Part shown: positions 1-64,000 of the stretch, one piece after another | Numbering within the stretch: position 1 is the first letter of the stretch | Layout: each line of letters starts with the position of its first letter | DNA from: Phycisphaerales bacterium | GTDB taxonomy: Bacteria > Planctomycetota > Phycisphaerae > WQYP01 | Direction of reading: 5' to 3' | Length of the DNA: 64,000 nt | Assembly (NCBI GenBank): GCA_027451365.1 | Contig: DAIDJN010000011.1 | Coordinates: forward strand, 1 to 64,000 | Translations under genes and position numbers: made by a program | Notes under the pieces: model-generated | Databases searched by the model: none | Seen by the model: the letters and a program-made list of their open reading frames with translations, nothing else | Told to the model about the DNA's origin: nothing

Positions 1-74
1 ATGATTGCCCAGAGTTCATCGTTCACTCGCCAGATCGTGGGCAGCGGTTCCACCGCTTTTTTACGCTTGGCCAT
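1..74 (-). CDS. IS5-family transposase, N-terminal part (runs off window)
   Basis: ATG at 74 after AAGAAAGGAG gives MAKRKKAVEPLPTIWRVNDELWAII. The PTIWxVxDELW pattern resembles IS5-family transposase N-termini. Confidence 0.65.
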   Translation of the reverse strand, partial: MAKRKKAVEPLPTIWRVNDELWAI

Positions 75-140
75 CCATGGCTCCTTTCTTAATACCGGCC
101 ATGATTGTAACGGAAAACCCTCTTTTGAGATAGTTTCTTA
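1..140 (-). mobile_element. Left end of an IS5-family insertion sequence (truncated by window edge)
   Basis: Minus strand reads TAAGAAACTATCTCAAAA (123-140), resembling IS5-family termini. It is followed by an AAGGAG RBS and a transposase-like N-terminus. Confidence 0.6.
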
Positions 141-450
141 GGGATGGCTTTCCGAAAGATCGGCCGATCTGGAATTAACGTTGTTCTGGTTGGGCCAGGC
201 CATCCATGAAGTATTTCAGGTGGCCGCGCAACCTGCCGAACAGGTTTTCTGTCGGGAAGATTCGCTTGACCATTGCCGCCGGAGCTTTTACAGTGCACCC
301 GCACAGAAACGCCAGGCGGAGCTGGAAGGGTGTTTCCTGAAACAATGGGTCGAAATTGCAGGGTGCCGCCGCGGTCCGGTTAATGAGCACAAATTCCCGC
401 ATTTGAAGCCGAAACCTGATGATTTCAGTGGTTTTTCGCGAGTCAAACGC

Positions 451-1113
451 ATGAAAGCAGAGGAAGTACCCAATCCGGCAGTGTATCGGTTGAGCTTTTA
501 CCTCCGGCAATTGGAGGCATTTGATCACGCCGACCGCCACACTATCAGCAGCAAGCAATTAGGAGAAGCGCTGGGCTATACCGATGCGCAGGTGCGAAAG
601 GACCTAGCCTATTTCGGACAGTTCGGTCATCCGGGCATCGGCTATCGGGTGGACGAACTGATTTCGCGGCTGAAAAAGATTCTCGGCACAGATAAAGTCT
701 GGAATGTGCTTCTGGTGGGAGCCGGCAACCTGGGCCGGGCATTAATGACCTATCGCGGTTTTCTGCGGAAGGGCTTTAAACTGGCCGCTGTTTTTGATGC
801 CGACGCGACAAAAATCGGCCGGGAATTTGGTGATCTGAAAATCCGGCCGATGGAAGAACTTTCCCATGTCATCAGTCAAATGCATATCCGCATGGCGATG
901 CTCACAGTGCCGCAGGAGGCCGCGCAGGAAGTGGCGGACCGCCTGGTGGCGGCGGGCATTCGCGGGATATTGAATTTCGCAGCGGTGTCTTTAAATACGC
1001 CGGACGATATATTTGTCCAAAGCGTAGACCTTGCGCTACAACTTGAGCAACTTTCATTTCGCATGAGCATGGGCACCCCGGCGGAAAATCTTTCACCACT
1101 TTCGGACGGGTAA
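451..1113 (+). CDS. rex: Redox-sensing transcriptional repressor Rex
   Basis: RLSFYLRQL...ISSKQLGEALG..AQVRKDLAYFGQFG..GIGY winged helix plus VGAGNLGRAL NAD-binding fold. Start reassigned to ATG 451. Confidence 0.95.
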   Translation: MKAEEVPNPAVYRLSFYLRQLEAFDHADRHTISSKQLGEALGYTDAQVRKDLAYFGQFGHPGIGYRVDELISRLKKILGTDKVWNVLLVGAGNLGRALMTYRGFLRKGFKLAAVFDADATKIGREFGDLKIRPMEELSHVISQMHIRMAMLTVPQEAAQEVADRLVAAGIRGILNFAAVSLNTPDDIFVQSVDLALQLEQLSFRMSMGTPAENLSPLSDG

Positions 1114-1160
1114 AAAGGGGCGCATGGGTGAGACAATTAAGCGAATCACGTCCAATGCAA

Positions 1161-1511
1161 CTATATAATTGGGGAGTTGGCAGGGTCTATCTGTCGCAAA
1201 TACTGGAAACTATAAATGCCGGAGGAATGGGCATCTGACCAGACAATGCGAAGCGCGTAATTGCCGACAAGTTCCGCGTTAAGCGCGGTAATCGGACCAT
1301 CGTAGGTGGTGGAAATGACCGGCAAAAGCTGCCGCCCCAGCAAATCACGTTCGCCCTGGCACCCGGCACAGGGGCAAAGCCGCCGCAGGTGGCGAAGCGG
1401 ATAATTCGATTCGCGCCCGTCCGACCAAGTAATGGCAAGACTTTCCGATTTTTTTAATTTTATGGCGACCGGTTCCACAGGCACTGGTGATAAAGGGGAT
1501 GAGCCGGACAT
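1161..1511 (-). CDS. DUF971 / gamma-butyrobetaine hydroxylase-like N-terminal domain protein
   Basis: Motifs ITWSDG, LRRLCPCAGC and VGNYALRIVWSDAHSSGIYSFQYL. Confidence 0.85.
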   Translation of the reverse strand: MSGSSPLSPVPVEPVAIKLKKSESLAITWSDGRESNYPLRHLRRLCPCAGCQGERDLLGRQLLPVISTTYDGPITALNAELVGNYALRIVWSDAHSSGIYSFQYLRQIDPANSPII

Positions 1512-1706
1512 AAGCAGTAGAACCCTTTTTTAAGCCAGTGGCGGGCATTATACAGGAATGCCGGGCCGCTAGCGCGCCATCAAGGGTGGCCGAAGTATAA
1601 AAAGAAAAGTGCCATGAACCAGCAATGACGCCCGCGTTCCGATTGAACAAAACGCGCGACAAAAGCAGTTCATGGCACACCACAATTCCGGTAATGCTGA
1701 GCGGGG

Positions 1707-3647
1707 TTATTTCACCTCGTACTCGGCATCAATAACGTCATCGGATCCTTTTTTACCGGACGGTCCGGCACCGTTGCCAGCGGCACCAGGCTGGGCTTCA
1801 CCGGCGGCGCCGCCCGCGGCGGCATCGCCCGGGGTGGTACCAGACGCGGCAGTAGCCTTGTAAATGGCTTCGCCAAGCTTCATGCGGGCACGATTCAGGT
1901 TTTCCATCGCCTTTTCGATGGATGCCTTGTCTTCGCCTTTCATGGCTTCCTTGGCCTGATTGAGAGCCGATTCAATATCGGAGCGCTCCTGCTGACCGAC
2001 TTTGTCGCCATGTTCCTGGAGTTCGCGTTCCACCTGGAACACGACGGCCTCGGAGCGGTTGCGCAGATCGACCATTTCACGACGGGCTTTGTCTTCGGCG
2101 GAATGGGCTTCGGCCTCTTTCTTCATGCGTTCAATCTCATCTTTGGAGAGGCCGCTGTGGCCTTTGATTTCCACCTTGTTTTCCTTATTGGTGGCCTTGT
2201 CCTTGGCTTTTACATTCAGAATTCCATTCACATCTATATCAAAAGAAACTTCCACCTGCGGCACGCCGCGCGGCGCGGGGGGAATGCCGGCAAGTTGAAA
2301 TTTGCCCAGCGTGCGGTTGTCTTTGGCGAATTCCCGTTCACCCTGAAGAACATGAATTTCCACACTGGTCTGGTTATCCGCGGCGGTGCTGAAAACTTCA
2401 GACTTGCTGGTGGGAATGGTGGTGTTACGCGGAATAAGAACGGTCATCACACCGCCATAAGTTTCCACGCCAAGTGAAAGTGGTGTGACATCCAGCACAA
2501 GAATGTCTTTGACCTCGCCGGTGGTGATACCGCCCTGAACGGCGGCCCCCAGGGCGACGGCTTCATCGGGGTTGATGCTTTTATTGCCTTCCTTGCCGAA
2601 AATTTCCTTGACAAGCTGTTGCACGCGTGGAATACGGGTAGAGCCGCCCACAAGCAGAATTTCATTGATATCTTTGGCCGAAAGTTTGGCGTCTTCAAGC
2701 GCCTTGACCACGGGCTGCCGACAGCGTTCGGTGAGGGAATTGGTCAGGGATTCAAATTTGCTGCGTGTAACGGTCAACTGCAGGTGCTTGGGGCCACTGG
2801 CATCGGCCGTAATAAAGGGCAAATTAATGGACGTTTCCATGTTGCTGGAAAGTTCGATTTTGGCTTTTTCCGCGGCTTCCTTCAGACGCTGAAGAGCCAT
2901 GGGATCTTTTCGTAGATCAATGCCGTTCTGTTTGCGGAATTCCTCTGCGATGAAATCCACGAGAACCTGATCGTAATCGTCGCCGCCAAGGTGGGTATCA
3001 CCGTTGATGGAAAGCACTTCAAAAACGCCATCTCCGACATCCAGCACAGAGACGTCAAATGTTCCGCCACCGAGATCGAAGACAAAAATTTTTCCACCCT
3101 TCTGCTTGTCCATTCCATAGGCCAGGGCAGCCGCGGTGGGTTCAGGCAGAACGCGTTTGACATTCAAGCCGGCAATTTCGCCGGCCTCTTTGGTGGCCAG
3201 GCGCTGGGAGTCGTTAAAATAGGCCGGCACGGTGATAATGGCATCGGTAACGGTCTGGCCCAGGTAATCTTCAGCGGTTTTTTTGAGGTCCTGCAAGATC
3301 ATGGCGGAAACTTCCGGAGGCGTATAAGCCTTGCCACGAACTTCGACTTTCACAAGTTCCTCTGGGCCGCCGACAACTTTGTAGGGAACGAGCTTTTCTT
3401 CACCAGAGACTTCTGAATGGCGTCGCCCCATGAAACGTTTAATCGAAAAAACCGTGTTTTGCGGGTTGGTAACCTGCTGGTGTTTGGCGGGCAGACCGAC
3501 CAACCGCTCTCCTTTGTCGGTAAAACCGACAACCGATGGCGTCAGCCGCGCACCCTGGGCATTAATAAGCACCTTTGGCTGAGAACCTTCCATGACGGCC
3601 ACTACCGAGTTAGTGGTACCCAGATCAATTCCAATTACCTTACCCAT
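1707..3647 (-). CDS. dnaK: Chaperone DnaK (Hsp70)
   Basis: [30 protein letters not shown] and C-terminal DDVIDAEYE; 646 aa. Confidence 0.99.
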
Positions 3648-3743
3648 AAATTCGTTCCTTTATGCGATTCATGACCTCGTCCGTCAGACCGGGGAATAGC
3701 CCACCGGGCACCTGACCGCAACGCTTTGTTCAGCGCGGCAGAT

Positions 3744-3760
3744 AGCAATTGGTGTGCCAA
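3744..3760 (-). promoter_or_regulatory. Sigma54 (-24/-12) promoter upstream of dnaK
   Basis: Minus strand TTGGCACACCAATTGCT fits TGGCAC-N5-TTGC, ~97 bp upstream of the dnaK ATG. Confidence 0.7.
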
Positions 3761-3976
3761 GGAATTTGAAACCTGTTAAATACCACGTAACCCATTTACA
3801 AATAATCAGTTACGATAGACCAAAAGAACTGAAAGGAGTTGGCGAACCAAAATTGGCGACTGCGATTTGGCCGACACCTGCCACCTTGGCAGAGCACCTG
3901 ACATGACAAGGAGACGACGACGGGACGGCGGTTCTGTCCGGTCGGAGGTTCTCGGATGGACTGGAGGAACCTCGCC

Positions 3977-4013
3977 AAAAAAAAAGGCCGCACCGGACAA
4001 TGCCGGCACGGCC
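3977..4013 (-). terminator. Rho-independent terminator after rplL
   Basis: Minus strand GGCCGTGCCGG-CATTGT-CCGGTGCGGCC hairpin followed by a T9 tract. Confidence 0.8.
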
Positions 4014-4059
4014 CTGTGAATCCATAAAAGTGGCCAGAGCCACGCAACAGGAATCGAAC

Positions 4060-4458
4060 TTATTTGAGTTCGACTGTTGCGCCTTCGGCCTCGAGCTCTT
4101 TCTTGAGCTTTTCGGCTTCGGCCTTTTCGACACCGGCCTTGATAACCTTCGGAGCGGCCGTAACCATATCCTTGGCTTCCTTGAGGCCAAGGTTGGTGAC
4201 TGCGCGGACGATTTTGATGATCTGGATCGTCTTTTCGCCCGGAGCCTTCAGAACCACATCGAAGGTGGTCTGTTCGGCGGCAGCGGCGGCGGTCGGAGCC
4301 GCGCCAGTGGCTGGACCGGCCATCATGACTGCGCCACCGGCGGCGGCTTCAATGCCATGCTTTTCCTTGAGGTACTCACTGAGCTGGCGAGCCTGCAACA
4401 GCGAGAGGGCGACAATTTTGTCACCGAGTTCGATAATGTCAGCAGCAAATTCTGCCAT
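4060..4458 (-). CDS. rplL: 50S ribosomal protein L7/L12
   Basis: [35 protein letters not shown]. Start reassigned to ATG 4458. Confidence 0.97.
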
Positions 4459-4596
4459 GGTAAAAACCTTTCCGTATCTGGTCGCTGTTTCCAGCCAAGG
4501 CAACGCGCCCCGTTTTAACTGCTCTGGGCAGGCTGATAAACATGCGAAAGAGTAAATAGCATATTTTGACCGGAACCATCAAGGCCCGGCACAAGT

Positions 4597-5139
4597 TCAG
4601 GCGGCCGCGGGAGCCGCCTCGGCCTTTTCGGCCTTTTCGATAACCGCCTTGACCTGGCCAGCCAGTGTGCGGCCGGGACCAAGAATCTGTCCGGCAAGCT
4701 TCCGGCCCGGGCCGAGAATATGACCTACGATCATGGACTGAAGTTCCTTCTTATTGGGCATGGTGGCGAGGGCTTCAGTTGCCTTTTTATCCAGCAACTG
4801 GCCTTCAACGACCGAGCCTTTGATTTTGAGTTTGTCAATTTCCTTGGCTTGGGCGACGATTTCCTTCACAAGGTCCACAATGGATTCGCCGCCGTAAACC
4901 AGAGCATTGGTTCCCACCAGCAGCTTCTGGGCACCCTTGAGTCCAACCGAGTCCAAGGCTTTGGCGCCCATGGCGTTGGGAACAACGGTCATGCGGACGT
5001 TTTTCTTGCGAAAACCGGAGCGAAGCCTGTTGGTATCATTGGCGCTGATTCCAACGTAGTCGACAATGACGACGCTATCCGAACCAGTGAGCCGGGTTTG
5101 CAACTGGGTGGCAATCAGGCCTTTTATACGTTTGCTCAT
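4597..5139 (-). CDS. rplJ: 50S ribosomal protein L10
   Basis: VDYVGISAND..LRSGFR..LATMPNKKEL; lies between rplA and rplL. Confidence 0.95.
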   Translation of the reverse strand: MSKRIKGLIATQLQTRLTGSDSVVIVDYVGISANDTNRLRSGFRKKNVRMTVVPNAMGAKALDSVGLKGAQKLLVGTNALVYGGESIVDLVKEIVAQAKEIDKLKIKGSVVEGQLLDKKATEALATMPNKKELQSMIVGHILGPGRKLAGQILGPGRTLAGQVKAVIEKAEKAEAAPAAA

Positions 5140-5211
5140 GTTACACCTTTCAATATTCAGGCCGGGCGATTTTCAGCCGCCAGGCCACTGGTATTCAAAA
5201 CGAGTTCCGGT

Positions 5212-5928
5212 TCAGGCGGCTTCGGTGGCTTCCACATCAAGGTGGGCGGTATCAATTTCCAGACCGGGACTCATCGTGCTGTGCAGGGTGACTTTTTTGA
5301 TGTACTTGCCTTTGGCGGTGACTGGCTTAAGCCGCCGAATGGTGTTCAAGAAGGCATGCACATTGTCCGCCAGGTCTTTTTCAGAAAAGCTGATTTTGCC
5401 GACAGCCGCATGAATATTACCGCCCGCATCGTTCCGGAATTCCACCTTGCCGGCGGCATATTCCTTGACCGCATTGGCAACATCGGCGGTAACGGTTCCG
5501 GCTTTTGGGCTGGGCATTTTGCCCTGGGGGCCGAGGACTTTACCAAGTTTGGTAATTTTGGGCATCATATCGGGTGTGGCAACGGCAACATCAAAGTCCA
5601 GCCAGCCATCATTAACTTTCTTAATCAGGTCTTCAGCGCCGGCTTCCACGGCTCCGGCGGCCTGAGCGAGCTCGACATTGTTGCCCTGGACGAAAGCAAT
5701 AACCCGTTTTGATTTTCCGATGCCGCGCGGCAGGCTGACGGAACCCCGAATCATCTGATCAGCCTGCTTGGCATCAATGCCCAGGTGAATAACCAGATTG
5801 ACGGTTTCATCAAACTTGGCGGCCTTGAATGACTTAAGAATCGGCAGCGCTTTTTCCACCGTGACCGGACCAGCGGGCAGATTTTTCAGCGATTCCTGAT
5901 ACCGCTTACCGCGGATACGAATGGCCAT
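5212..5928 (-). CDS. rplA: 50S ribosomal protein L1
   Basis: [39 protein letters not shown]. Start reassigned to ATG 5928. Confidence 0.98.
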
Positions 5929-6396
5929 GCAAAGACTCCATTTCAAATGCGGGCGGCCTTTTTGGCGGCCCGGATTCCATAAACCCCAACGGCACGACAC
6001 CTTCATGCCGGAAAGATTCATTGCCATTATTCAGCTATGGGTTGAACACAACAGGCGGGAACTGGAATTTTCAGCGGTGCAGGCCATTTCTACCGCTTTT
6101 CCGCAATTGAGCGGAACGGTGGACCACACATTCGCCAGCGGCCACAGGCCGCATTCCATTCGCCCGACATGCCGCAATTGTTGCAGCACATCCCAAGCTC
6201 CCACTTGTTATAGCCCGTGGTCCGGCTGGTACGAACGGATAAGATAGCAGAAATGACACAGGCTTGTCAAATTCACATGTAAAAAAAATAGCATCGGCGG
6301 CGCGGATCGGAAAAAGTTTCTTGTAATTAATTTAATGTTGTTGTATATGTTGGCGACGTGTGCAGCGTGTCGTACGAATATATGGCCGGAGACACA

Positions 6397-9084
6397 ATGA
6401 CCCCAGGAACAGCAGGCAACGGTAAGGAAAAAAGCCTCGCTCTGGCGATTGCCGCGACAGCATTGGCGGCAGCGGCCGGCGTACATGCGGCACCGCCTGT
6501 TGGCGGGTATCAACTGCTTTGGTCCAGCCAGTTTAACGGAACAACATTAAACCCCTTGAAATGGAATTTCGGCCAACCTTGGGGCAGCAACGTGCCGCCG
6601 CAGAGCGACAGCATTGGCGAACCCGGCAATGTAACGGTTTCCAATAATACGCTGAATCTCACGGCGCAGCGCCAGTCGGTCAACGGCTACAACTTTACAA
6701 CCGGGCTGGTCAACACCAGCGGCAAATTGAATTTCACCTATGGGTATGTCGAAGCGCAAATTCAAACGCCCTATACGCTGGGAACCTGGCCCGCGTTCTG
6801 GATGCTACAAAACGGCTGGCCACCGGAAATGGACATCATGGAGGTGCCGCAGCAATCCTATAACAATCAAACCGGATCATCCGGAACCGCATACGACTAT
6901 TACGCCACCTATCATTACGGTTCGGCTTCCAATCCGCAATCCGCAGGCACCGGAATGTACTACACAGGCGTAAATGAAGCCACCAGTCTCAACGATTATG
7001 GCATGATGTGGACGCCGAATTCGATCACGTTCTATTTTAACGGCAGCGCCATTTATACGGTGAATGGAAATACGGCCGACATTGCGCAAAGCCAGAATAT
7101 GTATCTGCTGCTGGACCTGGCGGTGGGTGGCTGGCCGGGCGAACCCCCGACCTGGGCTTCATTTCCGACGACCATGCAGATTAAGAATGTCAACGTCTGG
7201 CAGCTTGCGCCATCCAACATGACCATGACCTGGACGGGCGCAGGCGCGAGTGTCAACTGGAATAACGCCGGTTCCTGGCAAAACGGCCAGGTACCGACCC
7301 TTGGATCCCAGACCGCAATCTTCGGACAAACATCGACAGCATCCACCAATGTACAATGGTCCAACTTCCAGACCGTCGGAAATCTGATTTTTAACGGCGG
7401 TCATACAGATTACGCGATGGGCGAATTGAACGCGTCGGGATTAATGCTCGCCAATGACACCGGAACATGCACCATAACCGCCAACCCGTATTCTGGACGC
7501 AACAACACGGTGACGATTAATGCGGAACTGGATTTATACAACAACACCACCATCGCCAATAACCTGACCAATCCGATCCAGATTTCCGGAGGGGTATACG
7601 GCCTGGGCGCATTGAATGTGGTCAACGGGGCGGTAAACGTCGAGAATGCCATTTCAAACACCGGCGGCATTGCAATTGATAACGGTGGTGCTGTTAATAT
7701 TTACAGCGGATCGATCAATACCCCGTCGGCGGATGTCAATATCAGCACCATGTCCGGAAGCGCGGCGACACTGGCAGTCTATGGTTCCAGTTCAATAATT
7801 GACGCCAATGTCGTGCGTGTGGGCGGCTACAATGGCGGAACCGCTCTTTTTACCCAGCAGGCCGGCACCGTCGACACGCAGACATGGTTTGTTGTGGGGC
7901 AATCCGCAAATGCGGCGGGAATTGTGGACTTAAATGGCGGCACTCTGAACGTTCGCACCGCAGGGGGCACCGCGGGTGACCTTGAGCTGGGCGTTTTTAA
8001 CGCCTCTTCGGGCGAGTTGAACATATCCGGCACGAGTTCTGTGCGGTTATGGAATGGATCTGACCTTGTGCTTGGTTCCAGAGGCACCTCCGGCAATGGA
8101 ACCGTCAATCAGTATGGGGGTACCGTATCGTTCTTCTCCGACAACGGGCGGACCCCCGGCGGGGTCGGAGTTGTCGTTCTTGGAAGAAATGGTTCCACGG
8201 GAATTTACTCGTACAACCTCAATGGTGGTATTCTAAATGCCAACGCTTTGGTCAGTTCCAGCGGAACGTCGAATCTGAATTTCAACGGCGGGACGCTGTC
8301 GGCCCTGGCGGACAACAATGAATTTATCAGCGGCCTGACCAATGTTACGCTACAGTCGCAGGGTGGAACGATTGACACCGGTGGACACGCGATTGGCATA
8401 AGCCAGAAAATCAGCGGAACCGGGCTGTTGACGTTTACCGGCGGCGGAATCATTACATTAAATGCCGCCAGCACATACACTGGTGGCACCAGCGTGGACG
8501 GCGTTACGCTGGTTCTGAACAGCGTGAACGGATCGGCGGTCGGCACCGGCAGCTTGACGATTTCGGCGGGCGGAAGCCTGGCCGGCAACGGCATTCTGAC
8601 AGGCCCGGTTTCAACCGTAAGTTCCGGCACAGGTCTGGCACATAACGGCGAACTGGCGCCGGGGGCCGGAGGGCTGGTGATTCGCAACAACCTTACTCTG
8701 GCGGACAACTCCCTTCTGGCCTATGGGGCCGGCGGTGGTTCAGCCGTACTTATCAGTGTGGCGGGATCCGACGGCAACAACGGTAATGTGACACTCGGCC
8801 GGAACGTGGCCGTGTCCATGAGCGAACCGCTGGCCTCGGGCGTTTATCGTCTGATTTCGTATACCGGCAATCTTGAAAGCCCATCCGGCAATATTGACAC
8901 ATGGACACTTATTGATTATTCTATCGGCAATACGCCTTACGCGTTTTCCACAACACAGAATCCCGGATATGTGGACCTTCTGGTGGGAACCGCAACTGTT
9001 CCAGAGCCGGCCGCGCTGGCAATTCTTCTGATCCCGCTGGGGGCTTTTGCCCTGTGGCCCACCGGACGAAGACCGGCACGATAA
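6397..9084 (+). CDS. Secreted GH16 (laminarinase-like) glycoside hydrolase with beta-helix/autotransporter-associated repeats and PEP-CTERM anchor
   Basis: Signal peptide, WPAFWML and the catalytic EMDIME (ExDxxE) motif. Gly/Asn/Thr-rich repeats including TYTGGTSV, then C-terminal VPEP + TM + basic tail. Start ATG 6397 after GGAGA. Confidence 0.85.
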   Translation: MTPGTAGNGKEKSLALAIAATALAAAAGVHAAPPVGGYQLLWSSQFNGTTLNPLKWNFGQPWGSNVPPQSDSIGEPGNVTVSNNTLNLTAQRQSVNGYNFTTGLVNTSGKLNFTYGYVEAQIQTPYTLGTWPAFWMLQNGWPPEMDIMEVPQQSYNNQTGSSGTAYDYYATYHYGSASNPQSAGTGMYYTGVNEATSLNDYGMMWTPNSITFYFNGSAIYTVNGNTADIAQSQNMYLLLDLAVGGWPGEPPTWASFPTTMQIKNVNVWQLAPSNMTMTWTGAGASVNWNNAGSWQNGQVPTLGSQTAIFGQTSTASTNVQWSNFQTVGNLIFNGGHTDYAMGELNASGLMLANDTGTCTITANPYSGRNNTVTINAELDLYNNTTIANNLTNPIQISGGVYGLGALNVVNGAVNVENAISNTGGIAIDNGGAVNIYSGSINTPSADVNISTMSGSAATLAVYGSSSIIDANVVRVGGYNGGTALFTQQAGTVDTQTWFVVGQSANAAGIVDLNGGTLNVRTAGGTAGDLELGVFNASSGELNISGTSSVRLWNGSDLVLGSRGTSGNGTVNQYGGTVSFFSDNGRTPGGVGVVVLGRNGSTGIYSYNLNGGILNANALVSSSGTSNLNFNGGTLSALADNNEFISGLTNVTLQSQGGTIDTGGHAIGISQKISGTGLLTFTGGGIITLNAASTYTGGTSVDGVTLVLNSVNGSAVGTGSLTISAGGSLAGNGILTGPVSTVSSGTGLAHNGELAPGAGGLVIRNNLTLADNSLLAYGAGGGSAVLISVAGSDGNNGNVTLGRNVAVSMSEPLASGVYRLISYTGNLESPSGNIDTWTLIDYSIGNTPYAFSTTQNPGYVDLLVGTATVPEPAALAILLIPLGAFALWPTGRRPAR

Positions 9085-9148
9085 ACCTTGCGCCGCCAGA
9101 CCGGAAGAAACCGGCCGCGGAGGTTGTTTTCACAGGAATCAGCCGTCA

Positions 9149-10279
9149 TTACGTTCGCAGGGTATCCAGCATGACAATGGCCAGGGGGCCGAACAGAATG
9201 ACCGGTGCCGCGGCACCGGCGAACGGCGACAGGCCCGAACCGGCCAACTGATACATGACAAAAGTCGTGACAAAGCAGACTCCCGACGCCATGCTGCACA
9301 AAAACATATTCTTCACCAGTGCGCCGGGTTCCCGCGTAAGCAGAAACGGAATACCAATCAGCAGCATGACCATGTTCATGATCAACTGCGAAATACGTGT
9401 GTACATTATTTTTTCCAGGGCCACGCGTGTGGAGGGTGGCGAAAATATTATCATCCGGTTGATCTGCGCGGTGGAAAGATAATCGACGGCTTTTTTTTCG
9501 AACATCAGCTTAAGCTGTTCCGGATTCAGCGGCGTGTAGTAAATCATCTGTTTCACAAGCTGGGGATGGCGCCGCGGATCACCAGCCTTGCGGTCGTTGA
9601 TCTGCAATACATCACTCATCAGCCAGCCGCCGCGCATGGGGCCTTCACCCGCGTCCGCCTCCCAAACGGCTTTTTTAGCCAGAATCCGTGCGGTGGGCAC
9701 GCCCGCGGCGGTGCGTTCAATGATGCGGACATTTCGCAGCGTTTTTGTGGCCGGGTCGTAGCTGGTGGCCAGTACAAGGGAATGATCCGATTCCGGGATA
9801 AAATAGATCGGCTCGTTCTGAACAAATGCCGCGGTCACCTGGCCATGCTTGCGCAGAAGCTGGTTGATGTTACCGGGCATTAGCACTTCCTGATCCAGAA
9901 CGACCAGAAGCGTAAAGCCGATGGCGCAAAGAATAACCGGGGCGGCAATGCGATACAGCGATACTCCACTGGCCAGCAGAGCCGTAAGTTCCCGGTGACG
10001 GGTCATGCGGATCATGGTAAAGCCCGCGGCCAGCAGGGGAATAACGCCGGACATCATTTGGAAGATGACCAGCGTGCGATACATGTAAAAACTGATAATT
10101 TCCCCGAGGAGTCCCGCCGCGGCTGAAAACAGTCCGGTATGAATATAGGTCGCGCCGCGCGTGAACAGATCAAAATTGACGATAATGTCCAGCAGAATAT
10201 ACATACCAACCAGCACGCTTAGCGCCAGCAGATAATTAATCAAAAAGCTCCAGATGATGTAGCGGTCAATGCGTTTCAT
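9149..10279 (-). CDS. lptG: LPS export ABC permease, LptF/LptG family (LptG-like)
   Basis: MKRIDRYI start, RHRELTALLASGVSLYRI motif, 3 TM + periplasmic domain + 3 TM. Confidence 0.8.
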   Translation of the reverse strand: MKRIDRYIIWSFLINYLLALSVLVGMYILLDIIVNFDLFTRGATYIHTGLFSAAAGLLGEIISFYMYRTLVIFQMMSGVIPLLAAGFTMIRMTRHRELTALLASGVSLYRIAAPVILCAIGFTLLVVLDQEVLMPGNINQLLRKHGQVTAAFVQNEPIYFIPESDHSLVLATSYDPATKTLRNVRIIERTAAGVPTARILAKKAVWEADAGEGPMRGGWLMSDVLQINDRKAGDPRRHPQLVKQMIYYTPLNPEQLKLMFEKKAVDYLSTAQINRMIIFSPPSTRVALEKIMYTRISQLIMNMVMLLIGIPFLLTREPGALVKNMFLCSMASGVCFVTTFVMYQLAGSGLSPFAGAAAPVILFGPLAIVMLDTLRT

Positions 10280-10340
10280 TCGGAGTCGGACCTTTATAAA
10301 AGCCGCGGCTGGCCGCAATGCGGCGAGCAATTAAGGCAGC

Positions 10341-12032
10341 CTATCGCTTAAGAAGCCGCCGGTAAACCCAGATATTCAGCAAAAGAATAATTCCGTTCCC
10401 AGCCCAGATCAGCATCAGGCCGGGCATTGGGGACCCGTCCGTCCGCGTCACCAGTTCGCGGCCGGTGTTAATCAGCAGCACCAGAACCATCGCAGGCACA
10501 AAGCCGACCACAAAAACCGCCAGAGGATTTCGGCCCTGAAGCACAATGCCCAGGGCGGCACCAAGAATCACTAGGACCACACAGGACAAGGCAAATGACG
10601 CACGGCTCTGCATTTCTGAAACAACCTGTCGGCGAAGGTGGTCCTCGCGTTGTGCAATAAGCTTGATAAGTGCCGCGGCTCCGGGCGACACATCCCCCTT
10701 ATCGGAGGCTGATACCTTGCCGTCGCGAGCTGCCGATGGAATGACAATATTGGCCAGTACCACCGCCGGGGGTGCCGAATGAAAGCGGCGATTCAACTGC
10801 GGATTTCGCTGCCGCACATTCCCACTTAGCCGCAACGAGGCAATCAGCGGACTTCGCTGCATGTCATCCGGCAATACCTGTCCGGACAAAGGTGGCGCAG
10901 CGGCAAGAGCAAGCTTCACACTTTTGGCCAGATAGACCATACGCACGCCACTGCCCGAACGGACATCGACTTGAACCGACCGACCATGCGCCGCATGAAG
11001 CACCAGCCGCTTGTTTTTATTAAGCATCGCCGCGGGTGCCACTACAGTCACCGAGTCTTTCTGGGCGCCGGCCAGTACAAAGGTCATCGGCGAGTCCGGA
11101 TGAAATTTCGAAAGATACCAGCGGGCAACGGAAGCAAGTTCCAGAGATAGAACAAGCTGACGGTGCAGCCGCGCTATGGGGGCGAACAAGAGCGGTTTGG
11201 TCTGAAGCGCGTTAAGCCGGCGAAAATCCAGAAATTTCGGACGATTCACAAGCATGGAACGAATGACGTAGGGCTTTCCGTCCGGCGGCAGATAACGGAT
11301 TGTGCCCTGAACCTGGCGAAAACTGTTGGGGTCGAATGCCACTCCCTGGTCCAATTGAACCGCAACTTCAAGCCGCCGCCCCACATGATCAATGATAATG
11401 TTCGCAGCACGCGCCAGCACGATGGCATTGGGTTTGCCGTTGGTAAGGGGTGTGGCAGCCAGCCCCTGCAATTGGATAATCTGCCGGACGACACCGGGTG
11501 GAGGCTGATCATTTGCGGGAACGGGAATTGGATAGGCACGGTCGGCGTACACCACCATATTGCCGAATTGAAAAGGTTGTCGCTGGCCGACATTGTGGAG
11601 CAGCAGCGAGGCAAGATCTGTTTGCAATGCCTGGGAAGTTTTCTGAAGGAACGCGGGGACCACGTAACCAACCATGCCCAGGTCAATCAACCCGACCACC
11701 ACGCCAAGCAGCAGCGCCGGAGTGGCCAGAAAGGCAAAACTCGTGCCGCTGGCCCGAGCACCGGTCAACTCATTATCTGTAGCCAGCCGCCAGTAAACAA
11801 TAACCGCCGCGAAAAGGGCCGCCAGCGGAATCGAATAGGCAAGCATGGCAGGCATCAGGTCGGTCAGGACGTGAAGTAGCTGCAGCAGGCCAAGCCCCTG
11901 CTTAGTCAATGGGCGAAATGTACCGCCGAAAGCCAAAATGGTGGTCAGCACGCCGGTGGTCAGAAAAAAGACCCTCAGCAGTTCACGACCGATATACCAA
12001 TGGAGGGTTTTGATCACCAGTGGATCCTTCAT
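10341..12032 (-). CDS. lptF: LPS export ABC permease, LptF/LptG family (LptF-like)
   Basis: KTLHWYIGRE and RLATDNELTGARASGTS motifs; enlarged periplasmic region; tandem with the lptG-like gene. Confidence 0.8.
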   Translation of the reverse strand: MKDPLVIKTLHWYIGRELLRVFFLTTGVLTTILAFGGTFRPLTKQGLGLLQLLHVLTDLMPAMLAYSIPLAALFAAVIVYWRLATDNELTGARASGTSFAFLATPALLLGVVVGLIDLGMVGYVVPAFLQKTSQALQTDLASLLLHNVGQRQPFQFGNMVVYADRAYPIPVPANDQPPPGVVRQIIQLQGLAATPLTNGKPNAIVLARAANIIIDHVGRRLEVAVQLDQGVAFDPNSFRQVQGTIRYLPPDGKPYVIRSMLVNRPKFLDFRRLNALQTKPLLFAPIARLHRQLVLSLELASVARWYLSKFHPDSPMTFVLAGAQKDSVTVVAPAAMLNKNKRLVLHAAHGRSVQVDVRSGSGVRMVYLAKSVKLALAAAPPLSGQVLPDDMQRSPLIASLRLSGNVRQRNPQLNRRFHSAPPAVVLANIVIPSAARDGKVSASDKGDVSPGAAALIKLIAQREDHLRRQVVSEMQSRASFALSCVVLVILGAALGIVLQGRNPLAVFVVGFVPAMVLVLLINTGRELVTRTDGSPMPGLMLIWAGNGIILLLNIWVYRRLLKR

Positions 12033-12296
12033 AGCGGCAGGCCGCGCCTGCCGAACCATCTTCCGTCGCCATGGTCGCGGGAATTCCGCCCCGCCCGGCC
12101 GCCCCCCGCAACTGGAAACGCGACCGAGCGGTTATATTACTACAATCCTCTGGTAACGTCAGGTTTTGACGCAAGCAACGCCGACGGCGCAAGCGATCTG
12201 CCATAATTAACGATAGACCGTATGGTGGGTCGCGACGGGCAAAAGCCGGTATTGAGGTGCCTGCCAGAGCCGACAAATAGCTGCAAGGAATAAGAA

Positions 12297-12608
12297 ATGG
12301 CCGCATATCGATGGGAAAACAATGTGCTTGTCATTCAATTGCACGTCAAGGCCCGCGCGCGGCGGTTTTCCTTCGGGCCGGTCCGCGGCGAAGCGATTCA
12401 GGTTTGCATTGCCGCCGCACCGGAACAGGGAAAGGCGACCGATGCGCTTCTGTATGCCCTTGCTGACTTTTTTGACGTTCGTCCGCGCGCCATCACGCTG
12501 GTTTCCGGTGCCTTTACACCGCGAAAAGTGGTACGGGTGGACAGCCCGAATCATTTGCCGGATTTTGTGAAACATCCCTTAGAAAACGTCCCCGAAAAAC
12601 ATCCCTGA
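12297..12608 (+). CDS. DUF167 (YggU/UPF0235) family protein
   Basis: LHVKARAR..IAAAPEQGKATDAL..LADFFDV..ITLVSG..RKVV. Confidence 0.8.
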   Translation: MAAYRWENNVLVIQLHVKARARRFSFGPVRGEAIQVCIAAAPEQGKATDALLYALADFFDVRPRAITLVSGAFTPRKVVRVDSPNHLPDFVKHPLENVPEKHP

Positions 12609-12673
12609 CCCGCCCTGGCGATAAAATCCGCTTAAGCCGGAAGTTCGCGGACTGCCCGGAAACGGCCTGACAA

Positions 12674-12702
12674 TTGACTTGTGGCAGCGTAACGTCTAAA
12701 TT
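12674..12702 (+). promoter_or_regulatory. Sigma70-type promoter of tRNA-Glu
   Basis: TTGACT-N17-TAAATT ending 13 bp before the tRNA. Confidence 0.6.
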
Positions 12703-12715
12703 CACAAAGGCAGTC

Positions 12716-12788
12716 GCCCCCATCGTCTAGAGGCCTAGGACGGCAGATTCTCAGTCTGCATACACCGGTTCGAATCCGGTTGGGGGTA
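12716..12788 (+). tRNA. tRNA-Glu (CTC)
   Basis: GCCCCCA/TGGGGGT acceptor stem, anticodon arm GCAGA-TTCTCAG-TCTGC, GGTTCGAATCC T-arm; CCA not encoded. Confidence 0.95.
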
Positions 12789-13431
12789 TTTGGATTGTCG
12801 GGAAAGCTTTCGCATGCTTTGGCAACATATTGAATATAGCCTTCACTTATAGTGCTGATGTTATTCACTTTCAATTTACTGTTATCACTTGCAACCGATT
12901 GGCACGCCTGATTTTACGTCGTTTATGAAAAAAGTATTCTTTAATTAATCTGTGTCCCTCATCGCTCGCTTAAAATCGCCACAGGACCAGTTCAACCTTG
13001 AATTCCTTAAGCCCAGACGCGCCGCAAGGCCATCGCTTTCTACCGCCATTGTCGATACGTCACCTCACGTGGAACAGAAACATCGGCGGCATCGTCATCG
13101 TACCCTAACTGTATTTCACCAGTCGGACATATTCCATTGGAATCGCCACCCAGGCAGTACGTTCGCTATAGATCAGAAGCGTCCATCGATGCACCTCTGA
13201 TATTTGCGAGAGCGCGTTGTTCTGGGACAGCCCAACCATGCACAACCGATTCTGGAGAACGCCACTGAATCTCGGCGTCACGTTGGGTTGGAAGCGGCGG
13301 CCAGGCGTATCCTTGGTTATTTCCACCCATCAAACAATCCGCTGCCGCAAAGATATTCGCCGCCATTTAGCAATCATTTTTTTGTAACCACGATACTATT
13401 TTGCGAACGCGTGCATTGATTTTCGCCCACC

Positions 13432-13569
13432 CACGTGTTGCCCCACCTCGTGGCTTGTCAGTTCGCCGATCGCCTGATGCGCACTTTACATCGAAGGCTT
13501 CAGCAGCTTTGGTAACTCCGCTACGGTCCCGATCGCCACTGGCTGGAACGATTGCCTTGTCGGGCGCAT
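13432..13569 (-). mobile_element. Degenerate 5' fragment (domain I) of a group II intron
   Basis: Minus strand ATGCGCCCGACAAGGC..TCCAGCCAGTGGCGATCGGGACCGTAGCGGAGTTACCAAAGCTGCTGAAGCCTTCGATGTA resembles remembered bacterial group II intron 5' ends (GUGCG start). No RT ORF or domain V seen. Confidence 0.45.
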
Positions 13570-13879
13570 ATATCGGTGCCGAAAACCACCGCATTATCAC
13601 GACACACCGTTGCAGAATTGCCACCGGGCGGGTTAAAACCGCCGGCCGCGGATTCGGCGACAGCGCAATCGGAACGTAATTGCACGGGCGTTTCGGTAAT
13701 ACGATATTGATTACAACGTAAACAGCCGCAGCCAGATTGAGGTTTGTTTGGCCGCGCGCCCGCCTTGCGCTTCACGGCGCACCCAAAATATGGCCCGCAG
13801 GCAAAGGGATGGCCTGGCGACTCCGCGTCTCCCCGGCTTGATGGCGACCGGCCGCGTCAGTCGGAAGAAGGCCAGGAGA

Positions 13880-14977
13880 TTAACCGCCGCCATATGGCGA
13901 TACATATACATTACTGAAATCAGACGGGGTCACCGCCGCGGCATGGCCATCCACAAATCCAACGTTAATGTGATTTCCATGGCGGTCAAAACCCAGGCCT
14001 ATGTTGGTATCGCCAGTGGGCAGCGGAAGCGCCGCGGGCGCCATGGGAATGCGGTCGCGAAGCGCGCCGTCATCGGCCACGGCCCGCAATGTGCACAGAT
14101 TTACTGTCGCGGGCAGTCCTGCGCCGGTATCAAACGCGGTGGTGTAATAGGTTTCGTCACAATAAAACAGACCATTGCTGCCCTGGGCATCCAGGCCACC
14201 CGGATTCGGCCGCACGCCGCAGTCTGCAAACATCAGCGTTTTTGTCGGCATAGGAATTCCGGTCAGACGACACCCCCACGGCGCGGTAAGCCCGGATGCC
14301 GCAACCGGCCCGGCGGCAATCTGGAAACCCCAACCCGGATTAAACGCGCCATAAGAACCGTTGTATTTAGCCGAGGCGATATCGGCATTGATTCCGTACG
14401 AAACCGGATAATAGCCTTGAAAATAGCCTGGATAACCGGCGGGCGTCGGTTCATTTGTACTGCCCGATCCGCTGCCAACCTGCAGGTTGTTAAACAACTG
14501 ATAACCGGGATATTGATCCGCCAGTGTTGGATCGCTGGGACACAGGAAAACCTTGGAACCTGCCCCATTATTTCCAAAATTCATAAAGCTCTGGTCGTTC
14601 TGGCCGCCCAGAAACGGCACCAGCGCACTGGCCCAGTCATTAAGCACCGCCCCGCCGGTGTTCACATATTGTCTGGTGACGGGGTTGTACCACTGATAGC
14701 GGTAAGAAAAAGTGGTGTGGTCGGCATCCGGCGTCAGGGTGTATTGCATAATACTCGAATCGGTATCCGGCTGAATAAAGCCGTTATGCTGCTGCGAAAA
14801 TTCCACCTCCGCAAGAACAATCTGCCGCACATTGGACAGACAGACGGTGGAACTCGCTTCCTTTCGCGCCGCGGCCAGAGCCGGCAGAAGGAGGGCGATC
14901 AGCAATGCGATAATGCTGATCACCACCAGAAGTTCGATAAGGGTAAATCCTTCTCTGTGTGAAACATGCTTAAACAT
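13880..14977 (-). CDS. DUF1559-type prepilin N-terminal cleavage/methylation protein with H-X9-DG motif
   Basis: [43 protein letters not shown] and [15 protein letters not shown]. Confidence 0.92.
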
Positions 14978-15004
14978 GGGATAGCCTCCTTACAGGTCTT
15001 AAAA

Positions 15005-18000
15005 TCAGACTGTTCGGCGAAATTTCGAGCGGCCCGGCAATACCAATGGAACGAGTCCCAGCAGCAGAATGCCGATCGCCGCCGGTTCGGGTACCGCCAC
15101 GGAAAGTGATGTTGCCGGATATTGCGCCAGCAAAGCGTCATAGGCCTGCATTGTCTGGCTGCTGGCACCAACAGATGCAAGCTTTGCGCCAAAATCAAGC
15201 AGGTCGCTACGGCCAATCAGCCCGTCGTGGTCAAAGTCCGCGGCGGGATTAAACAACGAATTGTTGCTGGCCATCAGGCTGGAAAAAGCCTGCACATCCG
15301 CCACGTTGTACTGCCCGTCAAAATTCAAATCTCCAAGGCCTGCGCCATATATTGTGGAGGTATAAAGCCCGGCGAAACGCTGAATATTATAGGTGCCATC
15401 GGGCTTGTACGTGACCACCGTGGCAACATGGTTGCCGCTGGTCAGGCCTGTTTCATTGATAACCCATAAATTGGTATCGCTTTGCGAAGCCTGGTTGGCA
15501 TTGCCCACCATCGCAAGCACTTGGGCATTGGTGTCCGCCGCGGGCAGGTCCCACAGGACATGAATATTGTTCGCAAGGCCATCAACGGATTTCACGACCA
15601 GTGACCGATTCTGATTCACGCCTGGCGTAATCGGATTAAAACTTTGAATGCTGGAAACCGGTGCGGAGGTGTCCACGTATATGGTTTGAGTCCAGTCGGT
15701 GTATACAGGGGGCCCGCCGCCAGGCCTGGCGCGAAACGCGATGGCTTCCAGATAATGATAACCCTGTGAAAAATCAGCAGTGTTAATGGTTTCAGAATAC
15801 AAACCCGTCCCTCCACCCACCAGCGGGCTGGAGCTTTCAAACGGAATATAACCATAGGCCGTTGTGTTAGGCACCGTGCTGACAAAAGTCTGGCCGTTAA
15901 GTTGCACGCCTCCGTCGATTTTTAGTATGGCATTATCGCCGCCGGCGTTATAGTCAAACAGGCTGGAATTTCCCAACAGATAGACCTTCTGGGTCTGCAA
16001 GTTAACCTGAAACTGGGCCGCCTTGATTACCGCAATGGTGCTGACGGTATTATTTCCGTTATCAAAAGTGATATTCGGGTCGTTGGCGGCGGGGGCATTG
16101 CCCCCCATCTGCCCAGCTACATTGGTCAGAGTAAGCGTGCCAATGGGTGTGGGTGGCGCGTAAATCAGATATCCCTGACCATTGGAATTGTTGTTGGGAA
16201 ACGTCACATTTACAGTGCTGTCCGAATTTACGGTCAGCACCTGTGGCAATCCATTCTTCGCCGCATTACCGGTAACTTCAACCAGATAGGGGACATTGTA
16301 TGCATTAAAGTTCGTCTGCAGCGTGGCATTCAGGTTGCCGCCGCCGGTCTGGTTGTTCAAAAGTACCAGCGCTGAATCACTGCGTTCAAAGGCGAAATTA
16401 TTCTGTGACAGGTAACGCTGCACATAATTTCCGTAGGCAAAACGGTTGCGCAAATCCACCAGACCGGAAACCTGATTGTCCAGCGTTTCAGTCATGGTGC
16501 CGCTAGCGGGGTTGTAAATGTTCTGCGAATTATTAGCCAGTGCGTTGCCGTAAACACCGCCCAGGGCGTCCCCACGGCCATTTTGTGGAAAGCTCTGTGT
16601 GCCGTTATCAAACGCGGTGGTGTTGCCGTTGTAATACACAATGGCCTGCCCCGGCATCATCAGTGTATAGGCGTAGGCGACGTTGCTAAGATATGGCGCG
16701 CCGTTGTCCTGGCTTTGAACAAATTTAACTCCGATAAGTCCATCGTGGGGCGTGGCATCATAAGAATCCAGAGCGGCGTTGACCACGTTATACCAGTTGT
16801 TGGTATAGCCATTGCCGGTCAGGTTGCTCTGCATCGCAAAAAACAGCGGGAAATCCAGCGCATCCCGGTTGGGCTGCACGGTGCCATTGTTACCATAATC
16901 CACCAGCGAGCCGTCCGCGTTCAGGCCGCTTTTCTGAATGACCTGCACGGTGGAATCCTGAAAGGCGTTTGATGCGCCGGGAATATTGGAGTCGTAATAT
17001 TCAGAAAAAGCGGATATCGGTTCCTGAACACCGTTGAGATATGTGCGCGAGGAGGCCCGGTAAACGGCTTGATCAAAATATGGCAGCGCGACCTGCCATT
17101 CCATGTTCTTGACCGCATCTAAACGGAAGCCATCCACACCCAGCGATTGCACAAACCACTGCAGGTTGCGCATCATGTAACCGGTCACATTTTCCGTGGT
17201 GGGCGAACCGGCAGCCGCATTTGCCGTATTAAATGAATTAATCTGAATATTTCCCTGGCCGGTCAGTGGGTTGTAAACAAAAATCGGATTGTTATTCAAT
17301 TGCGGATAAAACTGCTGATTCATCGGCATCGGGTCATTGGCCAGGCGGCCGAAGGCCGGCGTTGTGCCAGCGGGAATGTTGGCAGTGTTGCCGGCAGTCG
17401 TTGGATTGCGAATGTACTGGTTGTTGGTTGTAAAATCTATGTTAATCAGGCCAGCCAGCCGCGCCTCTTCGGTATTGGAGGCATATGCGCTGTTGAAGTC
17501 ACCGTCAACTGCAGTTGGCGTCTGCACCACCATACCGGGATAGGCCCCCGCCTGCACAAAACCCGCAGTGGCTGAATTGGAAAACCCGTTATGGCCCATG
17601 GAATAATCAGTATAAAAATAGCCGCCCATCTGGTGCGTGGCGGCGATCAGATTTTCATAGCCTTGAAGTGTTCCATATGCGGTCGGATTATTCGCTGATC
17701 CCAAATCAAATCGATTGTATATGTCGTAACCAACCGAACTGTTGCCCGAATCGGCACGTGTGGGCGGCGGCGTAAGCAGTGAACCATAACCGGCTCCAAA
17801 CACGTCCGGCATGCGGTTGGTAATATTGACCCACCCGCCACCAAAATAGTCCAGCATTGCCGGCGGAGAAAACGCCCCATAATTCGCCGCCGCCGCGGGA
17901 CCGGGAATACTTGCGCTGCCACAAATGGCCAAGCCGGCTGCCAGAAGGATGGACCGCCCGGCATTCCGCCTGCGATGACTTGTATGACAAGATTGTGCTG

Positions 18001-18013
18001 CAACGCGATTCAT
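15005..18013 (-). CDS. Surface-anchored GH13 alpha-amylase-like protein with dockerin-like repeats and PEP-CTERM
   Basis: Signal peptide; SVGYDIYNRFDLG, DGFRLDAVKN, FSEYYD and FVQSQD GH13 regions. GDLNFDG..AD / ADFDHDG..SD dockerin-like pair, then VPEP + TM + basic tail. Confidence 0.85.
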   Translation of the reverse strand: MNRVAAQSCHTSHRRRNAGRSILLAAGLAICGSASIPGPAAAANYGAFSPPAMLDYFGGGWVNITNRMPDVFGAGYGSLLTPPPTRADSGNSSVGYDIYNRFDLGSANNPTAYGTLQGYENLIAATHQMGGYFYTDYSMGHNGFSNSATAGFVQAGAYPGMVVQTPTAVDGDFNSAYASNTEEARLAGLINIDFTTNNQYIRNPTTAGNTANIPAGTTPAFGRLANDPMPMNQQFYPQLNNNPIFVYNPLTGQGNIQINSFNTANAAAGSPTTENVTGYMMRNLQWFVQSLGVDGFRLDAVKNMEWQVALPYFDQAVYRASSRTYLNGVQEPISAFSEYYDSNIPGASNAFQDSTVQVIQKSGLNADGSLVDYGNNGTVQPNRDALDFPLFFAMQSNLTGNGYTNNWYNVVNAALDSYDATPHDGLIGVKFVQSQDNGAPYLSNVAYAYTLMMPGQAIVYYNGNTTAFDNGTQSFPQNGRGDALGGVYGNALANNSQNIYNPASGTMTETLDNQVSGLVDLRNRFAYGNYVQRYLSQNNFAFERSDSALVLLNNQTGGGNLNATLQTNFNAYNVPYLVEVTGNAAKNGLPQVLTVNSDSTVNVTFPNNNSNGQGYLIYAPPTPIGTLTLTNVAGQMGGNAPAANDPNITFDNGNNTVSTIAVIKAAQFQVNLQTQKVYLLGNSSLFDYNAGGDNAILKIDGGVQLNGQTFVSTVPNTTAYGYIPFESSSPLVGGGTGLYSETINTADFSQGYHYLEAIAFRARPGGGPPVYTDWTQTIYVDTSAPVSSIQSFNPITPGVNQNRSLVVKSVDGLANNIHVLWDLPAADTNAQVLAMVGNANQASQSDTNLWVINETGLTSGNHVATVVTYKPDGTYNIQRFAGLYTSTIYGAGLGDLNFDGQYNVADVQAFSSLMASNNSLFNPAADFDHDGLIGRSDLLDFGAKLASVGASSQTMQAYDALLAQYPATSLSVAVPEPAAIGILLLGLVPLVLPGRSKFRRTV

Positions 18014-18144
18014 CAGGAACCCTTCAATTGTTTTGTTCGGCATCGGCCTGCCGGCCGACTTATTTCCCGCCCTCCGCGGATAAGTTCAGTGTCTGCCTGT
18101 TAATGGCCGGAAACATCCGGCCCCATCTTGTCAGCGGCGAGGGG

Positions 18145-19146
18145 TCATGCACAGGCCGCGCCGCGGCGCAGACGCCGATCTCCACGGCCAACCAGCAGCC
18201 CACAGCTTGTGGCAACAGCCATCAGCAACAAAGCACCTGGTTCGGGCGTGGGATTCGGTTCGGTTATCTGCATACTGTTGAAATAATCATATTGCGATGC
18301 CAGACCCGCGTTATCGTTGTACACCATCAACTGATTAATGGGCAGGCCGTTAAGTCCGGTCAGGACGCCAGAATCAAATATCGCGCCTTGGGCGGAATTC
18401 TTCGGTGTCACAGTAACTTCAAAACTGGTGGCGCTTTTCAAACTGAAAGTTACCACAATACCGCTGCCATCATTCTGGCTGCTGCTGCCGTCATTGACTG
18501 ATTTAATTCCGGTACTGACCGAATTGGTGAAGCCCGGCTGGGCGGCCGTGTAACCACCGTAGCTGAAGGTGTAATAATTTCCACTGCCGGTTGCCGCAAC
18601 CTGGAATATGGGGGTCGCATAACCACTGGTGGCATTGTAGCTTTGCAGTTCAAAGCCCTCTTGACCAGGATTGCTCATAGCTCCGGTCACCATGCCAAGG
18701 CTAAATGAACTTGTGCCGCCGGCGGAAGCCGTCATGGGTGTAAATCCGCGATAGGCATAAGGAGCCGACGGATCAGACCCCGACCCGTTGTTTGCGTCAA
18801 TTCCCCAGGAAACGCCATTGGTATCAATTGTGGAAGCCGCAGTTGTGCCATAAATGTATTGCGAAGGCCCGGTGAAAAATCCCCAAGTGGCCGCCTGACC
18901 CACACCGGACCCGGAAGGCCCCTGATACCATGGCCCGAGACCGGCGACGCCGTTGCTCGATCCATTGCTTAAGGTGGGCCATGTTCCGGAAGGATAAGCG
19001 GATGTCGAGGCATTGTCGGACAGGCTCACAGCGCCTTGTACAGCGCTGTGAGCCATTAAAAATCCGACCAGTCCAGAAAGCGCTGCTGAAACCAGCGTGC
19101 GACGCCACAGATCCGATCTGGCGGAAACTTTCTGTTCAACCGTCAT
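18145..19146 (-). CDS. PEP-CTERM surface protein (paralog 3 of an uncharacterised family)
   Basis: Signal peptide; SDNAS..Y..W..NG..GLGPW..IDTNGVSWGIDAN; TPEP + TM + RRLRR. Start after GGAGAG. Confidence 0.85.
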   Translation of the reverse strand: MTVEQKVSARSDLWRRTLVSAALSGLVGFLMAHSAVQGAVSLSDNASTSAYPSGTWPTLSNGSSNGVAGLGPWYQGPSGSGVGQAATWGFFTGPSQYIYGTTAASTIDTNGVSWGIDANNGSGSDPSAPYAYRGFTPMTASAGGTSSFSLGMVTGAMSNPGQEGFELQSYNATSGYATPIFQVAATGSGNYYTFSYGGYTAAQPGFTNSVSTGIKSVNDGSSSQNDGSGIVVTFSLKSATSFEVTVTPKNSAQGAIFDSGVLTGLNGLPINQLMVYNDNAGLASQYDYFNSMQITEPNPTPEPGALLLMAVATSCGLLVGRGDRRLRRGAACA

Positions 19147-19219
19147 AACTTCTCTCCAGAACGAAAAAGAATCCACCCGAACCGGGGCGATTGACTGCCA
19201 ACGCATTTATTCGCGAACA

Positions 19220-20224
19220 TCAGGCCATCTTTCGGCGCCGAGCCAGCAGAAGAACCGCGCCGCTGATTCCGATAAGGGCCAACGATGCAGGTTCCGGCGT
19301 GGCGGTGGTTATTGCCAGCGAGTTAAACAGGCCATCCTGGTATGTGTTCTGATCAAAAAGATCTGCCCCGTTTATCGCGCCGGCGGCAAGCGTTCCATTG
19401 TAAGTGGCAAGCGTGGTTGGAGTGGCCCCTAAGCTGGTTAACGTAAGGGAGTAATTATTTCCCGCGCCAAGGGTGAAATTGGCCATCACGCCCGAATTCA
19501 GCTGCGCATCAGTTAATCCGCTGATCGAGGATGTGGTTACACCGTTGGCAGTAACGTTCGTTTCCAGAATATATGAACCTGCGGAAGCCGAACCGGTCTG
19601 ACCGTTATAGCCGACCAGATTACCGCTGGTGTTGTTCGTCGGGCTTCCCAATTCGTTGAAAGTCAGACTGAACAGCGAATTGGCGTCATTGTAATTGGTA
19701 GCCGATGTCTGGCCGCCATTGCCGGTGGTTACAGCCACGGTTCCCGCCGTAAGGGATGGAGCCGCCGATCCAAGCCCAAATCCGTACGCCGGCATACCGT
19801 TTGGCGGATATGAACCCACGCCCGAACTGGTAAGCGCCACACTGAAAGTCTGACCAACTGAAAGCGAGCCAGTAAAAGCACGATACAGATCCACTCGCGG
19901 CGTGGCCGTCGGTGATCCGCTGTTGGCATAGGTACCCCATGCGTCGGAACTGGTGGCGATAGAAACATTGTTGGTATTGAAATACGTTCCAGTGTAGGGC
20001 GGACCGCTGTTATTCTGAGTGGAAATGGTCCATGCGCCAAATCCCGATCCCGCGTTGGGAGGTGTCCCGCCATTGGGCCAGGTGGTGCCGGTGTAATTAC
20101 TCGCATTGTCGGCGGCATTCATTGCAGCGCTGGCCGGTGCAGCCAGGCAAAATGACACCCCGGCGGCAACCGCCATCGCGGACAAAGCCAGGATTCTGGG
20201 AGAATTGGAAAGGGAGCGTTTCAT
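19220..20224 (-). CDS. PEP-CTERM surface protein (paralog 2)
   Basis: Signal peptide; ADNASNY..WPNG..GSGFGAW..AWGTYAN; TPEP + TM + RRRK. Start after AAGGAG. Confidence 0.87.
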   Translation of the reverse strand: MKRSLSNSPRILALSAMAVAAGVSFCLAAPASAAMNAADNASNYTGTTWPNGGTPPNAGSGFGAWTISTQNNSGPPYTGTYFNTNNVSIATSSDAWGTYANSGSPTATPRVDLYRAFTGSLSVGQTFSVALTSSGVGSYPPNGMPAYGFGLGSAAPSLTAGTVAVTTGNGGQTSATNYNDANSLFSLTFNELGSPTNNTSGNLVGYNGQTGSASAGSYILETNVTANGVTTSSISGLTDAQLNSGVMANFTLGAGNNYSLTLTSLGATPTTLATYNGTLAAGAINGADLFDQNTYQDGLFNSLAITTATPEPASLALIGISGAVLLLARRRKMA

Positions 20225-20291
20225 GGTTTTCTCCTTCCGAGAAAAAAGGACAAAAAAAAATGACACGACGTTGACAAACGCCGTAAGTATT

Positions 20292-20320
20292 AGTTTAACC
20301 GGTTAAACACACTTTGTCAA
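20292..20320 (-). promoter_or_regulatory. Sigma70 promoter overlapped by a perfect 16-bp palindromic operator
   Basis: Minus strand TTGACA-N17-TAAACT; palindrome GTTTAACCGGTTAAAC at 20293-20308. Confidence 0.8.
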
Positions 20321-20648
20321 GTACCGCCTGATTTTTTCGTTTTCACATTGATCTGCAGTGGTCGCGCCATTTACTGAATTGCGACCCCTATTATTCCGGA
20401 GCAAGAATATTCCAAGCCCGCGAATATCTTTCATGCCGACACCGGAGAAAAACGCTTCCGAATTCCAAACCGCCAACGATATGGAGTCTTGCGGCTTGAA
20501 ACGCGTTCACCACAGCAAGCCGGCACTGCGGTCCGATTCAGGTCGGATTGCATATCCAAAAACCAAACTTGCCGCCATTTTGACACGATGTGAACCGCAA
20601 TTCATGCAAATTCAGACAAGCCCTGCCGGTGATGAGTCGCGACCTGTA

Positions 20649-21524
20649 TCATTCAGCGAGCCGCTTCCCAATCCTGCTTCGCAACGCCAAGCCGATTCCT
20701 CCAGCCAATGCGCCCGCCAGCAGCAGTCCAAAAGACGCAGGCACCGGCACGGCTGCGCCCGCCGGGGCGGTCAGAACGGGGCTATTAATGTAAAAGTTGT
20801 TCCCGTCACCCGAGCCAGCGTTCAGGTCTACCGCTTGAAATCCAGCAATACTTCCCGAAAATGTACCGGTGAGAGTGGTTGTTGTCGCAGACGATCCGAT
20901 TGGCGTAATTGCAAGCGAATAGGCCGTGGCGGAGGTGAGCGTGTACGTCAAATTCAGACCAAAGTAGGTAAATCCAACGCCCGTTGAGGCACCGGAAATG
21001 GTTGCGTCCGAATAGAAATAGTCGCTCGCGCCACCGTTGAAGCCGAAAGTCAGGATGCTGCTGCCCGTACTGGAAACCAACGTCACGTAATCTGAACCAA
21101 GTGTATCAACATCGCCGTTGTCAAAAGCGATGGAAAATGAGTCCCCAACCTGCATCGCCCCGGCCGAAAAAGTTCGCGAGGCAGTGGCTGATGCGCCACT
21201 ATTGGCGTAAAGCCCCCAGGATTTGCTCGGGGTGCCAGTGTCAATGTCGCTGGTATCGCCGGCGGGCAGCGAATTCCCGTTATCGTTTACGGTCGATGAC
21301 CCAATGAAAAAGCCGGAGCTGCTCGACCCGGTCAGGGTCCATGCCGAATAACCAGTGCCACCGGTGCTTCCGTTTGTCCAGCTTGTGTAATTGGAAGCAG
21401 CATCCGAAGCTATCACGCCGGCCTGACAACTGGCAGCACCGAGTAGTGCAGCCATCGCCGCCAGCGGCATCAATCGACCGGATAAGCCAGAAATTCCAAA
21501 CTGATTTACTAAGTTCTTGATCAT
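20649..21524 (-). CDS. PEP-CTERM-like (VPVPA variant) surface protein (paralog 1)
   Basis: Signal peptide; SDAASNY.SWTNG..GGTGYSAW..IDTGTPSKSWGLYAN; VPVPASFGLLL TM + basic tail. Confidence 0.83.
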   Translation of the reverse strand: MIKNLVNQFGISGLSGRLMPLAAMAALLGAASCQAGVIASDAASNYTSWTNGSTGGTGYSAWTLTGSSSSGFFIGSSTVNDNGNSLPAGDTSDIDTGTPSKSWGLYANSGASATASRTFSAGAMQVGDSFSIAFDNGDVDTLGSDYVTLVSSTGSSILTFGFNGGASDYFYSDATISGASTGVGFTYFGLNLTYTLTSATAYSLAITPIGSSATTTTLTGTFSGSIAGFQAVDLNAGSGDGNNFYINSPVLTAPAGAAVPVPASFGLLLAGALAGGIGLALRSRIGKRLAE

Positions 21525-21684
21525 AAAGAAGGTCTCCCTAAAAAGGTGTAAAAAAAACAGATATCATGAAATCCGCAGCGGCGAAAGAATTAATCCCTCA
21601 TCATCCGTGCAGGCTTCCAACCAATACTTCGGGGCGACAGGTCGTTCCAAATCGCTCCCGGCTTGCCGCCCGTTTCCGGCATTT

Positions 21685-21700
21685 AGTGAACCGGTTAATC
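21685..21700. promoter_or_regulatory. Putative LacI-family operator
   Basis: AGTGAACCGGTTAATC matches the core TnAACCGGTTnA. Confidence 0.6.
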
Positions 21701-21914
21701 GAGCGGGCAAAAAAAAACACTCTCGCAACATTCTGCCATCCGCATAGGCACCGGGCAGACATCACTCTGTTGAACGAATGGCAAGACTTCGCGCAAAACA
21801 CGTAAAATCAAGCTATTTTTCACTACTTCGCCACCGAATCAGCAACTAGCGACTCTTGGCTAACCAAATTCTCACCGCATCACCGGCAGGTGAAAACAGA
21901 ACCAGTTGCGAAGT

Positions 21915-21966
21915 AATATAAAACATAAAATCCACCTTGTCAAGGAAAAAATTGTACCGGTTCAAT
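21915..21966 (-). promoter_or_regulatory. Sigma70 promoter (left arm) with adjacent operator
   Basis: Minus strand TTGACA (21938-21943)-N17-TATATT (21915-21920); near-palindrome ATTGTACCGGTTCAAT at 21951-21966. Confidence 0.7.
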
Positions 21967-22076
21967 AATCTGCACCACCCGCATCCGATTGCCGCGGCAT
22001 TATGCGCCCTTCTAACATTTATCGACGGCGGCACTTTCCGAATCGCGATTTTTAAACGTAACCCTTATGCGACAGC

Positions 22077-22112
22077 TTGACATTGTTCAATCATATAGTA
22101 AACTGGTTAACA
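22077..22112 (+). promoter_or_regulatory. Sigma70 promoter of the lacI-family gene with overlapping operator
   Basis: TTGACA (22077-22082)-N16-TAAACT (22099-22104); operator-like AGTAAACTGGTTAACA at 22097-22112. Confidence 0.6.
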
Positions 22113-22373
22113 ATTGCTAACCGGACAGGTGGTCCGCACCGTCGCTACCCATTTCAGGTCGCGAAGGCTCTCCGGCATAACCATTGCCGGTTCAGCGATG
22201 CAGTGCTGCACTTTAGTTTGGCGAATGAAACGACATTCACTGAACCTGAAGTGTCCGCAAGCTTCCGCACTTTGCGGTATGTATATCGTTGTATTGGCAA
22301 CATGGGAATCCTTGCTGTGGCCGCAAAACCTAAAATTAGCAAACGGCCAGACCCGCCCGCTGGCGATCTGGCA

Positions 22374-23483
22374 ATGCACGATATTGATGCGGTTTCGCCG
22401 CGAAACGTAACCGTCCGTTTTGATGCCCCCCTGCCCGACGACAAACCCCTGGAAAAGGTGAATATTCGGGATGTGGCCCGCGAAGCTGGTGTTTCAGTCG
22501 CCACCGTTTCCATGGTGCTGAACGACAACCCGCGCATCAGTCGTGGCACACAGGTCCGTGTTCAGAAAATGATTGAACGCCTCGGTTATCGCCCCAACCG
22601 GCTTGCCCAGGGGCTTTCAAGCAAATACACGCAGGTGCTGGCCGTTATGCTGCCGCCGCTGCGTCACGCCCTGGCGGATGCCTATTTTGGTGAAATTATC
22701 AGCGGCATAGTTGATCGTGCCGGCAAGCTCGGCCATAAAATGATGATCGAACAGGCCAAACCACAATTCATAAAAGAAGGTAAACACCTTGAACTTTATG
22801 AACGTCGGTTCGTGGACGGTATCTTGTGCCTCGGCTTTAATGAAAAGCATACGTTCCTTGCGGACCTTGCCGGCCCGCAGTATCCCATGATTCTGGTGGA
22901 CAACCGATTTGGCGACCAATTACTGGATTGCGTCCATTGTGATTACCGCCTTGGTGCCGAACAGGCGATGAACTGCCTGCTGCAACTCGGCCACCGCACC
23001 ATCGGCATGATTTATGCCGCACCAGAAAGTCCCACTTCACGTGATGTGATGGACGTCTACAAAACCCGCCTGGTCGAGGCTGGCACCGCCCCCGCGGATT
23101 CCTGGATGGCCGATGGAATGTTTACCGATGAAGGTGGCGCCGCGGCCGCGCAGGAACTCATCACCCGGCATCCAAACATTACGGCGATCCTCTGCGGAAA
23201 TGACAAAATGGCGCTTGGCGCGATCCGCTCCCTTACGCTGCACGGATATCAGGTACCACGCGATGTTTCCATCATCGGCTTTGATGATCTGCAACATCTG
23301 GCGTTCAGCAATCCCAGCCTTACCACCGTCCATCTGCCGCTATACGAACTTGGTGTGCTGGCCTGCGAACGGCTGATCGAAAAAGTGCGCGGCAAAGTGG
23401 AACGGGTTGCCGAAGTGCTGCCCACCCATCTGGTGCTGCGCGAATCCACCAGTATGGCGAGGCGTCTGGCCGACGCGCGCTAA
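22374..23483 (+). CDS. LacI-family transcriptional regulator
   Basis: VNIRDVAREAGVSVATVSMVLN HTH, LGYRPNRLAQGL hinge and VPRDVSIIGFDD..PSLTTV. Start uncertain (22302, 22374 or a later GTG). Confidence 0.93.
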   Translation: MHDIDAVSPRNVTVRFDAPLPDDKPLEKVNIRDVAREAGVSVATVSMVLNDNPRISRGTQVRVQKMIERLGYRPNRLAQGLSSKYTQVLAVMLPPLRHALADAYFGEIISGIVDRAGKLGHKMMIEQAKPQFIKEGKHLELYERRFVDGILCLGFNEKHTFLADLAGPQYPMILVDNRFGDQLLDCVHCDYRLGAEQAMNCLLQLGHRTIGMIYAAPESPTSRDVMDVYKTRLVEAGTAPADSWMADGMFTDEGGAAAAQELITRHPNITAILCGNDKMALGAIRSLTLHGYQVPRDVSIIGFDDLQHLAFSNPSLTTVHLPLYELGVLACERLIEKVRGKVERVAEVLPTHLVLRESTSMARRLADAR

Positions 23484-23631
23484 GACAACCTGGCGAATTG
23501 CGGGCGGCAACGTTTATCGGGTTTGAGTTTTCACGACCGAATCCAATAATAGACTCACGACATACTTCATGATTGCTTTTGGCTTTTCACGGCACCAGCC
23601 AGCCGTAACTTTTTATTTGGAATAACATACC

Positions 23632-26286
23632 ATGTTGCCGATGATGACACCCCAACGATGCTGGCGATTCACGATCGCATCAGCCCTTCTGATTGCCGCT
23701 ATTCATGCAGGCGTGCTCGCATCCATATCAGCCAAAGCCGGCGCGGCACCGGTCACGGCCGCCGATCCGGTTGGCCATCTGGCAAAAATTGCCGCGAGGG
23801 TGGCCCATACCTTCCGCTATCAGGTACCGGCCAATTCACCGGCCCCTTCCCGCGTGAACCTAGCCGGAGATTTCAATAATTGGTCGCCCACCGCGACCCC
23901 CATGACGCCCGCAGGCGCCAAATCGCCCGGAGAATGGTCCGTGACAATCCGCCTTACACCGGGATTGCACCATTACAAATTTGTTCTTGATGGCAACCAC
24001 TGGATTCCTGATCCAGCCGCGGAACTGCGGTTTTCGCAAGAGGATGGCAATGGCGGCCAGAATTCTGGAATACGCATCCGGTCTGTCTGGCAGCGTATGC
24101 CCTCGCCAGCGCCCAATCTGGTGGCCATCCACAGGATCGCCTTTTCCACCCACTCCATTGATCAATGCGATGTGGTTACGCCAGATACGCTGCGTTTGAC
24201 ACTGCTGGCGCAGACCGGGTCGTTGACACATGTTGCCGCGCTCATAAAAGTAAACCGCCACAAGTGGAAAACAGTGCGGTTGTACTCGGAATCAATGGAT
24301 CGCGATGCGACATCATGGGGAAACATCGCACGTGTACGCGGACCCGAGGCGCGCTATTGCTTTTCGTTGACCAATGGCCGACAGACCCTGTTCCTGGCCG
24401 ACGGAGATTTTTACACCACGCCGATCGCGGCCGAGGCTCATGCCTACGCCATTGCCATGCGGCCCGCAGTGGTCACGCCCGGTTGGGCAAAAAGGGCGGT
24501 CTGGTATGAAATATTTCCCGAACGTTTTGCCAATGGCAGCAAGGCCAATGACCCCGCCCATCACATTCCGTGGCGCTGGTCATGGTTTAAACCGTATCAA
24601 CCGGCCGGCGAAAAAGGAAACTTCTATACTTATGTATACAATAGATTTTATGGTGGAGACATTCAGGGAATCAGCCAGAAACTCAACTATCTGCGAAAAC
24701 TGGGCGTTACGGCGCTCTATCTGACACCCATTTTTGAATCCCCGTCAATCCACAAATATGATCCATCAGATTTTCGCCATGTCGATGACGGCTTCGGCGT
24801 AAAAAATTCGATCGATTTGCTGAAGGGGGAAAAAATACGCGATCCCAAAACCTGGCAATGGTCCGCGTCCGATAAAATATTTCTGCACTTTATCCGTCAG
24901 GCCCACAAGCGGGGATTCAAAGTCATTATTGATGTCCCGTTCGGTCATTGCGGTGTTGGCTTCGGCCCATTTCAAAGTGTTTTAAAACTAGGGAAAAAAT
25001 CTCCCTATGCCGGCTGGTTTGACATTCTTAAATGGGGACCACCCGTCGTCTACCAGGGCTGGGGACAGGTCGGTGGCAATATGCCCATGTTTCGACATTA
25101 TCCCGGCAGCGGACTGGCACCCGGCTATTGCCGCTATCTGTTCGCCATTACACGGCGCTGGATGGCACCCAACGGAAAAGTCGCTGATGGCATTGATGGC
25201 TGGCGGCTGGACACCGCACCGGATGTTCCGCATTCATTCTGGATCGCCTGGCGAAAAGTGGTCAAAGCCATCAACCCTAAAGCCGTTATTATCGGCGAAA
25301 TATGGACGCCATCGCAGGCGTGGCTCAACCGTGGGAATCAGTTTGACGCCGTCATGAATTACCCGTTCGCGACACTCTGTACACAATTTTTCGCCGCCAA
25401 TCGGCGCGCCGGCGGCATTGGCATCGGGCCAAAGAGGTTCGGTGCTGCCCTGGCCAACATGCTAAACTGGTATCCGTGGCAGGTGGATTTAACCCAGCAG
25501 AATCTCATTGATAGCCACGATACTGATCGATTTGTCTCGCGGCTTGTCAACATGAATCTTCCATTTAATGCAGATGACCACCTCCAGAATGGCGACCATT
25601 ACAGCAGCGCCAAACCGACCGCCGAGGACTATACCCGTTTTAAACAGGTGGTGGCATTTCAGATGACGTTCCCCGGCGCGCCCATGGTCTGGTATGGCGA
25701 TGAGGTCGGTATGTGGGGTGCCACCGACCCGTCAGATCGCCAGCCGATGCTCTGGAAGAAGCTCATGCCCTACAACGACCCGCAACTGACCATCAACAGA
25801 TCGCTTCTGCATTTTTACCGCCGCGCCATCGCGGCCCGCCGACTGCTTCCGCCGCTGGAGATCGGTTCTTATGGCCAGCTTCTGGCGTTCGACCGCCGCG
25901 ACGTTTTCGCCTTTTTTCGCACCATCCGGCATCAGCACGTGTATGTAGTGCTGAACCGGAGCAGCCAGCGACGGATCGTCAATCTGCCCCTGTTTCCCGC
26001 GGACTGCAATCACCATTTATTCGATTATCTCTCGCAACTGGATTTTCACCTGAAAATGCCGGCACATCAAAAAGGGGGTGGCTGGACTCGGCCAGTTCTT
26101 ATCTTGCGCCATCGCGCAACCGGGAAGATCAGCCCCGGACCGGTTCTGACGTTGACGCTGAATCCGTGGCAAACCATGATTTTGGCCCGGAAGTCCGTTG
26201 AATCCACCACCGGCCTCCAGACTGCGAACAACACCGGCAAACCCTCGGCGGGTAACCATGTCATGGAGAGCCGATTGCAGAGATAG
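23632..26286 (+). CDS. Exported GH13 neopullulanase/cyclomaltodextrinase-like enzyme with N-terminal CBM48-like domain
   Basis: Signal peptide; LAGDFNNW..YKFVLDGNHWIPDP (CBM48/AMPK-like); WYEIFPERFANG, GGDIQG, DGWRLD, IGEIW, DSHD and YGDEVGM. Confidence 0.9.
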   Translation: MLPMMTPQRCWRFTIASALLIAAIHAGVLASISAKAGAAPVTAADPVGHLAKIAARVAHTFRYQVPANSPAPSRVNLAGDFNNWSPTATPMTPAGAKSPGEWSVTIRLTPGLHHYKFVLDGNHWIPDPAAELRFSQEDGNGGQNSGIRIRSVWQRMPSPAPNLVAIHRIAFSTHSIDQCDVVTPDTLRLTLLAQTGSLTHVAALIKVNRHKWKTVRLYSESMDRDATSWGNIARVRGPEARYCFSLTNGRQTLFLADGDFYTTPIAAEAHAYAIAMRPAVVTPGWAKRAVWYEIFPERFANGSKANDPAHHIPWRWSWFKPYQPAGEKGNFYTYVYNRFYGGDIQGISQKLNYLRKLGVTALYLTPIFESPSIHKYDPSDFRHVDDGFGVKNSIDLLKGEKIRDPKTWQWSASDKIFLHFIRQAHKRGFKVIIDVPFGHCGVGFGPFQSVLKLGKKSPYAGWFDILKWGPPVVYQGWGQVGGNMPMFRHYPGSGLAPGYCRYLFAITRRWMAPNGKVADGIDGWRLDTAPDVPHSFWIAWRKVVKAINPKAVIIGEIWTPSQAWLNRGNQFDAVMNYPFATLCTQFFAANRRAGGIGIGPKRFGAALANMLNWYPWQVDLTQQNLIDSHDTDRFVSRLVNMNLPFNADDHLQNGDHYSSAKPTAEDYTRFKQVVAFQMTFPGAPMVWYGDEVGMWGATDPSDRQPMLWKKLMPYNDPQLTINRSLLHFYRRAIAARRLLPPLEIGSYGQLLAFDRRDVFAFFRTIRHQHVYVVLNRSSQRRIVNLPLFPADCNHHLFDYLSQLDFHLKMPAHQKGGGWTRPVLILRHRATGKISPGPVLTLTLNPWQTMILARKSVESTTGLQTANNTGKPSAGNHVMESRLQR

Positions 26287-26380
26287 CGTTTATCGGCACA
26301 CCACTGAATTGATATGTGCGGCAAACCGTGGTTTGGTCTAAAATGAGCAGCCTTAAGTTTTAACTCTGGCCGGAGTTCTG

Positions 26381-28987
26381 GTGATGTCGCTCTCCAATCC
26401 GCTGCTGATCAAGCCGATTCTTACCTTAGGCATCGCGTTTCTGTTTTTTATGCTGATCGCCGCGGTCTGGCATTTGGCAAAAATTCTTGCCGGAAAGCTT
26501 TTCGCCCGGATTGGCGCTAACAAAAACAAAGCTCTTTCAGCCGGCGTGCTGCCCGCGGCCTGGCGGCGGTTCAGCCGTGGATGTTCGTGGACGCTGGTGA
26601 TCCTGACCATCGCGGTTGTCACTTGGTCGTTTTTTCGGGTCGGCATGGAGGCCCTTGGCGGATACAGGCAAGGCCGCTCCGTCATTACGCTGCGCATTCT
26701 GCATTGGGGATCTCCTTCGGAAGATCGCATAGTCCGCAGGCTGATTCAGAATTTTGAAGCCCACCACCCCCATGTGAGGGTTCAGGACATCAACGATTCC
26801 GGCGACTACCCGGCAAAACTCAAGACCATGTTCGCCGCCGGAGCGCCACCGGATCTGTTCTATATGCCGGGCAGCAGTTTTTTGCGATTGGCGCGCGACG
26901 GCCTTCTGCTTAATTTGACTCCGCTGATTGCCCGGCAGCGCGCGAAGGGACATTTTTTATGGCTGGGCGACATGTACCCGGCACTGCGCAAGGCTTATGA
27001 ATTCAATGGTCGTACAGTCGGGTCTGGAAATCTTTACGGGCTGCCAAAAGACTGCTCATCCATGGTGTTTTATGTGAATATAAATCTTTTCCACAGAGCA
27101 CATCTGCCCATCCCATGGCACGGGTGGACCTGGCATACTTTCCACCAGGACGCCCGAATCATCTCCAAATTGCCCGCCGATTCCAATGGTCCATTTTACG
27201 GGGCGGTTATCAACACCGCCCCGCTGGAATTTCAGAATATCATCTGGTCATTTGGCGGACATTTTTTTTATCATGCAAATTGCCGCCGACCCGCGTTGGA
27301 CTCGCCGGCCGCACAGGCCGCGATGAATTTGGTTTATACGATGCGTTTCAAGGATCACAGTGCGTTTAATGCCACAGGAATCGCGCATCACGGAAGCGAG
27401 GAATTCTATCGTGGTCAGGTTGGCGCCATTGGCCCGCAGGGACGCTGGACCACCGTTCCTTATCGGTACATTCGGAATTTTAAATGGGACGTTGTGCCCG
27501 TGCCCCACGGAGCCAGAAACATTTCCAGCATAACCACAGTGGCCTGGTCGATTGCGGCGGCCACCCACCATCCGCGCCATTCCGTGGAACTGCTACGCTT
27601 TCTATGCGGACCACGTGGCCAGTCGATTCAAGCCAAACTGGGCCTTTCCATTCCCTCCCTCGAATCCGTCGCACATTCCACGGCGTTTCTCGTTCCCGGC
27701 CAGATTCCGGCACACTCCCAGTTATTCCTGACCGCTCTGGCACATGGCAGATTGCCTCGAGCCTTTGCGCATCATGCGGAATTTCGCTCCATTCTTCAAC
27801 AGGAAATCACTGCCGCCCTTCGGCTGGGCATCAAGAGTCCGCTGGCCGCCGCGCATGCGATCACGCGGCGTTGGAAGGCGCTGCGGGACGCCTCACGGAA
27901 TCAATCAGATCATCCCCCGATGCCCTGGCGATTTCTGGCCATTGTCACCACCATGGCACTTGCACTGCCTCTTATTTGGTGGCTGTGGCGTATCCTGAGA
28001 ACCGATGCCAAATACGCGAGAAATAGAATCGGCGTGCTGTTTATCTCTCCCTGGCTGATAGGATTTTGCGCACTTACCGCCGGCCCCATGACCCTTTCCC
28101 TTTATCTTTCGCTCACCCACTGGACGGCCATTCAACCGCTGGCGGACGCCCGGTTCACCGGGCTGCGGAACTATCATGATATACTTCTGGCGGATCATAA
28201 TGTTTTTCACGCTTTGTGGCTGACCCTGCTGTACGTGGTCCTGTTAATTCCCCTTGGCCAAGGCCTGGGGCTGGCACTGGCCATTCTGGTCAATACGCGC
28301 ACCGCGGGCATTCGATTTTTCCGAACCGCCTTTTTTCTTCCATCTGTTGTCAGCGGTGTGGCCATGGCCACGCTTTGGCTTGGCATGTTCAATGCGGATT
28401 ACGGCCTGGTGAATGCGGTGCTTGCGCCGGTCCTCAATTTACCATCCAGTTTGCTTGGCTTTCTGGCCGGCCTGCCAGGGTTGCAGCAGCCATTCGCCTC
28501 ATGGTCCGCGGCGGTCCATGTGGCCCCGCCAGACTGGTTCGGCCTGGATGCACGCCATTGGGCGGTTCCCGGTTTTGTGCTGATGGGATTATGGGGCATT
28601 GGCAGTGCCATGATTATTTATCTGGCCGGCCTGAAGGCCATCCCCGAATCTTTTCACGAATCTGCCCGCGTGGATGGTGCCGGCGCATTTCGGCGCTTCT
28701 GGCACATTACACTTCCAATGCTTTCTCCTCTTGTTTTTTTCAATGTCGTCATGGCCATGATCGGCTCTTTCCAGATATTCACCCAGGTGCAGGTCATGAC
28801 CAACGGAGGCCCGGACAAGGCCACCAATTTCTACGTCCTTTATCTTTATCATCAGGCGTTTGAGTATTACCACATGGGCTACGCCTCGGCTCTGGCGTGG
28901 CTGTTGTTTGCACTTCTGCTGACACTGACACTTCTATTATTCAGAGTGTCGCGCCGCTGGATTTATTACGAGGCATTCCGCGAATGA
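26381..28987 (+). CDS. Fused sugar ABC solute-binding protein + MalF-like permease
   Basis: N-terminal TMs, then a family-1 SBP (KLKTMFAAGAPPDLF, YGLPKD, WDVVPVP), then a permease with FISPWLIGF and the EAA loop ESARVDGAG..FWHITLP. Confidence 0.88.
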   Translation: MMSLSNPLLIKPILTLGIAFLFFMLIAAVWHLAKILAGKLFARIGANKNKALSAGVLPAAWRRFSRGCSWTLVILTIAVVTWSFFRVGMEALGGYRQGRSVITLRILHWGSPSEDRIVRRLIQNFEAHHPHVRVQDINDSGDYPAKLKTMFAAGAPPDLFYMPGSSFLRLARDGLLLNLTPLIARQRAKGHFLWLGDMYPALRKAYEFNGRTVGSGNLYGLPKDCSSMVFYVNINLFHRAHLPIPWHGWTWHTFHQDARIISKLPADSNGPFYGAVINTAPLEFQNIIWSFGGHFFYHANCRRPALDSPAAQAAMNLVYTMRFKDHSAFNATGIAHHGSEEFYRGQVGAIGPQGRWTTVPYRYIRNFKWDVVPVPHGARNISSITTVAWSIAAATHHPRHSVELLRFLCGPRGQSIQAKLGLSIPSLESVAHSTAFLVPGQIPAHSQLFLTALAHGRLPRAFAHHAEFRSILQQEITAALRLGIKSPLAAAHAITRRWKALRDASRNQSDHPPMPWRFLAIVTTMALALPLIWWLWRILRTDAKYARNRIGVLFISPWLIGFCALTAGPMTLSLYLSLTHWTAIQPLADARFTGLRNYHDILLADHNVFHALWLTLLYVVLLIPLGQGLGLALAILVNTRTAGIRFFRTAFFLPSVVSGVAMATLWLGMFNADYGLVNAVLAPVLNLPSSLLGFLAGLPGLQQPFASWSAAVHVAPPDWFGLDARHWAVPGFVLMGLWGIGSAMIIYLAGLKAIPESFHESARVDGAGAFRRFWHITLPMLSPLVFFNVVMAMIGSFQIFTQVQVMTNGGPDKATNFYVLYLYHQAFEYYHMGYASALAWLLFALLLTLTLLLFRVSRRWIYYEAFRE

Positions 28988-29949
28988 CACAGCCAAGCCC
29001 AATGCCGAAGATCCAAAACGCCCCCGCCCCACCGGTGGGAGCCCGCGTTCGTCGGTTCGCCCGATGGCTTCTGGCCCCGTATACAGATCTGCTGGACCTT
29101 CTTCAATACCGGCACGAGCGCAAATATTCGCGCGCACGCATGGCCCTGATCGCCGGATTGCTGTTGCTGGCGGGTACCGCCTTTATAGCCCCGTGGCTTT
29201 TTATGCTAAGCGGCAGTCTAAAAAGCGAACAGGCCATGCAGGCAGGCGGATTCAATCTATTTCCCCGCAATCTGCATTTGATGAATTATCCGCGAGCGCT
29301 CGTCCGGATGCACTTTATCAATGCCCTGGCCAACACTATTTTCGTTACGACTCTTTGCGTCCTGGGCCAGGTCATATCCAGTTCGCTGGTCGGCTTCGGT
29401 TTTGCCCGCCATCGCTTCTTTGGAAAAAATACACTGTTTGTCATCATGCTTTCCACGCTGATGCTGCCCGCCCAGGTTACCATCATTCCCGTCTTTCTTT
29501 TGTTCCGATCGCTTGGCTGGATTAATACGTTTCTTCCCCTGATAATTCCCGCCTGGCTCGCGTCGCCATTTTTTGTGTTCATGTTCCGCCAGTTCTTTGC
29601 CCAGATTCCGGAAGAACTTATTGAGGCCGCCCGAATGGATGGCTGCTCGGAATGGACAATCTATCTAAGGCTCATGCTGCCCCTGTCTGCGCCGGTGATC
29701 GCCATTACCGCCATCTTCAGCTTTCTGGGCGCCTGGAACGATTATTTTTCTCCGCTGATTTATCTTGATTCTCCACGGCGCTACACGCTGGCTCTGGCAC
29801 TGGCTGGGTTCAACGGGCAATATGGCGTCACACATCCACAATATCTGCTGGCGGCAAGCTGCGTCACCATGCTTCCCTGCCTGGTTCTTTTCTTCGCCGC
29901 GCAGCGCTATTTCGTGGAAAGCCAGACTTTTACCGGAATCAAAGGCTGA
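28984..29949 (+). CDS. Carbohydrate ABC permease (MalG-like)
   Basis: IPEELIEAARMDGCS EAA motif and WNDYFSPL; ATGA overlap with the upstream stop. Confidence 0.92.
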   Translation: MTQPSPMPKIQNAPAPPVGARVRRFARWLLAPYTDLLDLLQYRHERKYSRARMALIAGLLLLAGTAFIAPWLFMLSGSLKSEQAMQAGGFNLFPRNLHLMNYPRALVRMHFINALANTIFVTTLCVLGQVISSSLVGFGFARHRFFGKNTLFVIMLSTLMLPAQVTIIPVFLLFRSLGWINTFLPLIIPAWLASPFFVFMFRQFFAQIPEELIEAARMDGCSEWTIYLRLMLPLSAPVIAITAIFSFLGAWNDYFSPLIYLDSPRRYTLALALAGFNGQYGVTHPQYLLAASCVTMLPCLVLFFAAQRYFVESQTFTGIKG

Positions 29950-30112
29950 CCATTCCGGCAAACATCGGTAAAATCCATTCCGTTACGATAACCCGCACTC
30001 CAGCCGGAAAACAAGTCTCGACACCTCCATTTTCCAAATGGACAGTCCGTTGGGAACAGCTTACCAATCTCGCTCCAATCGCCTATAATTCAAAGGGACT
30101 TTTGGAGACTCA

Positions 30113-30385
30113 ATGACACCTACGGAAGCGAAGTTGATCGACATTCTTACACAAGGCTTGAAATTGCGGCTGGACCCGGCGATTCCGGTCACTCCTAAAA
30201 CCGCTATTTTCGGCAAGGTCGACGGATTAGGACTTGATTCAGTGGATGTGCTGGAAGTGGCCGTCCTGATTGACAAACATTTTGGCGTGGTTCTTGAAGA
30301 CAACAATGACGATGTGCGCGCCGCGATGACCACAATCGGTTCGCTCGCCGGATATATCGATTCACATTCCGCCGCCCGCGGCTGA
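30113..30385 (+). CDS. Acyl carrier protein (aryl-polyene-type)
   Basis: IFG..DGLGLDSVDVLE phosphopantetheine site; small acidic protein. Confidence 0.85.
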   Translation: MTPTEAKLIDILTQGLKLRLDPAIPVTPKTAIFGKVDGLGLDSVDVLEVAVLIDKHFGVVLEDNNDDVRAAMTTIGSLAGYIDSHSAARG

Positions 30386-30398
30386 GGGTGCCTGCACG

Positions 30399-30842
30399 AT
30401 GCCTGCCAGTTCAATGGTTCCTGCTTTCCCGATGCTTTTGCGGCCATCCGGCGCAATTCTTTATCGGCTGCGGATGAAATCCGATACGGAATGGCAAACG
30501 GACGGCCGCATTTCCGCCGTGGCCGTTTTCGCCGCCAGTCACGCCGGCTTTCAGGGCCATTTTCCCGGCCGGCCTATTTTGCCGGGCTTTCTCCACATTC
30601 AACTTGCGCTTGATATATTACGTATTTTCGAACCCCAGGCGGAATTGACCGCCATTCTTTCCGCTAAATTTCATTATCCGATTTTGCCCGGGGCGGAAAT
30701 TCAGATCGACAATTGCCGCCAATTGTACAATCAGGCCATCGCCAAACTGCAAATCGGCGAGGAATTGGCTTCCAGCGTGGAATTTCAGTTTTACACGGGG
30801 TCTGCGCCTGTGCCCGCGGCCGTGGTCCTCCAGACATCATAA
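30399..30842 (+). CDS. FabA/FabZ-like hotdog dehydratase (ApeI-like)
   Basis: FQGHFPGRPILPG and KFHYPILPG motifs; true start may be further downstream. Confidence 0.75.
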   Translation: MPASSMVPAFPMLLRPSGAILYRLRMKSDTEWQTDGRISAVAVFAASHAGFQGHFPGRPILPGFLHIQLALDILRIFEPQAELTAILSAKFHYPILPGAEIQIDNCRQLYNQAIAKLQIGEELASSVEFQFYTGSAPVPAAVVLQTS

Positions 30843-31756
30843 AAATTTCCCCACTGATACGGATATAGTCGGACGATTCGCTCCAGATCCGCGACATAGT
30901 CTTTCACTGCCTGTTTTAGCAGTTGGTCACGTCCGGGGCCGGAGGCCAGGTCATATTTTCGCGGCATGGAAGCGTGCATCTGATATGCGCGATAACCCGT
31001 GCGAACGGTAAAAGCGGTAATCACGCTGGCACCGGACAATAGGGCCGCCATAAAAGGGCCGGCCGGCAGTTGCATGGGCCTGCCGAAAAAATCCGCGACA
31101 ATGGCCCGGCCCTGCATGGGCCGGTCGGCGCGAATGGCGACCAGATCGGCATTTTTCAATGCCTTCATTACCCGAATTCCGGCCGAAATCGGATCTGTCG
31201 AATTGATCCAGTCAATATCCGCCAACGATTTCCATTGGTCGCGATGAAAATGCTCTGTGGTATCGCGCATGTCCCGATACACCACAAAATGCGCCTTTCT
31301 GCCCTGCCCGATGTGTTTAAGCATCGGGGCCGACATTTCCGCCGCGCCAAAATGCGCAGTCAGCAGCAAGATGCCCTTTTCCCGCGGCAAGTCGCGCCGC
31401 CAGGCGTCGCCGGTGGCCGATGAAACCTTGAACCTGCCGCGGGAATCGGCCAGGGACACGCTCCTGTCCAAAAGCATTTTGCCATATAGATTCATATGAT
31501 ATAACGTATCGCGCCAGGATACGGGTCGCGGGCGATCCCGCAATACGCAGGACAGAAATCCACGACTTGCCCGCCGCGCCCGCCGGTCGGTCAGCCAGAA
31601 CCAGATGACCGCGGCCGCTACAGCCCCGTAGCCCAGCGGCAAAAATATACCGCCCAGGCGCAGCATGAAGAAATTCGCCTTGTATCCGCAATGATGCCGC
31701 AGGCGAATTCGCCGCATGGCAGGCACTGTCTTGGACGGTTCTATAGGCAAAAGCAT
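30791..31756 (-). CDS. LpxL/HtrB-family (lipid A/lysophospholipid) acyltransferase
   Basis: GILLLTAHFGAAE, ADR, FFG..LPAGPF and YPYQWGNFYDVW. Confidence 0.85.
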   Translation of the reverse strand: MLLPIEPSKTVPAMRRIRLRHHCGYKANFFMLRLGGIFLPLGYGAVAAAVIWFWLTDRRARRASRGFLSCVLRDRPRPVSWRDTLYHMNLYGKMLLDRSVSLADSRGRFKVSSATGDAWRRDLPREKGILLLTAHFGAAEMSAPMLKHIGQGRKAHFVVYRDMRDTTEHFHRDQWKSLADIDWINSTDPISAGIRVMKALKNADLVAIRADRPMQGRAIVADFFGRPMQLPAGPFMAALLSGASVITAFTVRTGYRAYQMHASMPRKYDLASGPGRDQLLKQAVKDYVADLERIVRLYPYQWGNFYDVWRTTAAGTGADPV

Positions 31757-31857
31757 TGCTCCGCTGTGATTGGTGCCGTGGACAAACTCGCCAAAAGCCG
31801 GTGGCCGGCACCTCCACCCGCCTGGCGAACAATCCGCGTGCCGCCGCTGGCCCGGCG

Positions 31858-33759
31858 TTACCCGGCGTCACCGGGCGGCAAATCGGGTGATTCCGCCCCG
31901 GCCTCCGAAGCCGTGGAGTCGCGCCCGTCCGCAGTGGGCGGTGCATCTCCTAGGTCCGTTCCAACTCTCGTGGTGCCGCCCACAGGAATAATCAGACTGA
32001 AACTCGCTCCCTTGCCTGGCGAACTGACCAGTTCAATCTGACTGTTGAGCATTCCGGCAAGTTCGCGGCTTATTGCCAGTCCCAAGCCGGTGCCGCTGTA
32101 TTCGCGCGTCACCGAAGCGTCCAGTTGACGGAATTTCTCGAAAATCTCCTCCTGGTGGTCTGGACTGATCCCCGGCCCCGTATCGATTACGCTTAATTTT
32201 ACTCGGTCGGCCGCGGCCATGGACACTTCGAGACGAACCTGTCCGTCGGCCGGAGTAAACTTGATGGCGTTGGACAGAAAATTGTAAAGAATCTGCTGAA
32301 GTCGTCCGGGATCGGTTGTAATTAGAGGAATCGGTCCATTGACATTCAATGATAATTCAATTCCCTTTTTATGCGCCAACGGCCGCATAAAATTCATAAG
32401 CGATTCGCACACATCCGGCGGATTGACGCGTTCCATACGCAAGACCAGCTTGCCGGCCTCAATTCTGGCCAAGTCCAGCAAGTCATTAATGAGTTCAAGA
32501 AGTTGCCGGGCACTGGTTTGAATATTTTCCACATACCGCACCATGCGCGGTTCCCCGGCTACTTGCGGATTACCGGAAAGCAGCTCCGCAAATCCGATAA
32601 TGGCATTCAGCGGAGTCCGCAATTCGTGGCTGACATTCGTGAGAAATTCACTCTTCACACGGTTCGCCTGAAACAGATCCACATTTGACTGCGCCAATTC
32701 GCCCACGCGGGTATCCAAGGATCGATTGGTCGCCTCTAATTGATCCTGCGACGCCTTCAAAGTCGCCAGCATAGTGTTAAATGTTTCTGACAACTGCTGA
32801 AATTCGTCCCCCGTTGAAATGGCGGACCGAATGTGCAAATCTCCCTGTGCCACTTTTTCCGCAGTATTTTTCAGTACCCGCACCGGCTGAAGAATAAGTC
32901 GCGTGGTAATCAGATAAAATACAATAATCGCAAGAAAACCACCTATGATGCCCGATATCACGATGACCACATGGTTCAGCAGAAGTTGATCTTCATCAAT
33001 GTGAACCGGCATATCCACACGCACCACCCCCACCAAAGGGTGAATATCGGAACGTTGAACCACTCCGGAGGCCGTTGCCGGCTCGGAACGCGAAGGGTTT
33101 GCGTGAAACCAGCTTTCCCATTGCGCATGGCAGCGCACACACGATTGCGTGGCACGCACCGCCGCAGCATATTGATAGACCGGCCGTTTTTTAAAAAGAT
33201 TCTTCAACTGACCATATTGCCGCCGCCGGGGGTGCCTTAGAAATTCCCCAATCGCCACGCGGGTAACCAATCCTGCCCCATGCGGTGCCGAACCGGGGCG
33301 GCTCATGACCACGATTCGCGGTTGCGGATAGTTTAAACCCGCAAGGTGAACACTCGCCCAGCGCTGTGCAGGAGTTTGAACTGGCGACACAACCGTCTTT
33401 CCAGGCGCACTCCCACCAGGTCCCGCCGACTGTAGAATCCCGCCGGTCCGTGTACCCGTTACTTTTTCCGTCGCCGCTGCGGCCGTTGGCGCATTGGCAA
33501 CCGGGCTGGTAGCGATTTTTGTTGCAGACTGCGCTGGCGCTTTGCCCGGCGCGGTCGATACCGGCCGTGCCTGATGAATTTGCCGCAGGGCCATATCGGC
33601 GGCTACGCGCGCTTCATAAAACGGTTCACGATTCGCCAACTGTTCCATTCGCTGCCAGGGGAACATCAGAGCGCCGGCGATAATCACCAGCACAGCGAAC
33701 CCGAACAGGAGCTGGCATTTGGCTGCCAGTGAAATTGTAACTTCACGTTTCTTGGCCAT
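31858..33759 (-). CDS. Membrane sensor histidine kinase with periplasmic CxxCH (DUF3365-like), HAMP, HisKA and HATPase domains
   Basis: CVRCH between two TMs; DEFQQLSETFN HAMP; SHELRTPLNAIIGF; NFLSNAIKFT, DTGPGI and GTGLGL. Confidence 0.92.
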   Translation of the reverse strand: MAKKREVTISLAAKCQLLFGFAVLVIIAGALMFPWQRMEQLANREPFYEARVAADMALRQIHQARPVSTAPGKAPAQSATKIATSPVANAPTAAAATEKVTGTRTGGILQSAGPGGSAPGKTVVSPVQTPAQRWASVHLAGLNYPQPRIVVMSRPGSAPHGAGLVTRVAIGEFLRHPRRRQYGQLKNLFKKRPVYQYAAAVRATQSCVRCHAQWESWFHANPSRSEPATASGVVQRSDIHPLVGVVRVDMPVHIDEDQLLLNHVVIVISGIIGGFLAIIVFYLITTRLILQPVRVLKNTAEKVAQGDLHIRSAISTGDEFQQLSETFNTMLATLKASQDQLEATNRSLDTRVGELAQSNVDLFQANRVKSEFLTNVSHELRTPLNAIIGFAELLSGNPQVAGEPRMVRYVENIQTSARQLLELINDLLDLARIEAGKLVLRMERVNPPDVCESLMNFMRPLAHKKGIELSLNVNGPIPLITTDPGRLQQILYNFLSNAIKFTPADGQVRLEVSMAAADRVKLSVIDTGPGISPDHQEEIFEKFRQLDASVTREYSGTGLGLAISRELAGMLNSQIELVSSPGKGASFSLIIPVGGTTRVGTDLGDAPPTADGRDSTASEAGAESPDLPPGDAG

Positions 33760-33893
33760 GCCCTATCAGTTTAAGCGGTCGGCCCGTAAGCCGCACGCGC
33801 TCCGATATTTTCGCATCTTTTTCGGCCATGCCTTTATACACATCACCGCTTGCCGCATTGTGATGACCGCCCTAATCCCAAAAGCTTGAGCCC

Positions 33894-34775
33894 CTATCGA
33901 CCGCCATATTTTGCGCGGACAAAACGAGCCAGAGCGGTTTGCCAGTCACCCATGCGGTCCAGACCGAGCGTGCGCAGTCGCGCGTTATCCAGCACGCTGT
34001 AATTCGGCCGAATGGCTGGCGCGGCGAACGCACCACTCGAAACCGCCTGAACGGGTACTTGAAACCCCGCAAGTTTTAAGGCCAATGCGGCAAATTCATG
34101 CCACGAACAGGCCCCATGCGACACCGCATGATACAATCCCGGTCCTGGTTGAACCCGCACAATTTCCAGCAGTTGAGCCGCCAATTCCTCGGTTGCCGTC
34201 GGTGCCACCATCTGGTCGCTTACCACTCGCAGCGGCTTGCCCGCCCGAGCCGCCGCGATCATCGTGTCCACAAAATTCAGCCCCCCCTTGAGCTTGCATC
34301 CCGCCATTCCGAACAGACCACAGGTGCGCACCACATAGCCGAACCGGGGCGCATGGGCCAAGGTCATCATATCCCCGCCGTAACGAGTCACCGCGTAGAT
34401 GCTTTTAGGTTGGGGCCGCGCTGTTTCCGGCAGCGGTTTATTGTCCGGAGCACCTTCCATCACATAATCCGTCCCCACCTGAATCAGCACGATTTTGGCC
34501 GACTCGCACGCCCGCGCCAGCCCGGCCACCGCAAGCGTATTCACTCGATAGGCTTCTTCCGGTTCCTTTTCACATAAATCAACGTTATGAAACGCGGCGG
34601 TGTTGATCAGCACAGCCGGACGCACATTACTTAAAAACTCCGCTACCGCGCCGTGATCCGCTATGTTCAGTTGACTGCGACCCGTAACGGCCGCAACCTC
34701 AAACGTGGCCTTTTCCGCCGCCTTTACCAGGTCCACGCCCAGTTGTCCTGTAGAACCAATAATTGCAAGTTTCAT
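33894..34775 (-). CDS. rfbD: dTDP-4-dehydrorhamnose reductase
   Basis: GSTGQLG, NTAAFHNVDLCE, TDYV, VVSDQ..APT and RPNYSVLDN. Confidence 0.9.
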   Translation of the reverse strand: MKLAIIGSTGQLGVDLVKAAEKATFEVAAVTGRSQLNIADHGAVAEFLSNVRPAVLINTAAFHNVDLCEKEPEEAYRVNTLAVAGLARACESAKIVLIQVGTDYVMEGAPDNKPLPETARPQPKSIYAVTRYGGDMMTLAHAPRFGYVVRTCGLFGMAGCKLKGGLNFVDTMIAAARAGKPLRVVSDQMVAPTATEELAAQLLEIVRVQPGPGLYHAVSHGACSWHEFAALALKLAGFQVPVQAVSSGAFAAPAIRPNYSVLDNARLRTLGLDRMGDWQTALARFVRAKYGGR

Positions 34776-34964
34776 TCATCACTCCTTGAATGGGGAAATT
34801 CCCGCTGGCTAATGCGCCCACCAGCCATTGTTTCGCCGCTATTCAGAACGGACAATATAACCAATAGCCAAATATTTGCCGCATCGATTGCGACTAAAAA
34901 AACGGGCGGCTGAATATAATCAGCCGCCCGCGAACGAAACGCTTCACACTTCAACCCTGTCGGG

Positions 34965-37568
34965 CTACCGAGTCTTCAATCGCAGAATGGTGAAGGAACG
35001 GGCCGGGAAAGTAAACTTAAACTGCGGGCCGGCCACCGCAAATTTACCAATCTTCGGGCTGACATGCCGCGGATCAGCTAGACTGTTTCTAGCGGCGAAG
35101 TGGTCCGCTGTCAGAATTTCCGCTTGGCCGGTGCCCGCCAGGGCCGCAATACCCGTGAGATTCAATTCCGCCGCGACCGGTGCGATGGTGCCATTCACCA
35201 CTTTGATAATGACAGTTTTGTGGCTCGCGGACAGTCCGGCAATTGCCGTGAATCGCGCGGACGCGGGCGATTTATCCTGAACTTTTTCGATCAATTTGCC
35301 GTCCAGATAGCATTTGATGTCATAGCCATGCAGCACAATTTTGATCGTATACCATTGATTTTTATGCACATGGGCCGGTAAGGATGGCCCCAGAATCTGC
35401 TGCTGTTTCTGAACCGCGGTCCTTGTGTTGCCCCATCCGCCGATATTCCACCAGATATTTCGATGGAAGATAATCAGGAAGCCTTCGTTGCCACTTAGTT
35501 TTTTCGCCTTCAGCGTCAGGGTGTAATTGCCCAGATGCTGAAGTGCGGCAAGGTTCAATATCGACGTGCAATTGGTTTTAATGCTGCTCTGCCGATATGC
35601 TTTCCCCGCTACCGACCAGTTCCCGCGGGCCCTTTTCCAATGCCTGGAGCCGTTGGCAAAATCGGACGAATAAATCGTTTTGCCGCCCGCTTTAACCACA
35701 ATATCCTTATATTCCGACACTGTCGCCCACGTGCCCACGCCAATGGTTCCATGGCTCGGCGGAGGCTGAACCACCGCCATGGGATGGGATAGCGTCAGCG
35801 GCAGCATGACCGCCGGACGGTTATCGGAATACATCTGCTGGACGTAATACGACGGCGTTCCGCAAACACGCGAAGAATCAAATTCAATTAAGTCCGGGTT
35901 CCAGCCCCGGTAGTGTACGTTCACAAACAGCGGTGCATAAGAGGCCATTTTAACAAGGTCAGAATTTCTCTCCAGGCCCGCCATGAATGCGGCTTCGCCC
36001 AGTGCCGCGCGAAGTTCATAGCCCGCACCGCCGGTCACGGCATATTCACCCACAAACACTTTCGGGCCGCTGCGGGAACGCTGGTCGTACATATGGCGAT
36101 GAGCCCAGAACCATGCGGGCGAATTATAAAAATGTTCATCCACCATTTGAATATGGGCATGACTTAACTTTGGATATCCGGTGTAAATTGTGTGCAGGTC
36201 CGGATAGGCCCTGTGAAGGGCGCTGTAAAAGAGTTTATATCGCTTCGGATAGCGGTTGCTAAGTTGCCACCAGTCTTCATTGCCAATTTCCACGTACTTC
36301 AGACCAAATGGCTTAGGGTAGCCATCCTTGGCGCGCACCGCGCCCCATTTGCTGCTGACCGGGCCATTGGCATATTCCACGGCGTCCATGGCGTTCTGAA
36401 CCCAGCGGCCCATATCCTTCATGGGAACCACATCATTGGCACCCAGTGAAAGCCCGCAATTCACATCGAACAGCGGGGCGGCCTTGAGTTTGTCGCACAA
36501 ATTCAGGAACTCGGCAAACCCCAACTCATCCGTTGACCAATAACCCCACGAGTCATCCAAATGACCTGGACGCATCGAATTCGGTCCGATGGTCCGTTTC
36601 CACCGGAATCCGTTGGCCAGCACATTTCCTTCAATGTAATTGCCACCCGGAAACCGCATGAATGATGGATGCAAGGCCTTCAACATTTTCACCAGCGCCG
36701 GGCGGAAGCCGCCATCGGCCAGCGCCTTGGCGGAAAACAGATTCGCCTGTGTGATGTAAAGGCTGCCGCTGCCCATGGAAATAAACGCCAGTTGCCCGCT
36801 TGGATCATTTTTGGACGGCGTCAAGGAAACTGTAAATTTTTTCCATGTACGGGAAATGCCGGAAACGGTCTTCTCCGCCAATATCATTCCATCCGTTCCC
36901 AGAAGTGCAACTTTCATAGTCGGACTCATTCCCGGGCTCCGACGGCTGTAGACGGTCAAACGATATGCCACGCCCTTATGAAAGTTCATCCCCCAATATC
37001 CGCTGTTAATCAGTTCGGCATTGGCGGGAACTTTGTCATTGGTCAAGCAATCCAGCCGAATCGCTACCGGGTTTTCCATATTCAACGGATGGCTTAGATC
37101 CAGGAGCAGTTGGATATTACCCGGAGTACCGTTAGCAAGTGACCAACTGACCGGTTGCCCATTGGCACCAAGGGCCTTTAACGTTGGGTTATTGACCAAT
37201 TGTCCCCACAGGCCGCCCTCACCGGCATAATTAATTTCCTCAAAAAAGATGCCCCATAGCGTGGGGCTTACTTGAATGCCAGGCTTATTGACTGCGATGT
37301 TCATTGTGACGGCGGCGGCGGCCTGCGCCCGCGCGTCAACCGCATTCCAGCCCATCCCAGACACCAGCGCCGCCAGCGGCAGCACCGCGGCCAACGGGCG
37401 AAGCAGAAAACGGCATAACCGGCTTTCAAAAAGGACCGCGAAAAGGGAAAACACCATCGCTAAAACTCCGCCAAAAATAAATTTTCCGATTTTAGAGACT
37501 CTGGACATGTGCCGGCATGAAATCGTCTCTTCCTTGGCGATAATATGGCGGTATACGAAAAGCAGCAA
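34965..37568 (-). CDS. Exported GH51 alpha-L-arabinofuranosidase
   Basis: WGIFFEEINYAGEGG, RFPGG, EIGNE, VGEYA and MASYAPLF; start uncertain. Confidence 0.9.
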   Translation of the reverse strand: MLLFVYRHIIAKEETISCRHMSRVSKIGKFIFGGVLAMVFSLFAVLFESRLCRFLLRPLAAVLPLAALVSGMGWNAVDARAQAAAAVTMNIAVNKPGIQVSPTLWGIFFEEINYAGEGGLWGQLVNNPTLKALGANGQPVSWSLANGTPGNIQLLLDLSHPLNMENPVAIRLDCLTNDKVPANAELINSGYWGMNFHKGVAYRLTVYSRRSPGMSPTMKVALLGTDGMILAEKTVSGISRTWKKFTVSLTPSKNDPSGQLAFISMGSGSLYITQANLFSAKALADGGFRPALVKMLKALHPSFMRFPGGNYIEGNVLANGFRWKRTIGPNSMRPGHLDDSWGYWSTDELGFAEFLNLCDKLKAAPLFDVNCGLSLGANDVVPMKDMGRWVQNAMDAVEYANGPVSSKWGAVRAKDGYPKPFGLKYVEIGNEDWWQLSNRYPKRYKLFYSALHRAYPDLHTIYTGYPKLSHAHIQMVDEHFYNSPAWFWAHRHMYDQRSRSGPKVFVGEYAVTGGAGYELRAALGEAAFMAGLERNSDLVKMASYAPLFVNVHYRGWNPDLIEFDSSRVCGTPSYYVQQMYSDNRPAVMLPLTLSHPMAVVQPPPSHGTIGVGTWATVSEYKDIVVKAGGKTIYSSDFANGSRHWKRARGNWSVAGKAYRQSSIKTNCTSILNLAALQHLGNYTLTLKAKKLSGNEGFLIIFHRNIWWNIGGWGNTRTAVQKQQQILGPSLPAHVHKNQWYTIKIVLHGYDIKCYLDGKLIEKVQDKSPASARFTAIAGLSASHKTVIIKVVNGTIAPVAAELNLTGIAALAGTGQAEILTADHFAARNSLADPRHVSPKIGKFAVAGPQFKFTFPARSFTILRLKTR

Positions 37569-37904
37569 GTAAATTGGCGAAATTTTATCCGGTGGAAGAA
37601 TCCGACCGCCGCTATCTTAACATCAGAAATCGACGCGCGGTGGGTTGCGGCGAGGTGCCGCAGGAGTGAACGAGGGCGGTATATAGACATACCGGTGCAC
37701 GCTATCGAAAAAGAAGCAAATGCCCGGAAAATGGGATTATTTTGGCCAATTTCCATAAAAATCGGTCAAAATCCCAACTCACAGCCATTTACGGTTTACT
37801 TTTTCACCGCATATTTCGTATAATAGTCTGTAGCGGATGGATGATTGCCAGTTCCTTTAGCGTTTATGATATGGCCTCCACAGCCGCTTCAAGAGGTAAC
37901 GATC

Positions 37905-38204
37905 ATGATTCATATTGTCGCGCAGATTCCAGTTATCCCGTCAGCCTCGTTTTTGAATATGTTTGAAGGGGCGGATTGGATTATCGTTCTGGTTATTGCC
38001 CTGTTGATTTTCGGCAAACGGTTACCAGAGGCAGCGCGTGGCATCGGAAGATCCATATCGGAATTCAAAAAAGGCTTAAGCGCCACCAAAGATGACATCA
38101 ACACCGCGGTCAACGAAGAACCCGCTCCACCTCGGACCACCATGGCCGCTCCGCAAAACCCCAGACAAATCAAGCAAGTTACCAGCACCACAGAGGAGCC
38201 ATAA
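37905..38204 (+). CDS. tatA: Twin-arginine translocase TatA/E
   Basis: IVLVIALLIFGKRLPEAARGIGRSISEFKKG. Confidence 0.9.
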   Translation: MIHIVAQIPVIPSASFLNMFEGADWIIVLVIALLIFGKRLPEAARGIGRSISEFKKGLSATKDDINTAVNEEPAPPRTTMAAPQNPRQIKQVTSTTEEP

Positions 38205-38520
38205 AATTGCAGGACGGTGTACCCCCCTACAACGATTTAAGCATTTCAACACACTCCCATTTCCAAGCCTAAACGCGCGCCGCCGTTATTAGCCGGTCCG
38301 CTGTATTGCTTCAATCGAAAATGGAGAAATGAGCCACCGGGGGAAAAGAGAATATGATGGATGCGTGTGATGGAGCATTCGCTTCGCCAGATTGCCGCCA
38401 CAATTTACCCCCAGCACTTTTAAGGCCGCCCGCAATCGCATATACTCCGTCGCGTTGGCGGCTTATGCGGGGCCGGCGTAACGGCCCCTCGGATGCCCAA
38501 CGTAATTTGGAGCATTAAAC

Positions 38521-39753
38521 GTGTCAGTTAAAGGCAATGCAGTGATCGGCCAGTCAGGCGGTCCAACCGCGGTTATTAATCAGTCGCTCGTCGGCGTCAT
38601 TGAAGAGATGGCACATCATAGCCAGATCGGAAAAATATTAGGAGCTCGCCACGGTGTGCGAGGAATTTTGAATGGAGACTTTGTCAGTCTGAATAATCTC
38701 TCCACGGACCTCCTGGAACAGGTGGCACAAACACCCTCCAGCGCATTGGGGTCCACACGGGACAAGCCCGACCACGATTACTGCGTAAAACTTCTGGAAG
38801 CTTTCAAAAAGCACGACGTTCAGTATTTCTTTTACATCGGTGGAAACGACTCCGCCGATACTGCCCGCATTGTTGCGGAAATGGCCGCGCAGGCGAACCA
38901 TCAACTTAGCGTTTACCACGTTCCGAAAACCATTGACAACGACCTTCGCACCACCGACCACTGCCCGGGTTATGGATCCGCAGCGCGTTTTGTCGCGCTG
39001 GCCGTCATGGGAGATGATCTGGACAACCGGTCGCTTAAGGGTGTCAAAATTGATGTCATCATGGGTCGCGATGCCGGCTGGCTGACGGCCGCGTCAGCGT
39101 TGGCCAGACACGACGAAATGGACGGTCCGCATCTTATTTATGTTCCCGAAGTGGACTTCAGCGAAGATAAATTTTTGTCCGATGTGGACCGCGTGTACAC
39201 CAAACTCGGCCGCTGTGTGGTTGCCGCCAGCGAAGGCATTCGCTTCAAAGCCGGTGATAAAAATTCACTGGTAACGGAAAAAGCCGTTCAAGGCGGCGAA
39301 GTGGACGCACATGGCAACAAGCAGCTTTCGGGTACCGGCGCGCTGGGCGATTACCTTTCCGATCTGGTCAAAAACAAATTAGGCGCCCAACTGCAGAAAA
39401 CTGTTGGCGCAAAAATGCGGGTCCGCGCCGACACCTTCGGCTATTTGCAGCGCAGCTTCCCCACCATCGTCAGTCCATCAGATGCGTCAGAGGCTCGCCT
39501 TTGCGGTCGCATGGCCGTTCGCTATGCGATTGCCGCGCCCGATGGACTTACCAGCGGATCGGTGGCGATGCGAAGAGTCAGCGAACAGCCGTATAAAATT
39601 GAAACCTTTCCCACCCAGTTGACCAACGTAGCCCGTCAGACCAAACCGCTGGAGACACAGTGGGTGGTCAACGGCTGCGATCTGGCTCCGGCCTTTGTTA
39701 AATATGCCCGGCCGCTGGTTGGCCCGCTGCCGATTCCGGGCCGTCTTATTTGA
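38521..39753 (+). CDS. 6-phosphofructokinase, probably PPi-dependent
   Basis: GQSGGPTAVIN, IGGNDS, PKTIDND and MGRDAGW; GTG start after GGAG. Confidence 0.9.
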   Translation: MSVKGNAVIGQSGGPTAVINQSLVGVIEEMAHHSQIGKILGARHGVRGILNGDFVSLNNLSTDLLEQVAQTPSSALGSTRDKPDHDYCVKLLEAFKKHDVQYFFYIGGNDSADTARIVAEMAAQANHQLSVYHVPKTIDNDLRTTDHCPGYGSAARFVALAVMGDDLDNRSLKGVKIDVIMGRDAGWLTAASALARHDEMDGPHLIYVPEVDFSEDKFLSDVDRVYTKLGRCVVAASEGIRFKAGDKNSLVTEKAVQGGEVDAHGNKQLSGTGALGDYLSDLVKNKLGAQLQKTVGAKMRVRADTFGYLQRSFPTIVSPSDASEARLCGRMAVRYAIAAPDGLTSGSVAMRRVSEQPYKIETFPTQLTNVARQTKPLETQWVVNGCDLAPAFVKYARPLVGPLPIPGRLI

Positions 39754-40104
39754 TTTCACGGGAACAGGACTATCCGCCACGCACCGGAATTCGGATTGTC
39801 AAATTCGCCCCGGGCGCGATAAATTGCGCCTGTCGCGTATTGGGTGTGCCCAAAGAAGCCAACCCCCGCTTTTTGCTGGGCAAAATAGATGACCGCAATC
39901 TGTCAGACTGGCCCGAAAACGCCGTTTTCGGCGGGAATAAAAGTACTGTTAATAATTCAGCTTGGCAAACAGGTCGGCAGCGCGGATGATACTTGGGCCG
40001 GGCGCAACTGGCCCGAACTGTCTGCCGGAAGCCAAAGGAATGGTTCGGTCCAAACGCGGGCAGGCCATTGCCATGGCATAGTTCAGATTCGGAGCAATTC
40101 ACCT

Positions 40105-42240
40105 ATGACAGCTTATGCACCAGGTATTGCCGCAAGCCGCTCGCCTGCAGGGGTGAAACCCGCCGCGGATAGCGCCCGCTTTTTCAATCGCGACTTAAGC
40201 TGGCTGGATTTTAACTTTCGCGTTCTCCATGAGGCGACAAACCCGCGCAATCCACTCCTGGAACGGGTGAAATTTCTGGGTATTTTCGCCAGCAATACCG
40301 ACGAATTTTTCATGAAACGGATCGGCGTTCTTAAGCAGATTGCCGCCGCAAAACCCCTGGATGTCAGCCCGGACGGATTCACACATATCCAGCAGCTTTC
40401 GCTGGTGCGCCAAAAGCTTTCGCAACTCGCCGACATGCAACGCCAGATATGGGAAGACCAGCTTAAACCGGAAATGGAAAAGGCCAACCTTCGCTTGTGC
40501 ACCTACGAGCAGTTGAACGCCAAGCAACAGCAGTTCGCGGCCGATTATTTCCGGCAAATCGTATTCCCCGTTTTAACCCCCCTGGCGGTGGACCCCGGCC
40601 ATCCGTTTCCATTTATCAGCAATTTAAGCGTGTCGATCGGCGTATTGCTTAAACAGCCAGGCCAGCCCGAGTCGCTTTTTGCACGGGTGAAAATGCCGCG
40701 GCTGTTTCCACGGTGGTTCCGAATTGCACAGGAAGATGGCACCATTCTGGTGTCCCTTGAAAGCCTGATACAGGGTCAGTTGGCAATGCTTTTTCCCGGC
40801 ATGGAAATTGTCGAAACCAACTGCTTCCGAGTGACGCGCAACGCCGAGGTCGAAGCCGATGTGGACGATTCAGATGACCTTCTGGAAGTGGTGCAGGAAG
40901 AACTTCGAGCCCGGCGTTTTGCGGAAACAGTGCGTGTCCAGATAGCCCGCGGCATGTCCGACGAAATGCGCCGCTATCTGCTGGACGGCCTGGAAATTCA
41001 TTTCGACGACCTGTACGAAGAACCCGAACCGCTGGGAATGGCCGATGTCATGGCATTGGCCGCTTTGGAAGGTCCGCTGTTGCGGCTGCCCCCGTGGAAA
41101 CCAATCTGTTCGCCGGCCATGGCGGATGTGGACGCCAGTGTGTTTGCTATTATTCGACAAAGCGATGTGCTGGTTCACCATCCATATGAAAGCTTCGACA
41201 GTTCGGTGGAGCGGTTTATTCTTTCGGCGGTGCGTGACCCGCAGGTACTTGCCATTAAGATGACGTTGTACCGCACCAGCGGTGATTCCCCATTCGTGGC
41301 GGCTCTGGCCCGCGCAGCGGAATCCGGCAAGCAGGTGGCCGTCCTGGTGGAACTTAAAGCCCGATTTGATGAGGCCAGCAACATTCAATGGGCACAGGCC
41401 CTGGAAAATGCCGGTGCCCATGTGGTGTATGGCATTTTAGGGCTCAAAACGCATACGAAAATCGCGCTGGTTGTGCGTCAGGAAGACAACGTCGTGCGAT
41501 CCTATTGCCACATCTCCACAGGAAATTACAATTCGCGAACCGCCCAGTTGTATACAGACCTGGGCCTTTTCACCTGTCGCGAAGATATCTGTCAGGATGT
41601 GGTAGACCTGTTCGCGTTCCTCACCGGCCGCTCACTCAAAAACGACTACCGGAAACTTCTGGTTGCACCGGTCCAGATGCGCAACCGGTTTCGCGAAATG
41701 ATTCAGCGTGAAATCCGTCACGCCGTCGCTGGCCGGCCGGCCCGCCTGGTAGCGAAAATGAATGCCCTGGAAGACAACGAAATTATCGAAATGCTGTACA
41801 AAGCCAGCGCTGCGGGGGTGCAGATAGATCTGATTGTCCGCGGGTTCTGCTGCCTGCGTGCCGGAGTCCCAGGCCTTAGTGAAAATATTCGGGTCATGAG
41901 CGTCATCGGCCGCTTCCTGGAACATTCACGTGTGTTCTGGTTCCACAATAACGGTCAGGATGAGTTTTACATGGGATCGGGCGACTGGATGAGCCGCAAT
42001 TTGAGCCATCGCGTCGAAGCCGCCGTTCCGGTTGAAAGTCCGGTCTTGCAAACAAAGGTCCGCGAAGTTCTGGAAATTCTTCTGGCTGACAACCTTCAGG
42101 CATGGGACCTTCAACCGGATGGACAATGGATTCAGAGGCATCCAGTTCCGCCGCAGGAACCACGTCCCGCGCAAAACCGCCTCATGGAACTGGCAATTCA
42201 ACGCCAACACCTGATGATTCCGGCCAACCCAGCCAAATAA
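40105..42240 (+). CDS. ppk1: Polyphosphate kinase 1
   Basis: FNRDLSWLDFNFRVL, HPFPFISN, VELKARFDE, LKTHTK and GRFLEHSR. Confidence 0.96.
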   Translation: MTAYAPGIAASRSPAGVKPAADSARFFNRDLSWLDFNFRVLHEATNPRNPLLERVKFLGIFASNTDEFFMKRIGVLKQIAAAKPLDVSPDGFTHIQQLSLVRQKLSQLADMQRQIWEDQLKPEMEKANLRLCTYEQLNAKQQQFAADYFRQIVFPVLTPLAVDPGHPFPFISNLSVSIGVLLKQPGQPESLFARVKMPRLFPRWFRIAQEDGTILVSLESLIQGQLAMLFPGMEIVETNCFRVTRNAEVEADVDDSDDLLEVVQEELRARRFAETVRVQIARGMSDEMRRYLLDGLEIHFDDLYEEPEPLGMADVMALAALEGPLLRLPPWKPICSPAMADVDASVFAIIRQSDVLVHHPYESFDSSVERFILSAVRDPQVLAIKMTLYRTSGDSPFVAALARAAESGKQVAVLVELKARFDEASNIQWAQALENAGAHVVYGILGLKTHTKIALVVRQEDNVVRSYCHISTGNYNSRTAQLYTDLGLFTCREDICQDVVDLFAFLTGRSLKNDYRKLLVAPVQMRNRFREMIQREIRHAVAGRPARLVAKMNALEDNEIIEMLYKASAAGVQIDLIVRGFCCLRAGVPGLSENIRVMSVIGRFLEHSRVFWFHNNGQDEFYMGSGDWMSRNLSHRVEAAVPVESPVLQTKVREVLEILLADNLQAWDLQPDGQWIQRHPVPPQEPRPAQNRLMELAIQRQHLMIPANPAK

Positions 42241-42343
42241 TAGCGCTTTGCGAACTTTTCTCCGGCGCCGCACCGGGTAGACAAGGTCTTGGAACCGTTT
42301 GCTTTTTTTTATGCCAACGACTAGCTTGGCCTCCGGTGCTTTT

Positions 42344-43606
42344 ATGAGGGAAACAATTCCCATCTACACTCCAGCCGCCCTAAAACCCAGAAAGGGACCA
42401 TCCACGGCCGCAAAAAGCGCCATTGATAGTCTTGTAAGTATCGACTGGCAAGAGATTTACGATAAGTCAACCGCTTGGCGGCATCAGCTCCATCAAATTC
42501 CCGAACTAGGCTATCAAGAAAAGCTTACCAGTGACGCAATCGCCGGGGTTCTTAAACAACTCCGCATTCCTTATAAACGCGGATTTGGCGGGGGAACAGG
42601 CATTCTGGCACAGATTGATGGCCGTGGCGACCGGTGCATCGCATTGCGTGCGGATATGGATGCACTGCCTGTCACAGAGTTAACAGGCCGGGAATGGCAA
42701 AGCCGCCATCCAGGCATGATGCACGCCTGCGGCCATGACGGCCACATGGCGATCGCCCTGGGGGCGGCCACAGCTTTAATGCACATTCGCAAACAGCTTC
42801 AAGGAAAGGTTAAAATTCTTTTCCAACCTGCGGAAGAGGGGCTGAATGGCGCTGAACGCATGTGCCGCGACGGCGTGCTGGAAAACCCCGACGTAGATGC
42901 CATTTTTGGTCTGCACGGCTGGCCGGGCCTGCCCGTGGGAACCATCGGTTACCGGCCGGGAGTATTTCTGGCGGCGGTCGATTCATTAGTTATAGAGATT
43001 CACGGCAAAGGCACCCACGCCGCATCGCCGCATCATGGTGCCGACCCGATTGCCTGCGGCGCGGCGCTAGTGCAGGCGCTTGCCGGGCTTTTGGCCAGCA
43101 ACATTGACCCAATCGATACAGTCGTGCTGACCATTGGTACGTTCAATGCCGGGCGGGCCAGCAATGTGGTACCGGAATCGGCAACACTTAGCGGCACTTT
43201 GCGGACTCTGGCACCCGCGACGCGAAGCCAGGCCGTCAGACTTATTCAGCACACCTGCCACACCGTCGCAGCCACCCACCGCTGTAAAGCGACTTGTCGC
43301 TTCACTTCGGCCACCCCCACCACTGTCAATCCTGCGTCCGAGGCTGATTTTCTCAGGAAAACGGCCAGTGCACTTCTGAGTGCAGAGAAAGTAGTGGAAT
43401 TCCACCAGCCATTTTTATGGAGCGAAGATTTTGCCTATTATTTAAAACGTGTCCCCGGCTGCTTTTTTGTCCTTGGCGTACGGCCGCCCGGTAAGCGAGA
43501 ATATCCCATGCTGCATAACCCGCTTTACGATTTCCCGGATGCTGCGCTGCCGGCGGGCATCCGTTTGATGGCTGAGTTAGCGTATTCCCGCCTGGCTCGG
43601 CCGTAA
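42344..43606 (+). CDS. M20D family amidohydrolase
   Basis: LHQIPELG, LRADMDAL, MHACGHDGH, FQPAEEG and SEDF. Confidence 0.92.
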   Translation: MRETIPIYTPAALKPRKGPSTAAKSAIDSLVSIDWQEIYDKSTAWRHQLHQIPELGYQEKLTSDAIAGVLKQLRIPYKRGFGGGTGILAQIDGRGDRCIALRADMDALPVTELTGREWQSRHPGMMHACGHDGHMAIALGAATALMHIRKQLQGKVKILFQPAEEGLNGAERMCRDGVLENPDVDAIFGLHGWPGLPVGTIGYRPGVFLAAVDSLVIEIHGKGTHAASPHHGADPIACGAALVQALAGLLASNIDPIDTVVLTIGTFNAGRASNVVPESATLSGTLRTLAPATRSQAVRLIQHTCHTVAATHRCKATCRFTSATPTTVNPASEADFLRKTASALLSAEKVVEFHQPFLWSEDFAYYLKRVPGCFFVLGVRPPGKREYPMLHNPLYDFPDAALPAGIRLMAELAYSRLARP

Positions 43607-43749
43607 TCAGATAGGTGCGCCCCGAACCAATTAGTGTGTGGCACAACATTTTTTTCACCTGCAGACCGCCAATTGCCAGATAACCTGAACGATCTGCTAT
43701 ACTGGAGACATTCAGTATTGCGGCCACCGACCGCCGGCAAGAGTCGATT

Positions 43750-46296
43750 ATGGATGACGTAACCATCATGAACAGTGCGGAAATTGAAGCGATTCTGGCT
43801 GGCCTGACCAAACCGCAGCGCCAGGCCGTGGAACATATTGATGGCCCCCTGCTGGTGCTGGCGGGCGCCGGATCGGGAAAAACCCGGACAATTACCAGGC
43901 GAATGGCCTTTCTGGCGGCACAAGGTATTCCACCCAGGAATATTTTGGCTGTTACGTTTACGAATAAGGCGGCTGGTGAAATGCGCGGTCGCACTGTGGA
44001 TTTGCTTAAATTTCTTCCGCCGCGGACAGCTCAAGGCATTACCGTATCGACATTTCACAGCCTGTGCGTGAAGTTGCTCAGGCAATTTGCCCCGGTGTTG
44101 GGCATGCCTTCGGCATTCAGTATTCTGGACAGTTCAGACCAGTTGAAACTGGTGAAACAGGCCTTGGAGAAAGCGGGCATATCCCCAGACAACTTTACCC
44201 CCGCCCGCGTACTTGACCAAATAAGCGGTGCCAAAAGCCGCCTCCAGACTCCCGACGCCTTTGCCGAACATGCCAGTGGGTTTTACAACACCAATGTGGC
44301 CAAGGCTTACCGCAGCTATGAAGCCCTGTTGCGCGAAAATAAAGCCATGGACTTTGACGATCTATTGCTTAAAACCGCCTTTCTGCTTCGCGACCACCGC
44401 GACGTGCTTGAACAGCTTCAGGACCGGTACCAGTACATTCTCATTGACGAATATCAGGACACCAATCATGCACAGTTTCTGATCGTTAAAATGTTGGCCG
44501 CGCGACATCAGAATATTTGTGCTACCGGCGATCCGGACCAGTCCATTTATGCATGGCGCGGTGCCAACATGTCCAACATTCTGGAATTTGAAAAGCATTT
44601 TCCCAACGCCCGGGTGGTGTTGTTGGAACAGAATTACCGCAGCACAAAAACCATTCTAAAGGCCGCTTCCGGCCTGATATCCCACAACCGCGTGCGTAAA
44701 CAGAAAGAACTGTGGACGGAAAATCCGATCGGTGGAAAAATTGTTTCAATAGTCGCCGCGGACGAATATCAGGAGTCGCAGGAAATTGTCCGTCGCCTGC
44801 GGTCACTGCATGAACATGAGAACGTCGGGTGGGAAAAAATGGCGATTTTTTATCGCGTGAATTCACTCTCCCGCGTACTTGAGGACGCCCTGATGAAATC
44901 CGGCGTGCCGTATCAGATTGTACGCGGGACGGAATTTTACGCCCGGCGCGAAGTGAAAGATGTCCTGGCTTATCTGAAACTGGTTATGAATCCGGGTGAT
45001 TCTGTCAGCTTTGAACGCGTGATCAACGTTCCCGCCCGCGGAATCGGGGATACGAGTGTCTCGCGCATTGGCATGTTTGCCGTGGAAAACGGCATCAGTC
45101 ATTTAGTCGCCGCAGCGCGTGCCGCGGAAATTCCCGGCCTTAGCAGGAAAGTTGTTGACGGCGCCAGCCGTTTCGCCCGCCTAATTCAGGCCATGCACGC
45201 GAGAATTGAGCCAACGCTGCGGGCCTCTGCAACTCCGGAAAATGATGCGATTGATCCGGCCGACGAATCGGCGAACGTCCAGGCCGATTCAGCAGTTGAC
45301 TTTAACCCACCGGCGGACACTTTCACCGCTGACTTTGCCCCCCCGCCACAAGGGGAATCAGCCGACAATGCTTTTTTTCCAGGTCCGACGCCAATCGGCC
45401 CGGATTTTCAGCCGCAGGATTTCCAGGAATCCTCGAAGGTGTCGCCGGTTCTAATACCGGTAGCCGCCATTATGGAAGAGCTGATTCGCGGCGCGGGTTT
45501 TCTAGACCTTAAAACGGCCGATGAAGAATCGCTGCAACGCGCGTCAAATATTCAGGAATTGATAAACATTGCCGCCGAGTTCGACCGGCAGAACCCGGGC
45601 GGCACACTGCTGGATTATCTGACCCAGGTGACGCTGGTTTCGGACACGGACCGTATGAAGTCGGATCGCGGTGCCGTTACCATGATGACACTTCACGCCG
45701 CCAAAGGTCTGGAATTTCCGGTGGTGGTCATGGCGGGGCTTGAAGAGGGTATTCTTCCCCATGAACGGGCCATTGGGTATCAGGCTAAAGAAGATGATAT
45801 TGAAGAAGAACGCCGACTGGCATTTGTGGGAATTACCCGCGCCATGGAACGGCTTATCATCAGCTATGCAGCGTGGCGAATGGTCATGGGACGTTCGGAA
45901 TCCCGTCTGCGATCCCGATTCATTTCCGAGTTGCCCGAAGAGTGCATGGAGGAAGTTGACCTTAGCCGGCAGCTTCCGTCCGCTGGATCTGTTGGCTTTC
46001 GGGATAATTCCCCGCGTCATGTCCGGCCGGGAAATCGAGCCTCGGCCGCTGTTGCCAATCACAGTCATTCCGCGGCGGTCGGCACACCGGCGGTGGCGGC
46101 AGGTTCGGCGGAGTCAGCTGCGGCCGGTTCAGATTTTCGCGAGGGCCAGCTGGTGCGACACCCCAATTTCGGCTTGGGCCGCATTGCGGAAATTGGCGAT
46201 GATCCGGCCCAAACACGGGCCGTGGTGGAATTTCAATCCGCAGGCCGCAAAACGCTGATCCTTCAATTCGCCAAATTGCAGCGCGTCGACGGGTAG
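43750..46296 (+). CDS. pcrA: ATP-dependent DNA helicase PcrA/UvrD
   Basis: AGAGSGKT, IDEYQDTN, QNYRST, TLHAAKGLEF and EERRLAFVGITRA; C-terminal Tudor-like VRHPNFGLG. Confidence 0.95.
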   Translation: MDDVTIMNSAEIEAILAGLTKPQRQAVEHIDGPLLVLAGAGSGKTRTITRRMAFLAAQGIPPRNILAVTFTNKAAGEMRGRTVDLLKFLPPRTAQGITVSTFHSLCVKLLRQFAPVLGMPSAFSILDSSDQLKLVKQALEKAGISPDNFTPARVLDQISGAKSRLQTPDAFAEHASGFYNTNVAKAYRSYEALLRENKAMDFDDLLLKTAFLLRDHRDVLEQLQDRYQYILIDEYQDTNHAQFLIVKMLAARHQNICATGDPDQSIYAWRGANMSNILEFEKHFPNARVVLLEQNYRSTKTILKAASGLISHNRVRKQKELWTENPIGGKIVSIVAADEYQESQEIVRRLRSLHEHENVGWEKMAIFYRVNSLSRVLEDALMKSGVPYQIVRGTEFYARREVKDVLAYLKLVMNPGDSVSFERVINVPARGIGDTSVSRIGMFAVENGISHLVAAARAAEIPGLSRKVVDGASRFARLIQAMHARIEPTLRASATPENDAIDPADESANVQADSAVDFNPPADTFTADFAPPPQGESADNAFFPGPTPIGPDFQPQDFQESSKVSPVLIPVAAIMEELIRGAGFLDLKTADEESLQRASNIQELINIAAEFDRQNPGGTLLDYLTQVTLVSDTDRMKSDRGAVTMMTLHAAKGLEFPVVVMAGLEEGILPHERAIGYQAKEDDIEEERRLAFVGITRAMERLIISYAAWRMVMGRSESRLRSRFISELPEECMEEVDLSRQLPSAGSVGFRDNSPRHVRPGNRASAAVANHSHSAAVGTPAVAAGSAESAAAGSDFREGQLVRHPNFGLGRIAEIGDDPAQTRAVVEFQSAGRKTLILQFAKLQRVDG

Positions 46297-46876
46297 GCGC
46301 TTTGCATCAACCCAGATGCGCAGAATCTTCTCTTGATCCCATATCATCTCCGGAATTCTCGAATCAATTCGCCGTTGACCGCGGACCAATAGACCACGGC
46401 GTTTTTGCTCGTGTCGAGCCGGTTTGGAACACCCGATAATCGTTTAAGGGGTTCCCCGCCTTAAAGTTCACGCAGTTTCATTTGTAACGATATATAAACA
46501 TAACTATATCATAAGATGCCGTGTCAAACGACTCGCCGATAAAAATAGCTGGTGCGGGTGGGCATCCGCTGAATCGGCCCTTCTAAAACGGCCAAACAGC
46601 TCGATTCGCATCATCCGTCAAGTGTCTGACCGATTCGTGCGGAAGACCGAAGTAAGATGGATAGGTCGGAATGGCGTTTTTTTTTATCACTTTGAAATTT
46701 GACCTACGGTGCACAGCGGTACCATCACGATCGGAACCGAACCCGAATCGTTTGCGAACAACGCGCGCTTGCGAATAGTCAACCGTGCTTTCGATTTAGG
46801 CCGGTTCAATGCAAGGGTGATTCCCGCGTTGCCAATTTACCAATCGGCGGGGCAATAAACTTCGACATGCGCGTAT

Positions 46877-47599
46877 TCATGCCAGCGGCTGCCTGCGGCC
46901 GTAAGTTTGTTCGGCGCTGCCCCGGGCCGGCTTAAGAAAGCGCACTGCGTTGATGATAATCTGTTGAATTTCCTTCTGATGGTAGGTTGGATATGTTTCA
47001 TGGCCGGGTCGAAAATAAAATATGCGGCCCGCGCCACGTCGATAGACCAATCCGCTGCGGAATACTTCTCCACCGGTAAAAGAACTGATCAGAACAGTTT
47101 CATCAGGTTCGGGAACATCGAAATGTTCGCCGTACATTTCCTCTCGCGGAATGATGATATGGTCGCTTAAGCCGGCAAGAATCGGATGCCCCGGAGCGGT
47201 AAACCATAAAATTTCGCGGTCGTTGGCTTCGCGCCATTTCAGGCTGCAGGATGTGCCCATCAATAAGTTAAATATCTTGGAATAATGCGCGGAATGAAGC
47301 ACCAGCAACCCCATGCCCGCAAGGACCCGCTTGTGAACTTTGGCGACAATATCGTCCCGCACCTCATGATGCGCCTTATGCCCCCACCAGGTTAGAACAT
47401 CCGTGCAGGCCAGCACTTCATCCGTCAGACCGTGATCCGGCTCGTCCTGTGTGGCTGTTCTAACCTGCATATCGCCTGCGGCGGACAGGGCCGCGGCCAG
47501 CACCGCGTGCATGCCATCAGGATAAATGGAGCGTACCTCGTCGCTGGTTTTTTCATGCCGGTATTCATGCCATATGGTGACGCGAATTTTTTCAGCCAT
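46877..47599 (-). CDS. ThuA-like trehalose utilisation protein
   Basis: IYPDGMH, TDVLTWWGH.AH, LHSAHYSK, EEMYGE.FDVPEPD and YFRPGHETYP. Confidence 0.9.
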   Translation of the reverse strand: MAEKIRVTIWHEYRHEKTSDEVRSIYPDGMHAVLAAALSAAGDMQVRTATQDEPDHGLTDEVLACTDVLTWWGHKAHHEVRDDIVAKVHKRVLAGMGLLVLHSAHYSKIFNLLMGTSCSLKWREANDREILWFTAPGHPILAGLSDHIIIPREEMYGEHFDVPEPDETVLISSFTGGEVFRSGLVYRRGAGRIFYFRPGHETYPTYHQKEIQQIIINAVRFLKPARGSAEQTYGRRQPLA

Positions 47600-47947
47600 G
47601 GTACATTCCTGTTTATGACACATCCATTAAAAATCTAAAAGCTCAACAAAACAGTATCTGCTTGCGTCCGAATGCACAACTGCCAAAAATAGTGATCGAC
47701 AAGAGAAAACCCCATTTCCGACGCAATAAGGCCATTATTATTATTGATTTGCGGCGTTGTCTGCCAACCCTAGGCCGAACCCGTAAATACAGTTTAATGC
47801 TTAAGTTGCGAATATATCAAACGTAAACGCAAAAAAAATAAAACAGGTAGTACCTCTAATCACTGTAACCGCGATATAATACTTAGAGGTTCAAAGTTGG
47901 TCCGAAAACCATGTGAGCCGCCTGGTACGAACAGTGTGAGGTGCTTT

Positions 47948-49759
47948 ATGACCAGATTCTCCAAAATATCCGCCAACATACTTCCCCGGCCAAGACTTGG
48001 CCACGAGCGGTTTCTGGCTTTGGCAGCCTTTGCCATTGGCGCAGCGATCGCGATTGCCCCGGTAACCGCACAGGTACAGGTTCAACAGGGACAGGCACTG
48101 GATGCCAGTAACCAAGTCGGTTCCGGCGGAAGTAACAATCCCGTTCCCGGCTATTACCCGCAGAATGCCAATAGTTATGGTGTGATTAATTCCGGCGGCG
48201 CCAGACTGAACTATCAGGTTGTTCCGGTTCCTCTGCCCGGCGGAGGAACAAGCTACGCACGGATTCCGCAGATCAGCCAGTCACCTTTTGTAAATGCGTC
48301 GGTTTCTCCGGGCCAGGCGGAGCTTTCGCGGGTGAACGCCGTGAGTGCCGGGGTATCGAGTTTCAGCGCCCAACAACTAGTCAATGGTCAATCCAGTTTT
48401 ATTGCGGGAAACACTTTGGGACAAAATGCACTGGGCGTTTCGCCTAACGGCAATAGTCCGGATTATCTTAATAATGCGCTTAACAGCGCGCTAACCAGCC
48501 CCCCCACAAATCTGCCGTATGGAAATCTTGGCTCCGCGCTGCCACCTGGAAGCCTTTACAACTATAACCCCGGCACGGCGAGCAATGGACTGGTCACCGG
48601 TGGCGATTCGCAAGTCAGTTCACTTTTTGGCCTGCGGCAGGTGCACGTACAGGAAGCCGTTAACCAGAATGATCTGGGCATTCGCAAGGACGGAACCTAT
48701 GGCCGCCTGAATAACAAGGTGAAATCCGATTTAAACAGTGCGGATAACAGTGTCAACAAGCCGCCGCGACCGACGGATTTTATTGTGAACAGCAAAGTAT
48801 CATCCGCGCCGCTGGGTGATAAAATTAACGCGGGGGGCAGTGCCTCGCCCGTTGGCCAGGCGCTGAATTCGTTAAGCGGCTCCCAAGTTGCACCGGGCAG
48901 CCGGCCCGCCGGAGACCTTTATCAGCAACTGCTTGCGGAACTTTCCAGCGGGCATAAAAAGCTCATAACCGCTCCGGGGCTTGGTGGAAAATCGGCCATG
49001 ACACTTACCACTCTGGCTCCGCGGAATACTCAACAGGAACAAATGCTGACGGTGGACCCCATTACCGGGTTGCCGATTGCGCCGCTGACTGCCCGCCGCG
49101 TGCGTAACGGAATTGCCAGTGGCCCGGCCCCAAAAACCGGCGGCAAGACTCCCGCGTATATTACGCCTGGCACAGGCACGCTTCTGCACGAAGAAAACAA
49201 ATTGATTCCCAAACATCTGGTGCGCGTCCTGCAGGCCGGACAGAAGGTGCACATTCTTAATTCACTGGTGGGTCAGGCACCTGGCGCGTTTAATCAGGAA
49301 ATGGCCCGCGGCCAGGCTGCAATGGAAAAGGGAAAATTCATCCGCGCCATGGATGCCTATCAGGGCGCCATGATGCTTAACCAGACCAATCCGCTTCCCA
49401 TTGTGGGACGCGCCCACGCGGAACTTGCCGCCGGCCTGTACGATACCGCCGCGTACGATCTTAAATTCGTATTCCGTCGGCATCCGGAACTTACTGCGGT
49501 TCGTTACAACCTTAAAAAGCTTCTGCCGGCCATTACCATCACCGCCGTCAACAAAGACCTGGCGGGTTTGCTTAAGGAAAAAAGCAAAACCGGCGCATTC
49601 CTTTCCGCGTACATGGCGTACCAGACGGGCAACCGTGCTAAACTTGGAAAGATACTGGCCGAATGGGCCAAATGGCGCAATGGCGGCATGTGGCCCGCAG
49701 TGCTCAGCCAGGCCTGGCTGCACCACGCCAAAACAACACGGCATGGAGCCAAACAGTGA
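47948..49759 (+). CDS. Secreted protein with low-complexity N-half and C-terminal TPR-like helices
   Basis: Signal-like N-terminus, Gly/Asn/Ser/Pro-rich region and MARGQAAMEKGKFIRAMDAY TPR-like segment. Confidence 0.7.
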   Translation: MTRFSKISANILPRPRLGHERFLALAAFAIGAAIAIAPVTAQVQVQQGQALDASNQVGSGGSNNPVPGYYPQNANSYGVINSGGARLNYQVVPVPLPGGGTSYARIPQISQSPFVNASVSPGQAELSRVNAVSAGVSSFSAQQLVNGQSSFIAGNTLGQNALGVSPNGNSPDYLNNALNSALTSPPTNLPYGNLGSALPPGSLYNYNPGTASNGLVTGGDSQVSSLFGLRQVHVQEAVNQNDLGIRKDGTYGRLNNKVKSDLNSADNSVNKPPRPTDFIVNSKVSSAPLGDKINAGGSASPVGQALNSLSGSQVAPGSRPAGDLYQQLLAELSSGHKKLITAPGLGGKSAMTLTTLAPRNTQQEQMLTVDPITGLPIAPLTARRVRNGIASGPAPKTGGKTPAYITPGTGTLLHEENKLIPKHLVRVLQAGQKVHILNSLVGQAPGAFNQEMARGQAAMEKGKFIRAMDAYQGAMMLNQTNPLPIVGRAHAELAAGLYDTAAYDLKFVFRRHPELTAVRYNLKKLLPAITITAVNKDLAGLLKEKSKTGAFLSAYMAYQTGNRAKLGKILAEWAKWRNGGMWPAVLSQAWLHHAKTTRHGAKQ

Positions 49760-49894
49760 AGTACCGACCAACACCCTTTTTTCGGAGGGGCATCAAAGCC
49801 CGGCTGAATCCGGGGCGGCGGACTGTGGCGCGATTCTATTTGTTGTTCACGACTGTGTGCCAGTCGGACTTTTCCATTGTTTGCGAGCCTTAAT

Positions 49895-51682
49895 ATGACA
49901 TCCCCGGAATCTGGGCATGCAAATATGGAAACCGCCGCCGCGGTTGCGACTTCTCCCGCCACGACCGGCCTTCGCCCGGCCGCTGCGCCCCGGCTGACCG
50001 ACTATATTGACCACGCCACGCTCCAGGACATCCAGGATTCACTGGCATCTGTGGCGGGAGTCAAAGCCACGATTTTGAATCAGGAAGGCGTGGCGCTGAC
50101 ACAGACCACGCTTAGCACGCGCTTTGTGTCCCGATCAGCCGCCATTGCCGAAGCGCGAAATCAGAAAGGGGACGCCGATCTCGACCAGCCATTCTCCGCC
50201 CCAATCATGGTCAATGGCGTGCGTTTTGGCAGCATTGTCATTGAACCGGCGAAGGCCGCGCCGCTGCGCGCCGCAGCGGTAAAAGAGCTTTCCGAAAAGC
50301 TGAATCTGCCGCCCGCGCAGGTGCGAACACTGGTGGAGGCCCTGAACCAGGAAAGCCTCCTTCGTCGCACGGCAAGTGTGCAGTTTCTTTATCTTATGGC
50401 CAACGCCATTTCCCGGCTTTGCGCCCAGGAGATGCAGCTTCGCCGCAGGATTATGGAGTTATCAACATTATTTAATGTTTCTCGACTTCTGTCCGACGCC
50501 CGCGGCCTTCAACAGACGCTCGACCGTGTCACTTCGGCTGTGGTGGACGCCATGGACGCCAAAGCCTGTTCCTTAAGGCTTCTGGATGAACAGCGCGAAG
50601 AACTGCTGATTAAAAGCGTGCATAACCTATCGACGGGCTATTTGAAAAAAGGCCCCATTTCACTGGGTAACAGCGGCGTGGATCGCGAAGCCCTGACCGG
50701 CAAATCCGTTTACATAGGAGATATGGCAACCGACCCGCGGGTGGCCTATCCGGAAGATGCTCGCCGGGAAGGCATTGCTTCCATGCTTTGCACCGCCATG
50801 ATGTACCGCGGCCACCCCATCGGCGTGTTGCGCGTTTATACCGCCGCCACAAGGGAATTCAGTGATTTTGATGTAAGCCTGCTTGAATCCATCGCCTCCC
50901 AGGCCGCCGCCGCCATTGAAAACGCCCGCCTGGCCCATGAGGCGCTGGAAAATGAGCAACTTCAGCGGCAGGTGCAGATTGCCGCCGAAGTGCAGCGTCG
51001 CATGATTCCGCAGGAATCTCCCAAGGCCGCGGGATTTGATATTTCCGCGCTGTATGTTCCCTGCTTTGAACTGGGCGGCGATTTTTACGATTTTATTCCC
51101 TTCGGCAATGGCAGCCTGGGAATAGCCGTGGCTGATGTGGTCGGCAAGGGCCTGCCAGCATCTCTCCTGATGGCCAGCGTGCGCGCCGCCGTGCGCGCCC
51201 ACGCCATTGACATTTACGATCTGGATGAAATTATTTCGCGAGTGAACCGCGCCGTCTGTGCGGATACCCGCAGCAACGAATTTGTCACACTCTGGTATGG
51301 GGTGCTGAATTTTGCCGCACGGCAGCTTACCTGCAGCACCGCCGGTCACGAACCACCTCTCCTGGTCCGCGCCGGTCAGATTCGCGAATTAAACGCCGGC
51401 GGCATGGTCGTAGGTGTGCTGCCGGACGAAATTTACAGCAAGGAAGTGGTTCAACTGCAGACCGGCGATGTCCTTTTTGTTTATACGGATGGTCTGACCG
51501 ATGCCATGAATTTTGGTGGCGAAAACTTCGGCAAACCGCGAATCCGCGATTCCCTTCTGCGGCATTTGCACCTGCCCGCCGAGCAGATATGCCGCCAGAT
51601 GATGTGGGAAACCCGCCGTTTCGTCGGCCTTAACCGCCGCACCGACGACACCACCATGGTTGTCGTCAAGGTTACCGGCTGA
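49895..51682 (+). CDS. PocR-like + GAF + SpoIIE/PP2C phosphatase (RsbU-like)
   Basis: LQDIQDSLASVAGV PocR-like start, GAF domain, and GGDFYD, ADVVGKG, AGHEPP, YTDGLTDA, DDTT. Confidence 0.9.
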   Translation: MTSPESGHANMETAAAVATSPATTGLRPAAAPRLTDYIDHATLQDIQDSLASVAGVKATILNQEGVALTQTTLSTRFVSRSAAIAEARNQKGDADLDQPFSAPIMVNGVRFGSIVIEPAKAAPLRAAAVKELSEKLNLPPAQVRTLVEALNQESLLRRTASVQFLYLMANAISRLCAQEMQLRRRIMELSTLFNVSRLLSDARGLQQTLDRVTSAVVDAMDAKACSLRLLDEQREELLIKSVHNLSTGYLKKGPISLGNSGVDREALTGKSVYIGDMATDPRVAYPEDARREGIASMLCTAMMYRGHPIGVLRVYTAATREFSDFDVSLLESIASQAAAAIENARLAHEALENEQLQRQVQIAAEVQRRMIPQESPKAAGFDISALYVPCFELGGDFYDFIPFGNGSLGIAVADVVGKGLPASLLMASVRAAVRAHAIDIYDLDEIISRVNRAVCADTRSNEFVTLWYGVLNFAARQLTCSTAGHEPPLLVRAGQIRELNAGGMVVGVLPDEIYSKEVVQLQTGDVLFVYTDGLTDAMNFGGENFGKPRIRDSLLRHLHLPAEQICRQMMWETRRFVGLNRRTDDTTMVVVKVTG

Positions 51683-51727
51683 TTTTTTTGCCTCTGGAAG
51701 GACTGGCCGCGCGGGCCGCGCTACCGT

Positions 51728-53200
51728 ATGTTGAACAACATGAAACTGCGGCTGCATTTCCGCCAAATCCCACTGCCGGCCGATGATACCGTCGGAATGC
51801 CGCGAGCGATTCTTGCGGTCCAGCCGCACGAGCCTGACACCGCAGCGGAAGTTGCCCTGTTGTACGATCCGGCGGGCAGATCCGTTCTGGCCACCCATCC
51901 GCTGGTGACGCTTCAAGCAAATCGCACGCGGGCGGCCTGTTTTTTTTCCAGCACCACCCATCGGCCTTATGCATCGCGCGCCGCCAGTGCAACACCCGAC
52001 CCATCCGTATCGATTCAAACCGCGCTCCAGCAATGGCAGGCGGCCATGGATGGTATTGAATTAATGGCCGACGAACCGCTGCCCGATCTGTTCGGCTGGC
52101 TGGGCTGGATCAGTTACGATGCGGGTTTAATGCTGGAAAGTCCCGATATTTTCTCCAGTCTTCCACCACGACTCCCGCTTTTCCGCTGGCAGCTTTTCCG
52201 CGACTATTATATTTTTGACCATCGCAATCGTCGGGCGCAATTGCTGCACATATCCGCACACGATGCCCCAAATGCAGATGTCGCGCTTCGACGCATGGAA
52301 GATACCCTGCGAAGCGCCACAGGCGACAACGTTGCGTCCATAAATGGCCGGGCCGAATTGGTGGATCAGACACATCGCGCGGAATTTCAGCGGGCTGTGC
52401 AACGTACACTTGAATTCATCCGCGCCGGCGATATTTATCAGGCCAATATCGCCGCACGCTGGTGCATGAAGACCGATATCCCGCCGGCGGAACTTTTCGC
52501 CCGCATCAGCCATTTAAGCCCGGCACCCTATGGCGGCTTTTTCAGATTCCCGCACGACCACCAGTCGCACGCGATTCTTTCAGTCTCGCCGGAATTGTTT
52601 ATTGAACGCCGGGGCCGGAACTTGCGGACGCGTCCTATTAAGGGCACGCGGCCGCGTTATCCCGACCATCCGGCCGCAGACCTGACCGCGTCACGCGACC
52701 TGCTGCAAAGCCCCAAGGAACAGGCCGAATTAGCCATGATAGTGGACCTGCTGCGGAATGATCTGGGGCGCATCTGCCGGACCGGAAGCATCCGCGTCAC
52801 TGATCCGCGAATGCTCGAACAACACCCGACCGTATGGCATACCGTCGCGGAAATTTCCGGATTGCTTGACGCGGGCGCTTCCTGGGGCGACATCATTGCA
52901 GCCCTTTGCCCCGCCGGTTCGATCAGTGGCACGCCGAAAATCCGCGCCACTGAAATTATCGCGGAGTTGGAACAGACCCCGCGCGGAATTTACTGCGGCC
53001 ACATGGGATGGATCGGCCCCGCCGGAAACGGCACGCTGAATATCGCCATTCGCACGGCCCATCTGGCCGGGAATGAATTTGTCTTTCAGGGCGGTGCCGG
53101 AATTGTGGCCGAAAGTGAACCGGCCGCGGAATATGAGGAAGTACTGGCCAAGATTCGCGCCATGCTGACCATCGAACGGGCCAGGTCCGCACCACTTTGA
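51728..53200 (+). CDS. pabB: Anthranilate/aminodeoxychorismate synthase component I family (PabB-like)
   Basis: GDIYQAN, SPELF, TRPIKGTRPR, AELAMIVDLLRNDLG and LNIAIRT. PIKGT favours PabB. Confidence 0.8.
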   Translation: MLNNMKLRLHFRQIPLPADDTVGMPRAILAVQPHEPDTAAEVALLYDPAGRSVLATHPLVTLQANRTRAACFFSSTTHRPYASRAASATPDPSVSIQTALQQWQAAMDGIELMADEPLPDLFGWLGWISYDAGLMLESPDIFSSLPPRLPLFRWQLFRDYYIFDHRNRRAQLLHISAHDAPNADVALRRMEDTLRSATGDNVASINGRAELVDQTHRAEFQRAVQRTLEFIRAGDIYQANIAARWCMKTDIPPAELFARISHLSPAPYGGFFRFPHDHQSHAILSVSPELFIERRGRNLRTRPIKGTRPRYPDHPAADLTASRDLLQSPKEQAELAMIVDLLRNDLGRICRTGSIRVTDPRMLEQHPTVWHTVAEISGLLDAGASWGDIIAALCPAGSISGTPKIRATEIIAELEQTPRGIYCGHMGWIGPAGNGTLNIAIRTAHLAGNEFVFQGGAGIVAESEPAAEYEEVLAKIRAMLTIERARSAPL

Positions 53201-53331
53201 TTTAGCCGGCAGTTGCGGATGGAATGAAATACTTGATATTCGCACGTAAACGCATTAGCATCTTTTGCATACCCCGGGGATGCGCGGAGAATCAATCCGT
53301 ATGCCTATTATGTCATTTTTTGGAGTAGCCA

Positions 53332-54192
53332 ATGGCTGGAATTAGAAGCGTTATTTCCACTCTGGCGACCAACGGCGAAGAGGTGATGGGACCGGACACA
53401 ATTCTCTGGCACTATCCAAGCAACGACATAATGAATGGATCGCTGCTGACGGTGGAAAGCAATCATTTCTGCGTGCTCAAATCCCGTGGTGCCATTCTTA
53501 ACGTCTATGAGACCGGTCAATTCCCGGTTGAGACTCCGCAGCGCCCGCTCATCGGTTCAATACAGCAGGCGTTCTACGGCGGACAAAGCCCATGGCAGTA
53601 CGAGGCGCTTTACATCAATAAGGCGAAGCTTGTGGTGCAGACACAGGGGCTTGCACTATCCAGAGAAATGGCGGAAATGACCTACAATGTGGACTATTAC
53701 GTTCATGTTGACACGAAGGAGGATGCCATTGCCCTGGTCCAGCATATGCCCTACCGCGGCCACTCACTGACCACCAAAGACCTTAATTCTTACGCTGGAC
53801 CGGTGGTGGAACAGGCTATCAATCAGATGATTCAGCTTACGCCGCTGGAATCGGTCAATGAAAAAATTGCGGATTTGACCCAATTGGTATTTGGACATCT
53901 GCAGGACTTTCTTAAAACTTACGGTATTTCATTAAATACTGTTAAAGTGTTGGTGCATCCGGCCGACCCGCGGATGAAGGCGTTAATCGCATTAAAGGCA
54001 TTCGGACTCAACGAAAAAGAAGCTGTCCGATATTACACTGCCATGCTGATGGCGGAAAAGGGCATCATCAGCGCGCCGAACATGGCCGTTGGCCTGCCGT
54101 TCAACATCGGCTTCGCCGTACCGGGCATGGGCATGGACTTGCCTTCCGGAGCCGCCAACACAGCGGAATCGACCGGGGCGGCCAGCGCATAG
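53332..54192 (+). CDS. SPFH/band-7-like domain protein
   Basis: ILWHYP..I.NGSLLTVESNHFCV...G..L.VYETG N-terminus resembles YdjI-like SPFH proteins. Confidence 0.7.
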   Translation: MAGIRSVISTLATNGEEVMGPDTILWHYPSNDIMNGSLLTVESNHFCVLKSRGAILNVYETGQFPVETPQRPLIGSIQQAFYGGQSPWQYEALYINKAKLVVQTQGLALSREMAEMTYNVDYYVHVDTKEDAIALVQHMPYRGHSLTTKDLNSYAGPVVEQAINQMIQLTPLESVNEKIADLTQLVFGHLQDFLKTYGISLNTVKVLVHPADPRMKALIALKAFGLNEKEAVRYYTAMLMAEKGIISAPNMAVGLPFNIGFAVPGMGMDLPSGAANTAESTGAASA

Positions 54193-54264
54193 GAAAACCC
54201 GGCCCCTCGCTTGAATCGGCAGACCATCCGACTGGCCCATCTCATCGGCTTTTGGAGGTTGTAC

Positions 54265-54810
54265 ATGACCGAAATAACCAGCCCGCTGTTGCAAAAGCTT
54301 GACCTCATGCTGCTGGGGGATGGCTTTAATTTCTACCGCGCGGAAAATCGGCTGCGCGCCGACGATCTGCTGGTCCGCCAGAAAGCCTGTGCGCCGCTGG
54401 GTGATGCCGCGCGGCGCATCGGCGAACTTGCTATTGAATTTCAGAATAACCACATCCCCGCACCCACACGGGACCAACCCTATCCGCCTGCCGAATTAAC
54501 AGCCATCCTGCGGCAGCTTACCGAACTGCGAGCACGCATTTCAGGCATGGCTGCGCGCATACAGGGTCTGCCAGCGCCCGCCCAGGACCGGATATGGCGG
54601 CGGTTCAGGAACGAACAGGGGCTGCTGGAACAACTTCTGGTCGCGGACGCGGATATGCTTGAAAATTCGGGCCATATTCAGCGGCTCTGCGCCGCACTGA
54701 CCTGTCCGGAGTTAAAAAGCCCCGTGGCCGGAATGGCTATTTCCAATGCGCTGGACCAGTTGGATACCGCCTGCAACCGGCGGAGGTCCCTTCTGGAAAT
54801 ACCCGGATAA
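54265..54810 (+). CDS. Alpha-helical hypothetical protein (FNFYRAENRLRADDLLVR motif)
   Basis: ATG after GGAGG; 181 aa helical ORF directly after the SPFH gene. Confidence 0.7.
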   Translation: MTEITSPLLQKLDLMLLGDGFNFYRAENRLRADDLLVRQKACAPLGDAARRIGELAIEFQNNHIPAPTRDQPYPPAELTAILRQLTELRARISGMAARIQGLPAPAQDRIWRRFRNEQGLLEQLLVADADMLENSGHIQRLCAALTCPELKSPVAGMAISNALDQLDTACNRRRSLLEIPG

Positions 54811-55275
54811 ACAAGCAAGTGAAAGGCCCTGTATCTTCGCAGCCGTGATCTTACCCAGGATATTGGCGCCAGGATTGGTTGCGGCACGGCCGCGATGCGT
54901 CATCCGTAGCGCAACACGTTCCGCCGGCGCGCCGCGAGACGGGCATACACCGCCAAATAGCACCGGAATGCTGAAAACCGTCCAATATTTCGGTCTTGTT
55001 TAAGCAGTGCAACAAAAATGGGGTAGACTTCACGCTGGCCTGTTCGTCAGGCCAGCCTGGAGCAACCGCAATTTCGGCTCGCAAACCGCATACAGTACTG
55101 ATGATTCAAAAGCCATGCGGCCGACTTTTCCCTGCCGCCACCGACAGTTTCCATGGTACCGGGCCGCACCCGCCATCCGCTGATAAAATTATTTTTGCCT
55201 TGAAAATGATGGACGCAATGGTATCCTGAACGGCTTGCTTTCGGCGCAGCCGGAGGTGCGTGACTGGAGTCTGCC

Positions 55276-56169
55276 GTGGACATACCCATGGATCCTGGCG
55301 TGCTGGAAAAAGCCGGCACGCTCATTGAAGCACTGGGCTACATCCAGCGTTTCAATGAAAAAATTGTTGTCGTCAAACTCGGCGGTTCCTTCATGGACAC
55401 CCAGACCGAGTTGAGAAAAGTCCTTACAGACATCGTCTTTATGCGCGCTGTGGGTATGAAACCCATCGTGGTCCATGGCGGGGGCAAGGCCATCACTCAG
55501 GCCATGACCGATGCCGGGCTTAAAACTCAGTTTGTCATGGGACGCCGCTACACCGACGACCGCACCCTGGCCATTGCCGAACATGTGCTGATCAACGATA
55601 TTAACACGTTTATTGTGGCCACCATTAATTCACTTGGCGGAAAGGCCATGCCGCTGCATTCGCTGGGCAGCGCGGTACTGTTCGGTGAAAAGCTTTTTCT
55701 CCCTGGGCAGGATGGCCAGCGGGTGGACATAGGCCGCGTCGGCCAGGTGACCAGTGTAAATTCCGAACTGCTGCGGGCGCTGACCCAGGCGGATTTCATA
55801 CCCGTTATTGCGCCAATTGCGCTGGATTCCTCGGGCGGAAAATTGAATGTCAACGCGGATACCGCCGCCGGCTTTGTGGCCGCCGCCATCTCCGCTGAGA
55901 AAATGGTGCTCGTGTCGGATACCCACGGTATCCGCCGCACCCGGGATGACGCCCATTCGCTGGTGCGCAGTATCACCCGTCGCGAAATTGAATCGCTGGT
56001 CGCCGAAGGCCAAATTGGCGAAGGCATGCTGCCCAAGGTGGAAGCCTGCTTTATCGCCCTTGATGGAAGTGTCAACAAAACCCACATTATTGATGGACGA
56101 TTTCCCCATTCCCTGCTTTTGGAAATATTTTCTGATATGGGAGTGGGCACGGAAATTGTCCGCGGCTAA
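55276..56169 (+). CDS. argB: Acetylglutamate kinase
   Basis: VVKLGG, VVHGGG, NVNADTAA, GMLPKV and HIIDGR. Confidence 0.96.
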   Translation: MDIPMDPGVLEKAGTLIEALGYIQRFNEKIVVVKLGGSFMDTQTELRKVLTDIVFMRAVGMKPIVVHGGGKAITQAMTDAGLKTQFVMGRRYTDDRTLAIAEHVLINDINTFIVATINSLGGKAMPLHSLGSAVLFGEKLFLPGQDGQRVDIGRVGQVTSVNSELLRALTQADFIPVIAPIALDSSGGKLNVNADTAAGFVAAAISAEKMVLVSDTHGIRRTRDDAHSLVRSITRREIESLVAEGQIGEGMLPKVEACFIALDGSVNKTHIIDGRFPHSLLLEIFSDMGVGTEIVRG

Positions 56170-56191
56170 ACCGGAATATGAATTCGTTTTC

Positions 56192-56223
56192 AGGCCGAAG
56201 GATGCCATCCGGCGGCCTTTTTT
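56192..56223 (+). terminator. Terminator-like hairpin between argB and argF
   Basis: AGGCCG..GGATG/CATCC..CGGCCT followed by a T tract. Confidence 0.5.
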
Positions 56224-56244
56224 AATTTGTTCGGAGCAAACCAC

Positions 56245-57198
56245 ATGACACGAGGCCAGCCCGCAAACAGCCCGCACAAAACCGATTTTATCGACATTCT
56301 GCCCACCGCCCGCCCCATGCTGGACCGTTTTCTCAGCGTGGCCCTGCGGCTGAAAAAGCAGTATCTGACGACCGGCCGCAACGAACCCTTGGCCGCGGGC
56401 AAAGTGCTGGCCATGATATTCGAAAAGCCATCGCTGCGCACCCGGGTGAGCTTTGATGTGGCCATGCATCATCTTGGCGGCAGCGCGATTTATATTTCGC
56501 CCAATGAAATCGGACTCGGTGTGCGGGAAAGTGTCCCGGATGCGGCACGCGTACTTTCCGGATTTTGCGACGCGATTATGGCCCGCACCTTCGCCCATGC
56601 CACCATTGAAGGACTTGCCCACCACAGCCGCCGACCAGTCATAAACGGTTTAAGTGATCACAGCCACCCCTGCCAAGTCATGGCGGACATCATGACGATT
56701 CAGGAACATTTCGGCCATCTGGACGACCTGACGGTCGCCTATATCGGCGATGGCAATAATGTCGCCAGATCGCTGCTCGAAATCTGCGGACTCATGGGAA
56801 TCAAATTCCGCATTGCGGCACCCAAAGGGTATCAGCTTGATGAGTCCTCCATTGCCGCCGCCGGAAAAACAAGTCCGGGACTCGATTTTGCCGCCTGCCA
56901 CGACCCGCGGGAGGCGGTCAGTCACGCGGATGTTATTTATACGGATACCTGGATTTCCATGGGCCAGGAAGACCAGAAAGCCGCAAAACTCCCGATTTTC
57001 CAGCCCTATCAGATTAATCGCCAACTGCTTTCAGCCGCTCCGGGCCATGCGGTGGTCATGCATTGCCTGCCCGCTTACCGCGGTGTGGAAATTACCGATG
57101 AGGTTCTGGATGGCGAACAAAGCGTGGTGTTCGATCAGGCTGAAAATCGGCTGCATTTTCAGAAAGGACTTCTGGCGGTCTTAATCGGCGGCCAATAA
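56245..57198 (+). CDS. argF: Ornithine carbamoyltransferase
   Basis: FEKPSLRTRVSF, HPCQ, YTDTWISMGQE, HCLPA and QAENRLH. Confidence 0.96.
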   Translation: MTRGQPANSPHKTDFIDILPTARPMLDRFLSVALRLKKQYLTTGRNEPLAAGKVLAMIFEKPSLRTRVSFDVAMHHLGGSAIYISPNEIGLGVRESVPDAARVLSGFCDAIMARTFAHATIEGLAHHSRRPVINGLSDHSHPCQVMADIMTIQEHFGHLDDLTVAYIGDGNNVARSLLEICGLMGIKFRIAAPKGYQLDESSIAAAGKTSPGLDFAACHDPREAVSHADVIYTDTWISMGQEDQKAAKLPIFQPYQINRQLLSAAPGHAVVMHCLPAYRGVEITDEVLDGEQSVVFDQAENRLHFQKGLLAVLIGGQ

Positions 57199-57297
57199 TT
57201 TTGACCCGGCTATTGTTCGTCTCACTCATTGCCGATCGCGCCGCGATCCCCTGCGACTCGCGGCTGTAACCCGCAAACCGCACTTATGGAGTTTTTT

Positions 57298-58026
57298 ATG
57301 CCGAAATTCACGCTCCGTCACGACGGCCGGAAGCCCGATGAAATGCGTCCCGTCCGCATCACCCGCCATTTCACATCCCACGCGGGCGGGTCCGTATTGA
57401 TGGCTTTCGGTCAAACACGGGTGCTTTGCACTGCCATGATTGAACCGGGTGTTCCCCCCTGGCTGGCCGGCAAAGGCCGAGGCTGGCTTACTGCGGAATA
57501 TGCGATGCTGCCATCGTCCACGCATTCCCGTAAAAAGCGCGACAGCGGAAAGCCGGACGGCCGTAGCGTGGAAATTCAGCGGCTGGTCGGCCGGGCCTTG
57601 CGCGGAGTGGTAAATTTAGAAAAGCTTGGTGAAAACACACTCTGGCTTGATTGCGACGTGTTGCAGGCCGACGGCGGCACACGCACCGCCGCCATTACGG
57701 GGGCTTATGTAGCCCTGTGCGATGCCGTGACGGCCGCCCGCCGAGGCGGCATACTGAAGGAAAGCCCCCTTACCGGGCAAATCGCCGCTGTCAGTGTGGG
57801 GCTTGTGCAGGGCCGGCCTGTGCTGGATCTGGACTATCCGGAAGATTCCAATGCCGATGCCGATATGAACGTCGCGATGCTGGCCACCGGGGCCTTGCTG
57901 GATGTTCAGGCCACCGGTGAAAAGACCGCCTTCACGCCGCGGCAGCTTGCCCGCATGCTGACCATCGCGACGGCGGGCATCCGGCAACTGCATCGGCTGC
58001 AAAATCGGGCGATTAAAAGCCGATAA
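57298..58026 (+). CDS. rph: Ribonuclease PH
   Basis: GWLTAEYAMLP, EIQRLVGRALR, DVLQADGGTRTA and LDLDYPEDS. Confidence 0.97.
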   Translation: MPKFTLRHDGRKPDEMRPVRITRHFTSHAGGSVLMAFGQTRVLCTAMIEPGVPPWLAGKGRGWLTAEYAMLPSSTHSRKKRDSGKPDGRSVEIQRLVGRALRGVVNLEKLGENTLWLDCDVLQADGGTRTAAITGAYVALCDAVTAARRGGILKESPLTGQIAAVSVGLVQGRPVLDLDYPEDSNADADMNVAMLATGALLDVQATGEKTAFTPRQLARMLTIATAGIRQLHRLQNRAIKSR

Positions 58027-58159
58027 ACTGTCCGACAACCTGCAGCCGGCACCCGCCAGCCTGTACCGGCGTTTGACCGCTTACGCCAATAAATTTCACA
58101 GCGATATGGCCGCGATTATCCATCAGGTATAGAATAACAGCAGTAAACCAAACGCGGCG

Positions 58160-59158
58160 ATGGTCCGGCGAATGTCCGACTATCCGACGTCGACGTTAAA
58201 CCCGGCACCGCTAAAAATTTTCGTTGGCGCCGCACAGGAGTCCGGCAAAAGTATGGACATGCAACCAGATAAAAATGCTCCTCCCGCGGCCTTAGTCGCC
58301 GCCGGATCCGGTGCAGACTTAACTGCCGACGGATATCGCGGGTTCGGATGGATTGCGGCACTGGGCCGATCCACACGCGAATCCATTCAGGCCGTCGGCG
58401 ATTTTACCTGTTTTGTCGGCTCGGCGATCGGATGGATGTTGCGCGGCCCGGGCGGCCGCGCCATGCGCGATCTGATGCGGCAGATGTTTGAAATGGGGAC
58501 TCTGTCGATTCCCGTGGTCATGATAACCGGAGCATTCATCGGTGCCGTGCTGGCTATTGAAGCCTATCCACAATTCGCCGCCATCGGCATCGCTTCGCGC
58601 CTTGGCTCGGTTATTGTCGTGAGCGTCGTCAAACAGACCGGCCCGATTCTGACGGCTGTCATGCTTGCCGGCCGCGTGGGCGGCGCAATGACGGCTGAAC
58701 TCGGCACCATGAAAGTCACCGAACAGATAGACGCCTTACGTGCGATGGCCGCGGATCCCGTGCGAACGCTGGTGGTGCCGCGCATACTCGCTTGCGTCAT
58801 TATGACGCCGATTCTTACCATGTATTCCGATGCCCTTGGAATCTGGGGAGGCTGGCTTATTTCTGTCGGCGTGGATGGCGTACGGAACTATTCCTTCTGG
58901 CACTATGCCGCCGCCGGAACCGATTTATTCACGGTGAATGTCGGACTTATTAAAAGTCTGATTTTTGGAATGGTCATTGCCAGCATCGCATGTTACAAAG
59001 GATTCCGCTGCGGCAACGGTGCCCGCGGCGTGGGACAGGCCTGCACCGAGAGTTTCGTGGCCAGCTTTATTCTGATTCTGCTGACGAATTTTGTCATGGC
59101 GGTCATGTTGAATAATTTTTACAACTGGTTCTGGCCCAATCAGCCCAGCCTGTTGTAA
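58160..59158 (+). CDS. mlaE: MlaE-family ABC permease
   Basis: GPILTAVMLAGRVGGAMTAELGTMKVTEQIDALRAM; true start may be ~58253. Confidence 0.92.
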   Translation: MVRRMSDYPTSTLNPAPLKIFVGAAQESGKSMDMQPDKNAPPAALVAAGSGADLTADGYRGFGWIAALGRSTRESIQAVGDFTCFVGSAIGWMLRGPGGRAMRDLMRQMFEMGTLSIPVVMITGAFIGAVLAIEAYPQFAAIGIASRLGSVIVVSVVKQTGPILTAVMLAGRVGGAMTAELGTMKVTEQIDALRAMAADPVRTLVVPRILACVIMTPILTMYSDALGIWGGWLISVGVDGVRNYSFWHYAAAGTDLFTVNVGLIKSLIFGMVIASIACYKGFRCGNGARGVGQACTESFVASFILILLTNFVMAVMLNNFYNWFWPNQPSLL

Positions 59159-59211
59159 ACCCCGCTAACGCATCGCGGCGCGGCACGCCGCACGCCGACT
59201 GGTCAGCATGA

Positions 59212-60027
59212 ATGGATGCAAATACTATGGGTGATCCAAACACAGCAACCCGGTCATTGTCTGACCCGATTATTCGTTTTGAAAATGTACACAAACGCTT
59301 CGGCCCGCTGGTGGTGCTGGATGGCATGTCGCTGGATATTCCCCGCGACCGCACCACCGTTATTCTGGGGCCTTCAGGCGTAGGCAAGTCAGTACTGCTC
59401 AAGCATATTGTCGGGCTGCTGCGGCCGGATTCGGGAAAAATATTCTTCTGCAATCAGCGGATTGACCATCTTGGTGAACGGGACCTTGAGCCGTTCCGCA
59501 AGCGCATTGGCTTTCTGTTTCAGCTTGGCGCGCTGTTCGATTCCATGCGGGTCGGAGAAAACGTCGCATTTCCAATCCTTAAGCAAGGGGGAAAAACGCC
59601 TGACGAAATTCGCGACATTGTCCATGAAAAGCTCTCGGTCGTTGGAATGGAGGGAAGCGAAAAAAAGTGGCCCGCCGACCTGTCCGGCGGCCAGAAAAAG
59701 CGTGTCGCACTGGCCCGCGCGATTGCCATGAATCCAGAAGTAATACTATACGATGAACCGACCACCGGCCTGGACCCCATCCGTTCGGATGTGATTAATG
59801 AACTGATTCTTAAGCTTAAGGAAGAACTGGGCGTCACCGGTGTGGTGGTCACACATGATATGACCAGCGCTTTTAAGGTGGCCGATCAGATTGTGATGCT
59901 GTTTAACGGCAAAATTGTTACCCGCGGCACCGCCGATGAAATTCGCCATTGTCCGGATCCGGACGTTCAGCGATTCATACTGGGTCGCGCCAGTGAGGAA
60001 GACCTGCGGGCGCTCCATCGCATGTAA
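59212..60027 (+). CDS. mlaF: MlaF-family ABC ATP-binding protein
   Basis: GPSGVGKS, FQLGALFDSM, LSGGQKKRVALARA and YDEPTTGLDP. Confidence 0.9.
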   Translation: MDANTMGDPNTATRSLSDPIIRFENVHKRFGPLVVLDGMSLDIPRDRTTVILGPSGVGKSVLLKHIVGLLRPDSGKIFFCNQRIDHLGERDLEPFRKRIGFLFQLGALFDSMRVGENVAFPILKQGGKTPDEIRDIVHEKLSVVGMEGSEKKWPADLSGGQKKRVALARAIAMNPEVILYDEPTTGLDPIRSDVINELILKLKEELGVTGVVVTHDMTSAFKVADQIVMLFNGKIVTRGTADEIRHCPDPDVQRFILGRASEEDLRALHRM

Positions 60028-60083
60028 GCCGGATAAAACGAGGCCGTGGCGGCTCCATTGACCACTGGGCACGACTCCGACTT

Positions 60084-61145
60084 TTACCCGTTAACCCGCA
60101 AAAGAACTTTGCCCATCGGCCCGGCCGCCAGGTGCTTAAACGCTGTCGGCAAATCAGCAAAATTGAAAATTGCATCCACCAGAGGCTTTTGATTTTTCAG
60201 CGCCATTGTCTCCAGCACCTTTTGCCATACCTTCTGCGCCTGCGACGGCGTGTAATCTCCCACGGAGACGCCACCGATGCGCAGCCGTCGGAAAAACAGC
60301 GATGCGGTGTTGAACTGGGGCACCGGACCGGCCAGTCTGCCGACCACGCTTATTTTTCCCCATGTCCCCATCACCGTCAGAATTTCCGAAAACTGCTCGC
60401 CACCAATGTTGTCCACCACCAGGTCCACCTTTTTCCCATCCAGTTCTGTCAGCAATCGCTTCCGCCATTGTGTGTCGGCCGGATCCAGTGTGATTCCCGC
60501 CCCCAAGGTTGAAAGCCGGGCTCGCTTTTGAGGACTGCGCGAAAGCGCCGCCACGGTATAACCGAGCGCGGATGCCAGTTGAACCGCGGCCACTCCCACC
60601 CCGCCTGAAGCACCCGTCACCAGCACCACCGCCGCCGATGCAGAACTGCCTGTATTTTGCGTCGAATCGGGTCCATCATCCGCAGTTACTGAATAGACAT
60701 CGGTTGGTGTTTGGAGGTTCCCCCATTGCGTAAGTGCCTGCCACGCGGTCATGTACACCAGGCTGGCACCCGCCGATTCCTCCATCGACCAGCCCGCGGG
60801 CATCGGTGCCAGACAACCCGCCGGCACCGCAACCCGCTCAGCAAATGTACCGGCGATATCCACACCCACAGGTCCCCGCAAAATAAGTGCCAAAGCACCA
60901 GGCCGCCAAGCGGTCACATCATCCGCCACTTGAACAATTCGCCCAACGCCATCCCTGCCCAGCGTATGCGGCATCGCAGGCCGCGCCGGGTACTGCCCCT
61001 CCGCCAAATACCGATCCGCCGGATTTAACCCCGCAAAAAGGACCTCCATCACCACCTCGCCGGCTTTCGGTTGCGGCTCAGGCACTTGGGCCCGGTGCAG
61101 GTTGGAAATGGATCCCAGTTTATCAATCTGCCAAGCTTGCATCAT
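60084..61145 (-). CDS. MDR-family NADPH:quinone oxidoreductase-like protein
   Basis: GLNPAD, LGRDGVG, VLVTGASGGVG and GKVLL. Confidence 0.88.
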   Translation of the reverse strand: MMQAWQIDKLGSISNLHRAQVPEPQPKAGEVVMEVLFAGLNPADRYLAEGQYPARPAMPHTLGRDGVGRIVQVADDVTAWRPGALALILRGPVGVDIAGTFAERVAVPAGCLAPMPAGWSMEESAGASLVYMTAWQALTQWGNLQTPTDVYSVTADDGPDSTQNTGSSASAAVVLVTGASGGVGVAAVQLASALGYTVAALSRSPQKRARLSTLGAGITLDPADTQWRKRLLTELDGKKVDLVVDNIGGEQFSEILTVMGTWGKISVVGRLAGPVPQFNTASLFFRRLRIGGVSVGDYTPSQAQKVWQKVLETMALKNQKPLVDAIFNFADLPTAFKHLAAGPMGKVLLRVNG

Positions 61146-61291
61146 AAGGCTTCCGGAACTGGCGACAACACCCGTATCGCCAATGCATTGTAGCCACGCC
61201 GCTGCAACGCAGGTATCGCGAATGGAAAACGTGGCAAAAAAAGCCGCATGAAACTGGCCATTTCACGCGACTTTCTGAAAATTGGAAAAAT

Positions 61292-61364
61292 TGGGTAGAG
61301 CCGGAATCGAACCGGCGACACATGGATTTTCAGTCCATTGCTCTACCAGCTGAGCTATCTACCC
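61292..61364 (-). tRNA. tRNA-Phe (GAA)
   Basis: Minus strand GGGTAGATAGCTCAG..ATGGA-CTGAAAA-TCCAT..GGTTCGATTCCGGCTCTACCCA; CCA not encoded. Confidence 0.95.
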
Positions 61365-61481
61365 GTAGAGTGAATAAGGCAAAATATCCGAAATGCCGTC
61401 CTTTTTCAAGGACCACGCGCGGACGCCGTTTTAAAAAATTGTTCATTTCCGCACTGCGGTCCGCTTTCATCGGTTCCACGG

Positions 61482-62753
61482 CTATTTCGCCCCAATATCC
61501 CGCCGATACTGCATTCCCTGAAAATGAATCTTGTCCACCGCTGCGTAAGCCTGTTTCCGGGCCGCCGGCATGTCCGCACCCAGAGCACACACGCACAATA
61601 CCCGCCCTCCGCTGGTCACCAGCCGCCCGTCCTTCAGAGCGGTTCCACTGTGGAACACCATCACATCCGCCATGGCACTGGCCGTTTCCATACCGGTAAT
61701 TTCAACGCCGCGTTTCACCTGATCATCCGGCTTCCAGCCATAACCCTCACTGGCCACCACTACCCCCACAGCGGGGCGCTTGTCCCAGCGCAATGTGACG
61801 CGATCCAGCTTGCGATGCACACATGCCAGCATCACTTCCACCAGATCGCTTTGCAGCCGCATCAGCAGCGGCTGAGTTTCCGGATCGCCGAAACGGCAGT
61901 TGAATTCCAGCGCTTTCGGACCGCCTGCTGTCAGCATGAGTCCAGCGTAAATAATGCCGCGGTAATCAATTTCATGGCGATTTAATGTATCCAGAAGCGG
62001 CACAATAATATCCCGCTCCACCGCGGTTTGCATAGCCGTCGTCAGCAGCGGTGCCGGACTAAACGCCCCCATGCCACCTGTGTTCGGCCCCGTGTCATTG
62101 TCGCCGATGCGCTTATGATCCTGCGCGGATTCCATTATGTAGGCGGTATGCCCATCCACAAACGCCAGAAGAGAAACTTCCGGGCCATCCAGCCGTTCCT
62201 CTATCACGATCGTGCTGCCCGCGGCCCCGAAAATTTTCTTTTCCATGATGTCGCGAACTGCGTCCAGGGCGGCCACAGGGTCCGCACATACAATCACACC
62301 TTTGCCGCGCGCCAACCCCGCTGCCTTTACCACCAGTGGCTCGTTGCGGCTTTCCACGAAACTCATCGCGTCGCGCATGGTCGTAAACGCCTTGCCTTCG
62401 GCCGTTGGAATCAGCGATTCACGCATGATGCGTTTGGAAAAAGCCTTGTCCGCTTCCAGCATCGCGCCGGCGCGGCTCGGGCCAAATGCCGCAATGCCTT
62501 TGGCGGCCAATGCATCCACCAGGCCCAAGGCCAGCGGGTCTTCCGGCCCGACCACTACCAGTTCAATTTTTTCCCGCACCGCAAATTCGGTCAGCTCCCC
62601 AACCTGGTCGGCCTTAATGGCCACCATGTCGCCCAAGGCCGCCATGCCCGGATTGCCCGGCGCTATAAACAGCCGGGTGCACAATGGGCTGGATTTGATT
62701 TTCCACGCAATCGCGTGCTCGCGCCCACCCGCACCGACAAGAAGAATTTTCAT
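61482..62753 (-). CDS. purD: Phosphoribosylamine--glycine ligase
   Basis: GAGGREHA, QDHKRIGDNDTGPNTGGMGA, EFNCRFGDPE and YRRDIG. Confidence 0.98.
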   Translation of the reverse strand: MKILLVGAGGREHAIAWKIKSSPLCTRLFIAPGNPGMAALGDMVAIKADQVGELTEFAVREKIELVVVGPEDPLALGLVDALAAKGIAAFGPSRAGAMLEADKAFSKRIMRESLIPTAEGKAFTTMRDAMSFVESRNEPLVVKAAGLARGKGVIVCADPVAALDAVRDIMEKKIFGAAGSTIVIEERLDGPEVSLLAFVDGHTAYIMESAQDHKRIGDNDTGPNTGGMGAFSPAPLLTTAMQTAVERDIIVPLLDTLNRHEIDYRGIIYAGLMLTAGGPKALEFNCRFGDPETQPLLMRLQSDLVEVMLACVHRKLDRVTLRWDKRPAVGVVVASEGYGWKPDDQVKRGVEITGMETASAMADVMVFHSGTALKDGRLVTSGGRVLCVCALGADMPAARKQAYAAVDKIHFQGMQYRRDIGAK

Positions 62754-62779
62754 CTGTTGTTTCCGGCAGTTTTATGTTA

Positions 62780-63343
62780 TCAGGATTTAAGCATGCCCGC
62801 TTCGCGGGCATACTGGAACACGCCGCCGGCTTCAATAATCGGGGCCACATCCCCCAGCGGCTTGAGCATATGCGTGGTCTTGCGGGTTTCATTGGTCAAA
62901 GTGTGGGCATTTAAATTCACCGTCAATTCATCTCCGGTGTGAATTTTGTCCACCAGCCGATCAACCGATTCACAAGGTACCAGATACCCGCCATTCACAC
63001 AGTTGCGGAAAAATATGCGGGCATAAAATTCCGCAATCACCACCGTCGCTCCAGCTTCCGCAATTGCCAGCGGTGCATGCTCACGCGAACTTCCGCAGCC
63101 GAAATTCTTGCCCCCCACGACAATGGTGTAATCCGTCTTGAATTCATTGGGCCGCACGAACCGCTGATTGCCCTTCGGCAACCCCATTTGGCCCGCCGGA
63201 ACTCCGTCCATCGCATACATGCCAAAATAGCGCCGTTCCGCAGGATCAGACGGGTTATAGCTTAGAAACTTGGCGGGAATGATCTGGTCGGTGTCAACGT
63301 TGTCACCCAGAACATAGGCCTTCCCGCGAATGATGTTTTCCAT
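62780..63343 (-). CDS. leuD: 3-isopropylmalate dehydratase small subunit (LeuD/HacB type)
   Basis: [23 protein letters not shown] and ARIFFRN. Confidence 0.88.
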
Positions 63344-63506
63344 GGTAAATTCCTTTATATCAATTACCAGCTAAAGTTTAGAACAACCCGGTCCGGCTCA
63401 CAAGGCCCCCCGGATTTTCGTACGAATCCATCCGAATTGCAGAAATGGAAACGCACGATTTTATGGGCTTCCGCCAGTCATTTATCCCGATCACGCGATT
63501 CGAATT

Positions 63507-64000
63507 TCAGTTACCCGTCGAAGTTTTGAACAATTGCGGAAAGGGGCCCTTTATCCGCTGAAAAAATGGATGATCCAAATCTAAACTTGCGGTTACCGAC
63601 CGCGCCTCAGGTGCCACCGGCTTCACTGCGTTCGCTGCAGGCGGTTGAATTACCGCTGGCGCCGCCGGTTGCACTTTCGCTGCTCCCGCTTGCGGCGTGC
63701 CACCCACTTGTGTTGTCACACCCGACTGATCGGCAGCTACAACCTTTTTTGCAATACCCGCTCCTGCCACTGCCGACGGTTTGGATTTCGCCGCCGTCGC
63801 GACGGTTCCCGGTGACGCAGTTCCGACCGGGCCACCCACCAGCAATGCGCTTAACGGCTGCCAGTAAATCCAGCAGATCAACAGTCCCACGGTCACCGCG
63901 CTTATACCCATGCCCATCAGCCAGTAAAGCGTCCGTGAAGTACCTGACTTCCGGTTGCGACGATGTCTCTCCGCCGCTGCCGACAGGTCCTCCAGGCCCT
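63507..64000 (-). CDS. Hypothetical single-TM protein with Ala/Pro-rich tail (5'-truncated by window)
   Basis: Reading frame stays open to the window end (..GLEDLSAAAERHRRNRK..LYWLMGMG); hydrophobic segment then low-complexity region. Confidence 0.55.
   Translation of the reverse strand, partial: GLEDLSAAAERHRRNRKSGTSRTLYWLMGMGISAVTVGLLICWIYWQPLSALLVGGPVGTASPGTVATAAKSKPSAVAGAGIAKKVVAADQSGVTTQVGGTPQAGAAKVQPAAPAVIQPPAANAVKPVAPEARSVTASLDLDHPFFQRIKGPFPQLFKTSTGN

Follow-up and report, generated by a model that had tools for sequence, protein, structure and literature searches.

The Sus system of Bacteroides thetaiotaomicron comprises SusC, SusD, SusE, SusF and SusG together with SusA, SusB and SusR, while maltose/maltodextrin ABC regulons couple MalEFGK with LamB and a LacI-type MalR. 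In the Planctomycetota, a 2024 survey describes the CAZyme clusters as not functionally characterized (PMC11131199). Dextran is reported, in the accessible part of one study, to bind pili-like fibres and to enter the periplasm energy-dependently in Planctopirus and Gemmata (PMC5394234), and a review speaks of such planctomycete fibres as "fishing rods" built from dedicated pilin-like proteins (PMC12078418). Type IV pilin-like proteins are likewise linked to glycan foraging in another PVC bacterium, through the MUL2 pilus locus of Akkermansia (PMC13174399, as far as the accessible text goes). PVC bacteria also encode large paralog sets of prepilins with class III signal peptides, designated DUF1559/SBP_bac_10 (PF07596) and H-X9-DG (TIGR04294), for which the literature searched held no assigned function. 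Our searches of the literature, supplements aside, found no prior description of an alpha-glucan locus bearing such a pilin.

Here we describe a conserved alpha-glucan (starch/glycogen/dextran-type) utilization locus of the Phycisphaerae, predicted to be under LacI control. It lies in a window of 64,000 nucleotides, the whole stretch of DNA analyzed (contig DAIDJN010000011.1, positions 1 to 64,000), from the 93% complete genome of a Phycisphaerales bacterium (GCA_027451365.1; hereafter G000). A sequence-only reading had proposed the locus as a functional analogue of Sus; all nine genes were confirmed where that reading placed them, and its assignment to alpha-glucans is supported. The features are as follows.

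13880..14977, minus strand: DUF1559/H-X9-DG-type prepilin, clade A (N_methyl and TIGR02532 profiles, motif, homologs, tree, model)
15005..18043, minus strand: exported divergent GH13, alpha-amylase-like, with dockerin-like repeat and PEP-CTERM tail (profiles, catalytic residues)
18145..19146, minus strand: PEP-CTERM paralog 1, "ASDN" ConA-like module (start set by ribosome-binding site; longest ORF 18145-19206)
19220..20224, minus strand: PEP-CTERM paralog 2 (PF07589/TIGR02595 above cut-off; longest ORF extends to 20266)
20292..20320, minus strand: predicted sigma-70 promoter, strongest operator (20295-20306) over the -10
20649..21524, minus strand: paralog 3, PVP-variant tail, lineage-specific
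21687..21698, no strand assigned: weaker operator-like palindrome in the paralog 3 leader (<9 bits with the relatives-trained matrix)
21915..21964, minus strand: predicted leftward promoter (21943-21915) and adjacent weaker palindrome (21953-21964)
22077..22110, plus strand: predicted rightward promoter, palindrome 22099-22110 over the -10
22302..23483, plus strand: LacI-family repressor, presumed start (PF00356 and PF13377)
23632..26286, plus strand: exported CBM48-GH13 of neopullulanase/cyclomaltodextrinase type, without PEP-CTERM (N-terminal hydrophobic stretch)
26381..28987, plus strand: SBP_bac_1 fused to BPD_transp_1 (MalF-type permease)
28897..29949, plus strand: MalG-like permease (profile match; probable start at 28984, overlapping the upstream stop)

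As in Sus, genes grouped under a predicted regulator encode an exported enzyme of alpha-amylase type, further exported proteins that lack catalytic function, a neopullulanase-type GH13 expected in the periplasm, and an alpha-glucosidase. Unlike Sus, the locus has no SusC, SusD or lipoprotein anchors; it has PEP-CTERM tails, a dedicated prepilin and an ABC importer, its repressor is of the LacI type, and its alpha-glucosidase is a GH31 rather than a GH97. Measured against a Sus-type polysaccharide utilization locus, it has co-located CAZymes and a regulator (two GH13 genes, LacI and a conserved operator, with regulation predicted) and no tandem SusC/SusD; a domain search of the locus, LamB included, agrees with the earlier statement that it holds no TonB receptor, SusD or maltoporin. 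The right arm resembles the maltodextrin regulons in its LacI repressor, family 1 solute-binding protein (SBP), MalF/MalG, orphan ATPase and neopullulanase-type GH13 (best solved-structure matches to alpha-amylase II/neopullulanase, E 5e-88), and differs from them in the fusion of SBP to permease, in having no LamB and in a presumed surface arm with a pilin. No ABC ATPase is encoded in the locus, and a single MalK-type gene is located elsewhere in G000, on contig C42. The best solved match of the SBP is an arabino-oligosaccharide-binding protein (E 1e-33), followed by Lmo0181; a maltodextrin specificity is tentatively assigned from gene context. Of the earlier proposal that a periplasmic GH13 and an ABC transporter complete import, the domains are indeed present, but the ABC arm is present in just 1/21 loci of the same family; the SBP::permease fusion is also found in 14 of 42 loci outside it. 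An SSF symporter as a replacement for the ABC arm is a weak candidate (3/21 loci, the G000 ortholog not among the operator hits).

The regulatory claim that the same palindrome occurs at promoters on both arms holds, with sites at 20295, 21687, 21953 and 22099. Seven strand matches to the pattern were counted where 0.3 were expected, an enrichment that is overstated because the pattern was derived from the sites themselves; independent support comes from relatives, where an operator site precedes the left arm in 18/20 loci and stands directly before the pilin gene in 6/20. When the scoring matrix was built solely from relatives, the operator at 20295-20306 scored highest genome-wide (31.3 bits; next, 16.6). 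Two of the palindromes, one per arm, lie over the -10 element of a TTGACA..TAAACT promoter, and that at 22099-22110 is likely a site of LacI autoregulation. As TTG 22077 belongs to the -35 of this promoter, it is doubtful as the start of the LacI ORF, and the true start is probably ATG 22302 or 22376. An unlinked GH31 gene of G000 also bears the operator, and GH31 lies inside the locus in 7/21 relatives. LacI orthologs share 64-82% identity within the family and 42-64% outside it, where operator-like sites were seen with a simple pattern in only ~10/37 distant intergenic regions, too few to indicate shared control there.

Among the exported proteins of the left arm, the GH13 matches PF00128 just above cut-off and keeps D309, E348 and D446, which we take to lie in the conserved GH13 catalytic regions, in 31/31 aligned rows (some loci counted twice). 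Its PEP-CTERM tail is weak (E 0.018). The exported proteins of the arm have the attributes of exosortase substrates, with a signal peptide at the N-terminus and a PEP motif, TM helix and basic tail at the C-terminus, and G000 encodes two exosortases. Paralogs 1 and 3 are PEP-CTERM proteins by motif only and are 29-37% identical to the middle paralog; paralog 3 ends in PVP, not PEP, and is truncated in a same-genus genome (G019), and relatives mostly carry two paralogs. All three had been read as starch-binding, an assignment that the evidence does not support. The paralogs are a generic lectin-fold (ConA-like) module that is not starch-specific (best Z 17.7, rmsd 2.7, 173 aligned): a GH13 fusion occurs in 3/72 long paralog homologs, and a further paralog adjoins a GH53 galactanase. 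No Pfam CBM was matched in the three, and their reading as a new starch CBM was rejected as unsupported.

The pilin is another matter. Its gene starts 27 bp downstream of the PEP-CTERM GH13 gene, and the pilin clade and GH13 occur in the identical 21 genomes of the 44 sampled from the family. Across the class, among 401 genomes searched, GH13 is also found in 60 of 65 genomes with the pilin clade (clade A was searched within Phycisphaerae only), and the pair lies within 12 kb in 57/60, which bears out the recurrence of gene neighborhoods that the earlier reading expected. A phylum-wide search for the GH13 at E<=1e-40 gave 3/401 genomes, all Phycisphaerae, and was insensitive, the query being long and few candidates having been scored. 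The genomes behind these counts are related and do not amount to independent observations. In the 42 loci outside the family, a pilin is present in 32/33 with a LacI ortholog and 0/9 without; the latter nine have GH13 with neither pilin nor LacI, and the enzyme can therefore be retained without the pilin. In pilin trees (a quick tree and FastTree), 30 pilins from the locus cluster on a single branch, separate from 39 G000 paralogs (SH-aLRT 100, quick tree; 98 after two long rows were dropped). The pilin is thus, as judged by phylogeny, a dedicated orthologous clade linked to an alpha-glucan substrate, as the claim of a substrate-specific pilin supposed. The clade also stays constant while the non-catalytic partner varies, from ASDN in the family to an unrelated domain in 25/42 outside loci, for which nothing useful matched in Pfam or PDB. 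Away from GH13, 4/11 pilin copies adjoin other alpha-glucan enzymes (GH13-X25, GH77, GH31 and CBM53+GH13), and 6/11 have no identified alpha-glucan enzyme or LacI ortholog nearby (two at contig ends). In two families the slot is taken by a pilin clade distinct from this one (10 loci). Within a protein family that has no assigned function in the literature searched, one subfamily is here tied to one substrate class, in at least four bacterial families.

The DUF1559 label itself is based on the H-X9-DG motif and on homologs. The locus pilin shares with DUF1559/H-X9-DG prepilins the motifs C-x-SN-x-RQ, CP-x-D, SY-x-N and H-X9-DG, the last near its C-terminus (H333-X9-D343-G344) with H333 and D343 invariant across 20 orthologs; PF07596 is found in 41/86 of its homologs and TIGR04294 in 28/84, and one ortholog (G439) exceeds the PF07596 cut-off. 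The protein itself, however, matches neither profile at E<=0.01, only PF07963 (N_methyl; 28.3 bits, cut-off 21.2) and TIGR02532 (26.1, cut-off 16.3). It has a class III prepilin cleavage/methylation motif, intact and with E5 invariant in 20 aligned orthologs. Its model (pLDDT 87) has a long N-terminal helix (13-63); fold searches gave matches to the pilin helix and to coiled coils alone, barely covering the globular part, in which they found no recognizable sugar-binding fold; we claim no new fold for it. Clade-specific residues are mostly polar rather than aromatic. In the ESM Atlas, matches were for the most part unnamed clusters. Minor pilins PilB and PilC of Streptococcus sanguinis similarly have a pilin scaffold that carries a sizeable additional domain, expected to bind a ligand; those serve adhesion in a monoderm and have known domains, whereas here an unclassified domain belongs to a catabolic regulon (PMC8179133, in its accessible part).

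The genome offers both machinery and a competing route. Exosortase and pilus genes, for which the earlier reading had called, are both present elsewhere in G000, the latter as two PilB/GspE-type ATPases, PilT, PilM, PilC, a prepilin peptidase and one secretin that serves all its pilins. A co-regulated TonB-dependent or LamB importer elsewhere, which could have accounted for uptake, was not matched: G000 gave no TonB receptor or plug (PF00593, PF07715; positive controls gave matches) and no LamB. TonB-receptor matches are likewise absent in 46/60 genomes with pilin and GH13 and present in 14/60. The Sus analogy is partly supported; it had left out an ordinary alternative, namely that two full OprB porins in G000 could let small hydrolysis products in with no pilus involved. 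The OprB genes have no operator, and no candidate outer-membrane channel under the operator was found in G000.

Because the same pilin accompanies starch enzymes in dozens of related genomes, we consider, with a probability of about one half, that the locus pilin may be the part of a common retractile type IV pilus that captures sugar specifically, acting in place of SusC/D. Counting against this are the OprB porins, the nine outside loci that keep GH13 alone, the six displaced copies lacking such neighbors, the other pilin clade in the same slot, the want of a recognizable sugar-binding fold together with the mostly polar clade-specific residues, and the TonB receptors in 14/60 genomes. LacI would repress both arms and the unlinked GH31 as long as no product of alpha-glucan breakdown is present. 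The exported GH13 would cut the polymer, helped by lectin-fold PEP-CTERM proteins that can be exchanged for others. After processing by PilD and assembly by PilB/PilC, the pilin would bind glucan, and PilT retraction would draw it to, and probably through, the secretin. CBM48-GH13 and GH31 would trim the chains in the periplasm, and SBP::MalF/MalG with the distant MalK would import them. The fibres of Planctopirus and Gemmata offer a parallel in alpha-glucan, fibres and energy-dependent periplasmic uptake; these genera are of another class, and the accessible part of that report leaves the fibre subunit unnamed (PMC5394234). MUL2 is one core pilus operon, so far as its accessible description goes (PMC13174399), whereas here the pilin is one of ~40 exchangeable ones inside a substrate-specific regulon.

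It is also conceivable, if improbable, that the pilin acts as a pseudopilin with its own clients, helping to secrete or display neighboring PEP-CTERM proteins through the secretin, with products entering by porins. The shared secretin and the OprB porins would suit such a role, as would some pilin/PEP-CTERM pairs with no glycosidase nearby; moreover, 20/36 other G000 pilins lie <=400 bp from a same-strand PEP-CTERM gene, compared with 1.2% of 2217 background genes. Yet the clade persists despite swapped partners and adjoins unrelated alpha-glucan enzymes, GH13 homologs, some PEP-CTERM-tailed, lack a local pilin, and ~72 PEP-CTERM genes stand against ~37 pilins. Equally unlikely is a modular pilin for adhesion only, tethering cells to starch or glycogen while sugars released by the surface GH13 diffuse through OprB-type porins. 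It explains the substrate linkage as well as a capture subunit does, OprB is at hand, modular pilins with sugar-binding modules are described as widespread (PMC8179133) and MUL2 as attachment-related (PMC13174399), both in the accessible parts of those papers. PilT, the operator-free OprB genes, and the periplasmic-type CBM48 neopullulanase and oligosaccharide ABC, whose presence would point to chains passing the outer membrane, speak against it. Least probable, and quite doubtful, is that the pilin stays in the inner membrane as a periplasmic binding or scaffold protein, PEP-CTERM enzymes acting in an enlarged periplasm that glucans enter by another channel: in the accessible parts of the sources, the PEP-CTERM destination is proposed, not demonstrated (PMC1569441), Akkermansia PEP-CTERM proteins are found in larger amounts in intracellular fractions than in those of the outer membrane (PMC4960237) and N_methyl+SBP_bac_10 proteins show a fractionation pattern unlike that of plain pilins (PMC8567305), but the cleavage motif with its invariant E5 is intact and no candidate channel is co-regulated.

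Beyond the capture role proposed for this pilin, we tentatively suggest, with somewhat less confidence, that polysaccharide import in the Phycisphaerae, and probably in PVC bacteria more widely, runs through one retractile type IV pilus/secretin machine to which dozens of interchangeable DUF1559 pilins, each specific for a nutrient, can be fitted. Such a machine would be the counterpart of SusC/D that works without TonB; the clade described here would be its alpha-glucan adaptor, and each pilin would be encoded with PEP-CTERM helpers in the locus of its substrate. How polysaccharides cross the outer membrane in Planctomycetota becomes a testable question with this locus, which specifies a single pilin, a single inexpensive class of substrate, and a single repressor with its operator. 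If true, the idea would explain what a very large family of paralogs does, and substrates would become predictable from pilin clades.

The nine genes of the locus, their strands and the 27-bp gap between the GH13 and pilin genes are as the sequence-only reading described them:

13880-14977 (-), pilin
15005-18043 (-), PEP-CTERM GH13 enzyme
within 18145-21524 (-), three ASDN paralogs
right arm (+), LacI
23632-26286 (+), CBM48-GH13 enzyme
26381-28987 (+), SBP::permease fusion
28897-29949 (+), MalG-like permease

Domain scans recovered a prepilin motif, a weak GH13 match, one formal PEP-CTERM match, LacI, CBM48-GH13, and an SBP_bac_1::BPD_transp_1 fusion with a second permease. The palindromes reported at promoters on both arms are indeed present, four of them from 20295 to 22110, and two, one on each arm, cover a predicted -10 element. 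The surrounding window holds a further PEP-CTERM glycosidase (6358-9084, +; GH16, 908 aa), a tRNA-Glu(CTC) gene (12716-12788) followed by 1.1 kb up to 13870 without a clear gene, in which a 154-base piece is 73% like positions 163403-163556 of host contig C41, and, directly past the locus (30113-31756), genes for an acyl carrier protein, a FabA/ApeI-like dehydratase and a lipid A-type acyltransferase.

Within the host's own family, the PEP-CTERM GH13 occurs in 21 of 44 genomes, and the pilin lies directly downstream of it in all 21 loci. At least two paralogs stand upstream in 19 of the 21, that is, everywhere the contig reaches, and the palindromic operator precedes the left arm in 18 of 20, a contig end accounting for one miss; in six loci, another operator copy sits immediately ahead of the pilin gene. 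The right arm is more variable across the 21 stretches fetched (LacI in 11, CBM48-GH13 in 8, GH31 in 7, ABC in 1). One genus (loci L017, L018, L019, L023, L024, L026 and L027) has the left arm and operator without an adjacent LacI. Of 401 genomes searched across the class Phycisphaerae, the GH13 was found in 87. For 42 of the 65 outside the family, the locus was examined, in 20-kb windows that truncate some of them, and these held LacI in 33, a pilin in 32, CBM48-GH13 in 29, an SBP in 17 and the full SBP-permease fusion in 14; a pilin occurred only together with LacI (0/9 where LacI was absent). From these counts, the two-arm layout first proposed for the window is therefore widespread in the class, and it looks to have been lost secondarily in most of the family. 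The locus is real and class-wide, with a predicted alpha-glucan function.

An operator matrix trained on relatives places its top site in the host genome at 20292 (31.3 bits versus 16.6 for the next). The same matrix also scores a site upstream of an unlinked, Tat-type GH31 gene (contig C76, 39593-42686), where TTGACA and the operator-like site both occur. This enzyme is 52% identical to its ortholog, the GH31 inside the locus of 7 relatives, and is likely part of the regulon. The relatives' in-locus GH31 matches PDB 5X7O over nearly the whole length (E 3.5e-172), an entry that we take to be a Paenibacillus alpha-1,6-glucosyltransferase; the match points to substrates that would include not only starch but also glucans with alpha-1,6 branches.

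Starch-specific binding by the three paralogs, as initially proposed, is not borne out. Their module is generic (2785 clusters at E<=0.001). It recurs in surface proteins of large size that bear Ig, PKD, HYR, PA14 or T9SS tails (51 of the 72 long proteins that were scanned), and only three of the 72 have it fused to GH13; the host carries three further copies, one of which neighbours both a GH53 galactanase and another pilin. Structure prediction (pLDDT 89) gives a sandwich of the concanavalin A type, whose best structural match has Z 17.7 and is followed by GH16 and lectin domains; sugar binding is plausible on this model. In most other families, the paralogs are replaced by a second exported domain of ~255 residues (L031:10813-13086 and 24 loci more), which forms tandem repeats, is fused to GH13 in locus L085 and has no match in the host genome.

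Neither PF07596 nor TIGR04294 matches the window pilin; the DUF1559 label is fair because the protein has the H-X9-DG motif and PF07596 is present in 41 of 86 homologs. A profile trained solely on sequence homologs gives the window pilin 389 bits versus 122 for the next host paralog and, at E<=1e-45, reaches 65 of the 401 genomes. The GH13 is present in 60 of these, within 5 kb in 51 and within 12 kb in 57 (distances for genomes G017 and G628 come from a second-best match, at a contig end). In quick, midpoint-rooted trees (one version without two long rows), 30 locus pilins form one branch holding none of 39 other host pilins; a separate branch unites ten pilins from two other families. Eleven copies lie away from this GH13: four adjoin other alpha-glucan enzymes, one a LacI ortholog and six neither. 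By these comparisons the pilin is dedicated to the alpha-glucan locus, and we think that it follows the substrate and not a client protein, mainly because its clade is constant while the non-catalytic partner changes between families. Kinship among the genomes inflates all of these counts.

DUF1559-type pilins number about 37-40 in the host, and PEP-CTERM genes about 72. A same-strand PEP-CTERM gene lies within 400 bp of 20 of 36 other pilins, versus a background of 1.2%; this pairing speaks for a role of the window pilin as an export adaptor, a role that we consider unlikely. Glycan-degrading enzymes occur among the nearest four neighbours (E<=1e-15) of 18 of 39 other pilins; for randomly drawn genes the figure is 3 of 20, and two of these three sit in pilin loci themselves. 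Type VI secretion genes on contigs C29 and C41 (L126, L129) were met in this control. Three pilins (C56:60448, C63:49312 and C26:115125) cluster closely in the tree (support 100). Two of them are surrounded by housekeeping genes, none has a PEP-CTERM partner, and all three are candidates for core or major subunits.

The exosortase and pilus machinery that the earlier proposal called for was found in the host genome (93% complete): two exosortases, a single secretin with PilM next to it, PilC, a prepilin peptidase, and two PilB/GspE-type ATPases flanking a PilT that bears its signature motif. One MalK-type ATPase is encoded. Searches of this genome for the TonB-receptor barrel, plug and LamB gave no match, the controls being detected; a TonB receptor likewise went unmatched in 46 of the 60 genomes with pilin and GH13, among them G633 and G754, each a single contig, and was matched in 14. 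Two full OprB porins, neither with an operator, are present, so small products may still diffuse inward. What the analysis establishes is the gene content and its conservation, the catalytic residues, the folds as predicted and the machinery; from these we infer that the locus is very likely induced by alpha-glucans. The GH13 would act at the cell surface, the pilin would bind glucan, and retraction would drive its entry; to this capture-and-import role we assign a probability of roughly 0.5. Adhesion alone seems to us as doubtful as export, and a periplasmic role is improbable.

The proposed analogy with Sus is supported in part: the layout is Sus-like and the host gave no TonB-receptor or LamB match, but starch specificity of the paralogs is not supported. 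The locus is not a member of Sus, yet it is built alike, with a dedicated pilin at the importer's place. We found no description of this locus, or of DUF1559 pilins tied to particular glycans, in the literature searched, which left subscription papers largely outside; the main text of PMC11131199 contains no DUF, SusC or TonB. Background came from PMC11685898, PMC8567305 and papers on dextran-binding fibres (PMC5394234), MUL2 (PMC13174399), "fishing rods" (PMC12078418), PEP-CTERM (PMC1569441), Akkermansia (PMC4960237) and modular pilins (PMC8179133). If pilus-mediated import is confirmed, the system would be categorically new.
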